The notes below the pieces were generated by a model, which did no database searches, was not told the DNA's origin, and saw only the letters and a program-made list of their open reading frames with translations. Shown here in pieces: positions 1-64,000 of a DNA stretch of 64,000 bases (positions are counted from its first letter, which is position 1; the number at the start of each line of letters is the position of its first letter). The position numbers and the translations under genes were made by a program. This DNA is from Promethearchaeota archaeon (GTDB taxonomy: Archaea; Asgardarchaeota; Lokiarchaeia; Sigyniarchaeales; SOKP01). The stretch covers positions 1-64,000 of the forward strand of contig SDNY01000001.1 of NCBI GenBank assembly GCA_004524535.1. Reading direction: 5' to 3'.

Positions 1-140
1 CTTAATTAGAGAGTGGGTTGCATTGGTGCTAGAGGGTCGCAGGCAGGTAATTAGATTACCATACCTAGCGAATGCTCTCAAATTAAGTTCAAGGAAAAAA
101 AGTTTTGTGATTAGAAGCGAACTTTAGTTCGCAAGGAGTT
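1..140. ncRNA. Possible tail of a structured non-coding RNA or RNA trailer, cut by the window edge, followed by hairpin and T-run
   Basis: GC-richer than flanks. CTTAATTAGAGAGT (1-14) can pair with GCTCTCAAATTAAG (74-87). Internal GCTAG/CTAGC and GGTAAT/ATTACC stems. Hairpin GCGAAC-TTTA-GTTCGC (117-132) followed by a T-run. Confidence 0.3.
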
Positions 141-164
141 TTTTTCTTATTTTTTAAAAGTTCA

Positions 165-2075
165 TCATTTTGTAATATCCATTACAAATTCAAACACTCC
201 TCCTTCAATATGCTTAGAAGTGATTCTATACCCAGATGTATTTATAATATGGAGCATTGATTTATTTTCAAGGAGAATAGAGCCAGAAAAGAATTTATAA
301 TTGAGTTCTCTAGCAATTATAACTAAATAATTCAATAAATATTTTGATATTCCGTTTCCGCGCCAATTTTCATGGACAATAAAAGCAATTTCAGCTGTTG
401 ATGGACTTATCGTTTTAAAAAATCCACCTGTAGCAATAATTTTTTGTTCACCATTTTCAAAATATTCTCCAACTAAGATCATATTTGTGGAATAATCAAT
501 AATTATTTGAGATTGTGTTTTTTTATGTCGAAAATCTCTTACAGGATAAAAAAATCTTAAATATCTATCTTCCTTATCCAATGAATAATAAAGCTCTTGA
601 AGTATCCTTTCATCAGTTGGTTTAACAGGACGAATTTTAATTGTTTTTCCATTCTTTAACTTAAAAGATGTCTCGTATTTTTCAGGATATTGACTTATTC
701 TTCCATCGATGGATTTCGGTAAAGTCTGATCTGCATAAACTAAATTCCATTTCTTCGCATGATTTAATAGATCTTCTCGAAAGTCGGGATGAGCAATATT
801 AATCATCTCCAAGATTCGCTCTCTTATACTCTTTCCATAAAGATAAGCAATACCCCATTCAGTAATGACATAGTGTACATCTCCCCGAGTAACAACCACA
901 CCAGAACCTTCATCTAAATGAGGGACAATACGAGAAATGACGGTTCCATCTTCCAATGTTGCTGTGCTGGGCAAAACCATTATAGGCTTTCCATCTTTTG
1001 CGCGACCTGCACCTCTTATAAAATCTACTTGCCCTCCTATACCGCTATAAAATCTGTGCCCCAAGGAATCAGAATTCACTTGTCCTGTTAAATCTACCGT
1101 AAGAGCAGCATTAATCGCTACTTGTTTATTGTTCTTGCTAATGATATATGGATCATTCGTATAATCAGAAGGATGAAATTCACACATTGGATTATCATCT
1201 ACAAAATTATAGAGCTTCTTTGAACCCATAACGAATGAGCATATAATTTTGTCTTTATGAATCGTTTTTTTTTTACATGTAACTACTCCTTTCTCCACTA
1301 AATCAACAATCCCATCTGAAAATACTTCACTATGCACACCTAAATTTTTTTTTTCCACTAATTCTTTCGTAACAGCATTAGGAATCTGTCCAATTCCCAT
1401 TTGAATTGTGGATTCATCTTCTATCAAGGAAGCAACGAATTTTGCTATCTTTTTCGCTTTTTCATCAGAATCTCCATAACTATATTCTATTATATCATGA
1501 TTCACGCTAACAAAAGTATCAATATCATCCATATGAATGAAAGAATCACCAAGAGTACGCGGCATTTTAGGATTTATTTCCGCTATAACTTTATCGGCAG
1601 CTTCTGCTATTGATTTTACAATATCAACATTAATCCCAAAACTGCAATATCCATATTTATCGGGAGGATTTACTTGAATAAGTGCAGTATCTAAATGCAT
1701 CTGTCCACTCTGAAAGATTCGAGGAATTTCTGATAATAACATTGGAGTATAGTCAGCAAAACCGGTTTTAATATACTTTCGAAGCGATTTTCCAATGAAA
1801 AATGCATTATGTCTGAAGAGATCCTCGATCCCTCCTGCTGTCTCATAATAATCAAGGTCGCTGAGACTTAAGAAATGTATAATTTCTACATCAGGAAGTA
1901 CAGGACCGAGTTCAATAAGTTTTTTTGTAAGATCAAGAGGCTCAGAACATCCAGAATCTATAAAAATTCGATCTCCTGGCTTAATAAATGTTTTAATTGC
2001 ATTTTCTGTAGTAGCTTGCTTATCTCTAAATTTTTTTAACGAAGATAAAATCTCTTTACTTATATCATTTGACAA
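165..2075 (-). CDS. Acetyl-CoA hydrolase/CoA-transferase fused to a C-terminal GNAT acetyltransferase
   Basis: QMGIG, HSE, SGIGGQVDF and VITEWG motifs of the 4-hydroxybutyrate CoA-transferase family; C-terminal IRP...RYLRFF...AEIAFIVHENWRGNGI GNAT motif. Confidence 0.9.
   Translation of the reverse strand: MSNDISKEILSSLKKFRDKQATTENAIKTFIKPGDRIFIDSGCSEPLDLTKKLIELGPVLPDVEIIHFLSLSDLDYYETAGGIEDLFRHNAFFIGKSLRKYIKTGFADYTPMLLSEIPRIFQSGQMHLDTALIQVNPPDKYGYCSFGINVDIVKSIAEAADKVIAEINPKMPRTLGDSFIHMDDIDTFVSVNHDIIEYSYGDSDEKAKKIAKFVASLIEDESTIQMGIGQIPNAVTKELVEKKNLGVHSEVFSDGIVDLVEKGVVTCKKKTIHKDKIICSFVMGSKKLYNFVDDNPMCEFHPSDYTNDPYIISKNNKQVAINAALTVDLTGQVNSDSLGHRFYSGIGGQVDFIRGAGRAKDGKPIMVLPSTATLEDGTVISRIVPHLDEGSGVVVTRGDVHYVITEWGIAYLYGKSIRERILEMINIAHPDFREDLLNHAKKWNLVYADQTLPKSIDGRISQYPEKYETSFKLKNGKTIKIRPVKPTDERILQELYYSLDKEDRYLRFFYPVRDFRHKKTQSQIIIDYSTNMILVGEYFENGEQKIIATGGFFKTISPSTAEIAFIVHENWRGNGISKYLLNYLVIIARELNYKFFSGSILLENKSMLHIINTSGYRITSKHIEGGVFEFVMDITK
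1904..2008. repeat. 105-bp perfect direct repeat (copy 1; copy 2 at 6026-6130) inside a diverged duplicate of the CoA-transferase 5' end
   Basis: Base-by-base comparison, gaccgagttc...attttctg identical at both loci. Confidence 0.9.
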
Positions 2076-2507
2076 TCATATCACCTAATTATAATAAGGA
2101 AGATTTACTTTAATATATGTTAATAAAAGTGATCTTAATACCATCGATATCTACTAATGCAAGGATAATATTCATTCATTAAATTATCTTCTTCTTCAAT
2201 AACATCAGAATCAAAATCTGCTTTTATTTCATCTCTTACTATTGCCTCTACTATTTTTATCACTTCTTTTACATTAATTATTATAATTTCGAATAAAATT
2301 CGTTTTATTTTATATATAAATTTAGATTGTAAAAAATGCTATTCAATATTATATATAACACTCCTCTAATTTATGTTTGTCGAACCACGTTTGGTCTATT
2401 CATATATTGTGCGGACATAATTCGATAGATTTAAATAATATAAAAACATTTTTTAATTAAAATAAAAATTCTATCTTCTAAAAAAAAAATAAAAATATGG
2501 AAGGAAT

Positions 2508-2943
2508 ATGATTATAAATAAATTTGTTGATTTTGATAAAGATAAACAAGTCATTTACTATAATATATATTTAAATGATGAAAATATCATAACAAAAATA
2601 CCTATTATCTCTATATCTAAGAAAGAAAAGCCTATTGAAGATATAATAATCGAAAAGCTAGACCTAATAGAATATACATATACATTTTTACTCAATTGTG
2701 AGCAAAGGTAAAGCATTTGAAAATTTTTTTTTTTAGAATTAGAATTTAATTGAGAGAAAAGAATTTCGCATTATAAAGGTGAATATTATTAAAAAAAATA
2801 TAAAATATCGGGATCTAATAAATAAAGATATAGTAGAAACTCAATATTGTTGCTTGCAAGGGGAGTATTTATTTCATGATATAAATGAGCTAAGAGATTT
2901 TAGTAATGAAAATGATGTTTTTTCTATATATGATGTTTTTTAA
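2508..2943 (+). pseudogene. Two consecutive short ORFs (2508-2711, 67 aa; 2779-2943, 54 aa), possibly one broken hypothetical gene
   Basis: Same strand, separated by a poly-T tract; no recognisable family. Confidence 0.3.
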
Positions 2944-2976
2944 AAATTTATTAAAGAAGGTAAATTATTCAAAAAA

Positions 2977-3201
2977 ATGAAATATGTCTATGGACCGGTA
3001 CCGAGCAGGAGATTAGGAAGGTCATTAGGGATTGATCCTATTCCCTCGAAAACTTGTAATTACCAATGCATTTATTGTCAATTAGGAAGAACAATAAATT
3101 TTACCAATGAAAGAAAAAATTATTATCCAAAAGAAGAAATTATTGCTGAAGTGAGAGAGGCAATCAAACAACATGAAAATAATCTAGAAAAAAAAAAATG
3201 A
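2977..3201 (+). pseudogene. Truncated radical SAM protein (N-terminal fragment only)
   Basis: [18 protein letters not shown]...CNYQCIYC typical of a widespread ~300-aa radical SAM family; ends after 74 aa in a poly-A run with no continuation seen. Confidence 0.75.
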
Positions 3202-3302
3202 TTCTTAATTAAAATAAAATTAAATAAATAAATGATCACTCCTGATAATTAAGACAAAAATATGATTAAACTTAAAACATTAAAGATATCCCTGCATAGA
3301 CT

Positions 3303-4496
3303 TTATTTTATGTAATCTAATTTGAATTCTAGAAGACTTTTTAATTGATCACTTATTTTTTTTAGAAGAACTTCTTCTTCTTTAATGAATTCCCTTTCTT
3401 CAAGGTAATGTACGTTAATAATTAATTCTTTATTCCCAATAAAACACGAATTTGAAATTTTCCAAGGTGTTTCATGATAATTTTGAGTTTTATATTCGCG
3501 ATTCCAAAAATGAATTCGAGCACATATTAATTCTGGAATTTGCCATGCATTTGGAATTATTTTGAGGGTACCTCCCAGTAATTCACCAATAGAGATTGTT
3601 GGATGATTGATTAATCTGATAATTTCATATAAGCAATTAATTTCTATGACTTTTTTCCTTAGATTTTTTTCGGATTCGATTAATTTTTTCTCAGTTTTTC
3701 TACGATTTGTAATATCATTGAATACTGAAACAATTTCTCCTGATGGTATTTTATACACATAATTCTCCACCCAAAGGGAAATCCTTCCATCTCTATATAA
3801 GGTTACTGGATGATGCTTAGGTTCACCAGTCTTCCATACCTTTTTGAAAACATCAAGAAGTCCACTTTTAATAACACCTGGAAATAACTTAATAATACTT
3901 CCTCCAATGACCTTTTCCTTCTTTCTTTTACTAATGTTTTCCCCATACTTATTAATATCCTTCAATATAAAATCTTTACCATCATTAGTAACTTCATATA
4001 CAGCTACTCCAATGCTTATATGATTAAAAAGTTCCCTATATTTTTTTTCAGATTCCTTTAATTTTAACTCAGTATTTTTTTGATTTGTTATATCTCGAAT
4101 AAGTTCAATAGCTCCTATAATATTTCCTTGAAAATCATATAATGGACAAGCTTTTGCCCATAAATATGACCCTCCTTTTCTTAGAAATGGGACATAAGTT
4201 TCTGCTATAAGTGTATCTTTTTTCCTTTTAAACATTAAAAATTTCTTTTCAATCTTTTTTTGGGGATTGAGCGCTAAATTTATTAAAATCGGTCTTTTCT
4301 CTCCATAAAAAGGTAGTGAGTATTCAAGGCTACTTTTATTTAAGATATCTTCTGCTTTTATGTTTGTTAGTTCTTCCATTGCCTTATTCCATGCAATTAC
4401 TTTTCCCTTAGTATTAATAATGAAAGCAGCATCTGGTAATAATTGAATTATTTCTGCCAAAACTAATCCGGAATACTGTTTTTTAAGATTTTTCAT
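3303..4496 (-). CDS. Multi-PAS sensor protein without an evident output domain
   Basis: Two PAS/PAC units (PDAAFII...WNKAMEELT...RDIT; ...FNDITNRRK) and a C-terminal GAF-like segment. Confidence 0.8.
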   Translation of the reverse strand: MKNLKKQYSGLVLAEIIQLLPDAAFIINTKGKVIAWNKAMEELTNIKAEDILNKSSLEYSLPFYGEKRPILINLALNPQKKIEKKFLMFKRKKDTLIAETYVPFLRKGGSYLWAKACPLYDFQGNIIGAIELIRDITNQKNTELKLKESEKKYRELFNHISIGVAVYEVTNDGKDFILKDINKYGENISKRKKEKVIGGSIIKLFPGVIKSGLLDVFKKVWKTGEPKHHPVTLYRDGRISLWVENYVYKIPSGEIVSVFNDITNRRKTEKKLIESEKNLRKKVIEINCLYEIIRLINHPTISIGELLGGTLKIIPNAWQIPELICARIHFWNREYKTQNYHETPWKISNSCFIGNKELIINVHYLEEREFIKEEEVLLKKISDQLKSLLEFKLDYIK

Positions 4497-5081
4497 TATA
4501 CTATTTTTTTGGTTAGATTCTGAGATTTGTACTTGAATAATTTAACCACCTCAAATTATATAATAAATATTTATAATATAGATTTGTCATACCACCTAAA
4601 CCAAAGTCTTTTAGTCTTATTCAGTTGCTTTTTGTTAGTTCTATGTTCTCTCGAATATCATTCATTTTTAGGTTTTTTTGATCTATATTATTAAAAATTC
4701 GATATTATGTATTCTATATAATTTATCATTTTTAAATCTATCGAATCTTGTTCGGTGCATTTAAATATAATCGCACATTATACTAAATAATAAATTATTA
4801 AATAGAGATTTTTCAAAGATTCAATTTTTTTTAATTTCAAAATTTTCTTAAAAACTGAAATTAAAATTAACGAATAACTAGAATATGTCTTACGTTGGGA
4901 GAATTAGATCCTTATAAATTAATAAAAGAAAAATATAATCGTCTTATCTTAGATTATTATGACGAAATTAAAGATCTTGTTGAAAAATCAGAAGAGTAAT
5001 TGTATAGAAAAGCAAAGTATTTTGTTATTAAAATCTATTTATTGATTAGACTCACACAATAATATTCTATTAAAATAAAAA

Positions 5082-5942
5082 ATGTCTTTAAAGAATCCTT
5101 ACACCGGTTTTAAAATCAGAATGGAAAAAATGCTCGTTCATGGAGCATTAGGAGATAAAGCGTTATTTTTAGCATGTGATCAAGGTTTTGAGCATAAAGC
5201 AGATTTTACTATACCAGAAGCAAGTAATCCCGATTATATTATGTCAATTGCCGAAAAAGCACAAATTCCTTTAATTTTACATAAAGGAACTTATTTACGT
5301 TATGCTGATAAACATCCTAATGTTGCAATGGTACTTAAACTCAACGGTAAAACAGAATTATTTTACGATAATCGCCCTCCACAAGGAGGGCTTGATTGTA
5401 CAGTTCAAGAAGCACTCGGAATTTGCCCAAATTTAGTAGCAGTTGGATATAGTTTATATGTAGGAGGTCAAAAAGAAACTGAACAAATAACAGAATTAGC
5501 AACAATAGTAAGAGAGGCACGAGCATATCAAATACCTGTAATTGTTTGGTCGTATGTTAGACAACATAATCCAAGGTTAAAACCTGAAGAAGGCAAAATG
5601 GAAAATGTGAGATATGCTGCTCGTGTGGCTTTTGAAAATGGAGCTGATATGGTTAAGTTATATTATCCAGAAAATAAGGATGGATTAAGAAAAGTTAAGG
5701 AATATGCTCCAGGTATTTTTTGCTTAATTGCAGGAGGAGCAAAAGCAAATACGGTTGATATTGCATTCCATACTGCTTATGATATTGCACATGTATTAGA
5801 TGGAATGGCAATTGGAAGAAACATTTTCCAAGATCCTAAACCTGTTAATAAAGCTCTTGGTTATAAAGCAATCTTTGAAGGAAAAAGCATTAAAGAAGCC
5901 TTAGAAATATACAATCGTGAAAAAATTCCCATTTTAATTTAG
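5082..5942 (+). CDS. fba: Class I fructose-bisphosphate aldolase, DhnA family
   Basis: LACDQGFEH, LKLNG, GADMVK (Schiff-base Lys), AGG and GRNIFQ motifs. Confidence 0.8.
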   Translation: MSLKNPYTGFKIRMEKMLVHGALGDKALFLACDQGFEHKADFTIPEASNPDYIMSIAEKAQIPLILHKGTYLRYADKHPNVAMVLKLNGKTELFYDNRPPQGGLDCTVQEALGICPNLVAVGYSLYVGGQKETEQITELATIVREARAYQIPVIVWSYVRQHNPRLKPEEGKMENVRYAARVAFENGADMVKLYYPENKDGLRKVKEYAPGIFCLIAGGAKANTVDIAFHTAYDIAHVLDGMAIGRNIFQDPKPVNKALGYKAIFEGKSIKEALEIYNREKIPILI

Positions 5943-6197
5943 ATTTTCAATATTACCCGCTGTTTCGTAGTAATCTAGATCACTAAGGCTTAAAAAGTGT
6001 AAAATCTCAACATCTGGAAGTTCCTGACCGAGTTCAATAAGTTTTTTTGTAAGATCAAGAGGCTCAGAACATCCAGAATCTATAAAAATTCGATCTCCTG
6101 GCTTAATAAATGTTTTAATTGCATTTTCTGCGGTAACTTGCTTATCTCTAAATTTTTTCAAGTTAGAAAAAATATCTTTACTTAAATCGTTTAACAA
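5934..6197 (-). pseudogene. 5' remnant (87 aa) of a paralog of the acetyl-CoA transferase at 165-2075
   Basis: Near-identical N-terminal protein sequence, truncated where it meets the aldolase 3' end. Confidence 0.85.
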
Positions 6198-6340
6198 TCA
6201 TATCACTTCTAAAAAGAAATCTAAATTTCTCTTTTAAAGAAAGTTCCTTCCATTAAAAAAATCTTACTATTTTTCTTTTTTATTTTTTTTATCCACTGTT
6301 AACCTTTAAATATATATATTCTTATAGTATATTTGAATAA

Positions 6341-6556
6341 ATGCGTCCGTCTGAAATTTTTAACCAATATCAAGACAATAAAATTGATAGATCTACCGCT
6401 ATTTCAGCTTTAAAATCATTTTTAGAGAATAGCAGCGATGACAAAATTAGAATAAATTCTTCATTTTCTTGCACCAATCTTTTTTCTCTAGTTAATATTG
6501 GGGGATCTTCTATTTTAATGTTTTTTTCGAAGCTAATGCTTTATACGCCACAATGA
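6341..6556 (+). pseudogene. Probable N-terminal fragment of a helical-repeat protein
   Basis: First ~38 aa look like a real helical N-terminus; the rest is atypical and short. Confidence 0.3.
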
Positions 6557-6712
6557 TTGATAGATATATTTATAAAAAACTAAATTAGCCAAAGATTTAA
6601 ATGAAATTAATTTAAGTTTTTAAAAAATAAATAAAATAAATAAAAGGCATTAATGCAAATTATTAGATTTTTTTTTTAATAAAAAAAAACTAATTTTGGA
6701 GATTAACCAATC

Positions 6713-8071
6713 GTGTTTTTATTCTTACAATTATTTGTAATTAGTTGCTTCATTGTTGTCATCATTGCGCTTTTCAACGAAAAGACAGATTTTCTAATAT
6801 TTAGCATTGCTGCCATGTTTGCTGCTGCCGTTGCTACTTTTATTCTATTACCTGGAGCGGTTATCATCGAAGATATTATTTTAGCAATTAACTGGGAAAT
6901 TGTCTTTTTTTTAATATCGTTATTCACCATCGTGGAGGTATTAGAAGATAAGAGGATTTTTGAAGAAATTGCGTTAAGAATTACTAATAAATACCAGACG
7001 AACACGCGCAAATTTTTTTGGGTAATGTGTATTTTCGCAATCCTATGTGCCGCGTTTATAGAAGATATATCTGTTGCGATAATTTTTATTCCCATGACTA
7101 TTAGAACCTGTCAAAAAATGGACGTGAATCCCGCTCCTTTTCTTTTGGGCATAACAATTTGTATAAACCTCGCTTCAACTTTAACTCCCTTTGGATCTGC
7201 CGAGAATTTAATCATTGCCAATAAGTTTGGGCTAACGAGCACTTGGTTTTTTCTAAATATGGGCGTGTATTTCCTAATCACGACATTATTAACTCTTTTT
7301 CTTTTAGATCATTTCGTTTTGAAAAAATCTCTAAAAGAAATTTGGTTGCCCCATTGTATGATAAATGAAGAGCCTTTAGAGATGCAACATATAAAAGCGC
7401 ACGAATTGCTAATAGTGGAAGAGCCTATAGAAAAAAACGTATTTAATCGAAATATTGCTGCATTGTTAGTTTTTATAGTCCTTCTATTTTTAATTCCTAA
7501 CATCTTGTTTGTCGGCATATTAGGAGCTTTAATGTTTGTCGTAATAAATCCCCGAAAAAACAAGGATGGAAAAAAACGCCCCGATATATCTTTTTACCTA
7601 TCCAAAGTTGATTATACGCTCGTATTTTTCTTTATTTGCTTGTTTGTTTTAGCATTTTGTATGGAAGTTAATGGAACCGTTTTAGTAATAAAAAATATAA
7701 TTATATCCGCATCCCCAGACGATTTGTTTCTAATTTGCATCCTAATTTTAATCGTTACTTCTATCTTGTCTGGATTCTTAGATAATGTCCCGGTAACCGT
7801 TTTATTTATTCCAATTTTTCATGTTTTAATAATTGGTGTGGGATTTGCTGCTACTCCTTTATTAATTGCATTCATTTTAGGAATAAATCTAGGAGGCAAC
7901 TTCTTACCTCAAGGTTCAGCCTGCGATATGATGACGCTCGAACTTGCGAAGAAAAATTATGTTCAAGATTTAGATTACAAGCGACTTTTAAAAGTCGGAG
8001 GTCTTTTTGCTTTATTACACATTATTTTAGGCATTGCCTATTTAGCATTTATTATTTTTATTTTTTACTAA
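6713..8071 (+). CDS. ArsB/NhaD/SLC13-type ion transporter (IT superfamily permease)
   Basis: About 11-12 TM segments; NLASTLTPFGSAEN and SGFLDNVP...NLGGNFLPQGS motifs. Confidence 0.85.
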   Translation: MFLFLQLFVISCFIVVIIALFNEKTDFLIFSIAAMFAAAVATFILLPGAVIIEDIILAINWEIVFFLISLFTIVEVLEDKRIFEEIALRITNKYQTNTRKFFWVMCIFAILCAAFIEDISVAIIFIPMTIRTCQKMDVNPAPFLLGITICINLASTLTPFGSAENLIIANKFGLTSTWFFLNMGVYFLITTLLTLFLLDHFVLKKSLKEIWLPHCMINEEPLEMQHIKAHELLIVEEPIEKNVFNRNIAALLVFIVLLFLIPNILFVGILGALMFVVINPRKNKDGKKRPDISFYLSKVDYTLVFFFICLFVLAFCMEVNGTVLVIKNIIISASPDDLFLICILILIVTSILSGFLDNVPVTVLFIPIFHVLIIGVGFAATPLLIAFILGINLGGNFLPQGSACDMMTLELAKKNYVQDLDYKRLLKVGGLFALLHIILGIAYLAFIIFIFY

Positions 8072-8348
8072 TTTTTAAAAAAAGTATTCAGAGATTATTC
8101 AATTTTTAATAAATAAATTAATATAATAAATAAGTTAAAAATCTTAAAGAATAAAGGAAATTAATTAAATATCAAAAATTTCGTCCCTAAACAAAATCTT
8201 ATTATTCATGATCCAAATATTATGAATAATATTAAAAAATATAGAATATTTATTCGGAAAAAATCTGGAAATCCGTAAAAAGTTTTCTTAAATAGGATGA
8301 AATAGAATTTTATCCTAAAACTTAAATAGATAAATATATATTATTCAT

Positions 8349-8807
8349 ATGATGGATAATATTGATAAAAAGATATTAAATATTTTACAGGAAAAATTTA
8401 GAATTTCATACAAGGATTTAGGTAAAGAAATGGGCATGGCAGCAAGTTCTGTTCACAATAGGGTTCAGAAAATGATAGATACAGGTATAATAAGAAAAGA
8501 AAATACTCTTATTGATCCATTTAAAGTAGGTTTCGAAACTATAGCGATTATTGGCCTTACTGTAGATCCTTTAAAAATGAAAGAAGTTGCTGAAAAAATT
8601 GCTTCTTATGATAATGTTCAGCTTGTAGCTACCTCAACAGGAGATCACGATTTAGTAGTGCGTGTTGTTGAAAAGAATGATAAATCTCTCTGGAGGTTTA
8701 TCAATAAGAAAATTAAGACTATAGAAGGGATAAGAACACAGATGGATGTATCAAGTCTTATTGACATTTTTAAAATGAATCATAGAATAAATTTAAAAGT
8801 CAAATAG
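8349..8807 (+). CDS. Lrp/AsnC family transcriptional regulator
   Basis: DNIDKKILNILQ...HNRVQKM HTH and C-terminal TGDHDL RAM domain. Confidence 0.9.
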   Translation: MMDNIDKKILNILQEKFRISYKDLGKEMGMAASSVHNRVQKMIDTGIIRKENTLIDPFKVGFETIAIIGLTVDPLKMKEVAEKIASYDNVQLVATSTGDHDLVVRVVEKNDKSLWRFINKKIKTIEGIRTQMDVSSLIDIFKMNHRINLKVK

Positions 8808-9089
8808 CCATTTGGAACATTTATAATTACTTTTTTGTTAAAATTGAATTCTAATGTAGGAACATTTGTGATGGCAGAATTTTTTTTTGAATAAACTTTA
8901 CTGTACTTAATAATACTTAAATAACTAATAAGTCTCAAATGTGGTAAATCCTAGTCATTTTCAAATCTTATTTTTCTTAATTAGTTAAGAATTATTGACA
9001 AAATTATTTAATAATAAATTGAATGAGAATCTTGCTATTTCTTATTTTATAAAAAGAGTAAAAAAAAATAAAAGATTTTTGAAAAAAAT

Positions 9090-9599
9090 CTATTTTTTGA
9101 TTTGAATTTTAGGATTAATTTTAGTAGCTCCACCAAAGTTAGTTATAACTGGGCAATGAGTAAGCACTTTATCCATTAACTCGTTTATTTTTTCTTCTGG
9201 AGCATCAGCTTTAATTCTGATTACAGGTTCTAATTTATCATAGCCTGGGAGCTTACTATCATCAATTCCGAATAATGCACCAAGATTAAGGTGCCCTCGA
9301 GAAAATACTTTCATTTCTTCAATCTTTATATCCATCAATAGAGCCCAAAATTTAGTCACTGCAATAATGCAAGCGCCAATCGAGGCTAAAATTACTAATA
9401 AGGGAGATGGTCCTTTATTTGTTCCACTTAATCCACCAGGAGCATCAATAAGTAATTTAAAATCATCTCCTGCAGGATTACCCATCGTACACATGGTTTG
9501 CATACCATCAGGTAGCATTTCACATTCAATATTGAAGTTTTTTTCTCCAGCAGCCCAATCTGCCTTAATAGCATCAAATGTTTCTTTAAAACTTGGCAT
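9090..9599 (-). CDS. OsmC/Ohr family protein
   Basis: D-P-GLSGTNKGPSP...LASIGAC and C-terminal CPV. Confidence 0.85.
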   Translation of the reverse strand: MPSFKETFDAIKADWAAGEKNFNIECEMLPDGMQTMCTMGNPAGDDFKLLIDAPGGLSGTNKGPSPLLVILASIGACIIAVTKFWALLMDIKIEEMKVFSRGHLNLGALFGIDDSKLPGYDKLEPVIRIKADAPEEKINELMDKVLTHCPVITNFGGATKINPKIQIKK

Positions 9600-9643
9600 A
9601 TTTAATTCCTCTTTTTGTTATTTTTAATTTATTTTATAGGTAG

Positions 9644-10161
9644 AAAGAATAATTATTCATATGATATAAATTCAATTTTTTGTTTTATAATGTACTAATT
9701 AATTATTACAATGAGAAGAAGAATTTAGTTCTTATCAAATGAAAAAGTAAATTTAGGATTTGCTAAAGATAAATTTCTAAAATTATTTATAATTTAATGA
9801 TTCAGAATTAATAATTTATAAACACTCTATTTATTAATTTTTCTTTTATTTTCAAATTTAAATTACAAATTATCTTAATTTTAATGTTATTAATAAATAT
9901 TCATAAAAAAATATCGGAAACAGAACTTAATTTTTGACGTAGATAGGTTATTTCAGATAAATTAATAAAATTATATTCCAGTTAGAAAGATAGATAAATT
10001 AAATCATTAAAATATATTAAAATTCTTATCTATTGAAGAATAAATTGATTATATTATATTAATTTTAAATATAAAATAAATAAAAATCATTTATTTTATA
10101 GAAATTTAAGAAATTCTTATTACATAAATTGAATAGTTATTCAAAAGAATAATTATTCATA
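9644..10161. promoter_or_regulatory. Repeated palindrome GAATAATTATTC (9647-9658, 10147-10158; variant 10131-10142) in the divergent osmC/vhuG intergenic region; candidate operator
   Basis: AAAGAATAATTATTCATA is identical at 9644 and 10144; variant GAATATTTATTC at 8244-8255 upstream of the lrp gene. Confidence 0.5.
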
Positions 10162-10302
10162 AAATAGCCAGATCAGTAATTTTTTAACCGTTAGTGTATA
10201 TTTCTATCCAACTAATAATTTTAAAGAAAAATGCTTAATAAACGTAAAACAAAATTAAAACTGAAAAACCTACAAAAATAAAAAATAAAGAGTGAAAAAA
10301 AA

Positions 10303-11613
10303 ATGGTCAAAGTAGCATTCTGGCAAAATTCTGATTGCTGGGGATGCCACCAGAGCTTAATCGATTTACATTTACAGCTCTTACCGGTACTTCCAGCTTT
10401 AGAGATTGTCTATTGGCCAGCAGTAGTTGATTTCAAATATGATTCTTTGGAAGCTAGAGCTGACGGTGAAATTGTAGTTGGATTCATTGAAGGAAGTCTT
10501 AGAACTAAACAAGATGTTGAAGGTACCAAATTAATGCGTAAAAAATGTAAAATAATCATTGCTTTCGGGTCTTGTTCATGCTACGGAAATGTACATGGAT
10601 TAGCTAACCAATGGAGCAAAGAAGAACTAGTAAGGCGTAAATTTTCTGAAGTTGAAAGTATAGCTGATGGAAGTGGTGGAGAACCTACCCAACATATGCC
10701 TGGATTCGAAGATAAGATTGTTAACGTTGATGAAATTATCAAGGTTGATGCATATATTGCAGGATGTCCACCAAGATCAGAGCAGATCTTTGCTGCTATA
10801 GGATTTTTGTTAGGACAAAAACCATTTCCTATGAATGATCTTTCTTTTTGTAATGATTGCGCATTAAATCAATCCGGATGTCTCTTAGATGAAGGTAAAT
10901 TATGCTTTGGTCCAATAACCAGCATAGGATGTTCTTTAAAATGTCCTAATAATGGCAATCCATGTGTGGGTTGTATGGGACCAGCAAAAACAGTATCAGC
11001 ACGTGCTTCAAAATTAAAAGAGATGACTCAGAATATCGCTTCAGCTAGCTCAGGTGATAAAAAGAGTATAAATGAATTTCTATCACTATTTCTAAACGTG
11101 CCTCTAATGGCCGGTTTTGATTTATCAGCGGATATTTTAAAACAAGTCAAAAAGCGTGGAATACCAGAAACTCCATTAGCAAACTTACCCCCTGATACAG
11201 AAAGTATTGCTTCTAACATATTAGGATATTTAAGAGATAATAGAGACTTTACTGATATCTCAACTGTTTGCGATACTTGTGATAGAATTATTGGGAGTAA
11301 ATCAACAATGACAAAAGTGAAACGAGACTATGAAGGGCTTCCAAATTTAACTGATTGTTTGATTGAACAAGGTTATATTTGTATGGGGCCCGTAACTAAA
11401 GCTGGCTGTGGTGCCTTATGCCTAAAAGTTAACGCTCCTTGTACTGGCTGTTATGGTCAAACTGAATGGAATGTTAACCAAGCAGAAAGGTTTGCTGACA
11501 CGGTTATTAAAGGATTTAATGTGAGTTTATCCAAAGAGGAAATACTTGCACAAGTTAAGGATCATGTCGGCACTTTTGAAAAATTTACATTCGCATCAAG
11601 AAAAGGAGGCTAA
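10303..11613 (+). CDS. vhuG: F420-non-reducing [NiFe] hydrogenase small subunit (MvhG/VhuG) with a duplicated Fe-S module
   Basis: CWGC, EGS, FGSCSCYG and GCPP motifs; two copies of CxxC...CL...C.GP.T..GC...C.....C.GC.G. Confidence 0.9.
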   Translation: MVKVAFWQNSDCWGCHQSLIDLHLQLLPVLPALEIVYWPAVVDFKYDSLEARADGEIVVGFIEGSLRTKQDVEGTKLMRKKCKIIIAFGSCSCYGNVHGLANQWSKEELVRRKFSEVESIADGSGGEPTQHMPGFEDKIVNVDEIIKVDAYIAGCPPRSEQIFAAIGFLLGQKPFPMNDLSFCNDCALNQSGCLLDEGKLCFGPITSIGCSLKCPNNGNPCVGCMGPAKTVSARASKLKEMTQNIASASSGDKKSINEFLSLFLNVPLMAGFDLSADILKQVKKRGIPETPLANLPPDTESIASNILGYLRDNRDFTDISTVCDTCDRIIGSKSTMTKVKRDYEGLPNLTDCLIEQGYICMGPVTKAGCGALCLKVNAPCTGCYGQTEWNVNQAERFADTVIKGFNVSLSKEEILAQVKDHVGTFEKFTFASRKGG

Positions 11614-11618
11614 AAAAA

Positions 11619-12926
11619 ATGGTGAAAGAAATAGAAGTAGAGCCCATAACTCGATTAGAGGGACATGGTGGAATGAGAGTCGTTCTTGGAGATGATGGAA
11701 AAGTTCAAGATGTACAATTTAATGTCCAATCGACAAGATTCTTTGAAAAATTTGTTGAAGGACGATATTGCGAACAGGTTCCAAGAATAACTCCAAGAAT
11801 CTGCGGAATTTGTCCAATACCACATCATTTAACTCCAACAAAAGCAGTGGAAGATGCTTGGGGTGTTCAGATTCCTGAACCCGCAAGAAAATTAAGACAA
11901 CTCTTAATTAATGCTAAACAATACAGTTCGCATTTAATTCACTTCTACGCTTTAACTGCACCAGATTTCCTATTAGGACCTTTTGCTGATCCTGCTTTAA
12001 GAAATGTGGTTCATGTGATTAATAAAATGCCGGATGTTGGAGCTATGGCATTAAAAATGATGGATTTCGGACAGAGACTATGTGCTGCCGTTGGTGGTAA
12101 AGCAATTCACCCTATTGCTGCAATAGTCGGTGGAATGAAAAAGCCTTTGGATGAAGATGTTCGTGATAAATTCCTTGGTGTAATTGACGATCAAATTGAA
12201 ATGACTAAGAAGACTGTAGATATTGCGCTAAAAGTTATAGATGATTATTGGGATGTCGTAGCTAATGTTGGTGTTGTCCCAACATATTATGTTGGAATGA
12301 CAAAAAATGGTGTACATGACATCTATGAAGGCGATATTCGGATTGTCTCTCCAACTGGAGAAAAAACAGATTATGCTCCACAGAGATACTTAGAGGCATT
12401 AGGTGAGCATATTCCAGAACATTCATATGCGACTCATATGTACTATAAACCAGCTGGTTATCCTGAAGGAATTTATAGAGCAAACTGCTTAGCTATGATA
12501 AACTGTGCCGACAAAATGGCAACACCTTTAGCAGATGAGGCATTGAAAGCGATGCGAGAAAAGATTGGAACGAATGTAATCCATCATACCTTTGCATATC
12601 ACTGGGCACGAATAATTGAAACGGTTGAGGCAATTGAAATGATTGCAACTCTCCTAAAAGATCCAGATATCGTTAATCCTGACTGTAAAACACTTGATGT
12701 TCAACCCAGAGAAGGAAATGGTGTAGGTATAACTGAAGCTCCACGAGGACTTCTTTTATATAACATCTGGTCGGATGCCGAAGGTATTTGTAAAAAGTTA
12801 AATCTTTTAGTCGCAACAAACCACAATATCGCAGGAATCGAAAAATCGTTAATGCATGTGGCTAAACAAGTATTTGAAGACAAAGCTTTAGATGGATTAA
12901 AATTACCAGATCCATGGATAAAATAA
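11619..12926 (+). CDS. vhuA: F420-non-reducing hydrogenase large subunit (MvhA/VhuA), lacking the C-terminal Ni-binding motif
   Basis: PITRLEGHG, RICGICP (L1) and EAPRG motifs; ends ...LPDPWIK with no DPCxxC. Confidence 0.92.
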   Translation: MVKEIEVEPITRLEGHGGMRVVLGDDGKVQDVQFNVQSTRFFEKFVEGRYCEQVPRITPRICGICPIPHHLTPTKAVEDAWGVQIPEPARKLRQLLINAKQYSSHLIHFYALTAPDFLLGPFADPALRNVVHVINKMPDVGAMALKMMDFGQRLCAAVGGKAIHPIAAIVGGMKKPLDEDVRDKFLGVIDDQIEMTKKTVDIALKVIDDYWDVVANVGVVPTYYVGMTKNGVHDIYEGDIRIVSPTGEKTDYAPQRYLEALGEHIPEHSYATHMYYKPAGYPEGIYRANCLAMINCADKMATPLADEALKAMREKIGTNVIHHTFAYHWARIIETVEAIEMIATLLKDPDIVNPDCKTLDVQPREGNGVGITEAPRGLLLYNIWSDAEGICKKLNLLVATNHNIAGIEKSLMHVAKQVFEDKALDGLKLPDPWIK

Positions 12927-12963
12927 ACTAAATCAAAATTAATATAGAGTGTGAATAAAAAAA

Positions 12964-13113
12964 ATGAGTGATATACCAGAAGGAGTAGTAAATATCTTAG
13001 AAATGATTGTCCGCTGTTATGATTGCTGACTATCGTGTGCCGCTCACATCACTGTAGTTGATGAGGATGGTAAAGAAATTTACTCTCGTGAATTACACGT
13101 TGGTTTAGGATGA
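12964..13113 (+). CDS. vhuU: Selenocysteine-containing hydrogenase subunit VhuU (49 aa, in-frame UGA at 13027-13029); not in the ORF track
   Basis: Manual translation MSDIPEGVVNILEMIVRCYDC(U)LSCAAHITVVDEDGKEIYSRELHVGLG*; supplies the L2 motif missing from VhuA. Confidence 0.9.
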
Positions 13114-13171
13114 AATATCCAATAAAAATTATAGATTGGATATGACTGCCCTTGCATGGGTTAAAACCAAC
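13099..13171 (+). promoter_or_regulatory. Eukaryote-like SECIS element
   Basis: ATGA (13110-13113), 9-bp stem ATATCCAAT/ATTGGATAT (13115-13123/13135-13143), AAAAA apical loop, GA at 13144-13145; lower helix GTTGGTTT/AAACCAAC. Confidence 0.75.
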
Positions 13172-13221
13172 AAATTTGAAAAAAATAAAATGGAACAAAC
13201 TCAAAAAAAAAGTGAAAAAAA

Positions 13222-13755
13222 ATGACATTACCATTAGGTATAGATTTTGAATTTAGGAAGCAAATTATGGATGTACACATTGGATCTGATAAGATTAAAT
13301 ACTGTTATCAATGTAATCGATGCACTGACAATTGTCCTGTCGCATCTGTCGCAAATCCCTTTTATCATGAAGTGACTAATTGGTTTGATCCAAGATTGAT
13401 TGTATTAGGCACACTTCTAGGATATAAAGATATTGTGATGGCCTTAGCAGGCTCTAAATCAGCTCTTATTCCTTGGGGTTGCACCGTTTGTGATACCTGC
13501 GACGCAGTTTGTCCTCAAGCGATTGAAGTTACTGAAATTATTGGTCTAGCTAAAAATATAACTTCTGGTGCAGGACTTGCACCTGATAATATCGTAGCTC
13601 AAGCAAAAACCGTTTTTGATACCGCTAAAGCGATTCCATCACAACCCGCGATCGAGAGAAGACGAGAACAAATGGGCTTACCAGCCGTAGCTGCACCAAA
13701 TGTTAATGAAGTGCAGACTTTATTAAAAAATATAGGTGCGGATAAAAAATTATAA
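13222..13755 (+). CDS. hdrC: Heterodisulfide reductase subunit C
   Basis: CYQCNRCTDNCP and CTVCDTCDAVCP 4Fe-4S motifs; adjacent to hdrB. Confidence 0.88.
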   Translation: MTLPLGIDFEFRKQIMDVHIGSDKIKYCYQCNRCTDNCPVASVANPFYHEVTNWFDPRLIVLGTLLGYKDIVMALAGSKSALIPWGCTVCDTCDAVCPQAIEVTEIIGLAKNITSGAGLAPDNIVAQAKTVFDTAKAIPSQPAIERRREQMGLPAVAAPNVNEVQTLLKNIGADKKL

Positions 13756-13770
13756 ACGGAGGGTAAAAAA

Positions 13771-14637
13771 ATGACAGAATATAAAATGTTTGAGGGTTGT
13801 GTGATTGGTAACAGAATTCCATTTATAGAAGCATCTTCCAGAAAGGTTCTTGATAAAATTGGAGTCCAGACATCACAAGCTCCATTTTCTTGTTGTCCAG
13901 ATCCCACTGGAATGAAGTGTTTTGATAATACAGCTTGGCTTGCTATGGGCGCTCAAAACTTATGTTTAGCGGAATCAGAAGATAAACCAATCATTTCTTT
14001 ATGCAATGGTTGCGCAAACACTTTACGAGGCGTCCAATATCAATTAAAACATGATTCCAATAAAAAAGAGGCGATTAATAAAGAATTAGCCAAAATTGGA
14101 AAGGAATATAAAGGTTCAATTGATGTAAGGCATTTTGTTGACGTTCTTAAGGAAAATTTAAGTGCTATTAAGAGTGCTGTTACGAAACCAATGAGCAATC
14201 TGAAAGTAGCTTGCCATCCTGGCTGCCACTATATGCGACCTGTAGAATGGATGGAATCTGATGATCCATTACGTCCTGTAAATTTGAAAGAGATTGCTGC
14301 TGCTACCGGTGCTAATGTAGTTGATTATGACGAGTTAGCATTATGTTGTGGAAATGCTGTGGCTGGTCCGTTTCCGGATCATGGCGATGCAATTCTAAAA
14401 AAGAAATTAGACTCAGTTAAAAAAGCAGGTGCTGACGTGATTGTTGTGAATTGTCCTGCCTGCTTTCAACGATTTGATACATCCCAGAGAGATCTATCGA
14501 AGAAATTCGATGGAGAGTATAATATTCCTGTACTTTATATAACAGAATTAATTGCTTTAGCAATGGGAATTAGTTCTGAAGATATTGGGATTAAGAATCA
14601 TCGTGTTCGACGAGGTACAGCAATAGAAAATCTCTAA
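13771..14637 (+). CDS. hdrB: Heterodisulfide reductase subunit B
   Basis: Two CCG domains (GC...SCCPDP...CNGC; HPGCH...CCG...CPAC). Confidence 0.92.
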   Translation: MTEYKMFEGCVIGNRIPFIEASSRKVLDKIGVQTSQAPFSCCPDPTGMKCFDNTAWLAMGAQNLCLAESEDKPIISLCNGCANTLRGVQYQLKHDSNKKEAINKELAKIGKEYKGSIDVRHFVDVLKENLSAIKSAVTKPMSNLKVACHPGCHYMRPVEWMESDDPLRPVNLKEIAAATGANVVDYDELALCCGNAVAGPFPDHGDAILKKKLDSVKKAGADVIVVNCPACFQRFDTSQRDLSKKFDGEYNIPVLYITELIALAMGISSEDIGIKNHRVRRGTAIENL

Positions 14638-14677
14638 TTAAAAAGTTTCAAAAATTTAATTTTTTTTTTTTTAATTT

Positions 14678-15310
14678 TTATTTTCTTATTTTATTAATTA
14701 CTAATATAATTAAAGCGATAATAAAGAAACATATTCCTAAGAATAATAATCCAAACTTAATCGAAGCACATAAAGAAGCAATAAAAGGAGAACCCATTTC
14801 AATATATGCATCATTTTCTATCATCAAGAGAAGATTAATATTTTCGATTACATCAAAACCTCCCGCAATAATCGGTATTATAGTTATATATAATCCAAAA
14901 TTTTGGAGTTTTCCCCCTTCTAACTTACGAGTAACTAGTAAAATACATCCCGCAATAAAGAGCCCATAGCTTGGTATATATAAAAAATCCCAATATATAG
15001 CTGTTGCTTCTTTTTTCTTTCCAGCCACACCCCAGGCTCTGAATATTTCCCTTATCATTTCAGGTGTCCATGCAAACTCAAATTCCATAACGCCGTATCC
15101 CGTAGAACCTTTTAATTCTGTCTCGATTGATCGCATTATTAAAGTTAGTATTAAAAATGAAATAAAGGAAAGTATTGTGATTATTGCTAAAGCTTTTTGC
15201 TTTGGAAATTCTTTTAATTTTTCTAAAAACATTTTCAATACCGTATTAATATTATTATAATTATTGTTTTTCTTTTCATTATTAATAAGTTTTTCACCAT
15301 TTTGCTTCAT
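14678..15310 (-). CDS. Hypothetical membrane protein
   Basis: Four hydrophobic segments; DFLYIPSY and FDVIEN motifs. Confidence 0.65.
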   Translation of the reverse strand: MKQNGEKLINNEKKNNNYNNINTVLKMFLEKLKEFPKQKALAIITILSFISFLILTLIMRSIETELKGSTGYGVMEFEFAWTPEMIREIFRAWGVAGKKKEATAIYWDFLYIPSYGLFIAGCILLVTRKLEGGKLQNFGLYITIIPIIAGGFDVIENINLLLMIENDAYIEMGSPFIASLCASIKFGLLFLGICFFIIALIILVINKIRK

Positions 15311-15390
15311 TTATCTTATATAAGCAATAATTTTATTTATTTCGATATATTATAAAATGTAGCAATTTTCATTCAATTTCTATAATTATC

Positions 15391-15633
15391 ATGTGTCTTG
15401 CCATCCCAGGAAAAATTTTAGAGATCACTGGTAACCAAGCCTTAGTTGATTTTGATGGGATTCAACAAAAGATAATTATCGCGCTTATTCAGAATCCCGA
15501 AATAGGGAAATATGTAGTAGTTCATGCGGGATATGCAATTGAACAAATCAACGAAGAAGAAGCTATGGAAGCAATTGAACAGTGGAAGGAAATAGCCGAA
15601 GATCAAGATTTAGATTTAACTGATATGCTATAG
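15391..15633 (+). CDS. hypC: Hydrogenase maturation chaperone HypC
   Basis: MCLAIPGK...VVHAGYAI. Confidence 0.95.
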   Translation: MCLAIPGKILEITGNQALVDFDGIQQKIIIALIQNPEIGKYVVVHAGYAIEQINEEEAMEAIEQWKEIAEDQDLDLTDML

Positions 15634-15661
15634 TTATATAATTTAAAAGTTATTGTTAGTT

Positions 15662-15988
15662 CTATTTTTCTAGTTTCTTTAATATCTCTTCAGAATTTCT
15701 CAGTTCATCTTCCATCTCCTTTTTAGTTAAAGATGGCGATTGGAGTTTTTCTCGAGATATATATTCCATCATCTCATAAATTGATACTTCAGCCAAAGTT
15801 GCAGCTTCAGCTATACTAACTATTCCTTTCCTATATTTTTCACCCGCACCTTTCATTCTATATTCTTTCATTTGGTTTAAAAGAAACTTACGAATTAATG
15901 CAGAACGATCTATTCTTTCTTCTTCACAGATTTTATTTAATTCTTCTATTTCTTTTTCATCTAAACGAGTTGAGATAACATCAGTCAC
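15662..15988 (-). CDS. UPF0175-like antitoxin with N-terminal ribbon-helix-helix
   Basis: VISTRL...DRSALIR; YRKGIVSIAEAATLAEVS; overlaps the PIN gene by 4 nt. Confidence 0.75.
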   Translation of the reverse strand: MTDVISTRLDEKEIEELNKICEEERIDRSALIRKFLLNQMKEYRMKGAGEKYRKGIVSIAEAATLAEVSIYEMMEYISREKLQSPSLTKKEMEDELRNSEEILKKLEK

Positions 15989-16494
15989 TTTATTTCCTCC
16001 TTTTTCTTTTCTTTTAATTTTTCTATAAAAAATAAGATAGATTTTGGTTTAGTCGCATTCACAGATTCTAGTTTTTTTAATATTTCAATAAAATTATTTT
16101 CAGTTAATAATTTCTCAATGCATTTATTGAAGAAAAAAGTATCTAATCGAATAGCTTTTTGACCTTGATTAATAAATTTTTTATAAGCTCTATCGTCAGA
16201 TGTAATACATATCCCATCGTCTCTTGCTAAGATATAACAACTAGTTTCTCCAGCATCACGAAAAAGAACTAAATCCTCAGAAATATCTATTGAGATTACG
16301 GGAATTTTATTTCTTTTTAATAACTTTTCTGCTTTGAATGCGTCAGAGTAATTATTAGCTTTTCCATCAGTAATTACTTCTTCATAAACACTATTATCAA
16401 TAACAAGTGGATATTTTATTAATTTAATGAAATTTTCGAATAAATTTGTCTTTACTAGGTAAATTATAGTACATGAATCTAGAATCCATCTCAT
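15985..16494 (-). CDS. PIN-domain (VapC-like) toxin
   Basis: ILDSCTII...VYEEV...DAGETS...ITSDD acidic PIN residues. Confidence 0.75.
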   Translation of the reverse strand: MRWILDSCTIIYLVKTNLFENFIKLIKYPLVIDNSVYEEVITDGKANNYSDAFKAEKLLKRNKIPVISIDISEDLVLFRDAGETSCYILARDDGICITSDDRAYKKFINQGQKAIRLDTFFFNKCIEKLLTENNFIEILKKLESVNATKPKSILFFIEKLKEKKKEEIK

Positions 16495-16674
16495 TATAAT
16501 ACATATACAAAAAGATATTTATATAATTATCGATTGTATACAAATAGTATAAATTACATATCTTCGTAAAACAGAGGAAAAAGAAATATTTCCCTTAAAA
16601 AATCTTTTTTTTTAAAATAAAATTTAATAATAAAAGGAAACGCGGAAGATCAAGATTTAGATCTTTTTGATATG

Positions 16675-17478
16675 CTATAGATCAAATAATTCCAACTTTA
16701 ATTGCTTTAATTTTGAATAGAGATTTTTTATTGCTTGAACTCCTTTTGCATCTGGATTAGAATCTATTGGAGAAATTCCGTTCAAATCTGCTTTCCCTAT
16801 TTCAGAATCGAAGGGAATGCTATGATATAGAGGGACCTCCCACTCATTTACCTTCTGATTTATAAAATCTAGTTGCGTATCATCAAAAATTTTATTGGCT
16901 ATGAGATATATATTTATAATTCCTAACTTTTTAGACAATTCAATTATTTTTGCGCATAAATCTAACGACTTTTGAGAGGGTTCGGTTATTACCAGCATCA
17001 CGTCAATTCCTTTAGCTGTACCGCGCCCTAAATGCTCCATACCTGCCTCAAAATCAACAATTATGACTTCATCTCGTTTTACAAACAAATTATATAACAG
17101 AGTTCTAATCAATGCGTTTTCAGGGCATAAACATCCTGTTGCCGGTTCTTCAATTGAACCTAAAACAAGCAGTTGTAATCCATCTGGACCTGAGACCTTA
17201 AAGCGATCTGGAATATCTGCTACTTGGGGTGTTATATTATAAACACCTGGACCTGCACCTTCAAGAGTAGTTCTCTCTTCAATCAATTTTTTCATCTCAG
17301 ATATAGGAACTATGTTAGATTTTACTTCTTTATCGATTCCTAAAGTATAACTTAAATTCATAGCAGAATCATTATCAATCGCTAATACTTTAAAACCATC
17401 TTTAGCAAATAGCCGAGCTAAAGTTCCGGCAATTAAAGTTTTGCCTACACCACCTTTACCTGAAACTGCGATTTTCAT
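16675..17478 (-). CDS. cooC: CooC/AcsF-type nickel-insertion ATPase
   Basis: MKIAVSGKGGVGKT, GCLCPEN, DFEAGMEHLGRGT. Confidence 0.9.
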   Translation of the reverse strand: MKIAVSGKGGVGKTLIAGTLARLFAKDGFKVLAIDNDSAMNLSYTLGIDKEVKSNIVPISEMKKLIEERTTLEGAGPGVYNITPQVADIPDRFKVSGPDGLQLLVLGSIEEPATGCLCPENALIRTLLYNLFVKRDEVIIVDFEAGMEHLGRGTAKGIDVMLVITEPSQKSLDLCAKIIELSKKLGIINIYLIANKIFDDTQLDFINQKVNEWEVPLYHSIPFDSEIGKADLNGISPIDSNPDAKGVQAIKNLYSKLKQLKLELFDL

Positions 17479-17758
17479 ACTCTATTTTAATAATTTTTAA
17501 AAAATAATTAAAATTTTCATTTAGAATTAGTAATATAATATAATAAAATGATTAATTTTAATAAGAATTTAAAATCCTTGTTTATAAGATATTATAATGG
17601 TTCGATTTTGAAAAATACCTGATATAGAATATTATTGTAATCTCTATTTGATAAACATTTAAAAATTATAAAGTTTAAAATTCTAATGATTAAAAAAATA
17701 AAAAATCTTGATTAGAATAATTTAATAACTTGTATATAGAATTATAACTTCTTTACGA

Positions 17759-18505
17759 ATGAAAATTAGAAACGAATTATTAAGAGACGATTATTCAATT
17801 AAACAAGCAGAATCTCTCCAGATTAAATACCAAAATCTTATTAAAAGAGACTCTATAAAAGAACAAATCGGGGCTAATCTTGATGATCTCAAAACGGTCG
17901 CTGGTGTGGATATTTCATATTATAATGTAGAAGGGAATGAATTTGGAATAGCCTGTGTGGTACTCTGGAATATTAAACAACAAAAGATGGAAAAATACTA
18001 CTTCTCTCAAGATCAAATTAAATTTCCTTATAAATCTGGATTTTTAGGATTTCGAGAATGCAAATTACTAGCTAAAGCAGTTTTGGAGCTTCCAGAAAGA
18101 CCTAATCTTGTAATGTGCGATGGGCATGGAAAGATTCATCCTCAAAGATTCGGAGAAGCAGTTCATCTTGGAGTTGCACTCAATATTCCTACTATTGGAA
18201 TTGCGAAGAATCCCTTTATAGGGTATTTTGATAGGAATAATTTTAAAAAAATTAAAGGAAATAAAAAGCCAATTTGGGAAAAAGATCCTAATCTTACTAT
18301 AGAATCATCCAATGAGTTGTTAGGATTTGCTATATGTTTAAATAATGATTCAAAACCTGTTTTTATTAGTGAAGGTTATAAAGTTACCCTTGATTTTGCT
18401 GTAAAAATCTCTCTGATTACATCAAAAAATCATAGACAACCTGAACCTTTATATCTGGCAGATTATCTTTCAAAGGAGAAAATTAGAGTAAATAAATTAT
18501 ATTAA
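17759..18505 (+). CDS. nfi: Endonuclease V
   Basis: AGVDISY, FPYKSGFLGFRE, DGHGKIHPQRFGEA, IGIAK, PEPLYLAD. Confidence 0.93.
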   Translation: MKIRNELLRDDYSIKQAESLQIKYQNLIKRDSIKEQIGANLDDLKTVAGVDISYYNVEGNEFGIACVVLWNIKQQKMEKYYFSQDQIKFPYKSGFLGFRECKLLAKAVLELPERPNLVMCDGHGKIHPQRFGEAVHLGVALNIPTIGIAKNPFIGYFDRNNFKKIKGNKKPIWEKDPNLTIESSNELLGFAICLNNDSKPVFISEGYKVTLDFAVKISLITSKNHRQPEPLYLADYLSKEKIRVNKLY

Positions 18506-18514
18506 AATTAAGTA

Positions 18515-18778
18515 CTATTTCTCCATTTTAATTGCTTGCATTTTTTTCGAAATTTCCATCATTTCACTGTATAGTCTTTCAATTTCTTCTTCTTCTTCCG
18601 AAGCAACTAATTTTTCATTAATCTCCTTTATTTTGTAAGTTAGCTTAATAAATTCGTCAGGTGGTTCAAGTTGATAAATATATTTTCGTTTACCTTTCTC
18701 TTTAGTAACATAGACCCATTTACCAGCTTTATCTGAAAAATTCCATCTATTAAGGGTATATTTTCTCATTGTTTCCAA
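18515..18778 (-). CDS. Small hypothetical protein
   Basis: 87-aa ORF co-oriented with and 11 nt downstream of 18790-20061. Confidence 0.6.
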   Translation of the reverse strand: METMRKYTLNRWNFSDKAGKWVYVTKEKGKRKYIYQLEPPDEFIKLTYKIKEINEKLVASEEEEEIERLYSEMMEISKKMQAIKMEK

Positions 18779-18789
18779 TCAATAATCTA

Positions 18790-20061
18790 TTATTCAGAAA
18801 TTTTTTTTAATACTTTTTGAACAGCTTCTCTAACATCTAAATCAGGATCATTTAAGAGTTGTTTCAATGGTTCTTTGATTTCTTTAGCTTCAAATTTGCT
18901 GAGAGCTTTAACTAAATGTAATTTAATTAACCAATTTTCGGAATTAATCATTTCTATTAAAGTTTCGCGAACTTTTCTTTCCTCTTTCATTTCGCTTAAG
19001 ATGTCGATAATGAATCTTTTCATATCTAAATTTTGCGAATTTAAAAGATCTTGGATTAATGAATCAATTATTAATTCTTTTTTATATTTTTCTAAGCTAC
19101 TAAACAATCTCATAAAAAGCATGCTCTGATAATATTTGGGAGCACATTGATTAGCTATGACATTATATTCCAAACTAGGTTTATTATTTTTTAATTCTAA
19201 AATTAAATTATTCAACCTTTCATTCTCATCTTTTAAATTTCTTACAATTTTTTCGGATTCTTGAAGTTTTAATTCATAATCTTCATATTTTTCATTAGGA
19301 AGATTAGGTGAATTTGAGAAATCTTCAACATTTTTTTGTAATTCTATATTGCGACGTTTTGCACTTTCAAATTTTTCGGTTAAAGCACTTATTTTAATAT
19401 TTTTCTCCCTAATTTCCTTATCTTGATTAGAAATATCTTTCAAGTAATTTTTTACTTCTTCAATTAAATTATTAATTGTAATATTAGCTGTATCGAGATT
19501 TTTTTTTAATTTATTATTTTTACCAATTATTTCATTAAATTGATCAGCATGTACTACCTGGTTTTCTGAAAAAGATTCGGTTGTGCCAAATTCTAATTTT
19601 TTAAAGGTTTTAGATTCCAAATTTTGGATTTTGTTTTTAAGCTTTTCATTATCTAAACGATAAGTTTCATTTTCGTCTGTCAATTGAACAATTAATTTCT
19701 TAGCATTGATTAATTCTTCATTTTTAAAATCTTTTTCTCCACTTATTTTGCTTTTATTTAATTCTTTCTTTAATTCTTCGATTATCTGCTCTAAAATCTC
19801 AATATCTTTCTCTTTTTTTTTTAAATCTTGTCTTTGCGAGATGATCATATCATTTAAGATTTGTATATCCCCGGGAATATCTATTTTTTCACTTTTTTGG
19901 ATTTTATTTCCTTGCTCTCGAATTAGGTTTTTTTGCTCGCTTATCGTAAAGTTCAGTTTTTTTATTTCTTCTTTTAAAATTTTTACTTCTTCTTTATATT
20001 CTGAAGCATTTATCTCTTTCTCTTCCATTGAATCAATTAGGTTATTTAAATCTTTCCTCAT
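18790..20061 (-). CDS. Long coiled-coil protein with C-terminal HEAT repeats
   Basis: K/E/N-rich heptads; LLNDPDLDVREAV HEAT motif. Confidence 0.75.
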   Translation of the reverse strand: MRKDLNNLIDSMEEKEINASEYKEEVKILKEEIKKLNFTISEQKNLIREQGNKIQKSEKIDIPGDIQILNDMIISQRQDLKKKEKDIEILEQIIEELKKELNKSKISGEKDFKNEELINAKKLIVQLTDENETYRLDNEKLKNKIQNLESKTFKKLEFGTTESFSENQVVHADQFNEIIGKNNKLKKNLDTANITINNLIEEVKNYLKDISNQDKEIREKNIKISALTEKFESAKRRNIELQKNVEDFSNSPNLPNEKYEDYELKLQESEKIVRNLKDENERLNNLILELKNNKPSLEYNVIANQCAPKYYQSMLFMRLFSSLEKYKKELIIDSLIQDLLNSQNLDMKRFIIDILSEMKEERKVRETLIEMINSENWLIKLHLVKALSKFEAKEIKEPLKQLLNDPDLDVREAVQKVLKKISE

Positions 20062-20186
20062 ATTGCGTATAGAATTAGTTTTTAATAATATATTACTCTT
20101 TCTTAGGTATTATAAAGCAACATTGTAATAAAAATATTTAAAAAGATTATAATAATTAATATTTAAAAGTTTAAGACTAAATTTTT

Positions 20187-20663
20187 CTAAAGTATCTTTA
20201 TTTCCTTTATTCGATCTCCTTGCTCTATTGAATCCACAACAGCTTTGTCTGCTGCGCTAGCAACTTCTCCAAAGATAGTATGTTTGTTGTTTAGCCATGG
20301 TGTTGGGACATGAGTTATGAAAATTTGGGAACCATTAGTGTTTGCTCCTGCATTTGCCATCGCTAATATTCCTGGTTTATCAAAAGTTCTACCGCTCTGA
20401 AATTCATCAGCAAAAGGATAACTTATTTGCTGACCTTGGTAGGGAAACAAATTTATTCCTTTGTCTCTCGGTCCTCCGGTTCCACGACCCATAGGACACC
20501 CCACTTGAATCATAAAGTTCTCAATGACCCTATGAAACACGATGCCATCGTAAAATCGTTGTTTAATAAGAAATAAAAAGCTGGCAACAGTCATTGGCGC
20601 ATCGCTGTCAAACAAGTTCAGATTAATATCTCCTTTATTTGTAATAATTACAATTTTAGTCAT
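20187..20663 (-). CDS. Cyclophilin-type peptidyl-prolyl isomerase
   Basis: FHRVIENFMIQ, LAMANAG, NGSQIFI, KHTIFG. Confidence 0.95.
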   Translation of the reverse strand: MTKIVIITNKGDINLNLFDSDAPMTVASFLFLIKQRFYDGIVFHRVIENFMIQVGCPMGRGTGGPRDKGINLFPYQGQQISYPFADEFQSGRTFDKPGILAMANAGANTNGSQIFITHVPTPWLNNKHTIFGEVASAADKAVVDSIEQGDRIKEIKIL

Positions 20664-20831
20664 AAGAATGATAATTATGATTCTTTTAAAAGCATTCAGA
20701 TTTAATTAAGAAACAGTTTAATATTCAAAATCTAATATAATTACCATTTTGTATAGTATTTCTTATAAATGAAAACTTTAAAAAGAATCTGTATTTAAAA
20801 GTTTTAAATAATCAATAAATTATAATTTTTA

Positions 20832-22979
20832 ATGATTTCCTTTTTCTTTCACCCAAAATCTATTGCTGTTATCGGAGCGAGCCAAACTACGGGAAAAGTT
20901 GGAAATACTGTTTTAAATAACATTATTGAATCAGGTTTTAACGGAAAAATATACCCGATAAATCCAAGGGCAGATGAGATTTTAGGTTATAAAGCCTATA
21001 ACTCTGTACTAGATGTTCCTGATGAGATTGAAATTGCGATATTTGTAATTCCCGCAAAATTTTGTGCCTCTGTTGCTGAAGAGTGCGGTAAGAAAGGCCT
21101 AAAAGGATTGATAATCATTTCGGCAGGTTTTAAAGAAATCGGCGGAGAAGGTGTAGAAAGAGAAGAAAAGTTGATTGAAATCTGTAAGAAGTACAATATG
21201 AGAATGTTAGGACCAAATTGTCTAGGATTCCTTGGTTTGAGTTATAACGGTTCATTTGCTGCTGAAACTCCTAAAAAAGGGCATATCGCTATGATTTCGC
21301 AATCAGGTGCTATGCTAACCGGATTCATGGATTATTCAATGACACAGGCGTTTGGTTTTTCCTGCAATATAAGTTTGGGAAATAAAGCTGATTTGGGCGC
21401 TGTAGATTTCATTGAATATCTCGCAAACGACAATGAAACAAAAGTCATTTTATGCTATTTAGAAAGCATTAAAGATGGAGATAGATTTTTGGAAGTTTTA
21501 CCGAAGGCTACAAGAAAAAAGCCAGTTATAATCTTGAAATCAGGAGTTAGTGAAGCAGGTGCAAGAGCCGCTTCGAGTCATACTGGTGCTTTAGCTGGAG
21601 CAGATGTTGCATATGATTTAACATTTAAAAAATGTGGAGTTGTAAGAGCTAATTCGATTGAGGATCTTTTCGATTATGGAGAAATCTTTCTTTATCAACC
21701 TATTCCTAACGAGAATTCTTTTGCGATAATCACCAACGCAGGAGGCCCTGGCATTGTAGCCACTGATGCGTTTGAGAGAGAAGAATTGAAATTTGCTGGA
21801 TTTTCCGAAAAAATTCTTCATGTTTTAAGAGAAAATTTACCATTAGAAGCAGCCATTTTTAATCCTATTGATATAGTTGGAGATGCTACGCCTGATAGAT
21901 ACGGTTTTACAATAAAAACCGTATTTGGAGTGAATTCAAAAATTGAGTTGAATAATGATATTACAACTGAAGGAGCTTTAATTATAGTAACGCCTCAAGC
22001 CCAAACAAAACCAACTGAAGTTGCGAAGTTAATTCATGAGATTAGTTTAAATTATTTGCGGAAACAAGGTAAACCTATTGTTTGTTCATTTATTGGTGAA
22101 AAATCAATAGCAGAAGGGAGAGAATATTTAAAACAAAATCATATCCCATGTTACCATTTTCCCGACAGAGCAGCTCATTCTCTTAAAACTTTACTTAATT
22201 ATCGTGAATATTTAAATTCAATTCCTTTAGAAGATCGAATTATTCCAAATTTTGATGTAAATCAAGAAAGAATTAAAGAAATTTTCGAAAGCGCCAGAGC
22301 TGACGATCGAACTGTGCTTTTAAGCTATGAAACTAGTGAAGTTTTTGAATGTTATGGAATAAAATCACCTAAATCAAGATTGGCTGGCACTCCAAGACAA
22401 GCAATGAAATTGCAGGAGGAAACTGGAAAATCAGTTATGAAAATAGTAAGTCCACAAATAATTCATAAAACTGACGTTGGAGGGATTGCATTAAATATTG
22501 AAACTCCACAACAAGCATTCGAAGCTTATATTCAAATCATTGATAATGTTAAAAAATTTGGACCGCAAAACTCTCGAATTTATGGCGTTGAAGTCCAAGA
22601 AATGATAGACTTCAAAAAGGAGGAAAAAGTAATTGAATTGATTATTGGGATGTCTAAAGACCCTGTATTTGGACCAATGCTAATGTTTGGAACCGGGGGG
22701 ATTTACGCCAATTTCATGAAAGATGTATCATTTGCATTAGCATTTAAATTTACGGAGAATGATGCTAAAGAAATGTTAAGAAAGACTAAAATATATAGCC
22801 TTTTGGAGGGTGTAAGAGGAGAAAGTCAATCAGATATAAAATCAATCATAGATGTATTATTAAGGCTTTCTCAGTTAGTTAACGATTTTCCGGAAATCGT
22901 GGAATTAGATATTAATCCGCTTTTATCATTTATTAAAGGATACAGTGCGGTTGATATTAAAATAACTATAACACATTAA
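20832..22979 (+). CDS. ADP-forming acyl/acetyl-CoA synthetase, fused alpha-beta
   Basis: VIGAS, GPNCLG, SQSGA, SHTGALAG (phospho-His), NPIDI, HKTDVGG, ELDINPL. Confidence 0.92.
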   Translation: MISFFFHPKSIAVIGASQTTGKVGNTVLNNIIESGFNGKIYPINPRADEILGYKAYNSVLDVPDEIEIAIFVIPAKFCASVAEECGKKGLKGLIIISAGFKEIGGEGVEREEKLIEICKKYNMRMLGPNCLGFLGLSYNGSFAAETPKKGHIAMISQSGAMLTGFMDYSMTQAFGFSCNISLGNKADLGAVDFIEYLANDNETKVILCYLESIKDGDRFLEVLPKATRKKPVIILKSGVSEAGARAASSHTGALAGADVAYDLTFKKCGVVRANSIEDLFDYGEIFLYQPIPNENSFAIITNAGGPGIVATDAFEREELKFAGFSEKILHVLRENLPLEAAIFNPIDIVGDATPDRYGFTIKTVFGVNSKIELNNDITTEGALIIVTPQAQTKPTEVAKLIHEISLNYLRKQGKPIVCSFIGEKSIAEGREYLKQNHIPCYHFPDRAAHSLKTLLNYREYLNSIPLEDRIIPNFDVNQERIKEIFESARADDRTVLLSYETSEVFECYGIKSPKSRLAGTPRQAMKLQEETGKSVMKIVSPQIIHKTDVGGIALNIETPQQAFEAYIQIIDNVKKFGPQNSRIYGVEVQEMIDFKKEEKVIELIIGMSKDPVFGPMLMFGTGGIYANFMKDVSFALAFKFTENDAKEMLRKTKIYSLLEGVRGESQSDIKSIIDVLLRLSQLVNDFPEIVELDINPLLSFIKGYSAVDIKITITH

Positions 22980-23037
22980 AAAACTCTAAAAAAAAAATTT
23001 AATAAAATAATAAAAAATAAAAAAAAATGAAATAAAA

Positions 23038-24102
23038 ATGGTAAAACCAATATTTTTGACTTCTCTACGAGAACGAGTAGGAAAAAGCCTTCTTTCCATA
23101 GGAATAATGCAAAAATTACAAAATATGGGGAAAAAAGTTGCTTATTTTAAGCCAATTGGTATCCCGAAAGGTGCCTTTAGTCAAAAGAATGATCCCGATG
23201 TGGGCTTCATATTGAGTACCGTATTTGTTACAGAACAACCATACGAAATAGTAAATCCTGTATCTATTCCTGATTGTTATTACATAGATCTAATCGACGC
23301 AAACCAAAAAATAGAGCATTTAAATAAAATTAAAGCAGCTTATACTGAAATCTCGAAAGATATGGATTATGTTATTATAGAAGGTGCCCCGAGTATAAGA
23401 AAATATGTTAGAGTAGGACTGGATGATGTTTCCGTTGCTCAATCATTAGGAATTAATGACTTAATCTACATTTCAGTTGAAAGCTCAGATAAATGTATTG
23501 ATAATCTCTTTTTTACTAAAAATTATTTTGATTTTAGGCATGTTAATTTCAAAGGGGTAATTTTTAATAAAATTGATTTTGATTACATTGCAAGGATTGA
23601 GGAATTAGAAAAAAATCATATTAGAAGATATAATATTCCCGTAATTGGAAAAATAGAGAAAAGTATTGAATTATTTAGTCCTAGAGTTTCTGAAATTATG
23701 GAGGCTATAGGTGGTGAATTTATAAACGAAGCAGCAGCATCAGGGTTAGATAATAGAGTTGAAACTAATATAATCGGTGCTATGAATCCTCAAGCTGCTT
23801 TGAAATATCTAAGACAAGTTAGAAAAGCTGCTGTCGTTACTGGTGGAGACCGAGTAGATTTAGCTCTTGCAGCTTTAAACCAAGATGTCTCATGCTTAAT
23901 TTTAACTGGTTATATACAACCTGATATTACAGTAATAACTGCTGCAAACGAAAAAAATATACCTATAATTTTATCACCTTCCGATACTTATACGACCATA
24001 AGGAATATTGAAAGACTAAAGCCAGGAATCCAAAAAGATGAAATACATTTAGTCTTAGATGTTATTGATAAATTTATCAATTGGGATTTGTTATTTAATT
24101 AA
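23038..24102 (+). CDS. Phosphotransacetylase-family protein (BioD-like plus DRTGG domains, no catalytic PTA domain)
   Basis: GKS...YFKP, IIEGA, VTGGDRVD...LILTG; adjacent to ACD. Confidence 0.85.
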   Translation: MVKPIFLTSLRERVGKSLLSIGIMQKLQNMGKKVAYFKPIGIPKGAFSQKNDPDVGFILSTVFVTEQPYEIVNPVSIPDCYYIDLIDANQKIEHLNKIKAAYTEISKDMDYVIIEGAPSIRKYVRVGLDDVSVAQSLGINDLIYISVESSDKCIDNLFFTKNYFDFRHVNFKGVIFNKIDFDYIARIEELEKNHIRRYNIPVIGKIEKSIELFSPRVSEIMEAIGGEFINEAAASGLDNRVETNIIGAMNPQAALKYLRQVRKAAVVTGGDRVDLALAALNQDVSCLILTGYIQPDITVITAANEKNIPIILSPSDTYTTIRNIERLKPGIQKDEIHLVLDVIDKFINWDLLFN

Positions 24103-24163
24103 TTTTTTTACTATCTCTTTTTTAATTTCGTAATAACAGAACAGAATAGTTAAAATAAGGAAT
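23976..24163 (+). repeat. Left copy of a ~190-bp direct repeat (Pta-like gene 3' end and terminator); right copy at 60521-60708
   Basis: Manual alignment, about 90% identical. Confidence 0.9.
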
Positions 24164-24239
24164 GAGCCTTGAAAATAGCATAGAAATGATTAATATTGGA
24201 GCTATAAATGCCCAAGCAGCATTAAAATATTTAAGATAA
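24162..24239 (+). pseudogene. 25-codon diverged fragment of the DRTGG region of the Pta-like gene
   Basis: MSLENSIEMINIGAINAQAALKYLR* vs SGLDNRVETNIIGAMNPQAALKYLRQ. Confidence 0.7.
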
Positions 24240-24398
24240 GTGTTTTAATAATATTATAAAATTTGTTATATTTGGCAAAAATGTCAACGAATTTGGTTTA
24301 AAATATATAGAAAAACCATTATACTTATAAATATCCTTAACTAATTAATTTATAATTAGTAGAATCATTATCAAGATGGATTCTATCTAATAAAAAAA

Positions 24399-24653
24399 GT
24401 GAATAAAATGGGAAATGCCACAGGTATTGTAGGATTAATTCTCGGAATAATAGCATTGGTTTTATCCTTTCTTATTCTTACATCTCTCATAGGTGTAATT
24501 CTAGGGATTGTAGCTCTTATTCTATCAGTAGTCGGAATAGCAACAAATGATTCGAAAGCACCAGGAATAATAGGATTAATTTTTTCATTAATCGCTATAG
24601 TCTTAGGAATCTTTTGGTTATTGGTTATAGTTGCTGTTCTTGCATCAACATAA
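24399..24653 (+). CDS. Small membrane protein (DUF4190-like)
   Basis: Three hydrophobic helices with GLILGI repeats. Confidence 0.65.
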   Translation: MNKMGNATGIVGLILGIIALVLSFLILTSLIGVILGIVALILSVVGIATNDSKAPGIIGLIFSLIAIVLGIFWLLVIVAVLAST

Positions 24654-24890
24654 AAAATATTCTTTTTTTTTTTTCCCCATGAGTAATATCTTCAGAATGA
24701 TTAGATAAATTTTTACTAACATCTATTATTTTTAGCTATAGTTTCATAATAATAAATTTATTTCCCCTATCCATTATAGCTATTATAATCTAAATAATAG
24801 AAAATGCTAACTTCTATTTTTTTTTAATATAAAATTTTTAAGTTTTTAAAATTGTATCTATTTAACTTATTATTTATTATTTAAATATCT

Positions 24891-26693
24891 ATGAAATTAG
24901 TAAACCCGTATAAGCCATCTGTATATCAACTGGAACCTCGGAAAAGGCTAATTTGGATAATCTCTCTTATCGGATGTGGTATTTATGCAATTATCGTATT
25001 TATAATTTTATTTATACTTCAGATACCAAATGAATTAATGATTATTACGATCTATACTTATATGGTTATTGGACCATTAACTATATATTTGTTATGGCTT
25101 GTTTTTTATAGATGGAAAATAAAAAAATGGCCTCGAAACAAGAAAGTATTTGGTGAACCAATTCATTATACATTACTTTTAATATCGATTGGTATCTGTG
25201 TTATTAACTGGGCTGCTTATTGGAATACGGGTCTTGATAGCATTTGGTTAATTTTTGCATCATGGATTTATATTCTTAGTGATAACTTATTACTTGGGAC
25301 TATAATCTATACTGTTGGTGCTTCAGCTATTACACCTGCTTTTACTGAAGAATTCTTGAAGTCTTTCCCTAGCATTATTGCTTTTTTTGTAGTTTTACAA
25401 AGGGATAGAAATCTGGAGGAGAAGAGAAAGGGATTGTTAGGAAATGAGTTAGGAGGATTTTTATTTGGATTAGTAATTGGAATAACATTTGAGATTTTAG
25501 AGCTAATATATTATCTATTAATTACAATATCCTCAGGAGGAGGTGCTTTTGATATATATTTTCAAGTTACCGTTAGAGATTTTTCTCCACTTCATATACT
25601 TGGAGGTGCAATTGGTGGATTTGCGGCGGGCAGGGCTGAAAGACTTCGTTATGAGCGAGGAGAAGAGGATTTACCTATGAAAATTCAAATAATCAATTTT
25701 ATTAAACGTTTTTTACCATTATGGCTTATCCCCGTTTCGATCCACTTTCTCTGGAATAGTTCAAGTGTTTGGATTTATTTAATAATTCTAGCGATAGATG
25801 GTGATATATTGTTAAATTTAATTCTTGAGATGATCGTAATCGTTACATTAAGTGCATTATGCTTTTTTATATTACTTTTACTATTAAGATGTGCTAATAG
25901 AATTACTGAGAAAACTTATCGATGCTCTGAAACAGGGATTATCGTTGCAAAGGAAGGGGATATTTGTTCCTTATTTAGTGACAAAAAAACCGATGTTGAA
26001 CCAACAAAAAAACCTTTAGATAAAGCTTTTATTGCTCAAGACACAGAAATTGTTTGTCCAAATTGTGATAAGGTAAATATAAGAGGAGCAAATTTCTGCA
26101 TAAATTGCGGTTTCCAAATAGCTAGTTATTATTATTGTCCAAATTGCAGTAAGGCTAATAAATTTGGAATAAAATTTTGTATACACTGTGGATTTCAAAT
26201 ACAACAATTAAAAACACCCCAAATTTTTCCTATGTCAAATGAAAGACCCTCTAAAGCATTACTCGTCATTTCGTTAATTGTAACTATAGGTTTTCTATTT
26301 TATATTGTATTATTTGCAATTTTAGCTTTGCTGATATATGGCATTTTTGGATTTTTCTATTTAGCTTTTCAAATAAGCATAGAGATAGTAGCTGCAGTAG
26401 TAATGTTTTATGCTATTATAACTCTCTTTAAAATGAGGAAGAATTATAATGGAAGAAAAAATATCTGGTCATGGTATCTTTTAATTTTTAATTTAATTGG
26501 AATATTTGGACTGCTTGTAATTTATGGTATTTTAGGTGTGATTTATGGAATTATTGCATTCACGCTCGGCTATATTACGTTAATAACGGGGCTTGGATTC
26601 CTTTTTCTAGCTGGAGCCACATTAGTTTTTATATTTCTTTTAAGAACAATATTAAAATCTGATGAAATGCTTCAATATCAAACTAAAAATTAA
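24891..26693 (+). CDS. PrsW-family intramembrane metalloprotease with a double zinc ribbon
   Basis: EEFLK, FEILE and HFLWN motifs; two CPNC...FCIxCG ribbons. Confidence 0.8.
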   Translation: MKLVNPYKPSVYQLEPRKRLIWIISLIGCGIYAIIVFIILFILQIPNELMIITIYTYMVIGPLTIYLLWLVFYRWKIKKWPRNKKVFGEPIHYTLLLISIGICVINWAAYWNTGLDSIWLIFASWIYILSDNLLLGTIIYTVGASAITPAFTEEFLKSFPSIIAFFVVLQRDRNLEEKRKGLLGNELGGFLFGLVIGITFEILELIYYLLITISSGGGAFDIYFQVTVRDFSPLHILGGAIGGFAAGRAERLRYERGEEDLPMKIQIINFIKRFLPLWLIPVSIHFLWNSSSVWIYLIILAIDGDILLNLILEMIVIVTLSALCFFILLLLLRCANRITEKTYRCSETGIIVAKEGDICSLFSDKKTDVEPTKKPLDKAFIAQDTEIVCPNCDKVNIRGANFCINCGFQIASYYYCPNCSKANKFGIKFCIHCGFQIQQLKTPQIFPMSNERPSKALLVISLIVTIGFLFYIVLFAILALLIYGIFGFFYLAFQISIEIVAAVVMFYAIITLFKMRKNYNGRKNIWSWYLLIFNLIGIFGLLVIYGILGVIYGIIAFTLGYITLITGLGFLFLAGATLVFIFLLRTILKSDEMLQYQTKN

Positions 26694-26761
26694 TTAGATT
26701 TGAGAGGTATTATCAAGACTAAATACAAAATATTATAACTGAATTAATACAAAACTACCAA

Positions 26762-28171
26762 CTATTCATTCAAGAGTCCATATCTTTTAAGTCCTTCTCT
26801 CATATCGGCTTGAAATGGTCCTGGAGTGCCCTCTATAAATGCTTCAACAATATCCTGGTTTTTAACCTCTTTTGAAACTCTTTTTTTTGCTTTCTCTTCC
26901 GCAAGTGAGGAAATTGCCATTCTCGCCATAGATTGAAATTGTGGGGGCGATAATTTTATTAATTCATCAAAAATCCTCGCAGTCTCGGGATTCCAGTTTA
27001 ATCCCTTTTTTTTCTTTTCCTTTGGTTTGGCAGTGTCAATACCAAATTCCCGACTGGTTATTAGATCATCAATATAATCATTCAATGATTCAACATACCT
27101 AGGAGCTTCTTCTTTATCAAGAATAACTGCTTTTTTCCCCCATTGTTCACAATAATTACATTCATCACACATTGAAATACAGTCTTGCTTTTTGAAGAAT
27201 TCAATAAATCCATCGAGTTTAGTATTATCTATTATTAATTTCGATTTAGGCTCTTTTACAAACGTTTCAGTCATTTTAACATTAGGATCTTTTTCAACTC
27301 CAACAGTCATAGAAAAACCTTGAATAATATCTACAAGGTTTCCTTCATATTTACGAGATGAAAATGCCTTGACAGCTCGAAGTATCCATTCAGTACTCAT
27401 ACGGCGTCCAGCAATTTTGAAATTTTCAATTCCAATAGCCTCATAATGAGATAAATCCTCGGGGCGCACCCATCGTGCTTTAACTACTTCAGTAGGATTT
27501 GAAAATTTAATGACACTGCAATTAAGGATACAATAATCAATATATACCCCTCCGAGTTGGTGGGAAGATTGAGAAGAATGCCCTACAATATTATAATGAT
27601 AATATCTAAAAGGACATTGATATAAACAACCATCAGTTAAAAGGAGATTAATATTACATTTAACTGCTTTTTTAATTTTCTTCAATGTCTTAAAATCGCG
27701 ATTAATCATTACATCGGGGGTAATCTCATCAGCACCCATTGCTTCATAGAATTTTGCCCGATTAACACTGTTAACGTGAGCAATTGTAGAGACACGAATT
27801 TTCAACTTGGGAAATTGTTCTTTTATTAAGCGGATTAAAAAAGGAATAGTCACAATTACATTATCCGACCCAATATCGCTTATCCATTGAAGGTAATTTA
27901 GCAACTCTTTATGATACGCCGCATCATATTCCATATTACCCATACATGGCGCATTAAGCAAATAAGAGAATTTCATTTTTTTTTCATGAACATTCTTAAT
28001 ATATTCCGCAATTTGTTCTTCCTTAATATCCTTTAAAAGAAATGAAGGCCGTCCATGGCCAACAATAGAGGATTTTGAAGCTCCATAGATCTCTCTTACT
28101 GGATATTTAGCTAATTCATCGATGAGTTTAAAATCCCAATTTGTCGCAACGGTAAATTGAATTCTTTTCAC
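26762..28171 (-). CDS. U32-family Fe-S protein (UbiU/UbiV/TrhP superfamily) with C-terminal DUF2621/PCP_red-like domain
   Basis: YLLNAPC, VSTIAHV, GCLYQCP...YCILNC, FKIAGR; C-terminal W...P..F...AE...TP..F domain. Confidence 0.8.
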   Translation of the reverse strand: MKRIQFTVATNWDFKLIDELAKYPVREIYGASKSSIVGHGRPSFLLKDIKEEQIAEYIKNVHEKKMKFSYLLNAPCMGNMEYDAAYHKELLNYLQWISDIGSDNVIVTIPFLIRLIKEQFPKLKIRVSTIAHVNSVNRAKFYEAMGADEITPDVMINRDFKTLKKIKKAVKCNINLLLTDGCLYQCPFRYYHYNIVGHSSQSSHQLGGVYIDYCILNCSVIKFSNPTEVVKARWVRPEDLSHYEAIGIENFKIAGRRMSTEWILRAVKAFSSRKYEGNLVDIIQGFSMTVGVEKDPNVKMTETFVKEPKSKLIIDNTKLDGFIEFFKKQDCISMCDECNYCEQWGKKAVILDKEEAPRYVESLNDYIDDLITSREFGIDTAKPKEKKKKGLNWNPETARIFDELIKLSPPQFQSMARMAISSLAEEKAKKRVSKEVKNQDIVEAFIEGTPGPFQADMREGLKRYGLLNE

Positions 28172-28279
28172 CTTAAAATAAAATTACTATTCCTATATAA
28201 TAATTTATAGCATAAATTAAAAATGATGAAAAAAAATATTTTCAATAGATTATCATGTATTAATTTCTTGATTTCCTCA

Positions 28280-28666
28280 TTATTTACTCACTTTTCCGTG
28301 AGCTTTAGCATTTAATGGCAATAAAGGAGCACAAGCCATGAGCTTAGACATATCTCCTTCGACTACATAAGTTCCAGTCATAGTTTCTTGAATAGGATCT
28401 GATTCACCCGAAAGAGTTTTTTTCAATGTGCTGAAGTCAGTTTTATGGGATATTTTTGGAGCATCTGGACCTGAATATTCACCCATCCCCCATTTTATCT
28501 GGTCTTTTTCAACAAATTGCCAATAATTCATCTCTTCTCTATCTGTTATAATGAATTGGAATGTCAATGGCGCAAGTGCTCCCAATAAGGGAGCTAATTC
28601 TGGCAGCTCATTAAATGCTTTCATATATTCTGTAAGATATGCTTCCCATTCTTCTTTTGTATCCAT
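28280..28666 (-). CDS. SCP2 sterol/lipid-binding domain protein
   Basis: TFQFII...LSGESDPIQETMTGTYVVEGDMSKLM SCP2 signature. Confidence 0.8.
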   Translation of the reverse strand: MDTKEEWEAYLTEYMKAFNELPELAPLLGALAPLTFQFIITDREEMNYWQFVEKDQIKWGMGEYSGPDAPKISHKTDFSTLKKTLSGESDPIQETMTGTYVVEGDMSKLMACAPLLPLNAKAHGKVSK

Positions 28667-28943
28667 CTAAATTTTCACCTCCTTTCTTTTTCATTTGTTA
28701 AATATTTTTAATTTTCATAATTTATAACAACCTTACCGTTGGGACATAAATTGGAATCCAATTTAGTAGGTCAATTCTTGGAGATATACAAAATTTCTTG
28801 GGGCAAAAAAACCTACAACATTTATTCCAACATCCGAGAATAATATATCCTTATTCATCACTATTCGTATCCAGCATATAATTTATTAATTAGAATTGAA
28901 AATTATTTTTATAGAAGTAAAATAATTTTTACATTCTTTAACA

Positions 28944-30113
28944 TCATTTAACTTCTAAACCAGCTTTAGCACCATCTGATAATAAATTTATCATACTTTC
29001 AGTGTAATCATTTTCAATCTTGTAGAAAAGGCCATCACGACCAAACGTAATACTACAAATAAATTTATGGATCTTTGTAATAGTTGGAATATTTTCGACA
29101 TATTTTTTGATCAATGGATGAAAATTCACTGGAGCTTGCTCTTCTTCAGGAAAACCGATTCCAAAACAGATTCGCTCTACCCTATCACTATCCCAGTTAA
29201 AAGTGTAATAGATAGTCAAAGCCTCACAACATTTTTTCATTACTTCCGGCGGGCCAATTTCGAAATTTAGCTCTTTGAGTAAAGTTTCATAAACTTCTTG
29301 TCTAGCTTTTGACGGATCTTTAATCATGAAGTAGATATTTGTAGAATTATTACGAAAATCAAGACCAAAGACACTAAAAACATTAAGTCCATGTTTTTCA
29401 AAATAATCTCTATGTTTATTAATACTATTTGGGATTGTAGACATTGAATATGTTGGTTCAAATGGACTAGGGACGATGAACGGCCAGATTTTAGACAAAC
29501 CAGTCCTTACATCCAAATCAACACCCCACCCCAATATATCAAAGGTTGATAAAATCTCTGGAATCATCTTATGAATTGGATGCCCATTTTTTTCAATTAA
29601 TCCTTCATTAATTGCAGTTGTGTAAGGATCTGGATTGTGAGGTATCATATGCTCTAAATATCGTACTGAAATGTCTCTTTTTTCTTTTGGTTTTGTGGTT
29701 GTTCGGATTGTAACCGTCGAACCAGTATAAAAATCCTTGTAAGCATTTAATACATTCCATATCGCTTTTTCATCACATATAACTTCTGCAAGTTCCCCTA
29801 TTTTTAATATGTGATCAACCAATTGTTTTAGATCTGTATTAAATTTATATGTACACTTTATCTTTGCAAGATATTTGTCAAGATCAACATTTAACCTTTT
29901 CAAATCCTCTTTCATCATGTCTTGAAAAGCTGGTGGGGTAACTTCAAACATAGAGATAACAAGATCTACCTCAGCTACAGCTTTTCCATTTCGCTCCATA
30001 CATTTCTTCTCTGCAGCTTCACGAACTACGGGGCCAACTATAGGTCTAACTGTTTCTGGAGTTCCCGCTACAATTTCTTCATAAAGCTTTTTAACTTCTG
30101 GTTGCCATTCCAT
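28944..30113 (-). CDS. Soluble ABBA-type aromatic prenyltransferase (NphB/CloQ/PpzP family) with N-terminal DUF2621-like domain
   Basis: IRTTT...ISVRY, GVDLDVRTGLSKIW, FGLDFRNNSTNIYF, IYYTFNWDSDRVERICF, YKIENDY match the PT-barrel strands in order. Confidence 0.82.
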   Translation of the reverse strand: MEWQPEVKKLYEEIVAGTPETVRPIVGPVVREAAEKKCMERNGKAVAEVDLVISMFEVTPPAFQDMMKEDLKRLNVDLDKYLAKIKCTYKFNTDLKQLVDHILKIGELAEVICDEKAIWNVLNAYKDFYTGSTVTIRTTTKPKEKRDISVRYLEHMIPHNPDPYTTAINEGLIEKNGHPIHKMIPEILSTFDILGWGVDLDVRTGLSKIWPFIVPSPFEPTYSMSTIPNSINKHRDYFEKHGLNVFSVFGLDFRNNSTNIYFMIKDPSKARQEVYETLLKELNFEIGPPEVMKKCCEALTIYYTFNWDSDRVERICFGIGFPEEEQAPVNFHPLIKKYVENIPTITKIHKFICSITFGRDGLFYKIENDYTESMINLLSDGAKAGLEVK

Positions 30114-30182
30114 TTTTAATATTTACCTTCTTTTTCTGAAATTTTTTTTATTTAATTCTTTCATTTTTTTTAAGATTTTTAA

Positions 30183-31604
30183 TTAATTTTGATATTTAGC
30201 AAATTGAATTTGGCCCATTTCATTAAATCCTTCTGGATTATTTAAGCCAATTCCGGGTGCGAACCATCCTGAATTTTTTTCACAATATTCTCTTATTATT
30301 TGAAATAAATCGAATTCTTTGATTTTTGGAGAGATATAAAATTTAGGTTTTAACAGGTTCTCTCCATTTTTTAACACTCCATCTTGTACTGCGATGCGCT
30401 GGAGAGGGGTATGTGGGTAAATTCTCATTCCTGAAAAAATAACCACATCATTATCACCTTCCCACACCTCTCCCCTAAAATTTTCGATTGTTTCTAATTG
30501 ATTAAATGAAGCACGAACGGTTTCAACAGTTTCATCTGGTCCTCCAACAATTATATGAATTAATTGTTCAATTTCTAAATCAAAACATCTTTTTGAAGTA
30601 AGGATAGCATCATCTGGAGTCCTCTTTTGCTTTATATTTCTCAAAATCTCCTCTGATAAAGATTCAAAACCTGTATCAAGATGAGTAACCCCACTTTCCT
30701 TCATGAGGGGCATTAAATCAACAAATTCTTTATTGGGATCGTAATTTGCCCCCCATTTTAAATCGATTTTGCGTTTTATTATTTCTTGGCATATCTCTTT
30801 TAGATTTTGGTAATTTAAATTGAGAACACCATCAACAAAAAAAACATTATTAATTCCTAAATTATTTACAATAAATTCAAGTTCATCAGCTATTCTTTTG
30901 GGAGATCGATACCGAACGGTCGAACCTTCAATATATCTATAACTACAATAGATACATTTATGAGGACAACCACGCTTTGTTTGAACATTTCCCCAAATAG
31001 CACCTGTTTTATTCATACAATAGATATATTCATTATTATCTACCAACTCTCTAGCAGGATTTGGCAGATCATCAAGATTTTTAACGCGCCATGGTGGTTT
31101 TTGATGATAATTTCCTTTTCCATCTATAAAACATACACCTTTTTCTATTTTTCTAGGATCTTCATCCTTTTTAATATGTTTTAAAATTTCAATAAAAACA
31201 TATTCACCATCTCCAACGACACCAATATCGTGGTTTAAATCCCTAAGAATCTCTTCTGAAAAAATTGAGAAACCAGCACCACCTAAAACTATTGGAATAT
31301 CTGGTTCAGCAATCTCTTTTATATACTGAATAATACGCTTAGCTGGTAAGTAAAAAAATAGATTTGCTGGATAAGTTGTTGAATCAATATTACGAATAGA
31401 GATACCTATTAATTGAGGATTAAAATCATCTATTGCTTTTGTGATATCATTCTTTGAATCGTTACTAAGAGTTAAATCCCTTAGCATTACTTCATGTCCT
31501 TTAGAAAGAAGATAGGACGCAATATATGCTTCTCCTATAGGTGGGACCATTACATGTACTAGTTCCCGACTCCCAGAAAATATTAATACTCGCATAATCC
31601 TCAC
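30183..31604 (-). CDS. B12-binding-domain radical SAM enzyme (resembles the lipid-biosynthesis type)
   Basis: PPIG, ISIRNID, VLGGAGFS, GDGE, QTKRGCPHKCIYC. Confidence 0.88.
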   Translation of the reverse strand: MRIMRVLIFSGSRELVHVMVPPIGEAYIASYLLSKGHEVMLRDLTLSNDSKNDITKAIDDFNPQLIGISIRNIDSTTYPANLFFYLPAKRIIQYIKEIAEPDIPIVLGGAGFSIFSEEILRDLNHDIGVVGDGEYVFIEILKHIKKDEDPRKIEKGVCFIDGKGNYHQKPPWRVKNLDDLPNPARELVDNNEYIYCMNKTGAIWGNVQTKRGCPHKCIYCSYRYIEGSTVRYRSPKRIADELEFIVNNLGINNVFFVDGVLNLNYQNLKEICQEIIKRKIDLKWGANYDPNKEFVDLMPLMKESGVTHLDTGFESLSEEILRNIKQKRTPDDAILTSKRCFDLEIEQLIHIIVGGPDETVETVRASFNQLETIENFRGEVWEGDNDVVIFSGMRIYPHTPLQRIAVQDGVLKNGENLLKPKFYISPKIKEFDLFQIIREYCEKNSGWFAPGIGLNNPEGFNEMGQIQFAKYQN

Positions 31605-31641
31605 CTCTCTCTTATTCGCAATTTATTGAATCCTTTATTAA

Positions 31642-33036
31642 TTATTCAATTATTAATTCTTCACGAGAATTATCTCTCTTATGGTCATGATCATTTTCAT
31701 GCCAACAATATGAAAATGGTCCGAATATATCACCCGTTTCACATTCAGCATGCACGCGACAACCTCCACCACAATACTGAAGATGATGACAAGATGCACA
31801 TTTTCCATTACGTTTTTTTCTGTCTCTGATGTCTTTAAATAGTTGGGAGTTAAGTACATCTTCAAAGCTGTCCTCTAAAGCATTACCGAGAGTGGTTTTT
31901 GTTGGATAGCCACATGGATAAATAGTACCGTCCACCCCAACACCCATCATTGTTCTGCATGCCAAGCATCCTATCCCCCATTCAATTGTAGCCAATTCCT
32001 TATCATCTCTTATTTCCTCCACAAAGGGGGTCATCTCATATATTTCATAAATGGGTAATGTACCTGCTTCGCCTTCTCTTATTTTTTCAATAGCATGCTT
32101 GAATTTGAAATCATATAATTTTTTATATTCCTCTTGACTGAGTCCGATTTGATCCCAAAATTCAGATGCTCGATTTTGTTTTACTACAGCTCTAAAAAAT
32201 GTTTCTGCCCCCCATTCTTCTGATAATGCCTTAAGTTTATCTAGCTCATTAATGTTTTGCTTCATTATTGTAATTGAAGTACATACAAATAATCCATATT
32301 TCAAGCAATTTTTTATTGCTTTTTCTGCATATTCTAATGAATTAGTAAATCCACGGATTTCATCATTTTTTTTGGGATCTGCGCTTTCAAAACTAACAAA
32401 CACATGACTCATATCATTATGCTTAGCCATTTTGGCAAATTTCTCATCAAATTTTACACCGTTGGTTATAATAGCATGAATATAACCCTTTTCTTTACAA
32501 AATTTCATAATTTCGGAAATATCTTCGCGTAAAGTAGGTTCACCTCCAAACCATATATAACATCCATGTCTTCCTTGTTTTTGTAATCCTGTTTCCAAGT
32601 TTTCTATTATTTGGAACCATTCTTTTGTTGAAAGCTCAGGGCGAGGTATATAATCATCTACAGCACAATGTAAACATTTCATATTACATCTATCAGTAAG
32701 ATACATTGCAAAATGTACATTACCTGGACGAAAAGCTCTTATAATATTTTCCCAACTAACTTTGATTCGATCCATGATATCCTTCAGTACAATATACCGT
32801 TCAACATCAACTCCCAGTGATGTCAAATCCTCAACCGTCGTTGGTTTAAATGCTTCAGGAGTTACATCAAATATCCCAGTGACCAAATCAGCTTCATTGA
32901 TATTGGAACCGTTCCGTTCATTGCATTTATTCTCGGCAGCTTTTATTATCATCGGCTTTACAGAAGGACGAATTCCTTCGGGAATTTTTTCTATAATTTT
33001 ATTAAATAATTCTTCTGTTTTTTTTTCCCAATCCAA
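31642..33036 (-). CDS. Radical SAM/SPASM protein with N-terminal DUF2621-like domain
   Basis: CNMKCLHC, FGGEPTLR; SPASM GC...IYPC...CASC...CGGGCR. Confidence 0.9.
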   Translation of the reverse strand: MDWEKKTEELFNKIIEKIPEGIRPSVKPMIIKAAENKCNERNGSNINEADLVTGIFDVTPEAFKPTTVEDLTSLGVDVERYIVLKDIMDRIKVSWENIIRAFRPGNVHFAMYLTDRCNMKCLHCAVDDYIPRPELSTKEWFQIIENLETGLQKQGRHGCYIWFGGEPTLREDISEIMKFCKEKGYIHAIITNGVKFDEKFAKMAKHNDMSHVFVSFESADPKKNDEIRGFTNSLEYAEKAIKNCLKYGLFVCTSITIMKQNINELDKLKALSEEWGAETFFRAVVKQNRASEFWDQIGLSQEEYKKLYDFKFKHAIEKIREGEAGTLPIYEIYEMTPFVEEIRDDKELATIEWGIGCLACRTMMGVGVDGTIYPCGYPTKTTLGNALEDSFEDVLNSQLFKDIRDRKKRNGKCASCHHLQYCGGGCRVHAECETGDIFGPFSYCWHENDHDHKRDNSREELIIE

Positions 33037-33042
33037 AAATTA

Positions 33043-34416
33043 TCACCTTGATTTGCAATTTTCATGTTCATGGTCATCTTCATGCCAACAGAAAGGAAGA
33101 GATTCTAGAAAATCACCGGTTTCGTTCTCTGCGTGGCATCTGCAACCACCCCCACATAATTCGAGGTGATGACAAGATGCGCACCGCCCTTTTATATTTC
33201 TATCTCTAATATCTTTGAAAAGCTTTGATTCCATTATTTCATTGAAATCTTGCTTTAGCACATTGCCCAAGGTTAATTGGGATGGATAATCGCATGGGAA
33301 GAAATCTCCATTAATATCAATACCTGAGACTGAACGACATGCTTGACATCCTACCCCCCATTCTAAAGCTGTTCGCTCTTCATCGTTGACAGGGCATTCC
33401 ATGAAAGGTACCATGTCATACATAAGAAACTTATGGATACCACGCACTTCCCCTTTTCTGATTGCATCAGTAATTTTACTATATTTAAAGGTATAAAATT
33501 GCCGGTATTCATCCAAATTTAACCCTATTTCATCCCAGTTTATATCAGCAGATCTTTGTTTAATAATTGCTCTGAAATATACTATTACACCCATAGATTC
33601 TAATCTGTCTTTTATTTTTTCCAACTCATCAAAATTTTCTTTTTGCGCAGTTGCGGTACAAATAGTAAGATTACCATATTTTAGAGATAATTTAATTGCT
33701 TTTTCAGCTGCTTCATATGCGTTTGGAACGCCTCTAATCTTCGCAGCTCTTTCAGGATCCACGCTATCGTAGCTAATAAAGACATGACTGATTTTAACCT
33801 CAGCACATAATTTTGCAAGTTCCTCATCAAATAACATACCATTTGTAGAAACAGCTTGATAATATCCCTTTTCACCACAATACCTTATCAAATCATTGAG
33901 ATCCTTGCGAAGAGTAGGCTCTCCACCAAACCATATATAACAACCTCGACGACCACGTTTTCGTAATGTTTCCTCGACATTTTCGATAATGTCAATCCAT
34001 TGTTCTGTTGATAATTCTGGACGATTCTCTATCACTGAAGCACCACAATGGCGGCATTTTTGGTTGCATCGATCAGTTAGATACATTGTGAAATGATAAA
34101 CTCCTGGGATAAATGCAGCGCTTACATCGTCCCATGAACGTGCATGTGCCTTCATAATTTCTGATAATTGTATATACCGATCTGTATCTATTCCTAAATC
34201 TTTCAAATCATTAACTACAGTTGGTTTAAACGGTTCCGGTGTAATCTCAAACAGTGCGGATAATAAATCATCTTTTCCTACAAATCTAGAATTCCTAAGC
34301 CTTGCTGTTTTTTCAGCGGTTTCATGCAACATAGGTTTAACTGCTGAACGAAACGCCTCAGGAACCTGATCTGTGATTTTCCCGAACAAATTCTCAACTT
34401 CTTGTTCCCATTCCAT
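33043..34416 (-). CDS. Radical SAM/SPASM protein with N-terminal DUF2621-like domain (paralog of the downstream gene)
   Basis: CNQKCRHC, FGGEPTLR; SPASM GC...FFPC...CASC...CGGGCR. Confidence 0.9.
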   Translation of the reverse strand: MEWEQEVENLFGKITDQVPEAFRSAVKPMLHETAEKTARLRNSRFVGKDDLLSALFEITPEPFKPTVVNDLKDLGIDTDRYIQLSEIMKAHARSWDDVSAAFIPGVYHFTMYLTDRCNQKCRHCGASVIENRPELSTEQWIDIIENVEETLRKRGRRGCYIWFGGEPTLRKDLNDLIRYCGEKGYYQAVSTNGMLFDEELAKLCAEVKISHVFISYDSVDPERAAKIRGVPNAYEAAEKAIKLSLKYGNLTICTATAQKENFDELEKIKDRLESMGVIVYFRAIIKQRSADINWDEIGLNLDEYRQFYTFKYSKITDAIRKGEVRGIHKFLMYDMVPFMECPVNDEERTALEWGVGCQACRSVSGIDINGDFFPCDYPSQLTLGNVLKQDFNEIMESKLFKDIRDRNIKGRCASCHHLELCGGGCRCHAENETGDFLESLPFCWHEDDHEHENCKSR

Positions 34417-34527
34417 TTTTGCTCAACCTAATCTGAATTTTTCACTCTTATTGTTTTTTTAAAAAAATGCTTTTTTTTTTATTTAAAATTGAAATAATTT
34501 TATAATTGCAATTTATGATATTTTTAA

Positions 34528-35241
34528 TCATTTTTTTCCCTCCCAAATGACATATTCATTAAAATCAGAAATATAATTAATTTTGAGATGAGGATAGGAA
34601 TTATTAGAAAGATAAATCCCTGGTTTTTCAAAAAGAGAATACTTCGCTAAATATAAAATTCTTTTGAAATAACAATTTAGTTTGAACTCAATTTTCCTAT
34701 AAGAAATCCTTTTTTGAAAAGTGTTATTTAAATATCTCTTGTTCCTCAAATTTATAAAGAAACTATTGATTCTCTCATTCTTTTTATAATTTCTATCAAT
34801 TTTTCTTATGAGTTCATCATCTATATACTGTTTTATTTGACTACTGAGATAAAAATAATAATGTGTTTCTTTAGACATAAAAGAGACTGTATCTAAATAA
34901 CGAAATGCTTGAGTATCACCATAAAATAATACTTTTTTAACATAATGATAACAGCAAGAATCAATAAAACAATAGATACTGATTATAATATAAATATCAC
35001 TTAATTGACCAATACTCAACGGAATAATTTGTTGCCCTTTAGGTAAAAACCATAAAATCTTTATATAAGGTAGATTCGGAATAAAAAGTGAATTACCACA
35101 TTTAAAGTAATCCTTTAATGAAGAAGACAAAGAGTTTATATTACTTAAAAACGTGTAGATCAATGTAACAAGGAAAAATGAAGAAAGAAACAGTAGAATC
35201 AAGAGTATTTTTAGTTTTTTAAATATTTTAATATTATACAT
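34528..35241 (-). CDS. Hypothetical protein with N-terminal hydrophobic segment
   Basis: 237-codon open frame in very AT-rich DNA; atypical composition, no family recognised. Confidence 0.4.
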   Translation of the reverse strand: MYNIKIFKKLKILLILLFLSSFFLVTLIYTFLSNINSLSSSLKDYFKCGNSLFIPNLPYIKILWFLPKGQQIIPLSIGQLSDIYIIISIYCFIDSCCYHYVKKVLFYGDTQAFRYLDTVSFMSKETHYYFYLSSQIKQYIDDELIRKIDRNYKKNERINSFFINLRNKRYLNNTFQKRISYRKIEFKLNCYFKRILYLAKYSLFEKPGIYLSNNSYPHLKINYISDFNEYVIWEGKK

Positions 35242-35334
35242 CTATTAATTACCTAATTCAATAATTAATTTGAATATTTTCTTAGTTCAAATAAATAATA
35301 TTTTTGTTTCATTAAATTTAATAGTATCGAGATC

Positions 35335-36825
35335 CTATTCATCCATTGTTTTAGTAAATTTCAATGATGATGTAAGAAACAAGGGCGCTGCATGTATTAA
35401 AAATAGTGTGTTTAAATTTTGAATATTAGTTCCAGTAATAAATCTCTTTTTGTAATTAATAACGTTATAAAAATAAGACTTTTTAGCTTTTTTAAATGCT
35501 TCAACGACTTCTAAAAACGAATTATATTTTAATTTTATTCCAAAACTCTCTGGAGATTCATGAGCAGGAGAACCAGGAAAAATATAGTAAGCCTCATTCA
35601 TTATTGTAATTGGCTTGAAATTTGATTTGCCATATTTTAATATACATTTCGATGCAAAAATAAAATCTTTCATAACATCAATAAAGGATTGAAAAGGATA
35701 ACCCATTGTCAACCAAATTCTTAATTTCGTTAGGTTTAAATTCGCATTTTTTATAGTATCTTTAATTTGATTTAAAGGGAAGTTAAATGTTGGATCGCAA
35801 ATTTTTGCTATTTTTTGATGCACACGATGAGAAGTTGTTCGAGGAGAAATACTAATTGATGAATCTCTCCGAGTAAATGTTTTAGAAAACATTTTCCACA
35901 TTTCTTTCGGAAAGGGAAGCCGCCAAATCTCCAAATCTCCACCTATATCAAGATTCTCTTTTTGCAACAGCTTAAGTATTTGCTCCCAATATTTTAAATT
36001 AGAAGGATAAGCACCATGGCCAAAAAAAATACTTGGAACTTTAAATTTGTTAAGAACATTGTTTATATCTTCTATAACCTTTTCTGGACTCCTAAGAACA
36101 ACATTGTTTCGCCCAGCTAACAGTTGTTGAGCTCTTTGACCTCCTCCACAAAGAGGACAATTAAATCGACATCCTCTTCCAATAGGGATAACGCCAGAGA
36201 TTCCCATCATCTTTCTGCTATTTTCAAAATAATATTTAGCATTTTTTAGGAGTGAAAAATTTGTAAAATTCAAATCATCTAAAGTCTTAGCTACATAGGA
36301 AATAGGATTTTCTTTAATATGTTTTGAAGAATCTTGATATGATAAATTGGGAACAGAATCTAATAATTTATTATGATTTACCTTTTGAATATATTGTAAA
36401 AATGGAGTTTCACCATCTCCACTAATGATCGCATCGATTTCTTTAAAGTACTTTAAAATATCATTACGATAATATGAGGCACTTAGACCTCCAAGAATAA
36501 TTTTAACATTTGAATTTACTGATTTTACAATTTTGGCAATCTCAATAACTGCATGCGAGTTATGTATCCAATGTAAATCAATTCCACATATATCAAAATT
36601 AATAGATTTGAGATAGTCTTTTAATGACCAATTAATATCTAAGAATTGCTCTAATGGATAATTTATAATTTTAACTCCAAAGCCCTCTCTTTCAAGTAGA
36701 TCGGCAATGGCAAAAACACCCATTGGAATGAAAAGGTACGATCCTCGAATAAATCTGGCCTTTTTACCATAATTATGTTTTAACGTACGAGGAGGATGAA
36801 TAAAAATTATGTCGTAGCTTTTCAA
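35335..36825 (-). CDS. B12-binding-domain radical SAM enzyme
   Basis: IPMG, GIDLHW, ILGGLSAS, GDGE, GRGCRFNCPLC. Confidence 0.88.
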   Translation of the reverse strand: MKSYDIIFIHPPRTLKHNYGKKARFIRGSYLFIPMGVFAIADLLEREGFGVKIINYPLEQFLDINWSLKDYLKSINFDICGIDLHWIHNSHAVIEIAKIVKSVNSNVKIILGGLSASYYRNDILKYFKEIDAIISGDGETPFLQYIQKVNHNKLLDSVPNLSYQDSSKHIKENPISYVAKTLDDLNFTNFSLLKNAKYYFENSRKMMGISGVIPIGRGCRFNCPLCGGGQRAQQLLAGRNNVVLRSPEKVIEDINNVLNKFKVPSIFFGHGAYPSNLKYWEQILKLLQKENLDIGGDLEIWRLPFPKEMWKMFSKTFTRRDSSISISPRTTSHRVHQKIAKICDPTFNFPLNQIKDTIKNANLNLTKLRIWLTMGYPFQSFIDVMKDFIFASKCILKYGKSNFKPITIMNEAYYIFPGSPAHESPESFGIKLKYNSFLEVVEAFKKAKKSYFYNVINYKKRFITGTNIQNLNTLFLIHAAPLFLTSSLKFTKTMDE

Positions 36826-37002
36826 GATGCCTACCGAAATTTTGAGAGGAATTAAATGTTAATTAAAATATGGTTTAGATATATAAATATTAAACTTTTT
36901 TAATTTTTTTACGAAAAAAAGAATCTCCAAATAGTTAAAAAACAAAATTTAAATATTTTTTAAACAATAGATTAAATTATTAACTGAGAACCAATAATAA
37001 AA

Positions 37003-37971
37003 ATGATTGATATAGCATCTATGCTCGAAAATATGAGTTTAGGAGATTTTTTGTTTATAATTGTATTTCCATTAGTTTTACTTTTACTACTTCTAATTAT
37101 TTTTATCAGTGGATTATTAAAAAAAAAAATAAAGCGAGACTTTATGAGTTTAGACGAATTCATAATGGATTGGCTTAGAGATCACGGACAAGCTCATAAG
37201 TTGGATGATCAATTTGCGAAAATGAGAAAGGACCCTGCTGGAAGAATTTATATGCCAATAACTTATCATGGAGCAAAATTTGCCATAAAATGCGGTTTAA
37301 CACCAAATAAAGTTTCTTATATAAATTTAATTTTATCATTTCTTATATTTTATGGGGTAATAATGGCTAGTCGGGGCCATACACTTGATTTATTTACTCA
37401 ACAGCCATATTATGGTGTTTGGTTTATTCCTCTTGCTTTTTTGGCTTTATTTACAGGAATTATTGATGGGATTGATGGAGCAATAGCTAGATTAACAGAA
37501 ACAAAGTCTAGAGCTGGTGCTTGGTTAGATAATGTGATTGATAGAATTAGTGATATATTATTATTAGTATGTCTAGTTCCAACCAGCTTTCTCGTCTTTC
37601 CTGAATATGGACTTGACTTTACATGGATAATTTGGACGAATATTTTTCTAATTTTTCTTTATGAATACATGAGATCCAGACATGAAGGTTTAGGTTTGCA
37701 TGAGGCGAAACCATTTGTGGGTGAAAGAATAACTCGTTTTTTTATTATCTTTACATTTTTTCTAATTTATGGCATTTCGAGTTTCTTTATATTAATTACT
37801 AATTGGATCGATCCCTCTGCTACTAAAATCTGGGCACATTCTCATGGTGGAACAATAAAATGGAATATGCTAATTTTTCAAATCAATTTATTATTGATTA
37901 TGGTCTTTTCATCAATTAAATTAGCACAATATAGTTTGAAAAACCTAAAAAAATTGGATGGAATCAAATAA
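37003..37971 (+). CDS. CDP-alcohol phosphatidyltransferase family protein
   Basis: TPN...DGIDGAIAR...GAWLDNVIDRISD signature. Confidence 0.9.
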   Translation: MIDIASMLENMSLGDFLFIIVFPLVLLLLLLIIFISGLLKKKIKRDFMSLDEFIMDWLRDHGQAHKLDDQFAKMRKDPAGRIYMPITYHGAKFAIKCGLTPNKVSYINLILSFLIFYGVIMASRGHTLDLFTQQPYYGVWFIPLAFLALFTGIIDGIDGAIARLTETKSRAGAWLDNVIDRISDILLLVCLVPTSFLVFPEYGLDFTWIIWTNIFLIFLYEYMRSRHEGLGLHEAKPFVGERITRFFIIFTFFLIYGISSFFILITNWIDPSATKIWAHSHGGTIKWNMLIFQINLLLIMVFSSIKLAQYSLKNLKKLDGIK

Positions 37972-38009
37972 TTTATAAGAGGTTTTAAATCATAAATTTC
38001 AGAAGTTTT

Positions 38010-39341
38010 TTGTATACCGTTATTTTAGTAATTTATTTTATTCTTTTACATATCTATTTTCCACCTTTTTTATCAGCAGGAACGAAAAACGCAATTGATA
38101 CCTTCATTAGTAATCCTTTAACCTATTGGTGGTTTATATTTCCATTAATTGGACTAATCACATTATTGATCTTGATCATTTATTATGGAAGATGTTTCTT
38201 ATCTTCATTTGGGCGTGGTTATCGAACTAAAAAACCCTATAATGCTAAAATAAGTATACTAATTGCATCTAAAAATGAAAAAACATTATTAGATAGAACA
38301 TTAAATTCCATTCTCGCATCAGATTATCCAAAAGAAGACATTCAAATAATTATTATTACAAGTGGTTCAACAGATGGTACCACTGATTATTCTAACAATT
38401 TTGCCAAAGAAAATAGTTCAATTGATATAGAAGTATTATCTGAGAATCTACCTAAAAAAGGAAAACCTCCAGCATTGAATTATGGACTTAAATACGTAAA
38501 AAATGATATCGTTGTTCTTTATGATTCTGGTTGCATTTTAGAACAGAATACATTAAGAAATTTAATATCACCATTTCAAAAAGAAAAAAATAATGCAGTT
38601 ATAGGGCCTGTCCTTGTTAAAAATTGGAAGATCAATAAATTAACCAGAGCGCTTTTCCTTGACTATGCTTTTTTATCTGGTGGAGGATTATTATTTGAAA
38701 CGAAAAACAGATTAGGTAAATCTGCTTATTCATTCGGACGAAATTTTGCCGTAAGAACTAAACACTTAAGAAAATCTGGAGGATTTAACGAAGATTCAAT
38801 GACAGAAGATCTCTATCTTTCTGTAGTTCTAAATTTAGATGGGATTAAAATTCTATTTTCTCCTAAAGCAAAAGTCTATGAATATGTACCAAGTACTTGG
38901 GAGATCCTAAAAAAACAACGTACAAGATGGGTTGCTGGATATATTTATGATATGCCACAATTAATGGAAATGAAAAGCGAAGAAAAAGATGGCAAAAAAA
39001 TTATAATCGATAGAAATATGACGATGATGCTTTTAGGAAATATAGATGCTTGGATTCCAATATTCATTGGATTCGCAATATTTTTCTTTCTTATCGGCGA
39101 GTGGTATCTATTAAGTTGGTTTCTTTCCTGTTTAATCTTTCAATTTGGCTTTTTATTTAAAGCCGTACGAAAATATGGCGATAATCATTTTAGTATTTTG
39201 TTTTGGTGGCCAATAAGCGCTTATATTCACCTCTATATGTTTCTACGTCAATTCAGTTTGCCAAAAGAAATCAGCTGGGATAAAACTCCAATGATTTTAG
39301 AAAAGCAAGAAGAAGAAGTTAAAGCTCTATCGACTAAATAG
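38010..39341 (+). CDS. Membrane GT2 glycosyltransferase (processive-type motifs)
   Basis: STDGT, GKPPALN, TEDL, QRTRW and flanking TM segments. Confidence 0.88.
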   Translation: MYTVILVIYFILLHIYFPPFLSAGTKNAIDTFISNPLTYWWFIFPLIGLITLLILIIYYGRCFLSSFGRGYRTKKPYNAKISILIASKNEKTLLDRTLNSILASDYPKEDIQIIIITSGSTDGTTDYSNNFAKENSSIDIEVLSENLPKKGKPPALNYGLKYVKNDIVVLYDSGCILEQNTLRNLISPFQKEKNNAVIGPVLVKNWKINKLTRALFLDYAFLSGGGLLFETKNRLGKSAYSFGRNFAVRTKHLRKSGGFNEDSMTEDLYLSVVLNLDGIKILFSPKAKVYEYVPSTWEILKKQRTRWVAGYIYDMPQLMEMKSEEKDGKKIIIDRNMTMMLLGNIDAWIPIFIGFAIFFFLIGEWYLLSWFLSCLIFQFGFLFKAVRKYGDNHFSILFWWPISAYIHLYMFLRQFSLPKEISWDKTPMILEKQEEEVKALSTK

Positions 39342-39343
39342 CC

Positions 39344-40213
39344 TTAATACATTACTTTATTATATTTCTTCTTTTTTTTGAACGACCTGTCGAAGATTGA
39401 TTTTCTATTATCTTTTTTCCATTTTAAACGATTACGCCAGCGTTCAATAGCTTCCAAAGGAAATCCAAGATTCTTTTTGCGCAGAAAAAAATTAAAAAAA
39501 CCAAGTAAAAGAAAAGCAATAATCACACTAAGAGCTAGTAGTACAATATCAATTACAAAAATTTTTATATAGCTTAAGTAAAAATAAAGAAAATAAATAG
39601 AAATTAATGTATTTGATAATAATAGAATATGCATTAAGTCTGTCATTTTATTGGTTTTAAATTTTTTTCTTTTGCTTATCCCATGAATCCCAAATTGGAA
39701 ATTTATAAAAATTGTAAAAAAGGCGAATATATATAGAATTAACGAAATTTGAGAAATCAAACACGAAATTTGATAATAATACGAAAAAGGAAAAAGTGGA
39801 GTTAGATATATAAAATAACGCTCTTTATAGATGGAAAAATGATAGAGAAAAATGTTTATCATTGCAAAATCGATCGCAATAGCACAAACCGGAGCGGTTT
39901 TTGCTGGATTTGAATCAAGCACATGAAGTAAAAAAATAAAGACATACATAGAAAACATAGCTAAGAAAAGATTCAAGAATAAAAGAGTTGAGAATGACAT
40001 TGAAAAAACAATTTCTTCTATTGATGGAATATCTGTTCTAGTAGGTAACCTAGGATCGGAAAACTTTGGGTGAAGATAAACCTCAAGAAACCAGGAAAAT
40101 TCAAGAAAAATCATAAAAATTGTTAATGTCAGAAATAATTGAACCTGAAATATAAAAGCAGTCCAATTTTTTACTTTATTTTTTTTTTTAGAGCTAATAT
40201 TTTCCTTTTTCAT
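39344..40213 (-). CDS. Hypothetical polytopic membrane protein
   Basis: About six hydrophobic segments. Confidence 0.6.
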   Translation of the reverse strand: MKKENISSKKKNKVKNWTAFIFQVQLFLTLTIFMIFLEFSWFLEVYLHPKFSDPRLPTRTDIPSIEEIVFSMSFSTLLFLNLFLAMFSMYVFIFLLHVLDSNPAKTAPVCAIAIDFAMINIFLYHFSIYKERYFIYLTPLFPFSYYYQISCLISQISLILYIFAFFTIFINFQFGIHGISKRKKFKTNKMTDLMHILLLSNTLISIYFLYFYLSYIKIFVIDIVLLALSVIIAFLLLGFFNFFLRKKNLGFPLEAIERWRNRLKWKKDNRKSIFDRSFKKKKKYNKVMY

Positions 40214-40352
40214 TTGTCTTATTCAGCTTGATATTAAAAGAAAAAATTAAACTTTCATGATTTCTATATTAATATTAAGTAATTCTATATTTTTAAAAAT
40301 TAATCAATATTGAATTTTTTTAAATCTCAAAATAGTAACCATTAAACTTCTC

Positions 40353-41687
40353 ATGATTTATGACCATATTCCTGATTTTCTTTATAATCTTATATTAAAT
40401 GATCAATTGCCTAAAGAATTAAGAAAAAAATATTTCGATTTCAAATCACATCAAATTTCAGATAAGAAATTTTGTGAAGATTTACTCAAACAATTAAAAT
40501 TGTCATATAACAATTGTAATTATTATCAAGAAAAACTCTGTAAGAAGTTCGATTATACGCTTCCTGAAGATTTAACCATTGGGAATTTAGAAAAAATCCC
40601 TTATATCCCGTCTAATGACTATAAAAAATCAGTAAGTCGAAATTTAGAACTGTTAAAAGCCTCCCTTGATGAAATAGTGCTATTTTCTTGTTCCTCCTCA
40701 ACGACTGGCATTACTTCAATAATTCCTCGAACATTAGAAGATTTCGACCAGATCCAATATAATGCAGTTAAAACTTATTCAGAATTTTTTAATTGGAAGG
40801 AAATAAAACCAGAACCTTATAAAAGAGCAATAATCTTTAATTTTTCGCCTGACAGATTCTTTTTATCAATAATGACAAAGAAAAATTCTAAAGGATTTGA
40901 ATATGTTGATAAAACTCGTTATTTCTCATCTTGTATTAATAAACCATTTGAATATTACGCACATGTAGAATATATGATAAAAATTAATCTACTCGTATCG
41001 ATACGGACATTCTTATCAACTTTATCAGTAAGAGGGGGCTTTGTTATGGATGTAAGCAAAATGCTCAAAATAATTAAAAAAGTTCTAAAAACGGGAAAAT
41101 GGGAGAAGAGAGGAGTTAATAAAATTCTTTTTAATGGAAACCCTGCTTTAATGAATTATATGTTTGAAAATCGATTATTAAGAGAGAATATTTTTTTTGA
41201 CCTCGATGAAATATCTTATGTTGGATGCAGTGGTGGAGGATGGGATGGTGTTAAAGGGGAAGTTAAGTTAGATGCAGTAAATAAAACTCGATTTATTGAA
41301 AATTATGAAAAAATCTTTAATATTAGATCTAAGAATATAAGAGACATTTATTCACTCGCAGAAGTGCCGACTATTTTCGGAGGGCACTGGTCTGAAAAAT
41401 ATCAAGATTTTCTATTCCATTGTCCCGATACTACTCGAATTATTGTAAGAGATTTAGATAAATTAGAGCCTGTCAATGAAGGTGAAGAAGGATTATTAGA
41501 AGTTATTACACCATATGGTGTTAATGGATCAATAAATCAAGCCTTACTTGTTGATGATATTGTTGAGATAATTTCAAAAAAGAAGTGTCCAGAATGTGGA
41601 TACCAGGGAGCGGTTTTTCGAATAATAGGAAGACTGGAAAATGCCCAAGGAAAATGTTGCTCCTCCTTAATAAATTGGAGCTATTAA
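40353..41687 (+). CDS. LuxE-like acyl-protein synthetase
   Basis: IPYIP...K, SSSTTG, GGGWDG, DIYSLAE, EGLLEVITPY, DD...IIGR...GKCCS. Confidence 0.75.
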   Translation: MIYDHIPDFLYNLILNDQLPKELRKKYFDFKSHQISDKKFCEDLLKQLKLSYNNCNYYQEKLCKKFDYTLPEDLTIGNLEKIPYIPSNDYKKSVSRNLELLKASLDEIVLFSCSSSTTGITSIIPRTLEDFDQIQYNAVKTYSEFFNWKEIKPEPYKRAIIFNFSPDRFFLSIMTKKNSKGFEYVDKTRYFSSCINKPFEYYAHVEYMIKINLLVSIRTFLSTLSVRGGFVMDVSKMLKIIKKVLKTGKWEKRGVNKILFNGNPALMNYMFENRLLRENIFFDLDEISYVGCSGGGWDGVKGEVKLDAVNKTRFIENYEKIFNIRSKNIRDIYSLAEVPTIFGGHWSEKYQDFLFHCPDTTRIIVRDLDKLEPVNEGEEGLLEVITPYGVNGSINQALLVDDIVEIISKKKCPECGYQGAVFRIIGRLENAQGKCCSSLINWSY

Positions 41688-41757
41688 GGGAGCTCTATTT
41701 TGATAAGATTAATAATAACAAAATAACTATTAAGGTTAATTAAGGAGTATATTAATA

Positions 41758-43203
41758 ATGAAAATCAATCTCATTAACGCTGCGCCTTCAAAGATTAAGG
41801 ATGGTCAATTTGAGACATTATTTTATGCTTCTGCTCCTCCTTTAGGATTATTATACCTTGCTACATATTTAAAAGATAAAGGTCATAAAATCTCTATTTT
41901 AGATCAAGCAGCTGTTAATTATGAAAATAGTGATGTAATTGACTGGGTCAAAAAAGCAGATCCAGATGTAGTAGGGTTTTCAGTTATCTGCGCATCTATA
42001 GATAATACTAAAATAATCTCTAAAACATTAAAAAGTTGGAATCCAAATCTGAAAATCATTTTTGGTAATTATCTCTCAACATTCTATGCAAGAAAAATCT
42101 TAGAAAACTATGACTGGGTAGATATTTGTGTGAGAGGGGATGGTGAAATGATATTTTCAGAGCTTATTGAAAAAATCGAATTGAATAATGATTTCAATGA
42201 AGTCGATGGAATAACGTACAAGTACAATAGTAAAATTAGAGAGAATCAGAATCGTCGATTATTAAAAAACCTTGACATATTACCGTTTCCTGATCGTAAA
42301 TTGATCCCAAATATCTATAAGAATCGAATCGGTGGAATTGATGTTTCACCACGAAAATTTACTACGATGGTTTCTTCTCGAGGATGCCCTTTTGGATGTA
42401 ATTTCTGCGCATGTACAGCATTTTCTCAAGGCGTTTGGAGAACTCGATCTGTAAATAATATCTTTGAAGAGATTTGTGAATTATCAAATCAAGGTTTTCA
42501 AGAAATACTTTTTGTTGATGATAATTTCACATTGAATATGAAAAGAATCGTCGAGCTATGTAATAAAATTATGAAAGAAAAACTGGATATGGTATTTGTA
42601 TGTGATGGAAGAGTAAACAATAGCTCTATTAATTTACTAAGAACTATGAAAAAAGCAAAATTTGAAATTATAATGTTTGGATTAGAAAGTAGTTCTCAAA
42701 GAATGTTAGATTTTTATAATAAAAGAATAACACCACAGATGAGCAAAACTGCTGTAAAAAATGCGCGTAAAGCGGGTTTTAAGATGATAGTTGGGTCATT
42801 TATGATTGGTGGATTTGATGAAACCTATACTGAGGCAATCAATACTCTTAGATTTATTTCAAAACTCGATATTGATTTCCCTCATATAATTTTTACTCGA
42901 GCATTACCTGGAACTCAACTTTTTAATAGTATGATTCAAAAAAATATTATTGATGAAAATCAATATTGGGAAAGGGGCGTAGATTTAATTGATTTACCTG
43001 GAGCAAAAATGAAACGGGACGTAATTTTTAAAATAATAAAAGAACAATTCCATCTAAATTTTTTCAGACCTAAATATTTAGTTAAGGCTTTATTACGAAC
43101 ATTAACAAGTAAATATAGACAAGAAATGTTTTCAAGTCATCTAAATTTTCGTGATATAGATAAATTTATTAAATTAATCAATAATCCACCTGATTTATTT
43201 TAA
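41758..43203 (+). CDS. B12-binding-domain radical SAM enzyme
   Basis: PPLGLLY, RGDGE, SRGCPFGCNFC, DDNF, GLES. Confidence 0.9.
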   Translation: MKINLINAAPSKIKDGQFETLFYASAPPLGLLYLATYLKDKGHKISILDQAAVNYENSDVIDWVKKADPDVVGFSVICASIDNTKIISKTLKSWNPNLKIIFGNYLSTFYARKILENYDWVDICVRGDGEMIFSELIEKIELNNDFNEVDGITYKYNSKIRENQNRRLLKNLDILPFPDRKLIPNIYKNRIGGIDVSPRKFTTMVSSRGCPFGCNFCACTAFSQGVWRTRSVNNIFEEICELSNQGFQEILFVDDNFTLNMKRIVELCNKIMKEKLDMVFVCDGRVNNSSINLLRTMKKAKFEIIMFGLESSSQRMLDFYNKRITPQMSKTAVKNARKAGFKMIVGSFMIGGFDETYTEAINTLRFISKLDIDFPHIIFTRALPGTQLFNSMIQKNIIDENQYWERGVDLIDLPGAKMKRDVIFKIIKEQFHLNFFRPKYLVKALLRTLTSKYRQEMFSSHLNFRDIDKFIKLINNPPDLF

Positions 43204-43229
43204 GGAGTAATTTATTGAGTGAGATATAA

Positions 43230-44735
43230 TTGAAAATTGCATTAATTAATCCAAGTTTAGAGGAAAAGATCTATTCTCCGTGGCCTCCTTTAGGGATCCT
43301 TTATTTAGGAACAATATTAACAGAGAATGGGTTTACAGTTGAATTATTAGATGCGGCAGCAAAGTTTTATGGAAAAAATGATGTATTAAACTGGATTAAA
43401 CGGGTAAAACCCGATATAGTTGGTATATCCGTCTTTACAGTAGCATTTTTACCCGTAATTAATCTAATTAAAGTAATCAAAGACTGGAATCCTTCTATAA
43501 TAATCGTGCTGGGGCATTATCACCCTACTATGGAGGCAGAGAATATACTTCGCAAATATGGGGATTATGTTGACTACTGCGTGAGAGGGGAAGGAGAATA
43601 TACCTTTTTAGAATTATGTGAATTTTTAGATAAGAATATTAATAATTTACCAAATGATATTAAGGGGCTTGCGTTTCAATATTCTAATAAGAAAATTATC
43701 TTAACTCCAGATGCTCCTTTAATAACCGATTTAGATGATCTTCCTTTTCCAGATAGAAAATTACTTGATTTTAATTATAAATGGAATTTTTCTGGATTTG
43801 AATTTTCAAAATCAAAGATTACTTCAATCATTTCTTCTCGAGGGTGTCCATTTAATTGTTCTTATTGTGCGTGTACTAAATTTGCAAAACGCCGATTTCG
43901 ACCAAGAAGTCCTGAAAATATAGTAAATGAAATACTTTTAGTAGCAGATCAAGGGTATTCGCAAATAAACTTTGTTGATGATAACTTCACTTTACAACCA
44001 AAAAGAACAATAAAGATTTGTCAATTAATAAAAAAAGAGAAAATTGATATTTACTGGCATACGGATGGTCGAGTTGACCAAACTTCTCAAGATATGTTGA
44101 AACAGATGAAAAAAGCCGGATGCAAATCAATATGGTTTGGATTTGAAAGTGCAAATCAGCGGATACTGAACCTCTATAATAAAAGAACTAAAGTGTCTCA
44201 ATTCTATGAAGCTATTCGTAAAACACGGAAAGCAAATATTGAATTAATTGTTGGATTATTTATGCTTGGCGCTCCCACAGAGACGATTGCTGAAGTTAAA
44301 AATACAATAAAATTTGCTGTAGATTCTGATATTGATGTTCCCTTTTTCAATGTTGTTGAGATTTTTTCAGGAACAAAATTTTGGGATGATTATAATTCTA
44401 ACGGAATAATTAATCAATATGATAACGTAAAAGCTTTAGTAGGTACAGAAATCCAAGAAGCCGAACGATGGGAAACAACAACCAGAGTGATGGATTTCCT
44501 ATTATCTCCAGAAGAACGAGAAAAAATGTTAATTGAAATCCAAAATGCATACCAAACATTTTTTTCTTTTGAGAGAAAGATGATATTTTTATGGAAGATG
44601 CTCTATAGAACAGTAAGAAGTAAATTTATGCTAAATATGGCATATAACATTGTGAGAAATTTTAAAGAAGCTTTTGGAGCTATATCAGCATTCAGGAATT
44701 CTAAACCTCGAGGTTTTGGGACATATGATGAGTAA
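43230..44735 (+). CDS. B12-binding-domain radical SAM enzyme
   Basis: PPLGILY, GHYHPT, RGEGE, SRGCPFNCSYC, DDNF, GFES. Confidence 0.9.
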   Translation: MKIALINPSLEEKIYSPWPPLGILYLGTILTENGFTVELLDAAAKFYGKNDVLNWIKRVKPDIVGISVFTVAFLPVINLIKVIKDWNPSIIIVLGHYHPTMEAENILRKYGDYVDYCVRGEGEYTFLELCEFLDKNINNLPNDIKGLAFQYSNKKIILTPDAPLITDLDDLPFPDRKLLDFNYKWNFSGFEFSKSKITSIISSRGCPFNCSYCACTKFAKRRFRPRSPENIVNEILLVADQGYSQINFVDDNFTLQPKRTIKICQLIKKEKIDIYWHTDGRVDQTSQDMLKQMKKAGCKSIWFGFESANQRILNLYNKRTKVSQFYEAIRKTRKANIELIVGLFMLGAPTETIAEVKNTIKFAVDSDIDVPFFNVVEIFSGTKFWDDYNSNGIINQYDNVKALVGTEIQEAERWETTTRVMDFLLSPEEREKMLIEIQNAYQTFFSFERKMIFLWKMLYRTVRSKFMLNMAYNIVRNFKEAFGAISAFRNSKPRGFGTYDE

Positions 44736-44793
44736 AAGTATTGCATTTCATTATTAGAGATTATAATAGAAAACTTAATAATAATAAAAAAAA

Positions 44794-46233
44794 ATGAAGA
44801 TTGCTTTAATTTTTCCAGTTCCAATGGATCTGCAACGAGAAGATCCAAGGCCTATGTTTTCAAGTTTTGCTGAACCTCTAGGATTATTATATATCGCGGG
44901 GGTTTTAATGGAGCATGGATATGATGTATCGATTTTAGATCATGGAGCAACAAATTATACTTTCGAAGATGTATTAAATTGGATAAAAAAACAGAATCCG
45001 GATATTCTAGGTATTTCTGTTCTAACAAGATCTTTTCAATCTGGAATAACAATAGCGAAGTTAGCAAAAGATTGGAATCCAAGTCTTACTATAATTTTAG
45101 GTAATTATCAAACTGTCTGCGCTGAAAAGATATTAAATAAGTATAATTTCATAGATTTTTGTGTTCGAGGTGAAGGTGAATACACAATGCAAGAATTATT
45201 ACCTTTGATTCGAAAAAATAACACCGATTACGAGAGTATTAAAGGAATCTATTATAGAAAAAATGGAATTGTCAAATCAACTATGCCTCGTGTATTAGAA
45301 AAGGATCTTGATAGGTTTCCAATTCCAGACCGTACATTAATTAAGGGAGCTAGATACAAGATGTCTATGGGAGGATTAGAGCTTTCTAAAGCAAAATCGG
45401 GAACTATTATGATGAGCCGAGGATGTCCTTATCAATGCCGGTTCTGTTCAGTTAATCATGAGAGTTGGCGACATAGATCAGCTGATAATGTTATTCAAGA
45501 ATTACATCTCTTGGAATCTCAAGGATATCGAGAAATTATGATTATGGATGATAATTTTACCATAAATCCCAAATGGGTAATTGAAATATGTAAAAAAATT
45601 ATAAAAGAAAAAATCGATCTTATTTTTCATTGCGAAGCCAGAATTGAAGGAACTAAGGAAATGTATGAATATATGAATAGGGCTAATGTTAAGACTATTT
45701 TTTATGGAATGGAGAGTGGTAGTCAACGTGTATTAGACTATTATCAGAAAAACATAACCCCTTCTCAAAGCAAATTGGCGTTAAAAAAAGCCCGTAGCGC
45801 TGGTATTGATATGCTATTTGCTTCATTTATCATTGGGGCGCCTATCGAAAAAATTAGTGATATACAAAAAACTGTAAATTTTGCGCTAAATTTAGATATT
45901 GATTATGCTATGTTTCACATATTTGAAGTGTTTCCTGGTATTCAAATATGGGATGAATTAGTTGAACAAAATAAGGTGGACGAGGAAAAACACTGGGAAA
46001 CTGGCGTTCGAGTAGCTGAGCTTCCATTTTATAATATCGAACTGGAATTTTTAATAGATGTAATAAGAAGAACATATAGAAAATTCTATTCAATATCAAG
46101 ACCAAAATTTCTTTTCACACAATTTCTTAGGTCATTAAAAAGTCAATATCGTCGTAATAAATTGAGAGATTTCGGTAAAGATTTTCGATCTTCCATAAGG
46201 ATGTTGGATTCTTTGAGCGAAAAACGATTTTAA
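44794..46233 (+). CDS. B12-binding-domain radical SAM enzyme
   Basis: EPLGLLY, RGEGE, SRGCPYQCRFC, DDNF, GMESG. Confidence 0.9.
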   Translation: MKIALIFPVPMDLQREDPRPMFSSFAEPLGLLYIAGVLMEHGYDVSILDHGATNYTFEDVLNWIKKQNPDILGISVLTRSFQSGITIAKLAKDWNPSLTIILGNYQTVCAEKILNKYNFIDFCVRGEGEYTMQELLPLIRKNNTDYESIKGIYYRKNGIVKSTMPRVLEKDLDRFPIPDRTLIKGARYKMSMGGLELSKAKSGTIMMSRGCPYQCRFCSVNHESWRHRSADNVIQELHLLESQGYREIMIMDDNFTINPKWVIEICKKIIKEKIDLIFHCEARIEGTKEMYEYMNRANVKTIFYGMESGSQRVLDYYQKNITPSQSKLALKKARSAGIDMLFASFIIGAPIEKISDIQKTVNFALNLDIDYAMFHIFEVFPGIQIWDELVEQNKVDEEKHWETGVRVAELPFYNIELEFLIDVIRRTYRKFYSISRPKFLFTQFLRSLKSQYRRNKLRDFGKDFRSSIRMLDSLSEKRF

Positions 46234-46238
46234 TTTTG

Positions 46239-46709
46239 TTAATAATGAGTGATAAGTACTGTACACAGTCCTATTGCATTTAAAATAATCCCAAATATTC
46301 CAAGAACGCCTCCCTCATCTCCTGCCTTTTTAATATATCCTTTTGAAAGAATTCCTAAAGTTAATCCTCCACTATGAAGTGTTATCATCACTGTCAGAAC
46401 AGTAGCTCTCCATCGATAATATTTCAGTGTCCATAAATCTGGTCTTGTAAGTAGAAATATTGGACCAATTAAAATTAAACTTAATAATCCTATAAGAAAA
46501 GATGATATTGCAAAGAGAGAATACAATGTTGAATAGAACCCTCCTTTCTTGTAAGACATCTGGTACAGTGCACTAGCTTTTGATGTATTTTGGGTGCTCT
46601 CAGGTCTTATTTGAGGAAATATAGAAGAGATTAGATTTTCTTTACCACAGTTATGGCAAAACTTCTGATTTGGATTATTTAATTCTGTACCACAATTAGC
46701 ACAATACAT
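46239..46709 (-). CDS. Zinc-ribbon membrane protein
   Basis: MYCANCG...FCHNCG followed by three TM segments. Confidence 0.75.
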   Translation of the reverse strand: MYCANCGTELNNPNQKFCHNCGKENLISSIFPQIRPESTQNTSKASALYQMSYKKGGFYSTLYSLFAISSFLIGLLSLILIGPIFLLTRPDLWTLKYYRWRATVLTVMITLHSGGLTLGILSKGYIKKAGDEGGVLGIFGIILNAIGLCTVLITHY

Positions 46710-46820
46710 ATTTGCACCTCTTTAATTGATTTTTGTAAAAAAAAAACCAATTAAATCTTCAATTCCATATTAAAAAATTTCATATTTATACTAATAAATT
46801 TTGATGATATTATATATAAT

Positions 46821-47351
46821 CTATAAAAAGAAACCTAGAACTATAAAGGCACCGCCTAAAGATATACAATTTAAAACAATGCCAAAAATTAAAAAAACAC
46901 TTCCGACCTTCTCTAAGGGATTGTTAGGTTCAAGTTCTATTGCTTTTTTACTAAATACTTTTGATAAAATCCCTAATATTAATCCAACTCCATTAATTAT
47001 CAGAATTACAATCCCTATTATAATTATTGTAGCAAAATCAATTCTATAATAATTACGAGAGATTAGAGATAATATTAAATAACTCAAAACGTTTGCACCT
47101 AAAATAAAGGTGATTACTACTAAAACAATAGAAACAATTGATAATACAAAACATTTAATTGAATAAGGCCCTGGTCTATCTTGATTAACAACTGGTTTTT
47201 CCATGCTAATTGTTTGTTTTGGTATTGCTGCTGGTATATATCTAGCTTGTACTTGAGGTGCTCCAGAAGTTAATTTAATTCTATATCCACAGCTATAGCA
47301 GAAATTTTGATTAGAAGTTTTTATTTCTACGCCACAGTTAGGACAAAACAT
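46821..47351 (-). CDS. Zinc-ribbon membrane protein (paralog of the neighbour)
   Basis: MFCPNCG...FCYSCG followed by three TM segments. Confidence 0.75.
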   Translation of the reverse strand: MFCPNCGVEIKTSNQNFCYSCGYRIKLTSGAPQVQARYIPAAIPKQTISMEKPVVNQDRPGPYSIKCFVLSIVSIVLVVITFILGANVLSYLILSLISRNYYRIDFATIIIIGIVILIINGVGLILGILSKVFSKKAIELEPNNPLEKVGSVFLIFGIVLNCISLGGAFIVLGFFL

Positions 47352-47466
47352 AATTTAATCTCTAAAATAATTTTTTATTATTCAAATTGGATTTAATTAA
47401 TAATATAACTTTATATTTTTAAATTTTAATGTCAGATCAAAAATCTGGAGATATTATTAAATAGTC

Positions 47467-48561
47467 TTAAAATTTCTTATCAACTTCTTCCTTTTCTGAT
47501 TCAGTTAGTTGTCGCACTACTTTAGCGGGAGAACCAAAAGCAATTGAATATGGTGGAATATCCTCAGACACAACTGAATTAGATCCAATAATCGATCCTC
47601 GACCAATGGTAACACCAGGTAATACAAGTGAATAAGCACCAATTCTTGCATTTTCACACACTTTAATAGGTCCGAAACTGAAGCTTCCATGTTTTATATG
47701 CATTGCATTATGAGTTAATAGTTTTACACCAATCCCACATCCACTACCATCTTCAAATTCAATTAATTCAGGTAAAAGTGGATCAGGTATAGCCTTTTGA
47801 GAAATATGGCAATTTCTTCCGATTTTCATCCCTAAAAATCGAAATAATTTGTTTCTAGCACGTGGCCACCCAGCTAAATAGGTGACAAGTAAGGAGAATA
47901 AATGATTAAATGCACCCCTTACAAACCATGAAACAGAAAAACCCCTACTCTGTAGGTATTTTGCAATGATTAACATTGGGATAGGTGTGAAGAGATATTC
48001 ATCAGTTTCAATATTAACATATGTTATTTTCCCCTTAACTTCAATTTCAAATTTAGGTCTTTTATGCTTCCAAATTTTTTTCGCTTTGTTCAAATCCTTC
48101 AAAAAGATATAGAAATCCACTATTACTATGATTAGGATTAAACTCAATACAAAATTGATAGGTAAAAAGAGCAAACATAACATTAGCCTTGTATTAAGAG
48201 CTAGATTTTTATTAAATAATATACTAAAATGGGCATAATAAATTACAAAGAAGGTAACTACTACAAATCCTAGCAAACTGGAGACATATATTCGTGAACC
48301 AAACAATTGCTTTGATTTTGCGATGTTATATCCTAAAACATAAAATAGAAGAAAAACTGCATAAGCAATAATAACACCCCCATATATAAACATACTATAT
48401 TCATAGAAAACAAATGATAACCCAAATACTATATAAATATAAATTTCATCCATCCATGTAATTGAAAAGAATATTCGATGTATTACAAGCAGAATAACAA
48501 ATATAACGTTGGAGAGTAACAATAGAAATGAAATAATAAATCCTTTCTTCATATTTTCCAA
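47467..48561 (-). CDS. Membrane-anchored hexapeptide-repeat (LbH) acyltransferase
   Basis: Four N-terminal TM segments; GMKIG...LLTH...IGAYSLVLPGVTIG...GSPAKVVR. Confidence 0.85.
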   Translation of the reverse strand: MENMKKGFIISFLLLLSNVIFVILLVIHRIFFSITWMDEIYIYIVFGLSFVFYEYSMFIYGGVIIAYAVFLLFYVLGYNIAKSKQLFGSRIYVSSLLGFVVVTFFVIYYAHFSILFNKNLALNTRLMLCLLFLPINFVLSLILIIVIVDFYIFLKDLNKAKKIWKHKRPKFEIEVKGKITYVNIETDEYLFTPIPMLIIAKYLQSRGFSVSWFVRGAFNHLFSLLVTYLAGWPRARNKLFRFLGMKIGRNCHISQKAIPDPLLPELIEFEDGSGCGIGVKLLTHNAMHIKHGSFSFGPIKVCENARIGAYSLVLPGVTIGRGSIIGSNSVVSEDIPPYSIAFGSPAKVVRQLTESEKEEVDKKF

Positions 48562-48639
48562 TATCTGATGATCGATTTAAATATTTTGTAGAATAATAAG
48601 AAATCATCTTCTAATAATAAATATATTTTTCATTCTCAC

Positions 48640-49389
48640 ATGATTAAACCTAAAATATCGGTAATAATTCCAACATACAACGAGGAGAATAATATAAAAG
48701 AGACCTTATTAGCCGTTAAAAAACAATTATGTGATTTTCCATATGAGATTATAGTCACCGATGGACAAAGCTCAGATAAAACAGTTTCTATAGCACAAAA
48801 TTTTGCAAAAGTAATTATATCACCCCAAAAAGGTAAGGCATTTCAATTAAATTATGCAACACCAAAAACATCAGGTGACTTACTACTTTTTTTAGATGCA
48901 GATACATTTATAGGACCCTTTTTTTTACAAAGAATTTACCGAATTTTTGAGAAACACAAAAATCTTTTTGCTTGTAGTGCTAGATTTAAATATTACGATG
49001 GAATTGCTCTTGCTTTTAAATTAGGTTCCAAGAGGTTCACCATTACGAATTATTTTTTTCTTAATATCAATATGCACTTATACTATTTTTTTAAAACCTT
49101 ATTTGGATATCCTGAACTTTCAGGATCTAATATAATTGTGAGAAGAGATATCTTCTTTAAAGCGGGAGGATTTAAACAAACGCCAAGTTCATTGGGGATC
49201 GATAAAGTTTTTTCAGATTCTTTATTATATCTAATTAAAAAAATGAAAGCAGGAAAAGTTAGAACACTTAATTTTGTTTCAGTATTGACAAGCGGAAGAC
49301 ATTTAAATGTTCGTCGTAGTTTTAAACGTATTAGTCAATATCATTCAAAAAAAGATATTTATTATAAATTAGCAAAAGAAATAGGATAA
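48640..49389 (+). CDS. GT2 glycosyltransferase
   Basis: SVIIPTYNEE, DGQSSDKT, FLDAD. Confidence 0.9.
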   Translation: MIKPKISVIIPTYNEENNIKETLLAVKKQLCDFPYEIIVTDGQSSDKTVSIAQNFAKVIISPQKGKAFQLNYATPKTSGDLLLFLDADTFIGPFFLQRIYRIFEKHKNLFACSARFKYYDGIALAFKLGSKRFTITNYFFLNINMHLYYFFKTLFGYPELSGSNIIVRRDIFFKAGGFKQTPSSLGIDKVFSDSLLYLIKKMKAGKVRTLNFVSVLTSGRHLNVRRSFKRISQYHSKKDIYYKLAKEIG

Positions 49390-49432
49390 AATTATTAAAA
49401 GACCTTTTATCTTGATTATATTCTTATCATTT

Positions 49433-50623
49433 CTATAATTTAAATGCACTTGAATTAAATAAAGAACTGCAACCTTTTCCAATTGAGGGGGTTAATCGTC
49501 CCATTATTCTAAAAATAGCACCTTCTCTACCGCATTCGGGACATTTATCCCAGTTTTCTACTTGAGCAAGATCATCTAATAATACAGCTACACCGGCATA
49601 ATTATCTACTCCATAGGGTGTTATTAGTTCTAAAATTCCAGTCTCTCCTGTCTTTCTTATTGACTCTAAAGTATCTTTATCACGGATTACAATTCTACCT
49701 TTGTTTTTGTCAACATGGAGTATAAAATCGTTATATTTTTTTGACCAATGACCTCCACATGCTAATGGACTTTCAGTAGCAGCAAAATTATCACAGAATT
49801 TGTCCGGCGTAATATTGAACATATCACACATTTTTTCAATAAATTCTGGTTTTTCAACCTGATATCCAATTATAACTCGACCTTTGGTTCCATCCCAACC
49901 TCCACCTCCAGTAATAATATTAAAATGACCACTCATATCGAAGGTTCTTTTTTCTTTTTCATAATAATCACTTAAGACTCTATGCATCCATATCGGAGAA
50001 TTGGCCATAATTGTTGGAATTTTATTCTTCTCTACCCGATTGAGTTCTTTTTTTAAATCTTTACCACTAATCCCAATAGCAGCTCTCATTTTACCTGTTT
50101 TAAAAAAATTCTTGAGTGTATGACCCAAAAAGAATTGTAATAAAAAGCTAACATGCTTTCCCTCCCATATATCAACAACAGCCTTATACAAAAGATATGC
50201 GTTCTTTTCATAGAATTTGTGTCTTATTGAGTTAATCATATATAATTTTGGGGCAAACAGAATTAAATTGTTGATTTTGTCTTTGATTGAAAATGAATTA
50301 AAAACATCATTATAATTTGTTTTTAAAACTTCAAGATCGCTTTCAAGTCTACCAACAACACTAGGATCTCCTGAAGTTGAGGAAGATTCCAACCAAAAGT
50401 CCAATTTTTCGAAAGTGTTCCCTCGTAATAATTCTTTAAATTTGTCATTAGATTTTTTGAAATACACCCACGGTATATATGGTATTTCACCAAGATTAGA
50501 TTCATTTAAAATCGTATTGAAATCATATTCAACTTCATTACAACGGTCCTTATATATCTTACAATCCTTTGCAGTTTCCTTTACAATATTTGATAAATCT
50601 TCATAAAATCCGTTTGAACTCAT
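49433..50623 (-). CDS. LuxE-like acyl-protein synthetase (second copy)
   Basis: IPYIP..YFK, SSSTSGDPS, TGGGGWDG, GILELITPY, DL...MGR...KGCS. Confidence 0.75.
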   Translation of the reverse strand: MSSNGFYEDLSNIVKETAKDCKIYKDRCNEVEYDFNTILNESNLGEIPYIPWVYFKKSNDKFKELLRGNTFEKLDFWLESSSTSGDPSVVGRLESDLEVLKTNYNDVFNSFSIKDKINNLILFAPKLYMINSIRHKFYEKNAYLLYKAVVDIWEGKHVSFLLQFFLGHTLKNFFKTGKMRAAIGISGKDLKKELNRVEKNKIPTIMANSPIWMHRVLSDYYEKEKRTFDMSGHFNIITGGGGWDGTKGRVIIGYQVEKPEFIEKMCDMFNITPDKFCDNFAATESPLACGGHWSKKYNDFILHVDKNKGRIVIRDKDTLESIRKTGETGILELITPYGVDNYAGVAVLLDDLAQVENWDKCPECGREGAIFRIMGRLTPSIGKGCSSLFNSSAFKL

Positions 50624-50726
50624 TGAAATACCTCTTTTAATACAAAAATATACTTTATTAAGTGTATTTGTTATTTAATTTTTTGCTTGTTCTTAAATAA
50701 AATGTAGATTTTCTGAACTCACCATA

Positions 50727-51446
50727 TTAAACCTTGCTATGAATCCAGTCTAATATTTCTTCAACTTGCTTTCCCTCGAAACTATGTCCTCCATCTTTAA
50801 TGAGTAAGTATCGATCCTTACTTAAATTGTATTTTTCTATTAATTTTTTTCCAGTTTTTTCGAATGGTACGTATACGTCCTTCATTCCATGAATAATGAA
50901 TACCTTTTTTATGATCTCGTCATTTAAATGATATTTAGGCATGAGAAGTGTTTTTCCCTTCGTGACAAACCCTATAAATTTTTTGAACCAATAAGGTGCA
51001 CTTAATTGTTCCTTAATTTTGCCTAAAATCCCTTTCCCTATTGATACTAAAGATTGGTTTTGTTTCTTTTTTCCTTCTTCCTCCAAAAAATCTTCAATTG
51101 AATACAATGAAGACATGGCAAAAACTAAATCAACTTTTGGATTTTGTATTCCAATTGTTAAGGATGCTACGGCACCCATACTATGACCAATTAAGATTAC
51201 CCGATCTGGCCCTTTGTCTCTCTCCTCCATTTTGCTGATTGCTACATCAATTACATATTGAATATCACGGATTTGACTTTCAAGGTCTAATTGTGAACCT
51301 TTACTTTTACCAATCCCTCTCAGATCATAAGAAAATGTCGAATATCCGTATTTTTCCTCTAACGGCTCACAATATTTTTCCGCATCGACAGTGTTGCCCC
51401 TTGATCCTGGAGCATAAATAATTAAATCTCTACCACAACCTGCCAT
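50727..51446 (-). CDS. Alpha/beta hydrolase (true start may be a few codons upstream)
   Basis: DLRGIGKS, GHSMG nucleophile elbow, IHG.KD..VP, GGHSF. Confidence 0.88.
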   Translation of the reverse strand: MAGCGRDLIIYAPGSRGNTVDAEKYCEPLEEKYGYSTFSYDLRGIGKSKGSQLDLESQIRDIQYVIDVAISKMEERDKGPDRVILIGHSMGAVASLTIGIQNPKVDLVFAMSSLYSIEDFLEEEGKKKQNQSLVSIGKGILGKIKEQLSAPYWFKKFIGFVTKGKTLLMPKYHLNDEIIKKVFIIHGMKDVYVPFEKTGKKLIEKYNLSKDRYLLIKDGGHSFEGKQVEEILDWIHSKV

Positions 51447-51678
51447 CCGACCATGTAATAGGGTTCCATCTTTAGTTTTAAAAAAAATGTTATTTTCACC
51501 TAAATTCTTTCAATTCTATAAATTTTTAAAACTTTCTGATTTTTCAGCACTTTCAATTTATAGTGTTACACTTATTAATGATTTAGTCAAGATTAAAAAA
51601 TTATTTAAGATTCCAAAAAAGAATGCATAATATCATTACATAAAAAATACTTTAAATACGAATAAGTTCATCAAAATA

Positions 51679-52716
51679 ATGAATGTAGCCATAGTTCGAG
51701 ATTGGATTTTTCAAATATTCAGATTTATCATAAAAAGCAAATTCTTAAATGAAAATCCTATAAAATACGATATTCTTCGGAAATTATTGTCCTACAGGAT
51801 TACTAAAACACCAATTTCAATAATGGTGGAACCTATATGCCAATGCAATTTGAAATGTCCATTATGTACGACGCCCCATAAATATATGACAAGAGAAAAA
51901 GGGATGATGAGAATGGAAACATTTCAAAAATTACTTGATGATACATACAGATTTGTGTTGCATTATGATTTTGATTTTGCAGGAGAGCCATTTCTTCATC
52001 CTCAACTTTTCAAAATGGTTCGACTCGCTTCGGATCGAGGGGTCTTCACAATTGTTGATTCAAATGGGACTCTAATTAATGATAGAAGAATTAATGAAAT
52101 ATTAGATTCGCGTCTAAATGTGCTTGCTGTAAACATTGATAATGCTAATCAAAGAACTTTCGAAGAATTTCGATTAGGAGCAGATTTCAATAAAACCATA
52201 GAACAGATTAAAAGATTATGTGAGAGAAAAAAAGAAGAGAAATTAACTTTTCCATTCATAATTGCAGAGATTATTGTTAGCCGAGAAAATGAAAGAGAAC
52301 TTCAAATTATTAATAATTTGGCCTTGAATGAGATTGGAGTTGATGCTGTGTTCTATAAAAGCATCTGCTTTCCACTACATTCAGATGGTTTTAGAAGAGA
52401 TAATCCCGTTCAAGAGTTGGTAGATAAATATCTTCCGATAATAGAAAAAGTAAAAAAACGTTATAATATTGTCAATGGGGAATTAAAACTCAAAAATCCA
52501 ACGTTTGAATGTAATTGGCGGAAAAAATCTCTAGTCTTATGGGATGGAAGAGTTTCAGTATGTTGTTACGATTATGATGGACAATATACTTTTGGAAACG
52601 TGAATGAAGACCACTTTCTTGATATTTGGAATTCCCCTAAATATCGATATTACCGAGAAAAACTAATTTATAATAAAAAGCTTGCACTATGTAGAAGGTG
52701 TGCTTATAGCTTTTAA
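51679..52716 (+). CDS. Radical SAM/SPASM(Twitch) protein
   Basis: CNLKCPLC, GEPFLHP; C...WDGRVSVCCYD...GN...CRRC. Confidence 0.88.
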   Translation: MNVAIVRDWIFQIFRFIIKSKFLNENPIKYDILRKLLSYRITKTPISIMVEPICQCNLKCPLCTTPHKYMTREKGMMRMETFQKLLDDTYRFVLHYDFDFAGEPFLHPQLFKMVRLASDRGVFTIVDSNGTLINDRRINEILDSRLNVLAVNIDNANQRTFEEFRLGADFNKTIEQIKRLCERKKEEKLTFPFIIAEIIVSRENERELQIINNLALNEIGVDAVFYKSICFPLHSDGFRRDNPVQELVDKYLPIIEKVKKRYNIVNGELKLKNPTFECNWRKKSLVLWDGRVSVCCYDYDGQYTFGNVNEDHFLDIWNSPKYRYYREKLIYNKKLALCRRCAYSF

Positions 52717-52728
52717 ATAGGCTCTCAA

Positions 52729-54594
52729 TTAAATTTCCCATGTTTTAAAAAAGTTTGATATTGTATCACATGATAATTTTTGTGTATTATCGAGTTTTAC
52801 TAATCCAAAACCTTTTTCTATATGGTCACTCCATTCATGAATAATCAAACCATTAACAAAAATATCTTTTTTCAACAATTTAAAAACTTCAGCGAATCCG
52901 TTCGCTTGTGCTGATTCATCATATTTAAAACTGTTAAAATCTTCATGATATTGCACTGGCATTGGCCCCACTCGAATCGTATTTGAGACCGTTTGAAATC
53001 CCAATTCGGAGATGATTACAGGTTTTTTAAAAGTCTTAAGATATTGAATGGTTTGTTTAAACGGTAAAGCTGCGCGGCTTGCGGGACTACCTTTTAATAC
53101 TTTAAGTATTAGCTTTGGGACATCTTGAATAAACTCTACAAATAAATCACTGAAATAAAGGTTGCAACAAATAACATCAAAATGCTTCCAAGGAACATGG
53201 CGAACTTCCCATGAGCCAGAAGCATATGAAACCATTCCACTAAAGTGATCCCTCACTTTTTTAGATAATTTTTCTAAATATCCTTTGATTCTATGTTCTT
53301 CTTTTCCAATTTTGCTCAATTTGGCAAGACGGGAGGTGCCTATGCCCGGAATCATTTCTAAAAATGATGGTGTAAATTGCCTAAAAAAGTCCTGATTAAA
53401 TCGTTCTATATGACCTGATTTATCATCACTCAATTCTAAAGTGAGTTCATTTCCAATGCAAAAGATATCGACATCCGCCGTTTGCGCTCTCTGTGAATGA
53501 TCCAAGCAAAAATCTTCGAATTCTTCAAATGTAAGTGAATGATCTAGCTTGGGTTTGTCAATTCCTTCAGGATAGACATATTTTGGATTTAATATGACAT
53601 TAAGACCGAGTTCTTTTGCTACAGACGCAAACTCATATGATTGGGTTTTTGGCCCCATAGCATCAAGTCTAATAGTGTTAATGTTCATTGTTTGGATTAA
53701 CTTTTGGAGTTCAGATTTAAATTCATATGGTGTTTTTGGATTCCACCCCAAAGATTCGTGCTGAAAATGTATTCCTTTAAAGAGCCCATAAATACCCGCA
53801 AACGCATTAATCCTTTTTAATCCCTTTTTAAATAAGATATCAAAAAATCCTGGGAGCATATGAAAAGGTCTGGCACTCCAACCCATTAATTCTAAAATAG
53901 TGATCTTTTTCTGCTTCATTGCTCCTAATACTTCATCAATATCATGAACATCGTCAATATCAGGACCAATTAAATTGAAATATCGACCGATTTGATAAAC
54001 GCTATGAGCATCATCTGCTCCTAAAACGAACATTTGTGGTCTCAGTTTTATAAGGGCAGAACACATATTGTTAAGGAAGGGGGGTAAGTCAGCATGAAAA
54101 ACTTCGATTCCATCAAAGTTTAAATTCTTTATTTGCGCTTTTTTCAATCCCCCGAAGGTTCTGAAAATTCCTTCTCCTGGGTGGAATGGGTGGGCAATAA
54201 CTGATACTCCACCTTGATCGTGAATAATCTCATTAATTTGTGTGATTGGGAGTTTTTCTCCCTCCTTGACTTTAATTTCAGATTGTAGTCCATATGCAAG
54301 TATATCACCATGTTGACTGTCAACTTCTTCACTAATTATATAGCCACACTCGGGATATTTCTCTTGAATATAAGATTTTGCATGATTCGCTACTCGAATA
54401 TTGTTATGATCCGTTAATGCTATAAGATTTACACCTACTTTAACAAGGGCATCAATTACATTGCGGTAGTCATCACCATCTGAAAAATTAGTATGATTAT
54501 GTGATGCAAAAACGATATATCCCTCGTTTTTAAAGTGTTCCAGCTCTTTTTTAGAAACCCTCTTAACTTCAGGTAATATATTTTCAGAATCCAA
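52729..54594 (-). CDS. PHP-domain metallohydrolase fused to a clan GH-A-like TIM-barrel glycoside hydrolase domain
   Basis: HNHTNFSDG, LTDHN, AHP, DDAH; second half CIGNEL...VSYAS...IISELG. Confidence 0.7.
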   Translation of the reverse strand: MDSENILPEVKRVSKKELEHFKNEGYIVFASHNHTNFSDGDDYRNVIDALVKVGVNLIALTDHNNIRVANHAKSYIQEKYPECGYIISEEVDSQHGDILAYGLQSEIKVKEGEKLPITQINEIIHDQGGVSVIAHPFHPGEGIFRTFGGLKKAQIKNLNFDGIEVFHADLPPFLNNMCSALIKLRPQMFVLGADDAHSVYQIGRYFNLIGPDIDDVHDIDEVLGAMKQKKITILELMGWSARPFHMLPGFFDILFKKGLKRINAFAGIYGLFKGIHFQHESLGWNPKTPYEFKSELQKLIQTMNINTIRLDAMGPKTQSYEFASVAKELGLNVILNPKYVYPEGIDKPKLDHSLTFEEFEDFCLDHSQRAQTADVDIFCIGNELTLELSDDKSGHIERFNQDFFRQFTPSFLEMIPGIGTSRLAKLSKIGKEEHRIKGYLEKLSKKVRDHFSGMVSYASGSWEVRHVPWKHFDVICCNLYFSDLFVEFIQDVPKLILKVLKGSPASRAALPFKQTIQYLKTFKKPVIISELGFQTVSNTIRVGPMPVQYHEDFNSFKYDESAQANGFAEVFKLLKKDIFVNGLIIHEWSDHIEKGFGLVKLDNTQKLSCDTISNFFKTWEI

Positions 54595-54733
54595 TTTTTA
54601 TCTAACCTTATATTGATTAAAATAGATCCATCTTTAGCTTGTATTTACACTAAACAAATTTATTTAGAGCTAATACATAGAAGCAAGATTTCTCATTAAA
54701 TTATTAGATTATATAATTAAAAGTGTGTTTTAA

Positions 54734-55558
54734 GTGATTCTTTTAATAAAACTTAATAAAAATGAAAATAGTTTAATTTATATCTTAAATACGGCTGCTA
54801 TAGTAATGAAGATTGCTCTGACTTTTGATATTGAAAGAGATATTCCCAACGTTTTAGATATGTATATCGGAGCAAAAGTTGGATTGTTGAAAATACTAGA
54901 AATATTAGAAAAATTCACAATTAAAGGGACTTTTTTTTGTACTGGAAATGTAGTTGAGAAAATACCTGAGTATATAAAATTAATAGAGCGAAAAGGTCAT
55001 GAAATTGCATGTCATAGCTTTAACCATGAAAGATTAAACCATTTAAATTTTAAAAAGTGTCAAGAAATAATTTATCAGAATAAAAAGATAATTGAGAGTA
55101 TCTGTCAAAAATCAAAAATTGTTGGTTTTCGAGCCCCTCATTTAAAACCTCCAAAATTTCTATTCAAAGTATTAAATAATTTAGGATTCAAATATGATTC
55201 TTCAATTAAAACCCCAAAGAAATTGATTTATTTCCAAAAAGAAAAATATCAAATTCAAGAATTTCATCCTTCAAATCTGAACATTCTTTTTAGATTACCT
55301 ATGGGTTCTTCTTTTTTAAGAAAATGGACATATCGAAATGAATTAGTTGTATTATGTTTTCATCCATGGGAAGCAATAGATGTAAAATCTTTATTTTTTA
55401 ATAATAAAAACTTATTGGATATCATTAAAAATATTATTTTTAGACCAGATCGGGTAGGAAATACAGGAGATGTGTTTATTAGCAGAATTGAAAACTTTAT
55501 AGAGGAATCTCTATCCAAAGAAGCCGAATTTGTTAGTTTAAACCAATTATTAATGTAA
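54734..55558 (+). CDS. Polysaccharide deacetylase (NodB-like); true start probably MKIALTFD near 54806
   Basis: LTFDIE, TFF, HEIACHSFNH, GFRAP, YDSS, HPWE. Confidence 0.88.
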   Translation: MILLIKLNKNENSLIYILNTAAIVMKIALTFDIERDIPNVLDMYIGAKVGLLKILEILEKFTIKGTFFCTGNVVEKIPEYIKLIERKGHEIACHSFNHERLNHLNFKKCQEIIYQNKKIIESICQKSKIVGFRAPHLKPPKFLFKVLNNLGFKYDSSIKTPKKLIYFQKEKYQIQEFHPSNLNILFRLPMGSSFLRKWTYRNELVVLCFHPWEAIDVKSLFFNNKNLLDIIKNIIFRPDRVGNTGDVFISRIENFIEESLSKEAEFVSLNQLLM

Positions 55559-55586
55559 AGAGTTTGATTAATTAATTTTAATTTTT

Positions 55587-57047
55587 TTAATCAGTAAATC
55601 TCCCAAAACCAGACATTTTAAGATGTCTAAACTGCATAATCGCTGTCATTGCTTTTTTCGTATGTACAAGAAAATTTAGAGCAAGTTTTCGTTTGTATGG
55701 GCTTAGTAGCATGCTAGGAAGAAATCTTATATTTCTGAACGATATATGTTGCCTATATGCTTGTCTTATCAAACCTAGTATGATATTTCTCTGTGATTCC
55801 GTGTGAGTTAAATCCATAACTCTTATAGAATTTTCCCAGTATTTATTTTCATCAATAAGCCCTTGTCCAACTAAGTCATCCCACATTGGGATTCCAGGCC
55901 AAGCCTCAACAACATTCAGAAAGAAAAAATCCAATCCTGAATTCAAAGCAAATCTAATAGTGTTTTGACACTCGGATATTTTTTCAGATGGAGCACCTAC
56001 CATAAATAAACCAATAACAAAATCAATTTTTGCCTTTTTTGCTATTTGAATAGCTCTAAGTGATTGGTTAGGTGATATCTTTTTATTATAATAATCTAGA
56101 ATTCTTTGGTTAGCACTCTCGATTCCAAAACTAACAGATTTACAACCAGAAAATGCCATTTGTTCAAAAAATTCCCTTGAAACATTATCTACTCTCATTT
56201 CAGCATGCCAATTAACATCTAGATTTTCTTTTCTTAATAATCTACAAAATTTTAACACATTCTTAAGATTCAACGAGAAATTATCATCTACAAATGCTAT
56301 CTCCGAATAACCTTGTGAAGCTAAATAAGAGAATTCCTCAACCAAACGCTCAGGAGACTTGGATCGGTATCTATTGTTTGAGAATTTAGCAACAGCGCAA
56401 TACGCACAACCATAAGGACAGCCTCGGGTAAAAAAAGTTGTGGCAAGTTTTGAGTCCATCAATTCTATACCAGCTAAATTCTGATGATATTGTATTTTAA
56501 GAAGTGAACGATCTGGAAAAGGTAAATCATCTAAATTTTTATTTACTGGACAATTTTGATTATGTTTAATTTTACCATTAACCCGATAACTTATCCCCAA
56601 TATATCAGTAGGTTCATGCTTGGGTTCATTTTCAAGAAAATTAATTAAATTAGATAAAATATATTCATTTTCCCCTTTTACACAGTAATCTACAATGTGA
56701 GAATACTTTTCTAAAATTTTGTCAGCACATATTGTTGGATGATAATGTCCTAAAATAATTTTAATATTTGGATTCCATCTTTTAACCATCTCAGATATTT
56801 TAATTGAAGATAAAAATCCAACAGTAAAGGCAGTAATTCCAATAACTTCGGGATCAAATCTTTTTATCCAATTTAAAAGGGCTTCAAAACTGAACCCATT
56901 AGATGCCTGATCCAATAATCTAACTATATGGCCTTGTTCTTTTAAAATTGTCCCTATTAATGTAATCCCTAATGGTGGCCATTTTTGTCCATAAAATTGT
57001 TCTTTTTCCTCTAAAATTGGACTAGGATTGATTAGAGCTACTCTCAA
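55587..57047 (-). CDS. B12-binding-domain radical SAM enzyme (paralog of the 41.7-46.2 kb trio)
   Basis: WPPLG, GHYHPT, TRGCPYGCAYC, DDNF, GIES. Confidence 0.9.
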   Translation of the reverse strand: MRVALINPSPILEEKEQFYGQKWPPLGITLIGTILKEQGHIVRLLDQASNGFSFEALLNWIKRFDPEVIGITAFTVGFLSSIKISEMVKRWNPNIKIILGHYHPTICADKILEKYSHIVDYCVKGENEYILSNLINFLENEPKHEPTDILGISYRVNGKIKHNQNCPVNKNLDDLPFPDRSLLKIQYHQNLAGIELMDSKLATTFFTRGCPYGCAYCAVAKFSNNRYRSKSPERLVEEFSYLASQGYSEIAFVDDNFSLNLKNVLKFCRLLRKENLDVNWHAEMRVDNVSREFFEQMAFSGCKSVSFGIESANQRILDYYNKKISPNQSLRAIQIAKKAKIDFVIGLFMVGAPSEKISECQNTIRFALNSGLDFFFLNVVEAWPGIPMWDDLVGQGLIDENKYWENSIRVMDLTHTESQRNIILGLIRQAYRQHISFRNIRFLPSMLLSPYKRKLALNFLVHTKKAMTAIMQFRHLKMSGFGRFTD

Positions 57048-57286
57048 GTTATTTAGTCTCTAGAATTAATTCTTTGTTAACATTGTATTTTAATATGATG
57101 TAAAGATATTAATAACTTTTTTTCCTTGATTTTAAATCATAATTAGAAATAAGTGATCAGATAATGAAAAAACTTTTAATATAAGTTCAATCAACAATAT
57201 ATATTGAATTATTTTAATAAATAATACAAAAATCCAATTATTAAGAAATCAAAAGGAGGAAGATTGAGTTAAGTGAATTATCATCA

Positions 57287-58183
57287 ATGATTAATAACGA
57301 AAAAGATAATATAAAATCTTTAATGATGCAAAAAAAGAAGGGGAAAGTTGTTAAACTTCTATTTAAACTTGCAGCAAATGTTAATGAAAACAATAAAATG
57401 GAATTCTACGATTTTTTCGGGGAATTGCTACATTATAATTGCGATTATTTTACGGATTATGCATATTATCCTGTGATCCCGAAACTTAAAAAATACTTCA
57501 TGGATAATCAATTATTAGAAATGGAGAAGTACCTAATAACTAAGTATGCCTTGAGTTCTAAAGAAAATATCTTAGCTGCCTCTAATGCTGTTGCACTTAT
57601 ACATGAGGACAAAGTCGTTGGACGTGTGTATTTAACTAATATGAGAATGATTGCTGTTGGTCCATTGATAGAGAAAAAGAAAAGTGCAATGTCAATGACT
57701 CATGGGATAATTTTTGCGGCTATTGCATCAGGTAGAGATGCAAGAAGGAAGCGTATTCGAGAAGCTTTACGGCAAAATATAGATGAGGAGGATATATTAT
57801 ATTTTGGTCATCAAATACCCATTAATGAAACAACTAGAATCAAAAATACTGGTGGTAAAATTGTATATGTAGCAAATCTTGAAATTGAGAAAAAGGGTAA
57901 GACGAGAATTAGAAGCTTCAAAATACAGGTTGTTCCAAAGCCAATGAAAAAAGAGCCCGGCAAAGTTTTTAAAAGTAGAAGATTGCAATTCTTAAACACA
58001 GTTGAAGAGACACTACATTATTTAGAAAAAGGTTTCCCTGCTCAAACTGGCGCACCTGTGAGTTCTTCTTCAACTATTACGCCTGATGCAAATAAAGGTT
58101 CATTTTGTCCATTTTGCGGTAAGGAAGTCAATAAAGATTTAAAAGTTTGTGAAAATTGTGGAAGTTCTATAGTAAAAGATTAA
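57287..58183 (+). CDS. Hypothetical protein with PH/GRAM-like segment and C-terminal zinc ribbon
   Basis: GRVYLTNMRMI; FCPFCG...CENCG. Confidence 0.6.
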   Translation: MINNEKDNIKSLMMQKKKGKVVKLLFKLAANVNENNKMEFYDFFGELLHYNCDYFTDYAYYPVIPKLKKYFMDNQLLEMEKYLITKYALSSKENILAASNAVALIHEDKVVGRVYLTNMRMIAVGPLIEKKKSAMSMTHGIIFAAIASGRDARRKRIREALRQNIDEEDILYFGHQIPINETTRIKNTGGKIVYVANLEIEKKGKTRIRSFKIQVVPKPMKKEPGKVFKSRRLQFLNTVEETLHYLEKGFPAQTGAPVSSSSTITPDANKGSFCPFCGKEVNKDLKVCENCGSSIVKD

Positions 58184-58247
58184 CCAATTTTCACAAAATA
58201 GAAAAAACCTTATATACTTTTTATAAAATCTTTTTTTTTTTTCATTT

Positions 58248-59696
58248 TCATTTTGAAATGATTTCACGTAAAAATGGATCGTATCCTATAGTATCTTTTC
58301 TGCTGATTGCTTTGTCAATTACTTTTCTAAAAATTTTAAAGAAAATATTTTCAAATCCCGCGCTAAAAACTTCCTTTTTCCATCTAAAATATGCAGGATG
58401 TCTAATCAATTTAAATATTGGCACGTTATTGGATTCAAAAACTTTCCTTCCAACGATTGCACTAGTAATTGAAATCATTTCAAGATAATTTTTATGTTTA
58501 ATATAGTCTGGAGCGCATTCTCTCCTAATTTTTGCCCAACTAAGAAGATTAGATGGGGGGGTAAATCCCATTTTTATAGCATGGTCGTAAACTGCTGTTT
58601 TAGGATAAGGAAAAAGAATCTTTATTGAAAATTCGCAATTAGGGCTAATTTCTTTAATTTTCTTGATGATAGCTATTGTTTTTCTTATATCATTTTTAGT
58701 TTCACCTGGTATACCAATCATCCAGCTATAATCGGCAATTATATCTAAATCCTGAGTAATTTTGGCGCTATTAATTATATCTTTTATAGAAATGTTTTTA
58801 TTCAAGATATTTAATACACGTTGAGAGCCTGATTCTGGTCCAAAATACATTTGACTACATCCATGTTCTCTTGCTTCTTTAGCTAATTTATAATTTACTT
58901 GATCAACACGCAAATCCGCTTTCCATTTAATATCATGCTCTTTAAAGTAATTAAAAAGTTCTTTTATTCGGTTTAAATTTGCAAAGAAATTATCGTCATA
59001 AAAAGTAAATTTCTCAGCACCAAAATCCAATATTTTATCAAATTCTTTAAAACACTTCTCAGAAGACCATCCTCTCCAAACATTATTAAAAAGAGCATTA
59101 TAGCAAAATGCACAGTTAAAAGGACAACCACGACTGGTAATTAGGTTGAAATTACCATTTTTTAAATATCGTATAGGATTTATTAAATGCCAAGGTACAC
59201 TCAATTCATTTACTTCAGAATTCTTTAAAATTGTATTGTCAGGATTATGAATAATTCTATTACCATTTTTTAGTGAAAGACCTTTTATTTGGGTTTTTTT
59301 TTTACCACTTACCAACTCATGATAAGATCTTTCACCTTCTCCTCGAATAACAAAATCTATTAAATTATTTCGCAGTGTTTGACCTGGAAGAATAGTCGAA
59401 TGAATGCCTCCCCATACTATTTTAATTTTAGGAAAGTCTTTCTTTATAGATTTACAAAATTTCAAAGCTTGAAAAATTTGTGGCCCTGTCATTACTGAAA
59501 CGCCAATGTATTCAGGTTCATTAATGGAAATAGTATCCTTTACTTGATTAAGTGAGTCAAATCGTAAATCGAAGATTTTTACATCTATATTTCGTTTAAT
59601 CAGATAATCAGTGATAAATAAAATAGAATAAGGAGGAGTAGGGATTTGAGTCTTAGCAAATTCAAGCTGTGGATAAATTAAAATTGTATGCTTCAT
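58248..59696 (-). CDS. B12-binding-domain radical SAM enzyme
   Basis: VSVMTGPQ, WGGIHST, RGEGE, SRGCPFNCAFC, DDNF, ESGS. Confidence 0.9.
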   Translation of the reverse strand: MKHTILIYPQLEFAKTQIPTPPYSILFITDYLIKRNIDVKIFDLRFDSLNQVKDTISINEPEYIGVSVMTGPQIFQALKFCKSIKKDFPKIKIVWGGIHSTILPGQTLRNNLIDFVIRGEGERSYHELVSGKKKTQIKGLSLKNGNRIIHNPDNTILKNSEVNELSVPWHLINPIRYLKNGNFNLITSRGCPFNCAFCYNALFNNVWRGWSSEKCFKEFDKILDFGAEKFTFYDDNFFANLNRIKELFNYFKEHDIKWKADLRVDQVNYKLAKEAREHGCSQMYFGPESGSQRVLNILNKNISIKDIINSAKITQDLDIIADYSWMIGIPGETKNDIRKTIAIIKKIKEISPNCEFSIKILFPYPKTAVYDHAIKMGFTPPSNLLSWAKIRRECAPDYIKHKNYLEMISITSAIVGRKVFESNNVPIFKLIRHPAYFRWKKEVFSAGFENIFFKIFRKVIDKAISRKDTIGYDPFLREIISK

Positions 59697-59767
59697 ACTA
59701 ACTTTTTTAATTCAATTAAATTTCTTGACTATAAAAAAAAGATAAAAATAAAAGCAAAAAAAAGGAT

Positions 59768-60286
59768 TTATTCTATTTCAGCCCCACATGCACCGCAAAA
59801 TGTTTCTATCCCATCCAGTTTCACACCACAATTTGGGCAAAACTTTTTCTCCCCGTTTGTAGTTGGGGGTTTTTCCAATGGAGCGGATTCTACTGGTTCT
59901 ACTTCTATTTTTTGTGGTGGTGCAAATTGAGGTTCTGCACCATGCTTGATAGTAATCTCACTATAAATTATACTCCAAATTTTTAGTTCGGAGACCTTAA
60001 TTCCGTGAGTTGGACAATTCAGGCGAATTAATGTCCACGGTCCTGACACTCTTAAATTATGCACTGGTGCTTGTTGTCCACATTTTATACAACGGAAAAC
60101 ACCATCATGAAGAAGATGAGAAACAACATCTTTTCGCATTATAGGAATTTTAATTACTCTCCCTCCATGGGTTGGACATTTTTGTTTTATGATCATTTGA
60201 GTTCCTGCAAGTTTTACTAAATAAATAGAACCAAAACTACTACACTTTGGACACTTAAACAACATAGAATAATCTGGTTCAGCCAT
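59768..60286 (-). CDS. Multi-zinc-finger protein (two CxxC...CPTHG units and a C-terminal ribbon)
   Basis: CPKC...CPTHG; CIKC...CPTHG; FCPNCG...FCGACG. Confidence 0.75.
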   Translation of the reverse strand: MAEPDYSMLFKCPKCSSFGSIYLVKLAGTQMIIKQKCPTHGGRVIKIPIMRKDVVSHLLHDGVFRCIKCGQQAPVHNLRVSGPWTLIRLNCPTHGIKVSELKIWSIIYSEITIKHGAEPQFAPPQKIEVEPVESAPLEKPPTTNGEKKFCPNCGVKLDGIETFCGACGAEIE

Positions 60287-60405
60287 TAAAAATTCTCTCC
60301 ATATTTAATTTATTATAATAAAAAGTAATAGATAATATTCCTTTAAATTTTTTATCACATAATAAAAATAAAATGATATAATAATTGGTCAAAAGAAAAT
60401 TTGAA

Positions 60406-60534
60406 TTAATTAATTTCTTCCCCACAGACGCCACAGAATTTCTCGGACCCAACTAGACCTGTTCTACAACTTGGGCAAAATTTATATATATTGTTTTTAT
60501 TAGATTTGTTTAATTCTATTACCTTCCGATACAT
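60406..60534 (-). CDS. 42-aa zinc-ribbon mini-protein or remnant; not in the ORF track
   Basis: MYRKVIELNKSNKNNIYKFCPSCRTGLVGSEKFCGVCGEEIN*, similar to the C-terminus of 59768-60286. Confidence 0.5.
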   Translation of the reverse strand: MYRKVIELNKSNKNNIYKFCPSCRTGLVGSEKFCGVCGEEIN

Positions 60535-60708
60535 ATACGACCATAAGGAATATGGAAAGATTAAATCCGGGAATCCAAAAAGACGAAATAAATTTGGTCT
60601 TAGAGGTTATTGATAAATTTATCAATTGGGATTTGTTATGTAGTTAATTTTTTTCATATCTCTTTTTTAATTTCGTAATACAAGAACAAAATATTATAAA
60701 TAAGGAAT
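60521..60708 (+). repeat. Right copy of the direct repeat (orphan 3' end of the Pta-like gene)
   Basis: Encodes PSDTYTTIRNMERLNPGIQKDEINLVLEVIDKFINWDLLCS* vs PSDTYTTIRNIERLKPGIQKDEIHLVLDVIDKFINWDLLFN*. Confidence 0.9.
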
Positions 60709-60738
60709 AATTTATTAGATCCTTTTTTTATTACTTAA

Positions 60739-61038
60739 TTGAGGTTATATAATAATATGATGAAAACGGATGCTATAAACGATTCAACGGAAAAAGCAGT
60801 GAAAAGCTTCGATAATATAAAAAAAGCTCTAAAAGGTTTGATGGAAATTGCAAGAATAAGTGCTCCAACCGAAAACGACCTTTATTTTAAATTAACCTTA
60901 GATAATATTGTCGTTCTGTATGGTAATATTATAGATTTAATTACAAACGATAGCGGGATAAAACAACTAAAGAAAAAGTTGCATGATTTAGAAATAAGCA
61001 AAAAAACTCCCCTTAAGTTTTTAGAAAGCAACGATTGA
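60739..61038 (+). CDS. Hypothetical helical protein
   Basis: 99-aa ORF with protein-like composition. Confidence 0.6.
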   Translation: MRLYNNMMKTDAINDSTEKAVKSFDNIKKALKGLMEIARISAPTENDLYFKLTLDNIVVLYGNIIDLITNDSGIKQLKKKLHDLEISKKTPLKFLESND

Positions 61039-61060
61039 AACGCATTTTAAAAATACTTAT

Positions 61061-61687
61061 TTATTTCAAAACTTTTTTAGTTTCCATATACCAAAGGTAC
61101 AAATCAAGTTCAGCCAAGTTAAACCCTAATCTTTCGGCTATATCTTTTAATAATTCCTCAATTTCCAAATATTTCTTTTTTGTCATTGTTTTTGGTTTTT
61201 CAATTAAACCATGTTTGACTAAGAGATCTATGATGTGAAAATCAACAATCGCATAGTTATCAAATCCAATATTTCTTAAAAAATGGCTTGCTTCCTTATA
61301 TCCTATTCCTTTTATATTACTAACAATCCATTCCCTCAGCATATTTCCGTTTTTATTAGACTTTATTCTTTTATTCAATTCTTCCTTATTACATCTCGCT
61401 TCAACGATGTATTTGGACCGTATATTAGGAAAACGATACCCAAGCTCTTTAAATTTATTCGTTAATTGATATTGTGAAAGATTTAAGAAATCATCTCCTA
61501 TATTTTCATGAATTTCGATACATTTTTCTGCACTGCAGTTTGCTGTCATGATACAAAAACAGAGTTCTGTGAATATTTTATCTGAAGCTTTGTCTTTGAT
61601 TTCTGAGAATTCGGCTATTCTTGTATTGACTAAATTATTTATTCCGCTTTTTTTCAGTTTTTCTAAAGAAGTCAATAACTCTTTCAT
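61061..61687 (-). CDS. ogg: 8-oxoguanine DNA glycosylase/AP lyase (Ogg2 type)
   Basis: ELCFCIMTAN, GYRFPN.R, KGIGYKEASHFLRN, DLYLWY.ET.KVLK. Confidence 0.92.
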   Translation of the reverse strand: MKELLTSLEKLKKSGINNLVNTRIAEFSEIKDKASDKIFTELCFCIMTANCSAEKCIEIHENIGDDFLNLSQYQLTNKFKELGYRFPNIRSKYIVEARCNKEELNKRIKSNKNGNMLREWIVSNIKGIGYKEASHFLRNIGFDNYAIVDFHIIDLLVKHGLIEKPKTMTKKKYLEIEELLKDIAERLGFNLAELDLYLWYMETKKVLK

Positions 61688-61820
61688 TTTTTCTGGTAAT
61701 TAATCATAATTTAAAATAAAAACTGTTTAATCATATAAGTCAAGAAATATATTTTCACGAAATAAATTTAATTGATTATATTTTATTTTATAATATATTT
61801 ATTAAAAGGGATGAATTATA

Positions 61821-62828
61821 ATGAGTTCCCGAAAAAGTAAAGTAATTGTCCTTGGTTCATTAGCTTTTGATTATATCATGAGTTTTGAAGAAAACATTTG
61901 CAATGCTGTATCTATGGATCATGAGAAAGGTGAATTTCAATCCACGATAACAGCATGTGCCCGTATTAAACATTTTGGAGGCACAGCAGGAAATATAGCT
62001 TATAATCTGGGTCTTCTGAATATTGCTAGCGTAAGTTTAGTTGGTGCTGTAGGACCTGATTTTGACCAATTAGGGTATAAGGAACATATACAAAAATTTG
62101 AAAATATTAGTCTTGGAATTGAGGTTCATGAGGATTTATTTACTGCTGCGTGCTATATTGTGAATGATGTGAAAGCAAATCAGATGATAATTTTTCATGG
62201 TGGTGCTCTTGATAAATGCAAAGATATCGATTTAAATGAAAAAATTGGAGATCCTCAAGAATATGCTTATGCAATAAATTCAACTCAGAGTGTGGAAGCT
62301 ATGGAGTGTTTTTCAGATCAATTATTCTCATTAAGAATTCCCATGATATTCGATCCTGGACAAGTAACTCCTTTATTTCCTAAGGACTTACTTATAGAGA
62401 TAATAAAAAAATCGTATATTCTAATTGGAAATAAATATGAAATTAATCAGATTACTAAAAAAACGGGAATGACAGAGGATGATCTAATCTCTCATGTCAA
62501 AGCGATTATTAGGACCAAAGGTGATGAAGGTTCAGAATTGATTTATAAGGATGAATCGGACGCAATATTTAAAAATGAAATACCTATTTGTAAACCTGAA
62601 AAAGCTATTCAAGAAACAACAGGTGCGGGAGATGGATATAGGGCAGGTCTCTTATCTGGACTGATTTTGAACATGACTCTACTTGACTCTTGTCGATTAG
62701 GAGCGGTAATTGGATCATTTGTGATTGAAACTCAAGGAGCCCAAACACAAAAATACACGATAAATAACGTACGGAAACGTTTCTTTAATGCGTATGGGTA
62801 TATGCCTCAAGAATTAGAGGGTTTGTAA
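61821..62828 (+). CDS. PfkB-family carbohydrate/nucleoside kinase
   Basis: GSLAFD, GGTAGNIAY, FDPGQ, TGAGDGYRAG. Confidence 0.9.
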   Translation: MSSRKSKVIVLGSLAFDYIMSFEENICNAVSMDHEKGEFQSTITACARIKHFGGTAGNIAYNLGLLNIASVSLVGAVGPDFDQLGYKEHIQKFENISLGIEVHEDLFTAACYIVNDVKANQMIIFHGGALDKCKDIDLNEKIGDPQEYAYAINSTQSVEAMECFSDQLFSLRIPMIFDPGQVTPLFPKDLLIEIIKKSYILIGNKYEINQITKKTGMTEDDLISHVKAIIRTKGDEGSELIYKDESDAIFKNEIPICKPEKAIQETTGAGDGYRAGLLSGLILNMTLLDSCRLGAVIGSFVIETQGAQTQKYTINNVRKRFFNAYGYMPQELEGL

Positions 62829-62917
62829 TGTTCTAATTTCCTGAGAGAAAAAATAGAAAAATCATAGTTAATTCTTTTAATCCATCAACTTTTAAAAAAG
62901 AATAGATTTCAGGACAA

Positions 62918-63739
62918 TTATATGTCCCAAACTTCTGATTTTAATAAGTGTTCGATGCGAGTTTTCCTTGGTCTGACAAATTTCGTTCGACCTTCTCTGC
63001 GTTCCAGTAATAGTGATTTTTCTAAAGTTATTGAATTTACCAACTGGACTTCTAAATCACCCTCATTAAGGATAATATGATTAAAGCTTGGACTTTCGTC
63101 TGCTCGAACTTTATCAGATGTAGACGTTCCACAATAAAGAAAAGTTGTTGGACCAATTACATAGGCATGTGGAATATGTTTATGTCCCATTATAACTAAA
63201 TCAATTTTAAATAATAGGGCCAATTCGATTAATTCACCTGCATCCACGAGTGTAGTTTGTTTACGACCGCTGTATGGTACGGCAATCGCATGGTGATGCA
63301 TTGCAATAACTCTATTCTCATAATCTACATTCAGCATACGCCCTAAATAATCCAATTGTTCATCTCCAAGCTCTCCTACACTTAGATCATCCTTAGCGCT
63401 GCAGACTCCAACAATAATGGTTTTTTTCTTTTCAAGAACCAATTTCGACCTTCTAGGACCAATAAATTTCTCAAAAAAGATCATTCCATTATTTTTGGCA
63501 TCATGATTCCCGGGAACCGCCAAAAAATTCTGCGTATGTTCTTTAATTCTTTGTATATAAGGAACGATCTTTTGATATTGGGTAAAACGCCCTTTATGAA
63601 CGATATCTCCCGTTAAGACCACGGCGTCTGGCTTATTATCTTTAACATATTGAGCAACATTATCAAAATATGAATCCCTAAATTCAGATCCATAGTGTAA
63701 ATCTGAGATTTGCAAGATCGACACCATATTATTTTTCAC
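62918..63739 (-). CDS. Calcineurin-like metallophosphoesterase (Icc/CpdA-like)
   Basis: SDLH, TGD, PGNHD, MHHH, GHKH. Confidence 0.92.
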   Translation of the reverse strand: MKNNMVSILQISDLHYGSEFRDSYFDNVAQYVKDNKPDAVVLTGDIVHKGRFTQYQKIVPYIQRIKEHTQNFLAVPGNHDAKNNGMIFFEKFIGPRRSKLVLEKKKTIIVGVCSAKDDLSVGELGDEQLDYLGRMLNVDYENRVIAMHHHAIAVPYSGRKQTTLVDAGELIELALLFKIDLVIMGHKHIPHAYVIGPTTFLYCGTSTSDKVRADESPSFNHIILNEGDLEVQLVNSITLEKSLLLERREGRTKFVRPRKTRIEHLLKSEVWDI

Positions 63740-64000
63740 CTAATCTGTAATTAATATTACTTAATATATCATTAAAATATAAAGTTATAAAACTTCTGCA
63801 ATAATTATTGATTTTTCTTCTTTTTTTTTAAATTTCTTATTTCTCTAGAGAGGATTTATATATTATATTGCATTTTTTCATAAGGGATAATGTAAGAATT
63901 TTAGAATTTTAATAATAAATTCTTAGAAAAGGTTATGGGAAACAAATTAAAAAATAATTTTAATTTAGATATTGAACTTAAAAAATTGAAGATTCCGCCA

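Follow-up and report, generated by a model that had tools for sequence, protein, structure and literature searches.

Among the described proteins that come closest to the locus analysed here are the ABBA-family aromatic prenyltransferases, and UbiT, UbiU and UbiV of Proteobacteria. To our knowledge, every ABBA prenyltransferase and every U32 hydroxylase characterised so far modifies an aromatic or heteroaromatic ring (or a heteroatom), and none a saturated isoprenoid chain. The diphosphate-binding residues of the ABBA enzyme AmbP1 are given in an excerpt of PMC6632223 as R46, K117, N168, Y170, R223, Y227, Y276 and K278. In the excerpted text of PMC6747719, the cysteines of U32 proteins follow the pattern CX6CX15-16CX3/4C, with CX6CX16CX38C in UbiU, and a ubiT-ubiU fusion is reported for Zymomonas.

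The window, that is, the whole stretch of DNA analysed, comprises 64,000 nt (forward-strand positions 1-64,000) of contig SDNY01000001.1 (GCA_004524535.1) from a Promethearchaeota archaeon whose genome is 3.66 Mb in size and 99% complete. A preliminary description placed six co-oriented genes within 26762-34416, and all six minus-strand ORFs (A to F) were verified at these coordinates, with the Pfam families assigned to them. This boundary is nevertheless too narrow, as two further co-oriented genes, G and H, lie upstream and are syntenic in most related loci; a shared domain and fusion variants had likewise been overlooked. The operon comprises eight genes in the order H-G-F-E-D-C-B-A (26762-36825, minus strand) and is followed here by its divergent neighbours:

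35335-36825, minus strand: H, opening gene of the unit, B12-binding radical SAM protein (Pfam, synteny)
34528-35241, minus strand: G, small membrane protein (alignment of 18 orthologues, synteny)
33043-34416, minus strand: F, shared domain (34165-34416) and radical SAM/SPASM enzyme (Pfam, NCBIfam, domain profile)
31642-33036, minus strand: E, shared domain (32785-33036) and radical SAM/SPASM enzyme, paralogue of F (Pfam, NCBIfam, domain profile)
30183-31604, minus strand: D, B12-binding radical SAM protein without the shared domain (Pfam, NCBIfam)
28944-30113, minus strand: C, shared domain (29862-30113) and ABBA aromatic prenyltransferase barrel, residues ~94-378 (PF11468)
28280-28666, minus strand: B, stand-alone SCP2 protein (PF02036)
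26762-28171, minus strand: A, divergent Fe-S protein of U32 fold, shared domain at its C-terminus (26765-27010) (Pfam, AF2 model, tree)
37003-37971, plus strand: CDP-alcohol phosphatidyltransferase, closest to archaetidylinositol phosphate synthase (68.8 bits, under the cut-off)
38010-39341, plus strand: GT2 protein, divergent neighbour
39344-40213, minus strand: ORF of no assigned family, between the neighbours
40353-41687, plus strand: LuxE-like adenylating enzyme, divergent neighbour
41758-46233, plus strand: three B12-binding radical SAM proteins, divergent neighbours

The same gene order is kept in 20 fetched loci from 17 other Asgard genomes. Together with the private domain that links four of the six proteins, this argues that the grouping is not due to chance, and bears out the co-occurrence expected in the preliminary description. 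No description of this gene combination was found in the literature. The F-E-D-C run is contiguous in 11 loci (L038, L039, L040, L044, L045, L047-L052) and is also found in L043, interrupted there by two inserted SPASM-SCP2 genes. G is present in 17 of the 20 related loci, directly upstream of the SPASM gene F, and H is syntenic in 12. In 8 of the 20 loci the fetched flank includes at least one of the divergent neighbours (37003 to 46233); these genes are possibly associated with the operon. Occurrence is patchy: among 301 genomes sampled from the phylum, 25 carry the U32 gene A and 19 a full-length prenyltransferase C. We read the unit as an accessory biosynthetic operon, found in one family-level lineage of Asgard archaea. 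Two reduced clusters, L055 and L056, consist of H-G-F-B-A and lack C, E and D; F is thus part of the minimal core. A search with C as query found no prenyltransferase in the genomes that carry them, G204 (100% complete) and G258. Prenylation by C is therefore not essential to the core. A related metagenomic locus, L065, holds a prenyltransferase, SPASM genes and three genes for U32 proteins with the shared domain, along with a class I methyltransferase, two HemN-like radical SAM proteins and an adenylation-carrier didomain, a gene content that extensive modification of an aromatic ring would call for.

The prenyltransferase C matches PTase_Orf2 (PF11468) over nearly the whole profile (positions 2-283 of 287; 7.1e-51, 173.8 bits, cut-off 22). 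Its E-values to solved ABBA members span 1.4e-41 to 7.6e-11 and include AmbP3 (1.4e-41), AmbP1 (1.6e-40), EpzP (2e-35) and NphB (3.8e-20). C is accordingly predicted, by homology to solved PT-barrels, to adopt this alpha-beta-beta-alpha fold. In the alignment, 6 of the 8 AmbP1 diphosphate-binding residues are retained: R46, K117, N168, Y170, R223 and K278 correspond to R137, K208, N259, Y261, R314 and K365 of C. Y227 and Y276 are replaced by G318 and F363, the family consensus having Tyr at the latter site, and AmbP1 W119 corresponds to W210. K208, W210, N259, Y261, R314 and K365 are invariant among 36 family members. The 28944-30113 product thus belongs, as had been proposed, to the ABBA family; it is full-length, and its predicted diphosphate site looks intact.

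A domain of ~80-85 residues is common to the prenyltransferase C, the SPASM enzymes E and F and the U32 protein A. The four copies are 29-44% identical, and a profile built for the domain finds exactly 4 matches in the host genome, all of them inside the cluster. Its position varies: C, E and F carry it at the N-terminus, A and the prenyltransferase of G294 at the C-terminus, and a 683-aa protein internally. W3, P19 and P60 are invariant in an alignment of 50 copies. The AlphaFold2 model of the domain (pLDDT 92.4) comprises four helices and two two-residue strand or bridge stretches. DUF2621 (PF11084) matches the four copies at 17-23 bits (E 7e-5 to 2e-3), below its cut-off of 27.7. The model can be overlaid on the PCP_red structures 2kru (BchB; rmsd 3.1 over 61 columns) and 2l09 (asr4154), at 2.7-3.4 over 57-61 residues for the two, with Z-scores that do not rise above the noise given for models of helical proteins and hence without significance. 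The ESM Atlas holds bacterial radical SAM/SPASM clusters of the 'MftC family' with a PCP_red domain (score 0.96), which we take as a lead only.

The U32 protein A matches Peptidase_U32 (PF01136) through residues 88-170 only (profile 2-82 of 233; 9.3e-14, 51.7 bits, cut-off 22.4). Its AF2 model (pLDDT 92.6) has the U32 fold: the best Foldseek match is the U32 protein Mk0906 (5d88; E 1.3e-12, TM-score 0.75 on the target), and generic TIM barrels come next at ~2.5e-6. A flexible Lys-rich linker joins this part to the C-terminal shared domain. The conserved cysteines of the family are C76, C182, C186 and C218, and a second four-Cys motif is formed by C331, C335, C338 and C341. The spacing, CX3CX31C with one Cys far upstream, does not match the U32 pattern given in the excerpt of PMC6747719; as four cysteines are present, cluster binding by A remains plausible, and C182 and C186 align to C169 and C176, two of the UbiU cluster ligands named in that excerpt. 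In a tree of 32 U32 sequences (first 300 aa), a 100/100 split sets A and the 383-aa and 683-aa proteins apart from UbiU, UbiV, TrhP and RlhA. The three canonical U32 proteins of the genome (216-273 bits) fall with the E. coli enzymes across this split. A search with phmmer found no match of A to UbiU or UbiV, and orthology to these proteins was rejected; membership of TrhP/RlhA was rejected by the same split and by the score of A to TrhP, its sole NCBIfam match (32.9 bits, cut-off 534). When profiles are compared, TrhP (probability 96.9%, E 1.3e-10) is a closer match to the A family than UbiU is (hhalign probability 78%, E 1.8e-5). In the tree, A belongs to a deep, separate U32 clade that is neither UbiU/UbiV nor TrhP/RlhA. 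It thus lies outside the RNA hydroxylases, and with its other cysteine pattern and extra four-Cys motif it is not UbiU/UbiV-like as had been supposed.

Protein B matches SCP2 (PF02036) at 4.1e-6 (27.5 bits, cut-off 21.3) and is the presumed carrier of a hydrophobic substrate. With the half-cluster L054 excepted, SCP2 is found in 19 of 19 loci, free in 11 and fused to a ~680-aa U32-like protein in 8. One such gene (L040:13171-15222) encodes U32, shared domain and SCP2 in a single chain, P0249 is a further U32-SCP2 fusion, and L043 contains two SPASM-SCP2 fusions, both without the shared domain. These gene fusions argue for functional coupling of the U32 and SCP2 proteins, in agreement with the partnership first proposed. 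No specific resemblance to UbiT was found: B-type SCP2, in an alignment (A3) that also takes in SCP2 domains from the U32 and SPASM fusion proteins of other loci, matches E. coli UbiT with an hhalign probability of 0.4% (E 0.13).

Four radical SAM enzymes complete the catalytic part of the operon. F (Radical_SAM 3.5e-22, SPASM 4.2e-9) and E (1.4e-23 and 1.1e-11) find their best NCBIfam matches in AhbD, NirJ1/2 and AhbC at 119-137 bits, the best for F being AhbD (136.9 bits, cut-off 500). The best scores of the pair to other families are 126.2 for NirJ1 (cut-off 650), 118.2 for MftC (265) and 94.2 for PqqE (381). As no curated equivalog score is reached, E and F could not be named as AhbD, AhbC, NirJ, MftC or PqqE. 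D (B12-binding, PF02310, 3.7e-16; Radical_SAM, PF04055, 8.6e-22) and H (6.8e-14 and 4.4e-7) have, by their domain matches, the class B (B12-binding) radical SAM architecture. Among NCBIfam families D best matches TIGR04072 ('lipid biosynthesis B12-binding/radical SAM protein'), over nearly its full length and at 290.7 bits (cut-off 360), with BzaD next (205.5 bits); the best match of H is TIGR04190 (Ta0216 family; 249.4 bits, cut-off 500). G has no Pfam or NCBIfam match; conservation is seen in its N-terminal ~110 residues, which include a clear hydrophobic segment and a second, probable one, and its C-terminal half is fast-evolving.

The operon probably builds a prenylated, lipid-soluble molecule without O2. 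In the proposed mechanism it would tailor a hydrophobic substrate, the SCP2 protein B holding the lipophilic intermediate. C would use a prenyl diphosphate to prenylate an aromatic (or otherwise nucleophilic) head group, and A, as a presumed two-cluster U32 enzyme, could be the O2-independent hydroxylase of the ring; other genomes possess an additional U32-like pair in which one protein is fused to SCP2. D and H might carry out C-methylation, and F and E radical decarboxylation or C-C/C-H chemistry. The shared domain on C, E, F and A would bring these enzymes to the SCP2 carrier, a role that direct SCP2 fusion may take over in variant loci, and this assembly may be held at the membrane by G. 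We infer an aromatic core and a quinone- or quinol-like product purely from this reasoning, and our leading, still tentative reading is that the eight genes form an anaerobic tailoring operon for a prenylated, hydroxylated and methylated aromatic lipid. Since chorismate synthase was found in the host genome and the UbiD and MqnA/D families gave no matches there, such a product would not duplicate a canonical quinone pathway. The window contains no UbiA gene, as had been claimed, and the three UbiA-family matches of the genome all lie on other contigs; the cluster has no UbiA, UbiE or UbiG gene, no O-methyltransferase, and no gene making or obviously supplying an aromatic head group. Of the initial interpretation, the co-occurrence, the ABBA enzyme, the U32-SCP2 coupling and the lack of UbiA thus hold, and the likeness to UbiU/V and UbiT does not. 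It is weakened further by the dispensability of the prenyltransferase in L055 and L056 and by a neighbourhood that is also compatible with lipid tailoring (TIGR04072 as the best family of D, adjacent head-group enzymes). For Promethearchaeum syntrophicum MK-D1, the excerpted chemotaxonomic description in PMC11316595 gives only phytane and biphytanes with 0-2 rings and contains no quinone data, a point that might count against a quinone-like product if this species carries the cluster.

The main rival is tailoring of membrane ether lipids, in which SCP2 would extract an archaeol- or GDGT-type lipid, the radical SAM and B12-binding enzymes would methylate, cyclise or cross-link its chains, U32 would hydroxylate without O2 and the prenyltransferase would be optional. 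B12-binding and other radical SAM enzymes are a known tool-kit for archaeal lipid-chain modification (Tes, GrsA/B), which favours this explanation, as do the lipid-biosynthesis annotation of TIGR04072, the conserved membrane protein G, the missing prenyltransferase of L055 and L056, and the back-to-back position of a CDP-alcohol phosphatidyltransferase, a GT2 protein and three B12-binding radical SAM proteins. These head-group genes are, however, adjacent in under half of the loci, E and F resemble Tes through the generic radical SAM core only (1e-17, 64 bits, cut-off 450), and among solved structures C comes closest to indole and phenazine prenyltransferases, in line with the aromatic or heteroatom substrates of the known ABBA enzymes and U32 hydroxylases; we regard it as rather unlikely. 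Hydroxylation of RNA bases, with A acting on tRNA or rRNA like TrhP/RlhA beside unrelated genes, would agree with the closer profile similarity of A to TrhP and with its one NCBIfam match. Three canonical U32 genes exist elsewhere in the genome across the split from A, A-type proteins are fused to SCP2, and a private domain is common to A and the neighbouring enzymes, which leaves this the least probable of the explanations, by our estimate barely conceivable.

Maturation of a ribosomal peptide or protein-derived cofactor is also improbable. Here the SPASM enzymes would cross-link or decarboxylate a precursor, C would prenylate Tyr or Trp and the shared domain would recognise a leader. E and F do reach 100-118 bits with the mycofactocin maturase MftC and 90-94 with PqqE, and their ~100-aa N-terminal extension is placed like the recognition element that many RiPP radical SAM enzymes carry N-terminally; cyanobactins are prenylated by ABBA-fold enzymes, and the 'MftC family' Atlas clusters with PCP_red would, as a lead, fit. 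No precursor candidate was found, as the small ORFs in 28150-28960 look random, and no protein matched the PqqD/RRE families in Pfam or NCBIfam. The RRE fold is a winged helix-turn-helix with a beta-sheet, unlike the shared domain, which is modelled as essentially all-helical. That SCP2 is obligatory in 19 of 19 loci and fused to enzymes suggests a lipid and not a peptide. Modification of a tetrapyrrole, an alternative already raised in the preliminary description, or of a corrinoid would combine chemistry of the AhbC/AhbD/NirJ and BchE/BzaD types, and the shared domain would serve as a substrate lid resembling PCP_red. The matches of E and F, of D to BzaD and of neighbour proteins M, N and O to BchE (176-214 bits) point this way, as do the non-significant overlays on the PCP_red domains of BchB and asr4154, but the AhbD, NirJ, BzaD and BchE scores lie far beneath curated cut-offs. 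PF08369 (PCP_red) has no match at E<=1 in the host genome, and the shared-domain profile retrieved no PCP_red structure from PDB sequences. As ALAD (porphobilinogen synthase) was not found in the 99%-complete genome, this alternative is disfavoured and seems very improbable.

Several known systems can be set beside the operon. The shared domain may be compared with PCP_red (the BchB C-terminus of DPOR) and DUF2621: its copies give sub-threshold DUF2621 matches, its model overlays weakly on PCP_red structures, and the Atlas holds bacterial radical SAM/SPASM clusters with PCP_red. None of these matches attains a curated cut-off or structural significance, and here one domain is spread over four enzyme classes of a single operon. 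E and F share the Radical_SAM and SPASM architecture of AhbD/AhbC/NirJ, MftC and PqqE, their best curated matches, but score 90-137 bits, far under every cut-off (265-650), and their N-terminal extension is the shared helical domain and not a PqqD-like element. C resembles AmbP1/AmbP3, EpzP, NphB and CloQ in its full-length PF11468 match, the 6 of 8 AmbP1 diphosphate residues and the conserved Trp. It differs in its additional helical domain of ~80-85 residues, N-terminal here and C-terminal in G294, and in belonging to an archaeal Fe-S and radical SAM operon, whereas the known enzymes are from actinomycete or cyanobacterial secondary-metabolite clusters. As in the UbiT/UbiU/UbiV system described in the excerpts of PMC6747719, an SCP2 protein is encoded beside U32-family Fe-S proteins, SCP2-U32 fusions occur (ubiT-ubiU in Zymomonas, U32-domain-SCP2 here), and C182/C186 of A align with C169/C176 of UbiU. 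A U32-like pair (~383 and ~683 aa) lies side by side in 8 of 20 loci, like UbiU and UbiV. In contrast to these, the U32 proteins of the Asgard loci branch as a deep clade of their own, with another Cys spacing and a second four-Cys motif, and the Asgard SCP2 is not UbiT-like by profile. Finally, the Ubi system belongs to Proteobacteria and the present unit to an anaerobic Asgard host, where prenylation would be carried out by a soluble ABBA enzyme and where the unit also includes four radical SAM enzymes and the private shared domain.

The operon at 26762-36825 comprises eight genes in the order H-G-F-E-D-C-B-A. The six co-oriented minus-strand genes of the preliminary description, F to A, are present at exactly the coordinates it reported, and Pfam confirms the family of each. 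Two further genes, G and H, are members of the same unit.

Genes of the operon
35335-36825, minus strand: H, B12-binding radical SAM protein; best match TIGR04190, below cut-off
34528-35241, minus strand: G, resembles a membrane protein; no family match
33043-34416, minus strand: F, Radical_SAM and SPASM (Pfam)
31642-33036, minus strand: E, Radical_SAM and SPASM (Pfam)
30183-31604, minus strand: D, B12-binding and Radical_SAM (Pfam)
28944-30113, minus strand: C, full-length PTase_Orf2, 7.1e-51 (Pfam)
28280-28666, minus strand: B, SCP2, 27.5 bits against a cut-off of 21.3 (Pfam)
26762-28171, minus strand: A, Peptidase_U32 above cut-off, match limited to the first third of the profile (Pfam)

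The gaps between these genes, measured on the ORFs of the window, are 6-277 nt. A 135-aa ORF on the plus strand (32762-33169), antisense to the E/F junction, is almost certainly spurious. Zinc-ribbon proteins, some with a C-terminal hydrophobic segment, flank the cluster in the window (24891-26693, 46239-46709 and 46821-47351) and in several related loci, among them L041 (4901-6838). Positions 20832-24102 hold an ADP-forming acetyl-CoA synthetase-type gene (CoA_binding, Succ_CoA_lig, ATP-grasp_5) followed by a DRTGG/AAA_26 protein; both belong to ordinary fermentative metabolism and bear no relation to the operon.

A homologous stretch, 29-44% identical between copies, makes up the N-terminal ~84 residues of C, E and F and the C-terminal ~82 residues of A. 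This shared domain yields a confident four-helix AlphaFold2 model (pLDDT 92.4), and in the model of A it is attached through a low-confidence, Lys-rich linker (residues 381-390, mean pLDDT 59). Fifty copies from the loci compared align readily, with W3, P19 and P60 invariant. A profile search of the 3.66-Mb genome (99% complete) returned exactly four matches, all inside this cluster. Whatever the product of the operon, the domain is thus shared by four of its proteins (the prenyltransferase, both SPASM enzymes and the U32 protein) and occurs nowhere else in the genome. Its position varies among relatives: it is C-terminal on the prenyltransferase of the Asgard genome G294, internal in a ~683-aa protein described below, and absent from the prenyltransferase of locus L065. 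Among the 8000 candidates scored in a large database, which sample the fusion partners, the profile matched prenyltransferases, U32 and U32-SCP2 fusions, and three proteins of 151-260 aa without a Pfam family. A stand-alone 75-aa copy in genome G207 (L038:19605-19832) adjoins a CDP-alcohol phosphatidyltransferase gene; that match spans a TAA stop.

Every copy of the domain matches DUF2621 below threshold. The model overlays weakly on PCP_red structures, and a PF08369 (PCP_red) search of the genome gave no match; bacterial rSAM/SPASM clusters with PCP_red are present in the Atlas and are a lead only. A Foldseek search of the PDB found no match at E<=1e-3, and its top rows (histone folds, AAA+ lids) were taken as a generic helical arrangement. 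The best VIA-wide structural match, the BchI lid (Z 8.4), lies inside the noise stated for helical models. The profile found nothing below E 0.25 among PDB sequences.

SCP2, free or fused, is present in 19 of the 19 informative loci, which ties it to the enzymes of the cluster. The ~683-aa protein combines U32, shared domain and SCP2; U32-SCP2 fusions are also represented by protein P0249 and several database proteins of 640-690 aa. Locus L043 encodes two rSAM/SPASM proteins that end in a C-terminal SCP2 and from which the shared domain is absent. From these architectures we infer that the shared domain and covalent fusion to SCP2 are alternative routes joining an enzyme to its carrier, for which the fusions and the consistent presence of SCP2 are the best argument. 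Prediction of a complex between SCP2 (alignment A3) and the shared domain (alignment A2) scored 0.00, which gives no answer and speaks neither way on binding. In free and fused copies of SCP2, H74, K75, C112 and H123 are invariant (residues 74-123 of the product of 28280-28666). Such residues are unusual for a passive lipid-binding fold and could form a metal or covalent attachment site.

The closest solved relatives of C, PRENYLTRANSFERASE (28944-30113), are AmbP3 and AmbP1 (indole), EpzP (phenazine), NphB and CloQ. Eight residues of AmbP1 are said to bind diphosphate (PMC6632223); C keeps six of these eight, together with a conserved Trp. The kept residues are mostly invariant across 36 family members, so the enzyme looks catalytically competent. 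A large protein collection contains 131 homologues of C, mostly ~390 aa and 50-90% identical. A source name is available for only about a quarter of them; most of these names are generic or denote Asgard MAGs, which prevail among the informative ones. Independently of its product, this is the first ABBA prenyltransferase family that we can document as conserved in archaea.

The AF2 model of A (pLDDT 92.6) has a U32 fold, with the U32 protein 5d88 as top match (E 1.3e-12), well above generic TIM barrels. The three canonical U32 genes of the genome, located elsewhere, score 216-273 bits, and A scores 44.7 bits in that search. Its family numbers 1860 cluster representatives at E<=1e-3, falling to 565 at E<=1e-30; most are ~385 aa and lack the shared domain. 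Besides C76, C182, C186, C218, H192 and H198, the family conserves a second motif, C331-x3-C335-x2-C338-x2-C341. C182 and C186 align to the UbiU ligands C169 and C176, but the cysteine spacing departs from the published U32 pattern (PMC6747719). A tree of 32 rows divides at a 100/100 split, with A and the ~383-aa and ~683-aa proteins on one side and UbiU, UbiV, TrhP, RlhA and the canonical U32s of the genome on the other. Thus A does not cluster with the RNA hydroxylases, the outcome that the preliminary description had named as telling against its pathway, and an RNA substrate is rated as extremely improbable. The analogy with UbiU/UbiV drawn there finds no support as orthology, as A lies across the same split from both. 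The ~383-aa protein (L040:12015-13166) has no Pfam or NCBIfam match and is kin to A by phmmer (3e-30 to 5e-23); its homologues in L042, L043, L045, L046, L047, L049 and L050 always stand beside the ~683-aa fusion. The pairing recalls a UbiU/UbiV-type heterodimer. Whatever the product, the clade of A is a large, uncharacterised and deep-branching U32-fold group with two conserved four-Cys motifs that is repeatedly coupled to SCP2.

We compared the ORFs of 20 loci from 17 other genomes with the window proteins. The order H-G-F-E-D-C-B-A was found again among them, and the co-occurrence check proposed in the preliminary description bears out the gene set. The free SCP2 is replaced by the ~383-aa and ~683-aa genes 3' of C in eight of the 20 loci; L041 is missing D, L042 and L046 are rearranged with a second prenyltransferase or SPASM copy, and L055 (G204) and L056 (G258) are reduced to H-G-F-B-A. 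Flanks of eight of the 20 loci carry, like the window, CDP-alcohol phosphatidyltransferase, GT2, LuxE-like enzyme or more B12-rSAM genes. The prenyltransferase query matches 22 of 301 sampled genomes of the phylum, restricted to the family of the window (20/68) and one other family; the enzyme is full-length in 19, and G258, G204 and G228 match through the N-terminal domain only. A occurs in 25 of the 301, including 22 of the 68 genomes of the window's family and one genome in each of two other families. This patchy occurrence argues for an accessory system. Close homologues labelled 'Candidatus Deferrimicrobium' (67% identity to A) probably reflect a binning error and were not treated as bacterial. 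An actin-family gene (L044:5186-6328, 1.7e-48) and a Ras-family GTPase gene (L038:2069-2629, 7.3e-51) near the cluster in relatives are consistent with an Asgard origin.

A metagenome scan with protein P0131 retrieved chiefly U32-like genes of ~421 aa that lack the shared domain, beside a 501-aa B12-rSAM gene and a Liv-type ABC transporter. On many contigs among L066-L107 (GC 0.42-0.55), the ~421-aa gene is directly followed by the 501-aa gene and often by the transporter (Peripla_BP_6, two permeases, two ATPases). The scan shows that U32-like/B12-rSAM pairing extends beyond the operon; the pair appears to be widespread and uncharacterised, and its hosts are probably anaerobic bacteria. Locus L065 additionally encodes a class I methyltransferase, two HemN-like rSAMs, three U32 genes with the shared domain and an adenylation-carrier didomain; SCP2 was not seen in the part of the contig examined (~4.4 kb lie outside that part). 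Locus L064 holds a DAHP-synthase fragment.

We consider it probable that the operon tailors a lipophilic small molecule by an O2-independent pathway centred on SCP2. That the product is a prenylated, quinone-like aromatic is the leading but tentative assignment, favoured by the kinds of chemistry that ABBA enzymes and U32 hydroxylases are known to perform, by the several U32 paralogues per cluster, and by the richer gene set of L065 and the fragment in L064. The genome also encodes chorismate synthase, and a search for the UbiD and MqnA/D families found them absent, which favours the same reading. Tailoring of ether lipids, which we rate as somewhat unlikely, is favoured by the lipid-biosynthesis annotation of D's nearest curated family, by head-group genes adjoining the operon, by membrane protein G within the unit and by the lack of the prenyltransferase in some clusters. 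A peptide substrate, as in the prenylated-peptide alternative considered earlier, is improbable: it would leave the obligatory SCP2 unexplained, and small ORFs of 20-39 aa at 28150-28960 in the window include no convincing precursor. A tetrapyrrole, the other earlier alternative, or a corrinoid is very improbable, since ALAD was not found in the genome.

Three tandem B12-binding radical SAM genes (41758-46233, plus strand; best matches BchE and HpnJ, 160-214 bits, all below cut-off) are preceded by genes for a CDP-alcohol phosphatidyltransferase (37003-37971), a GT2 (38010-39341) and a LuxE-like adenylating enzyme (40353-41687). This block (37003-46233), found again in L050 and L056, may belong to the operon's pathway or may form a second unit that tailors a lipid or a cofactor.

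A bolder reading, which we hold to be unlikely, extends the aromatic assignment to a hitherto unknown lipid-soluble redox cofactor of some Asgard archaea, made by wholly O2-independent Fe-S and radical chemistry with a lipid 'carrier-protein logic'. SCP2 would shuttle the growing prenylated aromatic among four enzyme classes, which would recognise it through their private ~80-aa docking domain or by fusion to it; the invariant Cys112 and the nearby LuxE-like acyl-protein synthetase would allow covalent tethering of the intermediate. Asgard archaea are the closest known relatives of eukaryotes, and the members of the present lineage are regarded, to our knowledge, as quinone-free fermentative syntrophs. 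If the bolder reading is true, quinone-like biosynthesis would have been invented independently, and without UbiA, in the lineage nearest to eukaryotes; a dedicated anaerobic route ending in a prenylated redox-type lipid would also alter the picture of Asgard membrane bioenergetics. Independently of that reading, the shared domain offers a testable case for the wiring of a metabolon around a lipid carrier. In the literature covered, with subscription journals and supplements outside its scope, we found no description of the gene combination, of Asgard ABBA prenyltransferases or of DUF2621. The building-block families are already known, and the pairing of SCP2 with U32 has a precedent in UbiTUV; new are the private shared domain, the fusions of SCP2 to several enzyme classes and the deep U32 clade with its second four-Cys motif.

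Follow-up and report, generated by a model that had tools for sequence, protein, structure and literature searches.

A domain of approximately 80 residues, hereafter designated DOM, is shared by a U32-family protein (U32), an aromatic prenyltransferase (PT) and two radical SAM/SPASM enzymes (SPASM1 and SPASM2) encoded in one operon of a Promethearchaeota archaeon (Lokiarchaeia). The reading favored here, at a probability of roughly 45%, is that DOM is a non-catalytic adaptor for the enzymes of an anaerobic pathway to a prenylated aromatic compound. Short linkers of variable sequence connect DOM to enzymes of three classes, i.e., the U32 enzyme (a putative Fe-S, O2-independent hydroxylase of the UbiU/UbiV type), an ABBA-type PT and two radical SAM/SPASM enzymes, and DOM would bring these soluble enzymes to one common hydrophobic intermediate, which may be held on the SCP2 carrier of the operon or in a complex built by the DOMs themselves. 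Such an arrangement would resemble the Ubi metabolon and would serve to tailor a quinone-like, prenylated aromatic compound without oxygen. We infer both the binding by DOM, whose partner may be SCP2, another DOM or the substrate, and the nature of the product.

It is unusually informative that one small module occurs, within a single operon, on three catalytic folds that are unrelated to each other. DOM was gained on more than one occasion, has been preserved as strictly as the active domains, and can either be exchanged for the SCP2 lipid carrier or be fused to it; therefore, its function is directly testable, with four natural baits and one candidate prey. The combination of a hydroxylase-like U32 enzyme, SCP2, a soluble aromatic PT and radical SAM enzymes in the cluster suggests that a prenylated aromatic compound, possibly a quinone-like one, is made without oxygen in some Lokiarchaeia, which would be relevant to energy metabolism and membranes in the archaea related to eukaryotes. 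No publication on such a cluster was found in the literature, and public records name the proteins merely "aromatic prenyltransferase" and "U32 family peptidase".

The operon and its four domain copies

The window, i.e., the whole stretch of DNA analyzed, comprises positions 1-64,000 of contig SDNY01000001.1 (assembly GCA_004524535.1; genome of 3.66 Mb). The features of the operon are listed in Table 1.

Table 1. Domain copies, enzyme cores and neighboring genes of the operon, by position in the window
Feature	Positions	Strand	Evidence or remark
DOM copy 1	26765..27001	-	C-terminal on U32 protein; ~12-residue Lys/Glu/Pro-rich linker before DOM
U32 core (Peptidase_U32 family; Fe-S hydroxylase-like)	27002..28171	-	PF01136, 51.7 bits
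Free-standing SCP2 lipid-binding protein, 128 aa	28280..28666	-	PF02036, 27.5 bits (cut-off 21.3)
ABBA aromatic prenyltransferase core	28944..29873	-	PF11468 (PTase_Orf2), 173.8 bits, profile positions 2-283 of 287
DOM copy 2	29874..30113	-	N-terminal on ABBA prenyltransferase
B12-binding radical SAM enzyme, without DOM	30183..31604	-	Domain searches
Radical SAM/SPASM enzyme 1 core	31642..32796	-	Radical_SAM 84.3 bits, SPASM 45.3 bits
DOM copy 3	32797..33036	-	N-terminal on radical SAM/SPASM enzyme 1
Radical SAM/SPASM enzyme 2 core	33043..34176	-	Radical_SAM 79.8 bits, SPASM 37.0 bits
DOM copy 4	34177..34416	-	N-terminal on radical SAM/SPASM enzyme 2
orf237, conserved membrane-type protein of no known family	34528..35241	-	Homologues beside cluster
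Second B12/radical SAM enzyme, without DOM	35335..36825	-	Nearest model TIGR04190, under cut-off; often adjoins cluster

The ORF translations place the four segments of ~80 residues on the minus strand, at the C-terminus of U32 and the N-termini of PT and both SPASM enzymes, which confirms the coordinates of the original prediction. The segments align over their full length with no internal gaps, W, P, A-E, R, D, T-P, F and L are invariant in all four, and the motif W...P...AE...TP proposed earlier is consistent with this alignment. The refuting result named at that time, a lack of significant alignment among the four segments, was not obtained by blastp with the database size fixed at 2e7 residues, as five of the six pairs matched with E values of 1e-6 to 1e-22, namely SPASM1/SPASM2 (1e-22, 44% identity), PT/SPASM1 (3e-20), PT/SPASM2 (5e-16), U32/PT (2e-8, 30% identity) and U32/SPASM2 (2e-6). 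The U32/SPASM1 pair gave no direct blastp match and is connected solely via the other copies. When a profile built from the four copies was run against the 3.66 Mb of the genome, 16 candidates were scored and exactly these four sites reached E ≤ 0.01. Judged from these alignments, the four segments are genuine homologous copies of one helical module.

Regarding the enzymes, Cys 76, 172, 182, 186, 214, 218, 331, 335, 338 and 341 of U32 are 100% conserved among 19 U32-DOM orthologues, and the linker between U32 and DOM in these proteins is variable yet always charged or polar, as expected for a tether. The free-standing SCP2 protein is orthologous to the C-terminal domain of a 680-aa U32-DOM-SCP2 fusion of relatives, with 72-77% identity. 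The solved chains closest to PT are AmbP3, AmbP1, the EpzP-type 4ee6, NphB (1zb6) and CloQ (E 1e-41 to 1e-10), and all matches to solved chains begin after DOM, from query residue ~92-120. This likeness and the full-length Pfam match together identify PT, at the level of sequence, as an ABBA aromatic prenyltransferase. Both SPASM enzymes pass the Pfam cut-offs for Radical_SAM and SPASM and reach no NCBIfam equivalog (133-137 bits for AhbD vs a cut-off of 500); the models nearest to SPASM1 are AhbD, NirJ and MftC, all far under cut-off. The membrane-type orf237 has no match in Pfam or NCBIfam, and its homologues adjoin the cluster in most Asgard loci, minimal U32-DOM clusters included. The two B12/radical SAM genes, one of which lies between DOM-bearing genes, contain no DOM at E ≤ 100 with filters off; DOM is therefore carried by some, not all, of the operon enzymes.

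Distribution, conservation and superfamily of the domain

Of 301 genomes sampled from the phylum, 25 contain the operon, as does one MAG of the Bacillota, and a like gene set is also present on Asgard MAG contigs of a public genome collection. Among 40 related genomes, DOM is present in 16, always inside such clusters. Most loci have DOM at the N-terminus of PT, and two loci (L054 and L066) and two representative proteins (P0011 and P0012) have it at the C-terminus; it is located between SCP2 and PT in L055 and is absent from the PT of the bacterial cluster. The 680-aa fusion, in which DOM lies between U32 and SCP2, is represented by 14 distinct sequences. Other carriers include an HpaB C-terminal domain, a PNPOx-like protein, a class I methyltransferase, a LuxC-DOM-SPASM protein and a B12/radical SAM enzyme, and two DOM copies are fused to a thioredoxin-like [2Fe-2S] ferredoxin in P0090 (by Pfam) and P0144 (by similar sequence); the B12/radical SAM enzyme of the operon never bears DOM across the loci compared. 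In the Bacillota genome G040, a single contig encodes six proteins with DOM. The bacterial cluster also encodes a UbiE/COQ5-like methyltransferase, HemN-like radical SAM enzymes and DAHP synthase, which fits an aromatic product, and CDP-alcohol phosphatidyltransferase, GT2 and LuxE-like genes are found as cluster neighbors.

The SCP2 carrier is closely associated with these genes. Among the 40 relatives, each of the 13 multi-domain genomes has cluster-type SCP2 (E ≤ 1e-60), and natural fusions comprise SCP2-DOM (P0035 and P0103), U32-DOM-SCP2 (P0125 and P0129) and U32-DOM-3xSCP2-DOM (P0029). Four radical SAM proteins with their own C-terminal SCP2 are without DOM. SCP2 is not obligatory, as some DOM-bearing clusters lack it: G025, G026 and G028, each with a single U32-DOM, show only weak SCP2-like matches (E 5e-5 to 8e-4), and the SCP2 profile is unmatched at E ≤ 0.01 in G040, a genome that may be incomplete. 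The proposed link between DOM and SCP2 is supported by natural fusion and co-occurrence.

Comparison of the window copies with their orthologues gave identities for DOM and core of 73% vs 73% in U32, 61% vs 53.5% in PT (DOM higher in 21 of 23 orthologues), 58% vs 69% in SPASM1 and 68% vs 72% in SPASM2. DOM is under purifying selection, and its conservation is close to that of the catalytic cores. In the tree, the clade of C-terminal PT DOMs (98/97) is separate from that of N-terminal PT DOMs (100/100); therefore, the PT fusion arose at least twice. PT DOM groups with SPASM1-type DOM as its sister clade (93/89), and the tree identifies a free copy of 75 aa in G001 as a remnant of a SPASM1 duplicate. 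U32-type and SPASM/PT-type DOMs form two deep clades (98/93 each) with 23-30% identity, a divergence so strong that they may not have one common partner. Few polar positions are conserved over all DOM classes, the conserved positions being mostly core-type hydrophobics. DOM is a portable add-on with independent fusions. The earlier description of DOM as a pathway-specific tag is upheld by its confinement to the operon, the conservation of the operon, the independence of the fusions and a degree of conservation matching the cores. As a handle for mining, DOM works for the fused forms but fails for the stand-alone relatives, whose neighborhoods are heterogeneous and unrelated; therefore, the superfamily offers no common function.

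This superfamily is already catalogued as PCP_red and DUF2621, and profile matches support the membership of DOM at superfamily level. Within the 63 family members scanned (the four window copies and 59 stand-alone relatives), DUF2621 (PF11084) matches 59 and PCP_red (PF08369) matches 41 at E ≤ 1, with best values of 3.4e-12 and 1.2e-7, respectively, and DUF2621 is the best-matching model across the full ~80 residues (profile positions ~54-138). The window copies score under the DUF2621 gathering cut-off of 27.7 (16.5-23.1 bits; 17.5-22 bits in a six-frame genome search), give no match to the 45-position PCP_red model (gathering cut-off 32.5 bits), and a PCP_red search of the whole genome returned nothing at E ≤ 1. 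Bacterial U32-DOM homologues pass the DUF2621 cut-off at 27.8 and 27.9 bits, and precomputed Pfam annotation of some public U32 proteins already gives PF01136+PF11084. The chains 2kru_A and 2l09_A, from the isolated-domain structures of PCP_red (2KRU and 2L09), are among the top PDB profile matches with non-significant E values of 0.16 and 0.34, and are not among the 7 PDB matches listed for the cluster-only profile. The resemblance to DUF2621/PCP_red in the original prediction holds as superfamily kinship, with the window copies under both Pfam cut-offs. No function for the PCP_red/DUF2621 superfamily is described in the searchable literature; DUF2621 membership would therefore explain nothing. 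A histone fold (CBFD_NFYB_HMF) was rejected for DOM, as the hhalign probability was only 35% (A2) and 5% (A4) over just 26-27 columns (end of alpha2, L2, alpha3), with 0.5% for the SCP2 control.

Alternative functions of the domain

Several observations speak against the adaptor role, namely the DOM-bearing clusters without SCP2, the genomes with only one DOM protein, in which hetero DOM-DOM docking is impossible, the DOM-free B12/radical SAM enzyme amid the operon, the deep split between U32-type and SPASM/PT-type DOMs, the scarcity of polar positions conserved in every class and the unrelated neighborhoods of the stand-alone relatives. DOM may itself bind or cap the common hydrophobic intermediate, like a RiPP recognition element or a lid, and so give every enzyme an affinity for one scaffold, a role that is doubtful although it would account for the clusters without SCP2 and for the genomes with a single U32-DOM. 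Consistent with substrate binding, almost every partner of DOM outside the operon is a protein that handles small molecules of aromatic or hydrophobic type, and DOM and SCP2 are alternative appendages on radical SAM enzymes; however, a helical bundle of ~80 residues is small for a lipid pocket, most conserved positions are hydrophobics of the core type, and the location of DOM at either PT end on flexible linkers is easier to reconcile with docking than with a lid in a fixed place. In dark-operative protochlorophyllide reductase (DPOR), the C-terminal part of BchB is often assumed to act as a lid, and PCP_red presumably lies downstream of the BchB helix of residues 398-420. According to the excerpted text of PMC12022308, this helix contacts protochlorophyllide in trans in DPOR, which would favor substrate binding, but the same excerpts contain no statement of contact between PCP_red and the pigment. 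DOM could instead bring one shared electron donor, such as a ferredoxin or flavodoxin, to the Fe-S enzymes, which would agree with the two ferredoxin fusions and with the predominance of Fe-S or flavin proteins among the carriers (U32, radical SAM/SPASM, B12/radical SAM, BchB, HpaB and PNPOx-like). This role is improbable, as PT needs no electrons and yet its DOM is the best conserved relative to the core and was acquired twice, DOM is also appended to SCP2 alone and to a methyltransferase, and the B12/radical SAM enzyme of the operon, which needs reduction, is without DOM.

Least probable is a RiPP cluster, in which DOM would be a new leader-peptide recognition element and the radical SAM/SPASM enzymes, the B12/radical SAM methylase, PT and the U32 "peptidase" would mature a peptide. 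The enzyme set is similar to RiPP tailoring sets, recognition elements sit N-terminally in many radical SAM/SPASM maturases, a position that DOM holds on the SPASM enzymes, PqqE is the nearest solved chain to SPASM2, and the NCBIfam matches include models of MftC and PqqE. On the other hand, no PqqD-like family recurs in the 63 members (among the first 25 of 49 families), and no plausible conserved small ORF was found in the operon, the SCP2-PT gap of 277 nt in the window being only ~100 nt in G001; these two results weaken the RiPP-type recognition that had been offered for DOM. Moreover, the SCP2 fusions, the CDP-alcohol phosphatidyltransferase, GT2 and LuxE-like neighbors and the bacterial DAHP synthase suggest that the product is a small molecule, either a lipid or an aromatic. 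DOM could also lack any shared function and be a structural or solubility extension spread by duplication among neighboring genes, with a role that differs between the enzymes or is absent, as might be read from the derivation of PT DOM from SPASM1-type DOM, the SPASM1-duplicate remnant in G001 and the strong divergence of the DOM classes. There is little likelihood of this, given conservation that equals or exceeds that of the cores over family-level distances, repeated and independent acquisition by PT, and the persistence of the architectures across Asgard lineages and in a bacterium. A more far-reaching form of the adaptor role, put forward here only tentatively, is that DOM would be a docking code for small-molecule pathways, a lipid-pathway counterpart of RiPP recognition elements or PKS docking domains, whose copies on the hydroxylase, PT and the radical SAM enzymes would bind SCP2 or each other and thereby assemble a soluble Ubi-metabolon-like machine for the O2-independent synthesis of a prenylated quinone-like redox lipid in Lokiarchaeial Asgard archaea. 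If true, this would provide the first function for the superfamily, the enigmatic C-terminal domain of BchB/ChlB included.

Comparison with known systems

PCP_red forms the C-terminal domain of BchB/ChlB, a subunit of DPOR. The first-half motif W...P-F/V-R...A-E... is common to DOM and PCP_red, which is likewise a helical module added to an enzyme with Fe-S chemistry and a hydrophobic substrate, whereas the 45-position Pfam model spans only about half of DOM, and the carriers of DOM are U32, ABBA PT and radical SAM enzymes instead of nitrogenase-like proteins. DOM follows the genomic logic of the PqqD-like RiPP recognition element, in which a single small domain recurs on several classes of enzyme in a cluster, N-terminally, C-terminally or as a separate protein, and marks those with a common substrate; in contrast, the two have no sequence relation, DOM looks all-helical by sequence, and no precursor peptide was found in this lipid/aromatic context.

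In the UbiT/U/V system of Pseudomonadota, as given in the excerpted text of PMC6747719, UbiU and UbiV form a heterodimer with 4Fe-4S clusters that hydroxylates without O2, UbiT is an accessory factor with an SCP2 domain, and UbiT also occurs fused to UbiU. The present operon shares with it the joint encoding of putative U32-family Fe-S protein(s) and SCP2, natural SCP2-U32 fusions, groups of conserved Cys (in a different spacing) and an anaerobic setting (PMC6747719, excerpts); SCP2 adjoins U32-DOM in the window and is fused to U32 in relatives. A single U32 gene is present in the window, and relatives encode two U32 proteins as a pair, one of 383 aa and one of 680 aa. The Cys pattern of the window U32 is CX3CX27CX3C + CX3CX2CX2C vs the published CX6CX15CX3/4C type (PMC6747719, excerpts), and orthology of U32 to UbiU/UbiV is not supported, as U32 reaches no NCBIfam equivalog, the best being TrhP at 32.9 bits vs a cut-off of 534. 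Further differences are the soluble ABBA-type PT of the window vs the UbiA type, the Asgard archaeal host, and a PCP_red-like domain, which is not described for UbiT/U/V in the excerpts of PMC6747719. In the UbiJ/UbiK metabolon of E. coli, the SCP2 protein UbiJ binds hydrophobic intermediates and organizes soluble tailoring enzymes into one complex, so that an SCP2 protein as the organizer of several soluble enzymes is a possible point of likeness, and no common enzyme tag is described there (PMC6747719, excerpts). In the present operon, the shared DOM could provide the code for assembly.

The operon and its four domain copies

The eight genes of region 26762-36825 all lie on the minus strand, and Pfam scores well over the cut-offs assign every one to its family, except for orf237, whose 237-aa product belongs to no known family. 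A helical domain of about 80 residues (DOM) spans the first ~80 residues of the ABBA aromatic prenyltransferase (PT) and of radical SAM/SPASM enzymes 1 and 2 (SPASM1 and SPASM2), and the C-terminal ~79 residues of the U32 protein. The original prediction that these four segments are significantly related was confirmed. They align end to end with zero internal gaps and share invariant W, P, A-E, R, D, T-P, F and L residues. In pairwise blastp, with E-values scaled to a database of 2e7 residues, five of the six pairs score between 1e-22 and 2e-6, the U32/SPASM1 pair giving no direct match. An HMM of the four copies retrieves exactly these four places from the 3.66-Mb, 99%-complete genome. As alignment, blastp and genome-wide profile search agree, the copies are real, far beyond chance. 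Both B12/radical SAM enzymes of the operon, one between the tagged genes and one upstream, show no DOM at E<=100 with HMMER filters off, and the own-genome profile search gave no fifth copy, including in a 345-aa radical SAM/SPASM gene of the window in which Pfam finds Radical_SAM and SPASM only. Because solved ABBA prenyltransferases align with the window PT only from residue ~92-120 on, DOM is an addition to an otherwise complete PT. Just downstream of the U32 gene, on the opposite strand, are a very hydrophobic 84-aa ORF and a gene for a 600-aa protein with double zinc ribbons and multiple membrane passes; no link of either to the cluster was seen.

Coordinates of features in the window and in related loci (L, genomic locus; G001, Asgard relative; G040, Bacillota MAG)
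Feature	Location	Strand	Remark
B12/radical SAM gene	35335-36825	minus	Pfam; without DOM; upstream end at 36825
orf237	between upstream B12/radical SAM gene and SPASM2	minus	
SPASM2	33043-34416	minus	Pfam
SPASM1	31642-33036	minus	Pfam
Second B12/radical SAM gene	30183-31604	minus	Pfam; without DOM
PT	28944-30113	minus	Pfam
SCP2 protein	28280-28666	minus	Pfam
U32-family protein	26762-28171	minus	Pfam
84-aa ORF	24399-24653	plus	
600-aa membrane protein	24891-26693	plus	
HEAT-repeat protein	18790-20061	minus	~7 kb from operon
Lipid-type tailoring island	35335-50623		
Further B12/radical SAM paralogues	35335-36825, 41758-43203, 43230-44735, 44794-46233		besides the operon-internal one
LuxE-like acyl-protein synthetase genes	40353-41687, 49433-50623		
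345-aa radical SAM/SPASM gene	51679-52716	plus	
383-aa/680-aa U32 pair	L024 10015-13222; L029 7166-10359; L030 5001-8103		among other loci
Free 75-aa DOM	L023 17605-17832	plus	near G001 cluster
Shorter DOM fragment	G001:C4:330921-331040		near G001 cluster
Bacillota cluster	L067 (G040:C57) 695-19447	minus	Pseudobacteroides sp. MAG
HEAT-repeat protein in Bacillota cluster	L067 11930-12802	minus	
Stand-alone DOM genes	L076 5989-6252, 7031-7309	plus	environmental bacterial contig

Family, distribution and fusion partners

The proposed likeness to DUF2621 and PCP_red stands as kinship at the superfamily level; the window copies miss the Pfam cut-offs. The DUF2621 model covers all four copies at profile positions ~54-138 with 16.5-23.1 bits (cut-off 27.7), and the PCP_red model yields nothing at E<=1 against the whole genome. 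A DOM profile search of 1.84 billion cluster representatives retrieved 220 proteins at E<=1e-3. In a Pfam scan of 63 members (the 4 window copies and 59 stand-alone representatives), DUF2621 is matched at E<=1 by 59 (best 3.4e-12) and PCP_red by 41 (best 1.2e-7), and among the families listed no other occurs in more than two. The isolated PCP_red structures 2kru_A and 2l09_A are near the top of PDB profile searches (E 0.16 and 0.34) and are not among the seven PDB chains listed with a cluster-only profile. We conclude from these profile comparisons that DOM is kin of the PCP_red/DUF2621 superfamily, below the Pfam thresholds for formal membership. The parts of the DPOR literature consulted state no role for the PCP_red part of BchB, no functional study turned up in a literature search on DUF2621/PCP_red (including PF08369, PF11084, 'PCP reductase family' and IPR013580), and one on 2KRU, 2L09 and Asr4154 found methods papers only.

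Histone-fold chains appear among the insignificant PDB matches of profiles from three DOM alignments (7 of 15 with A1, 4 of 14 with A2 and 1 of 7 with A4), and the DOM helix-loop-helix 'A..R.....V...D.V.A' looks like histone alpha2-L2-alpha3. An Asgard histone alignment was built and compared by hhalign, giving probabilities of 35% and 5% over 26-27 columns only (SCP2 control, 0.5%), and a histone fold was rejected as unproven.

DOM is present in 16 of 40 related genomes and in 25 of 301 genomes sampled evenly across the phylum; nearly all of the latter belong to the same family as the window (22 of 68). Contigs of the close relatives are titled Promethearchaeota, Lokiarchaeota or related Asgard MAGs. 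Since its presence is patchy even within genera and almost confined to one family, the DOM cluster is an accessory trait. Outside the phylum, the Bacillota MAG G040 (Pseudobacteroides sp.) carries six DOM-bearing genes on a single contig.

Among the best 150 of the 220 representatives, 75 are short (<=120 aa) and have no partner, 25 are U32 fusions (two with SCP2 as well), 17 are prenyltransferase fusions, 10 are SPASM fusions, 2 are SCP2-DOM, 1 is B12/radical SAM-DOM, and 11 have other partners, including 2xDOM-[2Fe-2S] ferredoxin, DOM-PNPOx-like, DOM-methyltransferase and HpaB-DOM. The other nine (P0023, P0067, P0070, P0088, P0104, P0126, P0127, P0132 and P0142) are false positives kept off the partner list: long TPR-/HEAT-like proteins with 4-9 matching stretches, which reach whole-protein E-values of 4.5e-18 via a repeated 'PDAFRP'-like helix-turn motif and are a trap when mining with the DOM profile. 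One SPASM fusion, P0044 (949 aa), has the order LuxC (acyl-CoA reductase)-DOM-radical SAM/SPASM and ties DOM-tagged SPASM enzymes to chemistry of the LuxC/LuxE fatty-acid-reductase type; LuxE-like genes also occur beside Asgard clusters. A homologue search among longer proteins, in which the 8000 candidates sharing most words were scored, returned PT and U32 fusions only and no new partner type. A metagenome scan for stand-alone relatives gave 20 loci, one of them a B12/radical SAM-DOM fusion. In the seven loci long enough for reading neighbours (L076 and L078 having the same ORF layout), phosphofructokinase, PilZ, methyltransferase, TMEM175, VIT1, M16 peptidases and similar genes were found, and no partner recurs. 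The two stand-alone DOM genes of L076 flank a TMEM175-like channel gene.

The gene order is kept in Asgard loci as orf237, DOM-SPASM2, DOM-SPASM1, B12/radical SAM, DOM-PT, a variable slot, and U32-DOM. In most related genomes, the slot is filled by an additional U32 pair, first a DOM-free protein of 383 aa and then a ~680-aa U32-DOM-SCP2 protein; the window's genome and G001 have only a free SCP2 there, which in the window is 72-77% identical to the SCP2 part of the 680-aa protein. It seems that this pair disappeared or was split off in the window's genus, with the carrier left behind. Elsewhere, DOM is C-terminal on PT (L054, L066, P0011 and P0012) or occurs as SCP2-DOM-PT (L055), U32-DOM-DOM (L044) and U32-DOM-3xSCP2-DOM (P0029), and more divergent radical SAM enzymes with a C-terminal SCP2 lack DOM.

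Evolution and possible role of the domain

A maximum-likelihood tree of 68 domains over 87 columns, with many forks unresolved, groups DOM by partner: N-terminal PT (17 rows, 100/100), U32-SCP2 type (9, 100/99) and U32 type (12, 100/96). It has two deep halves, U32-type versus SPASM/PT-type (98/93 each). The SPASM1 domains are the sister group of the N-terminal PT clade (93/89). C-terminal PT domains fall outside the latter, in a clade of their own (98/97); therefore, PT gained DOM at least twice, at opposite ends. The free 75-aa DOM of G001 nests inside the SPASM1 type and looks like what is left of a SPASM1 duplicate. Identities of orthologues to the window copies (DOM/core) are 73/73% for U32 (n=27), 61/53.5% for PT (n=23, DOM higher in 21), 58/69% for SPASM1 (n=19) and 68/72% for SPASM2 (n=22). 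The U32-DOM linker is variable in sequence and always charged or polar. DOM itself is acidic, with a mean net charge of -1.2 to -5.2 by class, which makes its direct electrostatic anchoring to anionic membranes unlikely.

Among the 40 relatives, cluster-type SCP2 (E<=1e-60) is found in all 13 genomes with a multi-domain cluster, three genomes with a lone U32-DOM give weak SCP2-like matches only, and the SCP2 profile has no match at E<=0.01 in G040, a genome that may be incomplete. DOM is thus often accompanied by SCP2 or fused to it, though not obligatorily.

The best fit to these data would be a portable, non-catalytic adaptor or assembly module (probability about 0.45), because DOM is placed at either terminus on flexible tethers, is restricted to one pathway, is under core-like selection and is recurrently fused to a carrier. 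Its partner may be SCP2, accounting for the fusions, the co-occurrence and the lack of DOM on SCP2-bearing radical SAM enzymes; DOM-DOM association would account for tandem copies, for SCP2-DOM proteins and for clusters that lack SCP2; and the substrate itself as partner would account for lone U32-DOM genomes and the varied small-molecule enzymes bearing DOM elsewhere. That DOM is a substrate-binding module rather than an adaptor is a rather unlikely reading. That DOM is a docking site for a redox partner is improbable, and that its copies have no shared function is just as doubtful. The RiPP-like option of the original prediction, with DOM as a recognition element, is very improbable: the operon has no plausible precursor ORF and G001 does not keep the intergenic gap, so that a RiPP cluster was rejected.

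Pathway and comparison with UbiT, UbiU and UbiV

Beside the operon, the window holds an island of lipid-type tailoring genes, which in addition to the B12/radical SAM paralogues and LuxE-like genes includes two GT2 glycosyltransferases, a CDP-alcohol phosphatidyltransferase, a hexapeptide transferase and an alpha/beta hydrolase; several island genes recur beside the cluster in relatives. The Bacillota cluster encodes a UbiE/COQ5-like methyltransferase, two HemN-like radical SAM enzymes, three U32-DOM, a HEAT-repeat protein, a B12/radical SAM enzyme, three DOM-SPASM, an ABBA PT without DOM, a NUDIX hydrolase, a DAHP synthase and a small radical SAM enzyme. A HEAT-repeat protein is also encoded near the window's operon, and these proteins are candidates for a scaffold. 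We infer that the pathway tailors a lipid-like, prenylated aromatic compound anaerobically; a tetrapyrrole-type substrate is a remote alternative, given the AhbD-, NirJ-, BchE- and HemN-like flavour of the radical SAM enzymes.

Public records name these proteins 'aromatic prenyltransferase' and 'U32 family peptidase', and the bare architecture is already visible in databases, as precomputed Pfam lists PF01136+PF11084 on some homologues. No paper came up in a literature search that paired Asgard or Lokiarchaeota with aromatic prenyltransferase, U32, radical SAM, SCP2 or quinone biosynthesis. The novelty lies in the pattern: several enzyme classes of a UbiTUV-like Asgard cluster are tagged by one domain, which is fused independently and interchanges with SCP2.

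According to one report (PMC6747719), UbiU-UbiV of Pseudomonadota are U32-family 4Fe-4S heterodimers that add hydroxyl groups to ubiquinone precursors independently of O2, UbiT is their SCP2 accessory factor, the SCP2 domain of UbiJ organises a multi-enzyme complex, and a natural UbiT-UbiU fusion exists. In the U32 protein of the operon, ten Cys are invariant in 19 orthologues, with the spacing CX3CX27CX3C plus CX3CX2CX2C counted from the window sequence. The pair of 383-aa U32 and U32-DOM-SCP2 proteins in the relatives recalls UbiV/UbiU plus UbiT.

Follow-up and report, generated by a model that had tools for sequence, protein, structure and literature searches.

Soluble aromatic prenyltransferases of the ABBA (PTase_Orf2) family are valued as promiscuous biocatalysts, and short prenyl donors are usual for their barrels. 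Such a PT barrel repeats alpha-beta-beta-alpha units to give ten antiparallel strands. Described members include NphB (Orf2), EpzP and CloQ of Streptomyces (1zb6, 4ee6, 2xlq) and the cyanobacterial indole prenyltransferases of hapalindole and ambiguine synthesis, AmbP3/FamD1 and AmbP1 (5y7c, 5ynt, 5yk9), which are encoded in alkaloid clusters. A preliminary description of the DNA studied here had placed the characterised members in actinobacteria and fungi. That survey was incomplete, since the nearest enzymes of solved structure are the cyanobacterial AmbP3/FamD1 and AmbP1.

Here we analyse PT, a gene of this family located in a window (the whole 64,000-nt stretch of DNA analysed) of an archaeal genome. 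PT shares Pfam family and PT-barrel fold with all of the enzymes above. It differs from them in an N-terminal domain, hereafter the tag, which neither the cyanobacterial nor the Streptomyces enzymes possess, and from the cyanobacterial enzymes in its genomic setting, its neighbours being radical SAM, U32 and SCP2 genes. The features of the locus are collected in Table 1.

Table 1. Features of the PT locus, in window coordinates.
Feature	Coordinates	Strand	Basis
U32-family Fe-S enzyme, C-terminal tag	26762..28171	-	Pfam Peptidase_U32, E 9.3e-14
SCP2, free-standing lipid-carrier-type protein, 128 aa	28280..28666	-	Pfam SCP2
PT, whole two-domain soluble aromatic prenyltransferase, 389 aa	28944..30113	-	single ORF, ATG start
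PT-barrel catalytic domain, PT residues 94-378	28980..29834	-	Pfam and six-frame genome search
Tag, N-terminal five-helix bundle, PT residues 1-85	29859..30113	-	profile of four window copies
B12a, cobalamin-binding radical SAM enzyme, no tag	30183..31604	-	Pfam B12-binding and Radical_SAM
SPASM1, radical SAM/SPASM enzyme, N-terminal tag at residues 2-86	31642..33036	-	Pfam Radical_SAM and SPASM
SPASM2, radical SAM/SPASM enzyme, N-terminal tag at residues 3-86	33043..34416	-	Pfam
237-aa protein, hydrophobic N-terminus, weakly conserved cluster member	34528..35241	-	no Pfam family matched
B12b, second cobalamin-binding radical SAM enzyme, head of gene row	35335..36825	-	Pfam B12-binding and Radical_SAM

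Family, fold and host of PT

The preliminary description had proposed an ABBA aromatic prenyltransferase in an archaeal genome. The Pfam profile PF11468 (PTase_Orf2) bore this out, matching the barrel domain nearly end to end (profile positions 2-283 of 287; E 7.1e-51) with 173.8 bits against a cut-off of 22, far above chance. A six-frame search of the 3.66-Mb genome returned this match (G000:C51:28980-29834, minus strand) as its sole PF11468 copy, with zero internal stops. Among PDB sequences, phmmer aligned PT with FamD1 (5ynt, 1.4e-41), AmbP3 (5y4g, 1.6e-41) and AmbP1 (5yk9, 1.6e-40), and more remotely with EpzP (4ee6, 2e-35), NphB (1zb6, 3.8e-20) and CloQ (2xm5, 4e-11). Almost every one of the 131 homologues found measures 388-390 aa, and among the 120 listed the 389-390-aa architecture is kept across 49-90% identity. 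Because its top 19-residue Kyte-Doolittle mean is 1.2, PT has no transmembrane segment, unlike the UbiA family.

The predicted structure agreed with this assignment. In the AlphaFold2 model (pLDDT 90.5, pTM 0.87), ten beta-strands alternate with helices over residues 133-368, and the top Foldseek match was AmbP3 (5y7c; E 2.7e-29, target-normalised TM 0.91, rmsd 2.2 Å, 291 columns). The best structural matches, AmbP3, FamD1 and AmbP1, fell at TM 0.88-0.91 and rmsd 2.1-2.2 Å with 27-30% identity. By family and modelled fold, PT is thus a true ABBA (PTase_Orf2) aromatic prenyltransferase, and its homologues are already named "aromatic prenyltransferase" by NCBI. In full-text literature, largely other than subscription journals, we found no paper on an Asgard aromatic prenyltransferase or, by title and opening of the abstract, on an archaeal ABBA enzyme, and nothing relevant for PTase_Orf2 with archaea; searches for Asgard with UbiU and quinone and for DUF2621 gave nothing, and the paper listed for Asgard biosynthetic gene clusters with a prenyltransferase concerned triterpenoid cyclases.

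All family-conserved residues are kept in PT: R151, D199, K208, W210, N259, Y261, T304, W307, R314, K365 and Y370. Among family representatives, R151, D199 and R314 each recur in 104/113, K208 and N259 in 102/113, Y261 in 105/113, K365 in 98/110 and Y370 in 106/110. The motifs of AmbP3/FamD1/AmbP1 are likewise present, namely the R-Y pair (151-152), GLxKIW, NxYF, TFNW, ERxCF and KIxxDY. The phmmer alignment pairs K208, W210, N259, Y261 and R314 of PT with K119, Y121, N173, Y175 and R228 of NphB, where we take K119, N173, Y175 and R228 to be diphosphate-site residues. NphB D62, the aspartate ligand of Mg2+, falls in a column occupied by S149 in PT and by S or A throughout the Asgard alignment; of the 112 filled rows of the family, 43 have S there, 23 have N and 14 have D. 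(NphB numbering in 7fhd equals that in 1zb6 plus 2.) PT therefore lacks the aspartate ligand of the NphB-type Mg2+-dependent subgroup, and this replacement suggests a site more like those of the Mg2+-independent enzymes.

The host is archaeal, as the preliminary description had it. The nearest PT homologues (78-90% identity) come from contigs labelled Promethearchaeota, that is, Asgard, as do the syntenic loci. The genome also carries ribosomal protein S19e, found among 14 controls only in the four archaea; the S19e gene lies on a different contig from PT, in a bin with 4.4% contamination.

The tag and the conserved operon

The more unusual features of the locus, missed at first reading, are the domain fused to the barrel and the conserved operon around it. 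Genes run in the order SPASM-SPASM-B12 rSAM-PT-SCP2-U32, with B12a 69 bp upstream of PT. A profile built from the four tags of the window found no further copy in the genome; the four lie in this one operon, on PT, the two radical SAM/SPASM enzymes and the U32 Fe-S enzyme (residues 395-473 of the open frame in the last). Related loci carry the tag on the same types of enzyme, and its position is permuted to the PT C-terminus in Deferrimicrobium and two archaeal loci. A wide search found it fused to PT, rSAM/SPASM and U32 proteins and to one protein of the aldehyde-ferredoxin-oxidoreductase family. The window's family comprises 29 genomes with PT, every one of which also carries the tag, and 105 without it; PT occurred in none of the 96 tag-negative genomes.

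The tag is modelled as all-helical (pLDDT 91.4). Its resemblance to DUF2621 (PF11084) is weak: the PT copy reached E 1.4e-3 and 19.1 bits and the four window copies 18.3-23.1 bits, below the cut-off of 27.7, and one copy from a related locus (L018) scored 30.8 bits. Foldseek against the PDB gave no match at E <= 0.001, the PCP_red structure 2kru aligning at E 0.56 (rmsd 3.1 Å, 61 columns). In a wide VIA search, AAA+ lid domains at Z 7-8.3 (best 8.3) and PCP_red-like 2l09 at Z 6.1 lay in the range of helical-bundle noise. Complex prediction of the tag with the SCP2 protein gave ipSAE 0.00 in both runs and is uninformative either way.

None of the neighbours of PT fell in a characterised equivalog of NCBIfam. 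B12a scored 290.7 bits against TIGR04072 (cut-off 360) and 205.5 bits against BzaD (cut-off 450), and the best match of SPASM1, which stayed below every NCBIfam cut-off, was AhbD (1.7e-38). The U32 enzyme reached 14.9 bits against UbiU (cut-off 440) and 32.9 bits against TrhP (cut-off 534). Its cysteines C172, C182, C186, C214 and C218 are kept in 21/21 orthologues, and a CX3CX2CX2C motif at 331-341 in 20/21. The SCP2 gene, between PT and U32, matched Pfam SCP2 at E 4.1e-6 (27.5 bits, cut-off 21.3); other loci encode SCP2 as a fusion with a third rSAM/SPASM enzyme that bears no tag.

At least one partner gene was present in 30 of 31 related loci. SPASM2 occurred in 25 of them, SPASM1 in 23, B12a and U32 in 20 each, SCP2 in 17, B12b in 14 and a homologue of the 237-aa protein, at the same position, in 9; an extra pair of distant U32-like genes directly followed PT in 15. 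A metagenome scan with a single-protein query gave 3 loci. SCP2, U32 and B12a can exist without PT, because one genome of the same genus retains just SCP2-U32-B12a, with neither PT nor the SPASM enzymes. An eroded cluster, with a 65-aa tag fragment and a stop codon, was also seen in a same-genus genome. Conversely, the Acetivibrio clariflavus-type locus has a tagged PT with no rSAM, U32 or SCP2 gene in about 9 kb of upstream and 2 kb of downstream sequence, so the tag cannot be merely a dock between the operon enzymes.

Two related loci (L002 and L003) carry tandem PT genes, copies A and B. The window PT as copy-B paralogue was ruled out, with 329/389 positions identical to copy A against 218/389 to copy B; a search of 28600-29000 for a copy-B PT remnant found none.

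Distribution and origin

Of 399 Asgard species genomes, 32 carried PT, and these belong to a single class; the count was 13 among the 90 high-quality genomes and 4 among 8 further genomes from the genus of the window. The gene is accessory. The family tree places the Asgard sequences together with proteins from Deltaproteobacteria MAGs in a clade of 11 rows (SH-aLRT 99), and all 17 tagged representatives fall within one 29-row subtree (SH-aLRT 93), tags occurring in 0/84 other rows. Of 20 nearby sequence clusters looked up, the 6 with a source name comprised 3 from Deltaproteobacteria and 1 each from A. clariflavus, an unclassified bacterium and Aggregatilineaceae. Of the two origins offered in the preliminary description, horizontal acquisition and a deep archaeal branch, this patchy occurrence and the shared clade tend to favour exchange with bacteria, in either direction, over the deep branch. 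Any such transfer was not recent, since the G+C around PT, 0.32, matches that of the window.

Candidate pathways and known systems

In its most likely role, PT prenylates a hydrophobic aromatic compound, which is then tailored without O2. We consider it probable that PT provides one step of a conserved O2-independent operon whose product is a prenylated aromatic lipid or metabolite with an accessory role rather than that of a core cofactor. The analysis establishes the family and fold of PT, its conserved residues, where the tag occurs, the synteny and the patchy distribution; the acceptor class, Mg2+ independence and the parts played by neighbours and tag are what we infer. PT is a predicted active soluble ABBA-type prenyltransferase, whose barrel would most likely bind an allylic prenyl diphosphate through R151, K208, N259, R314 and K365 together with W210, Y261 and Y370; alkylation of an electron-rich aromatic acceptor would follow. 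The SCP2 protein probably holds the hydrophobic prenylated intermediate, which the U32 Fe-S enzyme probably hydroxylates without O2, one or both cobalamin radical SAM enzymes probably C-methylate, and the two radical SAM/SPASM enzymes probably tailor by radical chemistry. The 85-residue helical tag that PT has in common with the U32 enzyme and the two SPASM enzymes would be a putative pathway-specific adaptor or lid. Since the tag is common to PT and three O2-independent neighbours, the cluster probably makes a prenylated aromatic lipid. The nearest solved relatives of PT act on indole alkaloids and not on lipids, as judged by PDB entry titles, which counts against the lipid reading. The sub-threshold NCBIfam scores of the neighbours, the U32 cysteine spacing, the genome that keeps SCP2-U32-B12a alone and the A. 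clariflavus-type locus also weigh against the proposed pathway.

More tentatively, it is possible that Asgard archaea of the Lokiarchaeia type and scattered anaerobic bacteria have in common an undescribed O2-free route to an aromatic membrane lipid that bears prenyl, hydroxyl and methyl groups. On that route a soluble ABBA prenyltransferase would replace the membrane UbiA-type enzyme, and a new helical adaptor of 85 residues, carried by four or more unrelated enzyme folds, would bring the enzymes together round one greasy substrate or carrier.

Such a replacement of the UbiA-type enzyme would also be part of an archaeal version of the anaerobic route to ubiquinone, with a quinone-like respiratory carrier as the product. 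The B12 rSAM enzymes could methylate its ring (B12a resembles BzaD at the score given above), a further distant U32-like gene pair follows PT in about half of the related loci (15/31), and the U32 Fe-S enzyme and SCP2 protein parallel UbiU/UbiV/UbiT (PMC6747719). A respiratory quinone is nevertheless unlikely, because the 99%-complete genome lacks matches to all five quinone-reactive subunit families sought, NrfD, NuoH (NADHdh), NarI-type cytochrome b, Ni_hydr_CYTB and Cytochrome_B, for each of which control genomes were positive. Nor did we find an MqnA/MqnD family in the genome. The cluster is patchy even inside the genus, the tag is wholly absent from 4 of 5 PT-less genomes of 98-100% completeness, and the short donors usual for ABBA barrels also speak against a quinone. 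The same genomic context could be read as a RiPP locus, and RiPP pathways do equip several otherwise unrelated tailoring enzymes with a single recognition domain. The tag would then be the leader-recognition domain of a cluster maturing a ribosomal peptide, with PT prenylating a Trp or Tyr residue; one tag on several unrelated enzymes fits this logic, and SPASM1 resembles the peptide maturases MftC (4.3e-34) and PqqE (1.2e-25). We regard this as quite improbable. The screen for a precursor, covering intergenic ORFs in and beside the cluster, found no small-ORF family (20-120 aa) shared by more than 3 of the 32 stretches (the 31 loci and the window), the 277-bp gap after PT contains no plausible precursor, the tag consists of helices alone and gave no match to PqqD, and the SCP2 and U32 enzymes suggest a lipid-like substrate.

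Tailoring of a tetrapyrrole, prenylated by PT as it is by the membrane enzymes of haem o and chlorophyll synthesis, would accord with the top NCBIfam matches of SPASM1 (AhbD, NirJ2, AhbC and NirJ1), with the match of B12a to BchE (7.3e-32) and with the weak likeness of the tag to the PCP_red domain of protochlorophyllide reductase subunit B (2kru, E 0.56; 2l09, Z 6.1). These matches, however, lie well below family cut-offs or inside helical-bundle noise, and no tetrapyrrole biosynthesis gene was seen within the window, which makes this reading very improbable. Finally, that PT is a functionless relic of bacterial transfer is barely credible: the patchy distribution and the cluster erosion within the genus, with its stop-bearing tag fragment, would suit it, but the frame is intact, every family-conserved residue and the 389-390-aa architecture over 49-90% identity are kept, synteny is conserved and G+C is that of the host.

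Asgard archaea are the closest prokaryotic relatives of eukaryotes. If our reading is true, the operon offers a handle on their lipid or cofactor chemistry through O2-independent enzymes only, and a tag common to unrelated enzymes makes a testable case of how a hydrophobic intermediate might organise a pathway. The structural matches of PT in the PDB are enzymes of Streptomyces and cyanobacteria, and a well-conserved archaeal lineage with a fused adaptor widens the range and architecture of the ABBA family. The accessory nature of the gene, and its correct naming in databases already, limit this significance.

The closest counterparts in architecture are tagged PTs of anaerobic bacteria, found in Deltaproteobacteria MAGs (MBN2342829, MBN2528232 and MBN2528233), Acetivibrio clariflavus (WP_014254177) and Candidatus Deferrimicrobium, which join tag and barrel as the window PT does. 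They share 27-44% identity with it, and the Deferrimicrobium tag is C-terminal. The neighbours in the A. clariflavus-type locus are a Nudix hydrolase and peroxiredoxin genes, in place of the rSAM, U32 and SCP2 genes of the window. In pathway logic the nearest described system is UbiU/UbiV/UbiT of Proteobacteria, which serves O2-independent hydroxylation (PMC6747719) and likewise combines U32 proteins bearing conserved cysteines with an SCP2 protein; in the window a PT adjoins them. The window has one U32 gene, which is not orthologous to UbiU (14.9 bits against 440), and its cysteine spacing C182/C186/C214/C218, CX3CX27CX3C, departs from the CX6CX15CX3/4C reported as recurrent in U32 families (PMC6747719).

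Fold and active site of the prenyltransferase

A preliminary description had placed an ABBA aromatic prenyltransferase (PT) at 28944..30113, and an open frame of 389 aa with an ATG start was called at exactly these coordinates on the minus strand. Pfam PTase_Orf2 (PF11468) matched residues 94-378 over profile positions 2-283 of 287 (E 7.1e-51; 173.8 bits, cut-off 22 bits); no NCBIfam model matched PT. A six-frame search of the whole genome (3.66 Mb, 198 contigs, 99% complete, 4.4% contamination) detected a single PF11468 copy, this PT, free of internal stops. Its peak 19-residue hydropathy mean is 1.2, and PT is therefore soluble. The best matches among PDB sequences were FamD1 (5ynt, 1.4e-41), AmbP3 (5y4g, 1.6e-41) and AmbP1 (5yk9, 1.6e-40), followed by EpzP (4ee6, 2e-35), NphB (1zb6, 3.8e-20) and CloQ (2xm5, 4e-11). 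An AlphaFold2 model made with 20 homologues as input (mean pLDDT 90.5, pTM 0.87) opens with five helices (residues 5-86), after which ten strands are interleaved with helices. Foldseek ranked AmbP3 first for this model (5y7c; E 2.7e-29, target-normalised TM 0.91, rmsd 2.2 A over 291 columns), with AmbP1, EpzP, NphB and CloQ below it. Profile and model both confirmed the initial assignment: PT is a real ABBA prenyltransferase, with a new architecture of helical tag plus barrel.

A phmmer alignment to NphB variant 7fhd, whose numbering is that of 1zb6 + 2, paired PT residues K208, W210, N259, Y261 and R314 with NphB K119, Y121, N173, Y175 and R228, respectively, which we take to be the residues that hold the diphosphate. 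PT retains the positions that are most strongly conserved in the family, as counted across 113 representatives: R151, D199, T304 and R314 (each 104/113), K208 and N259 (102/113), W210 (96/113), Y261 (105/113), W307 (103/113), K365 (98/110) and Y370 (106/110). The NphB Mg2+ ligand D62 is aligned with S149, in a column that is S or A across the Asgard alignment, from which we infer a predicted Mg2+-independent site of the CloQ/EpzP/AmbP3 kind. Judged from these residues, PT is probably active as an enzyme.

A helical tag shared by several enzymes

Residues 1-85 of PT lie outside the barrel. They form a tag of ~80 residues that is also found at the N terminus of the radical SAM/SPASM proteins SPASM1 and SPASM2 and at the C terminus of the U32 protein; the cobalamin (B12) radical SAM proteins B12a and B12b are without it. 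Searched with a profile of the four copies, the 14,648 frames of at least 50 aa in a six-frame translation of the genome gave exactly four matches, the copies themselves. DUF2621 matched each copy alone weakly (E 8.1e-5 to 2.4e-3; 18.3-23.1 bits, below the 27.7 cut-off). Modelled alone with 35 copies as input, the tag forms a five-helix bundle (pLDDT 91.4), for which Foldseek returned no match at E <= 0.001 (PCP_red domain 2kru at E 0.56); in the VIA wide fold search AAA+ lid domains led at Z 7-8.3, inside the stated noise. W3, P19 and P60 are invariant in the 35 copies, among which no invariant Ser, Lys or Cys able to bear a prosthetic group was found.

The tag is C-terminal to the barrel in bacterial homologues from Deferrimicrobium and likewise in the PTs of two archaeal loci (L027 and L030), and one Odinarchaeota-labelled homologue is without a tag. 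Against longer proteins, the profile gave 164 matches at E <= 1e-5; among the 120 of these listed, those with precomputed Pfam domains were PTs, radical SAM/SPASM and U32 proteins, and one protein of the aldehyde-ferredoxin-oxidoreductase family. This last protein, the metagenomic P0337 (711 aa; PF02730 and PF01314), matched at E 2.3e-19 and adds a fourth enzyme fold bearing the tag. A U32 homologue in a 565-aa frame (L008:5104-6798) carries a tandem pair of tags (residues 392-472 and 487-565).

On a metagenome contig of Acetivibrio clariflavus type (L033:9001-10713), the gene after the tagged PT encodes a Nudix hydrolase, and AhpC, AhpF, AhpC, nitroreductase and oligopeptide transporter genes flank the PT. 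No radical SAM, U32 or SCP2 gene was found at this locus, which argues that the tag serves the enzyme itself, beyond any docking of operon partners.

Distribution and ancestry

PF11468 was detected in 32 of 399 species-representative genomes of the phylum (13 of 90 high-quality genomes), all of one class: 29/134 in the window's own family, its own genome included, 2/3 in a second family and 1/2 in a third, with none among the remaining genomes of the set. Within the window's family the tag occurs in 38/134 genomes, including all 29 with PT; nine are tag-positive and PT-less, three of these being 98-100% complete, and PT is missing from all 96 tag-negative genomes. Among five PT-less genomes of 98-100% completeness, the tag was wholly absent from four. 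The fifth, from the window's genus (L036, G172:C1:288000-307000), has a reduced cluster at locus positions 8049-12468 that retains the 237-aa gene, SCP2, U32 and B12a, in the same setting as in the window (CDP-alcohol transferase, glycosyltransferase and B12 genes alongside); PT, SPASM1, SPASM2 and B12b are all missing. At the end of this cluster lies a 65-aa duplicate of the U32 tail with a TGA stop in it, apparently the scar left by a deletion or duplication. The patchy counts and the reduced same-genus locus show an accessory cluster that comes, goes and decays within genera.

HMMER searches against 1.84 billion representatives reached 227 clusters at E <= 0.001, falling to 146 at a threshold of E <= 1e-10, so the family is small. 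In a quick maximum-likelihood tree (LG+G4, SH-aLRT support only) of 113 rows with a barrel match of at least 230 residues, shorter matches being omitted, all 17 tagged rows fell in one 29-row subtree (support 93). Here PT and the second Asgard representative form a pair (support 98), inside an 11-row clade (support 99) that includes three Deltaproteobacteria MAG proteins; a second tagged clade contains A. clariflavus WP_014254177. The preliminary description had proposed either horizontal acquisition or a deep archaeal branch. The Asgard rows, standing in a clade with Deltaproteobacteria MAG proteins, tilt this modestly towards acquisition, and we consider it somewhat probable that one Asgard class acquired PT from anaerobic bacteria; source names were present for 6 of the 20 clusters looked up. 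Local G+C at PT (0.32) equals that of the window, so any transfer is old.

Many Asgard homologues already carry the NCBI name "aromatic prenyltransferase"; a full-text literature search, with most subscription journals outside its scope, found no paper on the Asgard homologues, the tag or the operon.

The operon and its possible product

Genes of the PT operon in order, and neighbouring features. Counts of loci are lower bounds, since contig ends cut many loci.
Feature	Position	Strand	Loci (of 31)
B12b, B12 radical SAM (first in row)	35335..36825	-	
237-aa protein without family	between B12b and SPASM2	-	
SPASM2	33043..34416	-	25
SPASM1	31642..33036	-	23
B12a, B12 radical SAM	30183..31604	-	20
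PT	28944..30113	-	
SCP2	28280..28666	-	17
U32 (last in row)	26762..28171	-	20
Additional distant U32-like pair			15
Polytopic membrane protein, 600 aa	24891-26693	+	
Four hydrogenase-set genes	10303-14637	+	
Island	37003-60000		

From SPASM2 to PT the genes are separated by 6, 37 and 69 bp, with 277 bp ahead of SCP2 and 108 bp ahead of U32. A genome-collection scan gave 31 loci (28 labelled Asgard or uncultured archaeon, 1 Thermoplasmata, 2 Candidatus Deferrimicrobium), 30 of which have at least one partner gene; the sole exception is a 2.7-kb contig. In L007, L018, L019 and L027 the SCP2 match lies inside an untagged frame of ~500 aa, those of L018 and L027 being radical SAM/SPASM-SCP2 fusions by Pfam. 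The locus on a complete archaeal chromosome (CP070629) is minimal, with SPASM, PT with a C-terminal tag, SPASM-SCP2 and tagged SPASM, and without U32 and B12 genes. Two Asgard loci hold tandem PT paralogues (L002:10001-12456 and L003:3-2341); the window PT belongs with copy A, the less frequent type (85% identical), and not with copy B, the common one (55-56%). The PT operon is conserved, accessory and oxygen-independent, and belongs to one Asgard class.

The operon lies at the edge of a ~33-kb island containing five more B12 radical SAM genes, one untagged radical SAM/SPASM gene, two LuxE-type genes, a CDP-alcohol phosphatidyltransferase, two GT2 glycosyltransferases, a deacetylase and a GH113-like gene. 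CDP-alcohol transferase flanks the PT cluster in 8/31 loci and GT2 in 7/31. The membrane-protein gene is convergent with the U32 gene; its product has a central loop with two zinc-ribbon motifs (Pfam DZR, Zn_ribbon) and no other family. Farther away, four consecutive genes encode NiFe-hydrogenase small (Oxidored_q6) and large (NiFeSe_Hases) subunits, a 4Fe-4S dicluster protein and a CCG-domain protein, a Mvh/Hdr-like soluble hydrogenase-heterodisulfide-reductase set.

None of the neighbours reached an NCBIfam equivalog cut-off: B12a scored 290.7 bits with TIGR04072, "lipid biosynthesis B12-binding/radical SAM protein" (cut-off 360), and 205.5 with BzaD (450); SPASM1 132.9 with AhbD (500) and 118.2 with MftC (265); U32 32.9 with TrhP (534) and 14.9 with UbiU (440). 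A tetrapyrrole substrate is improbable, the matches that point to it in these NCBIfam searches and in the tag fold searches all being below threshold. A peptide is also an unlikely substrate, as no short gene was found to be conserved alongside the cluster. The case for a respiratory quinone as product is weakened: the 99% complete genome gave no match to NrfD, NuoH, NarI-type cytochrome b, Ni_hydr_CYTB or Cytochrome_B, and none to the MqnA/MqnD family, in searches each positive in several named control genomes, and the cluster is patchily distributed. For these reasons we favour a specialised lipid or metabolite over a respiratory quinone. The genome has three UbiA-family genes.

In the U32 protein C172, C182, C186, C214 and C218 are kept in 21/21 orthologues, and a second motif, CX3CX2CX2C (331-341), in 20/21. 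The spacing of the conserved cysteines is unlike CX6CX15CX3/4C, the recurrent cysteine motif of U32 families given in PMC6747719. That paper describes UbiU and UbiV as U32 proteins with [4Fe-4S] clusters, both needed for O2-independent hydroxylation, and UbiT as an SCP2 protein. The operon resembles UbiU/UbiV/UbiT in logic, with a greasy substrate, a carrier and an O2-free hydroxylase, and not in orthology.
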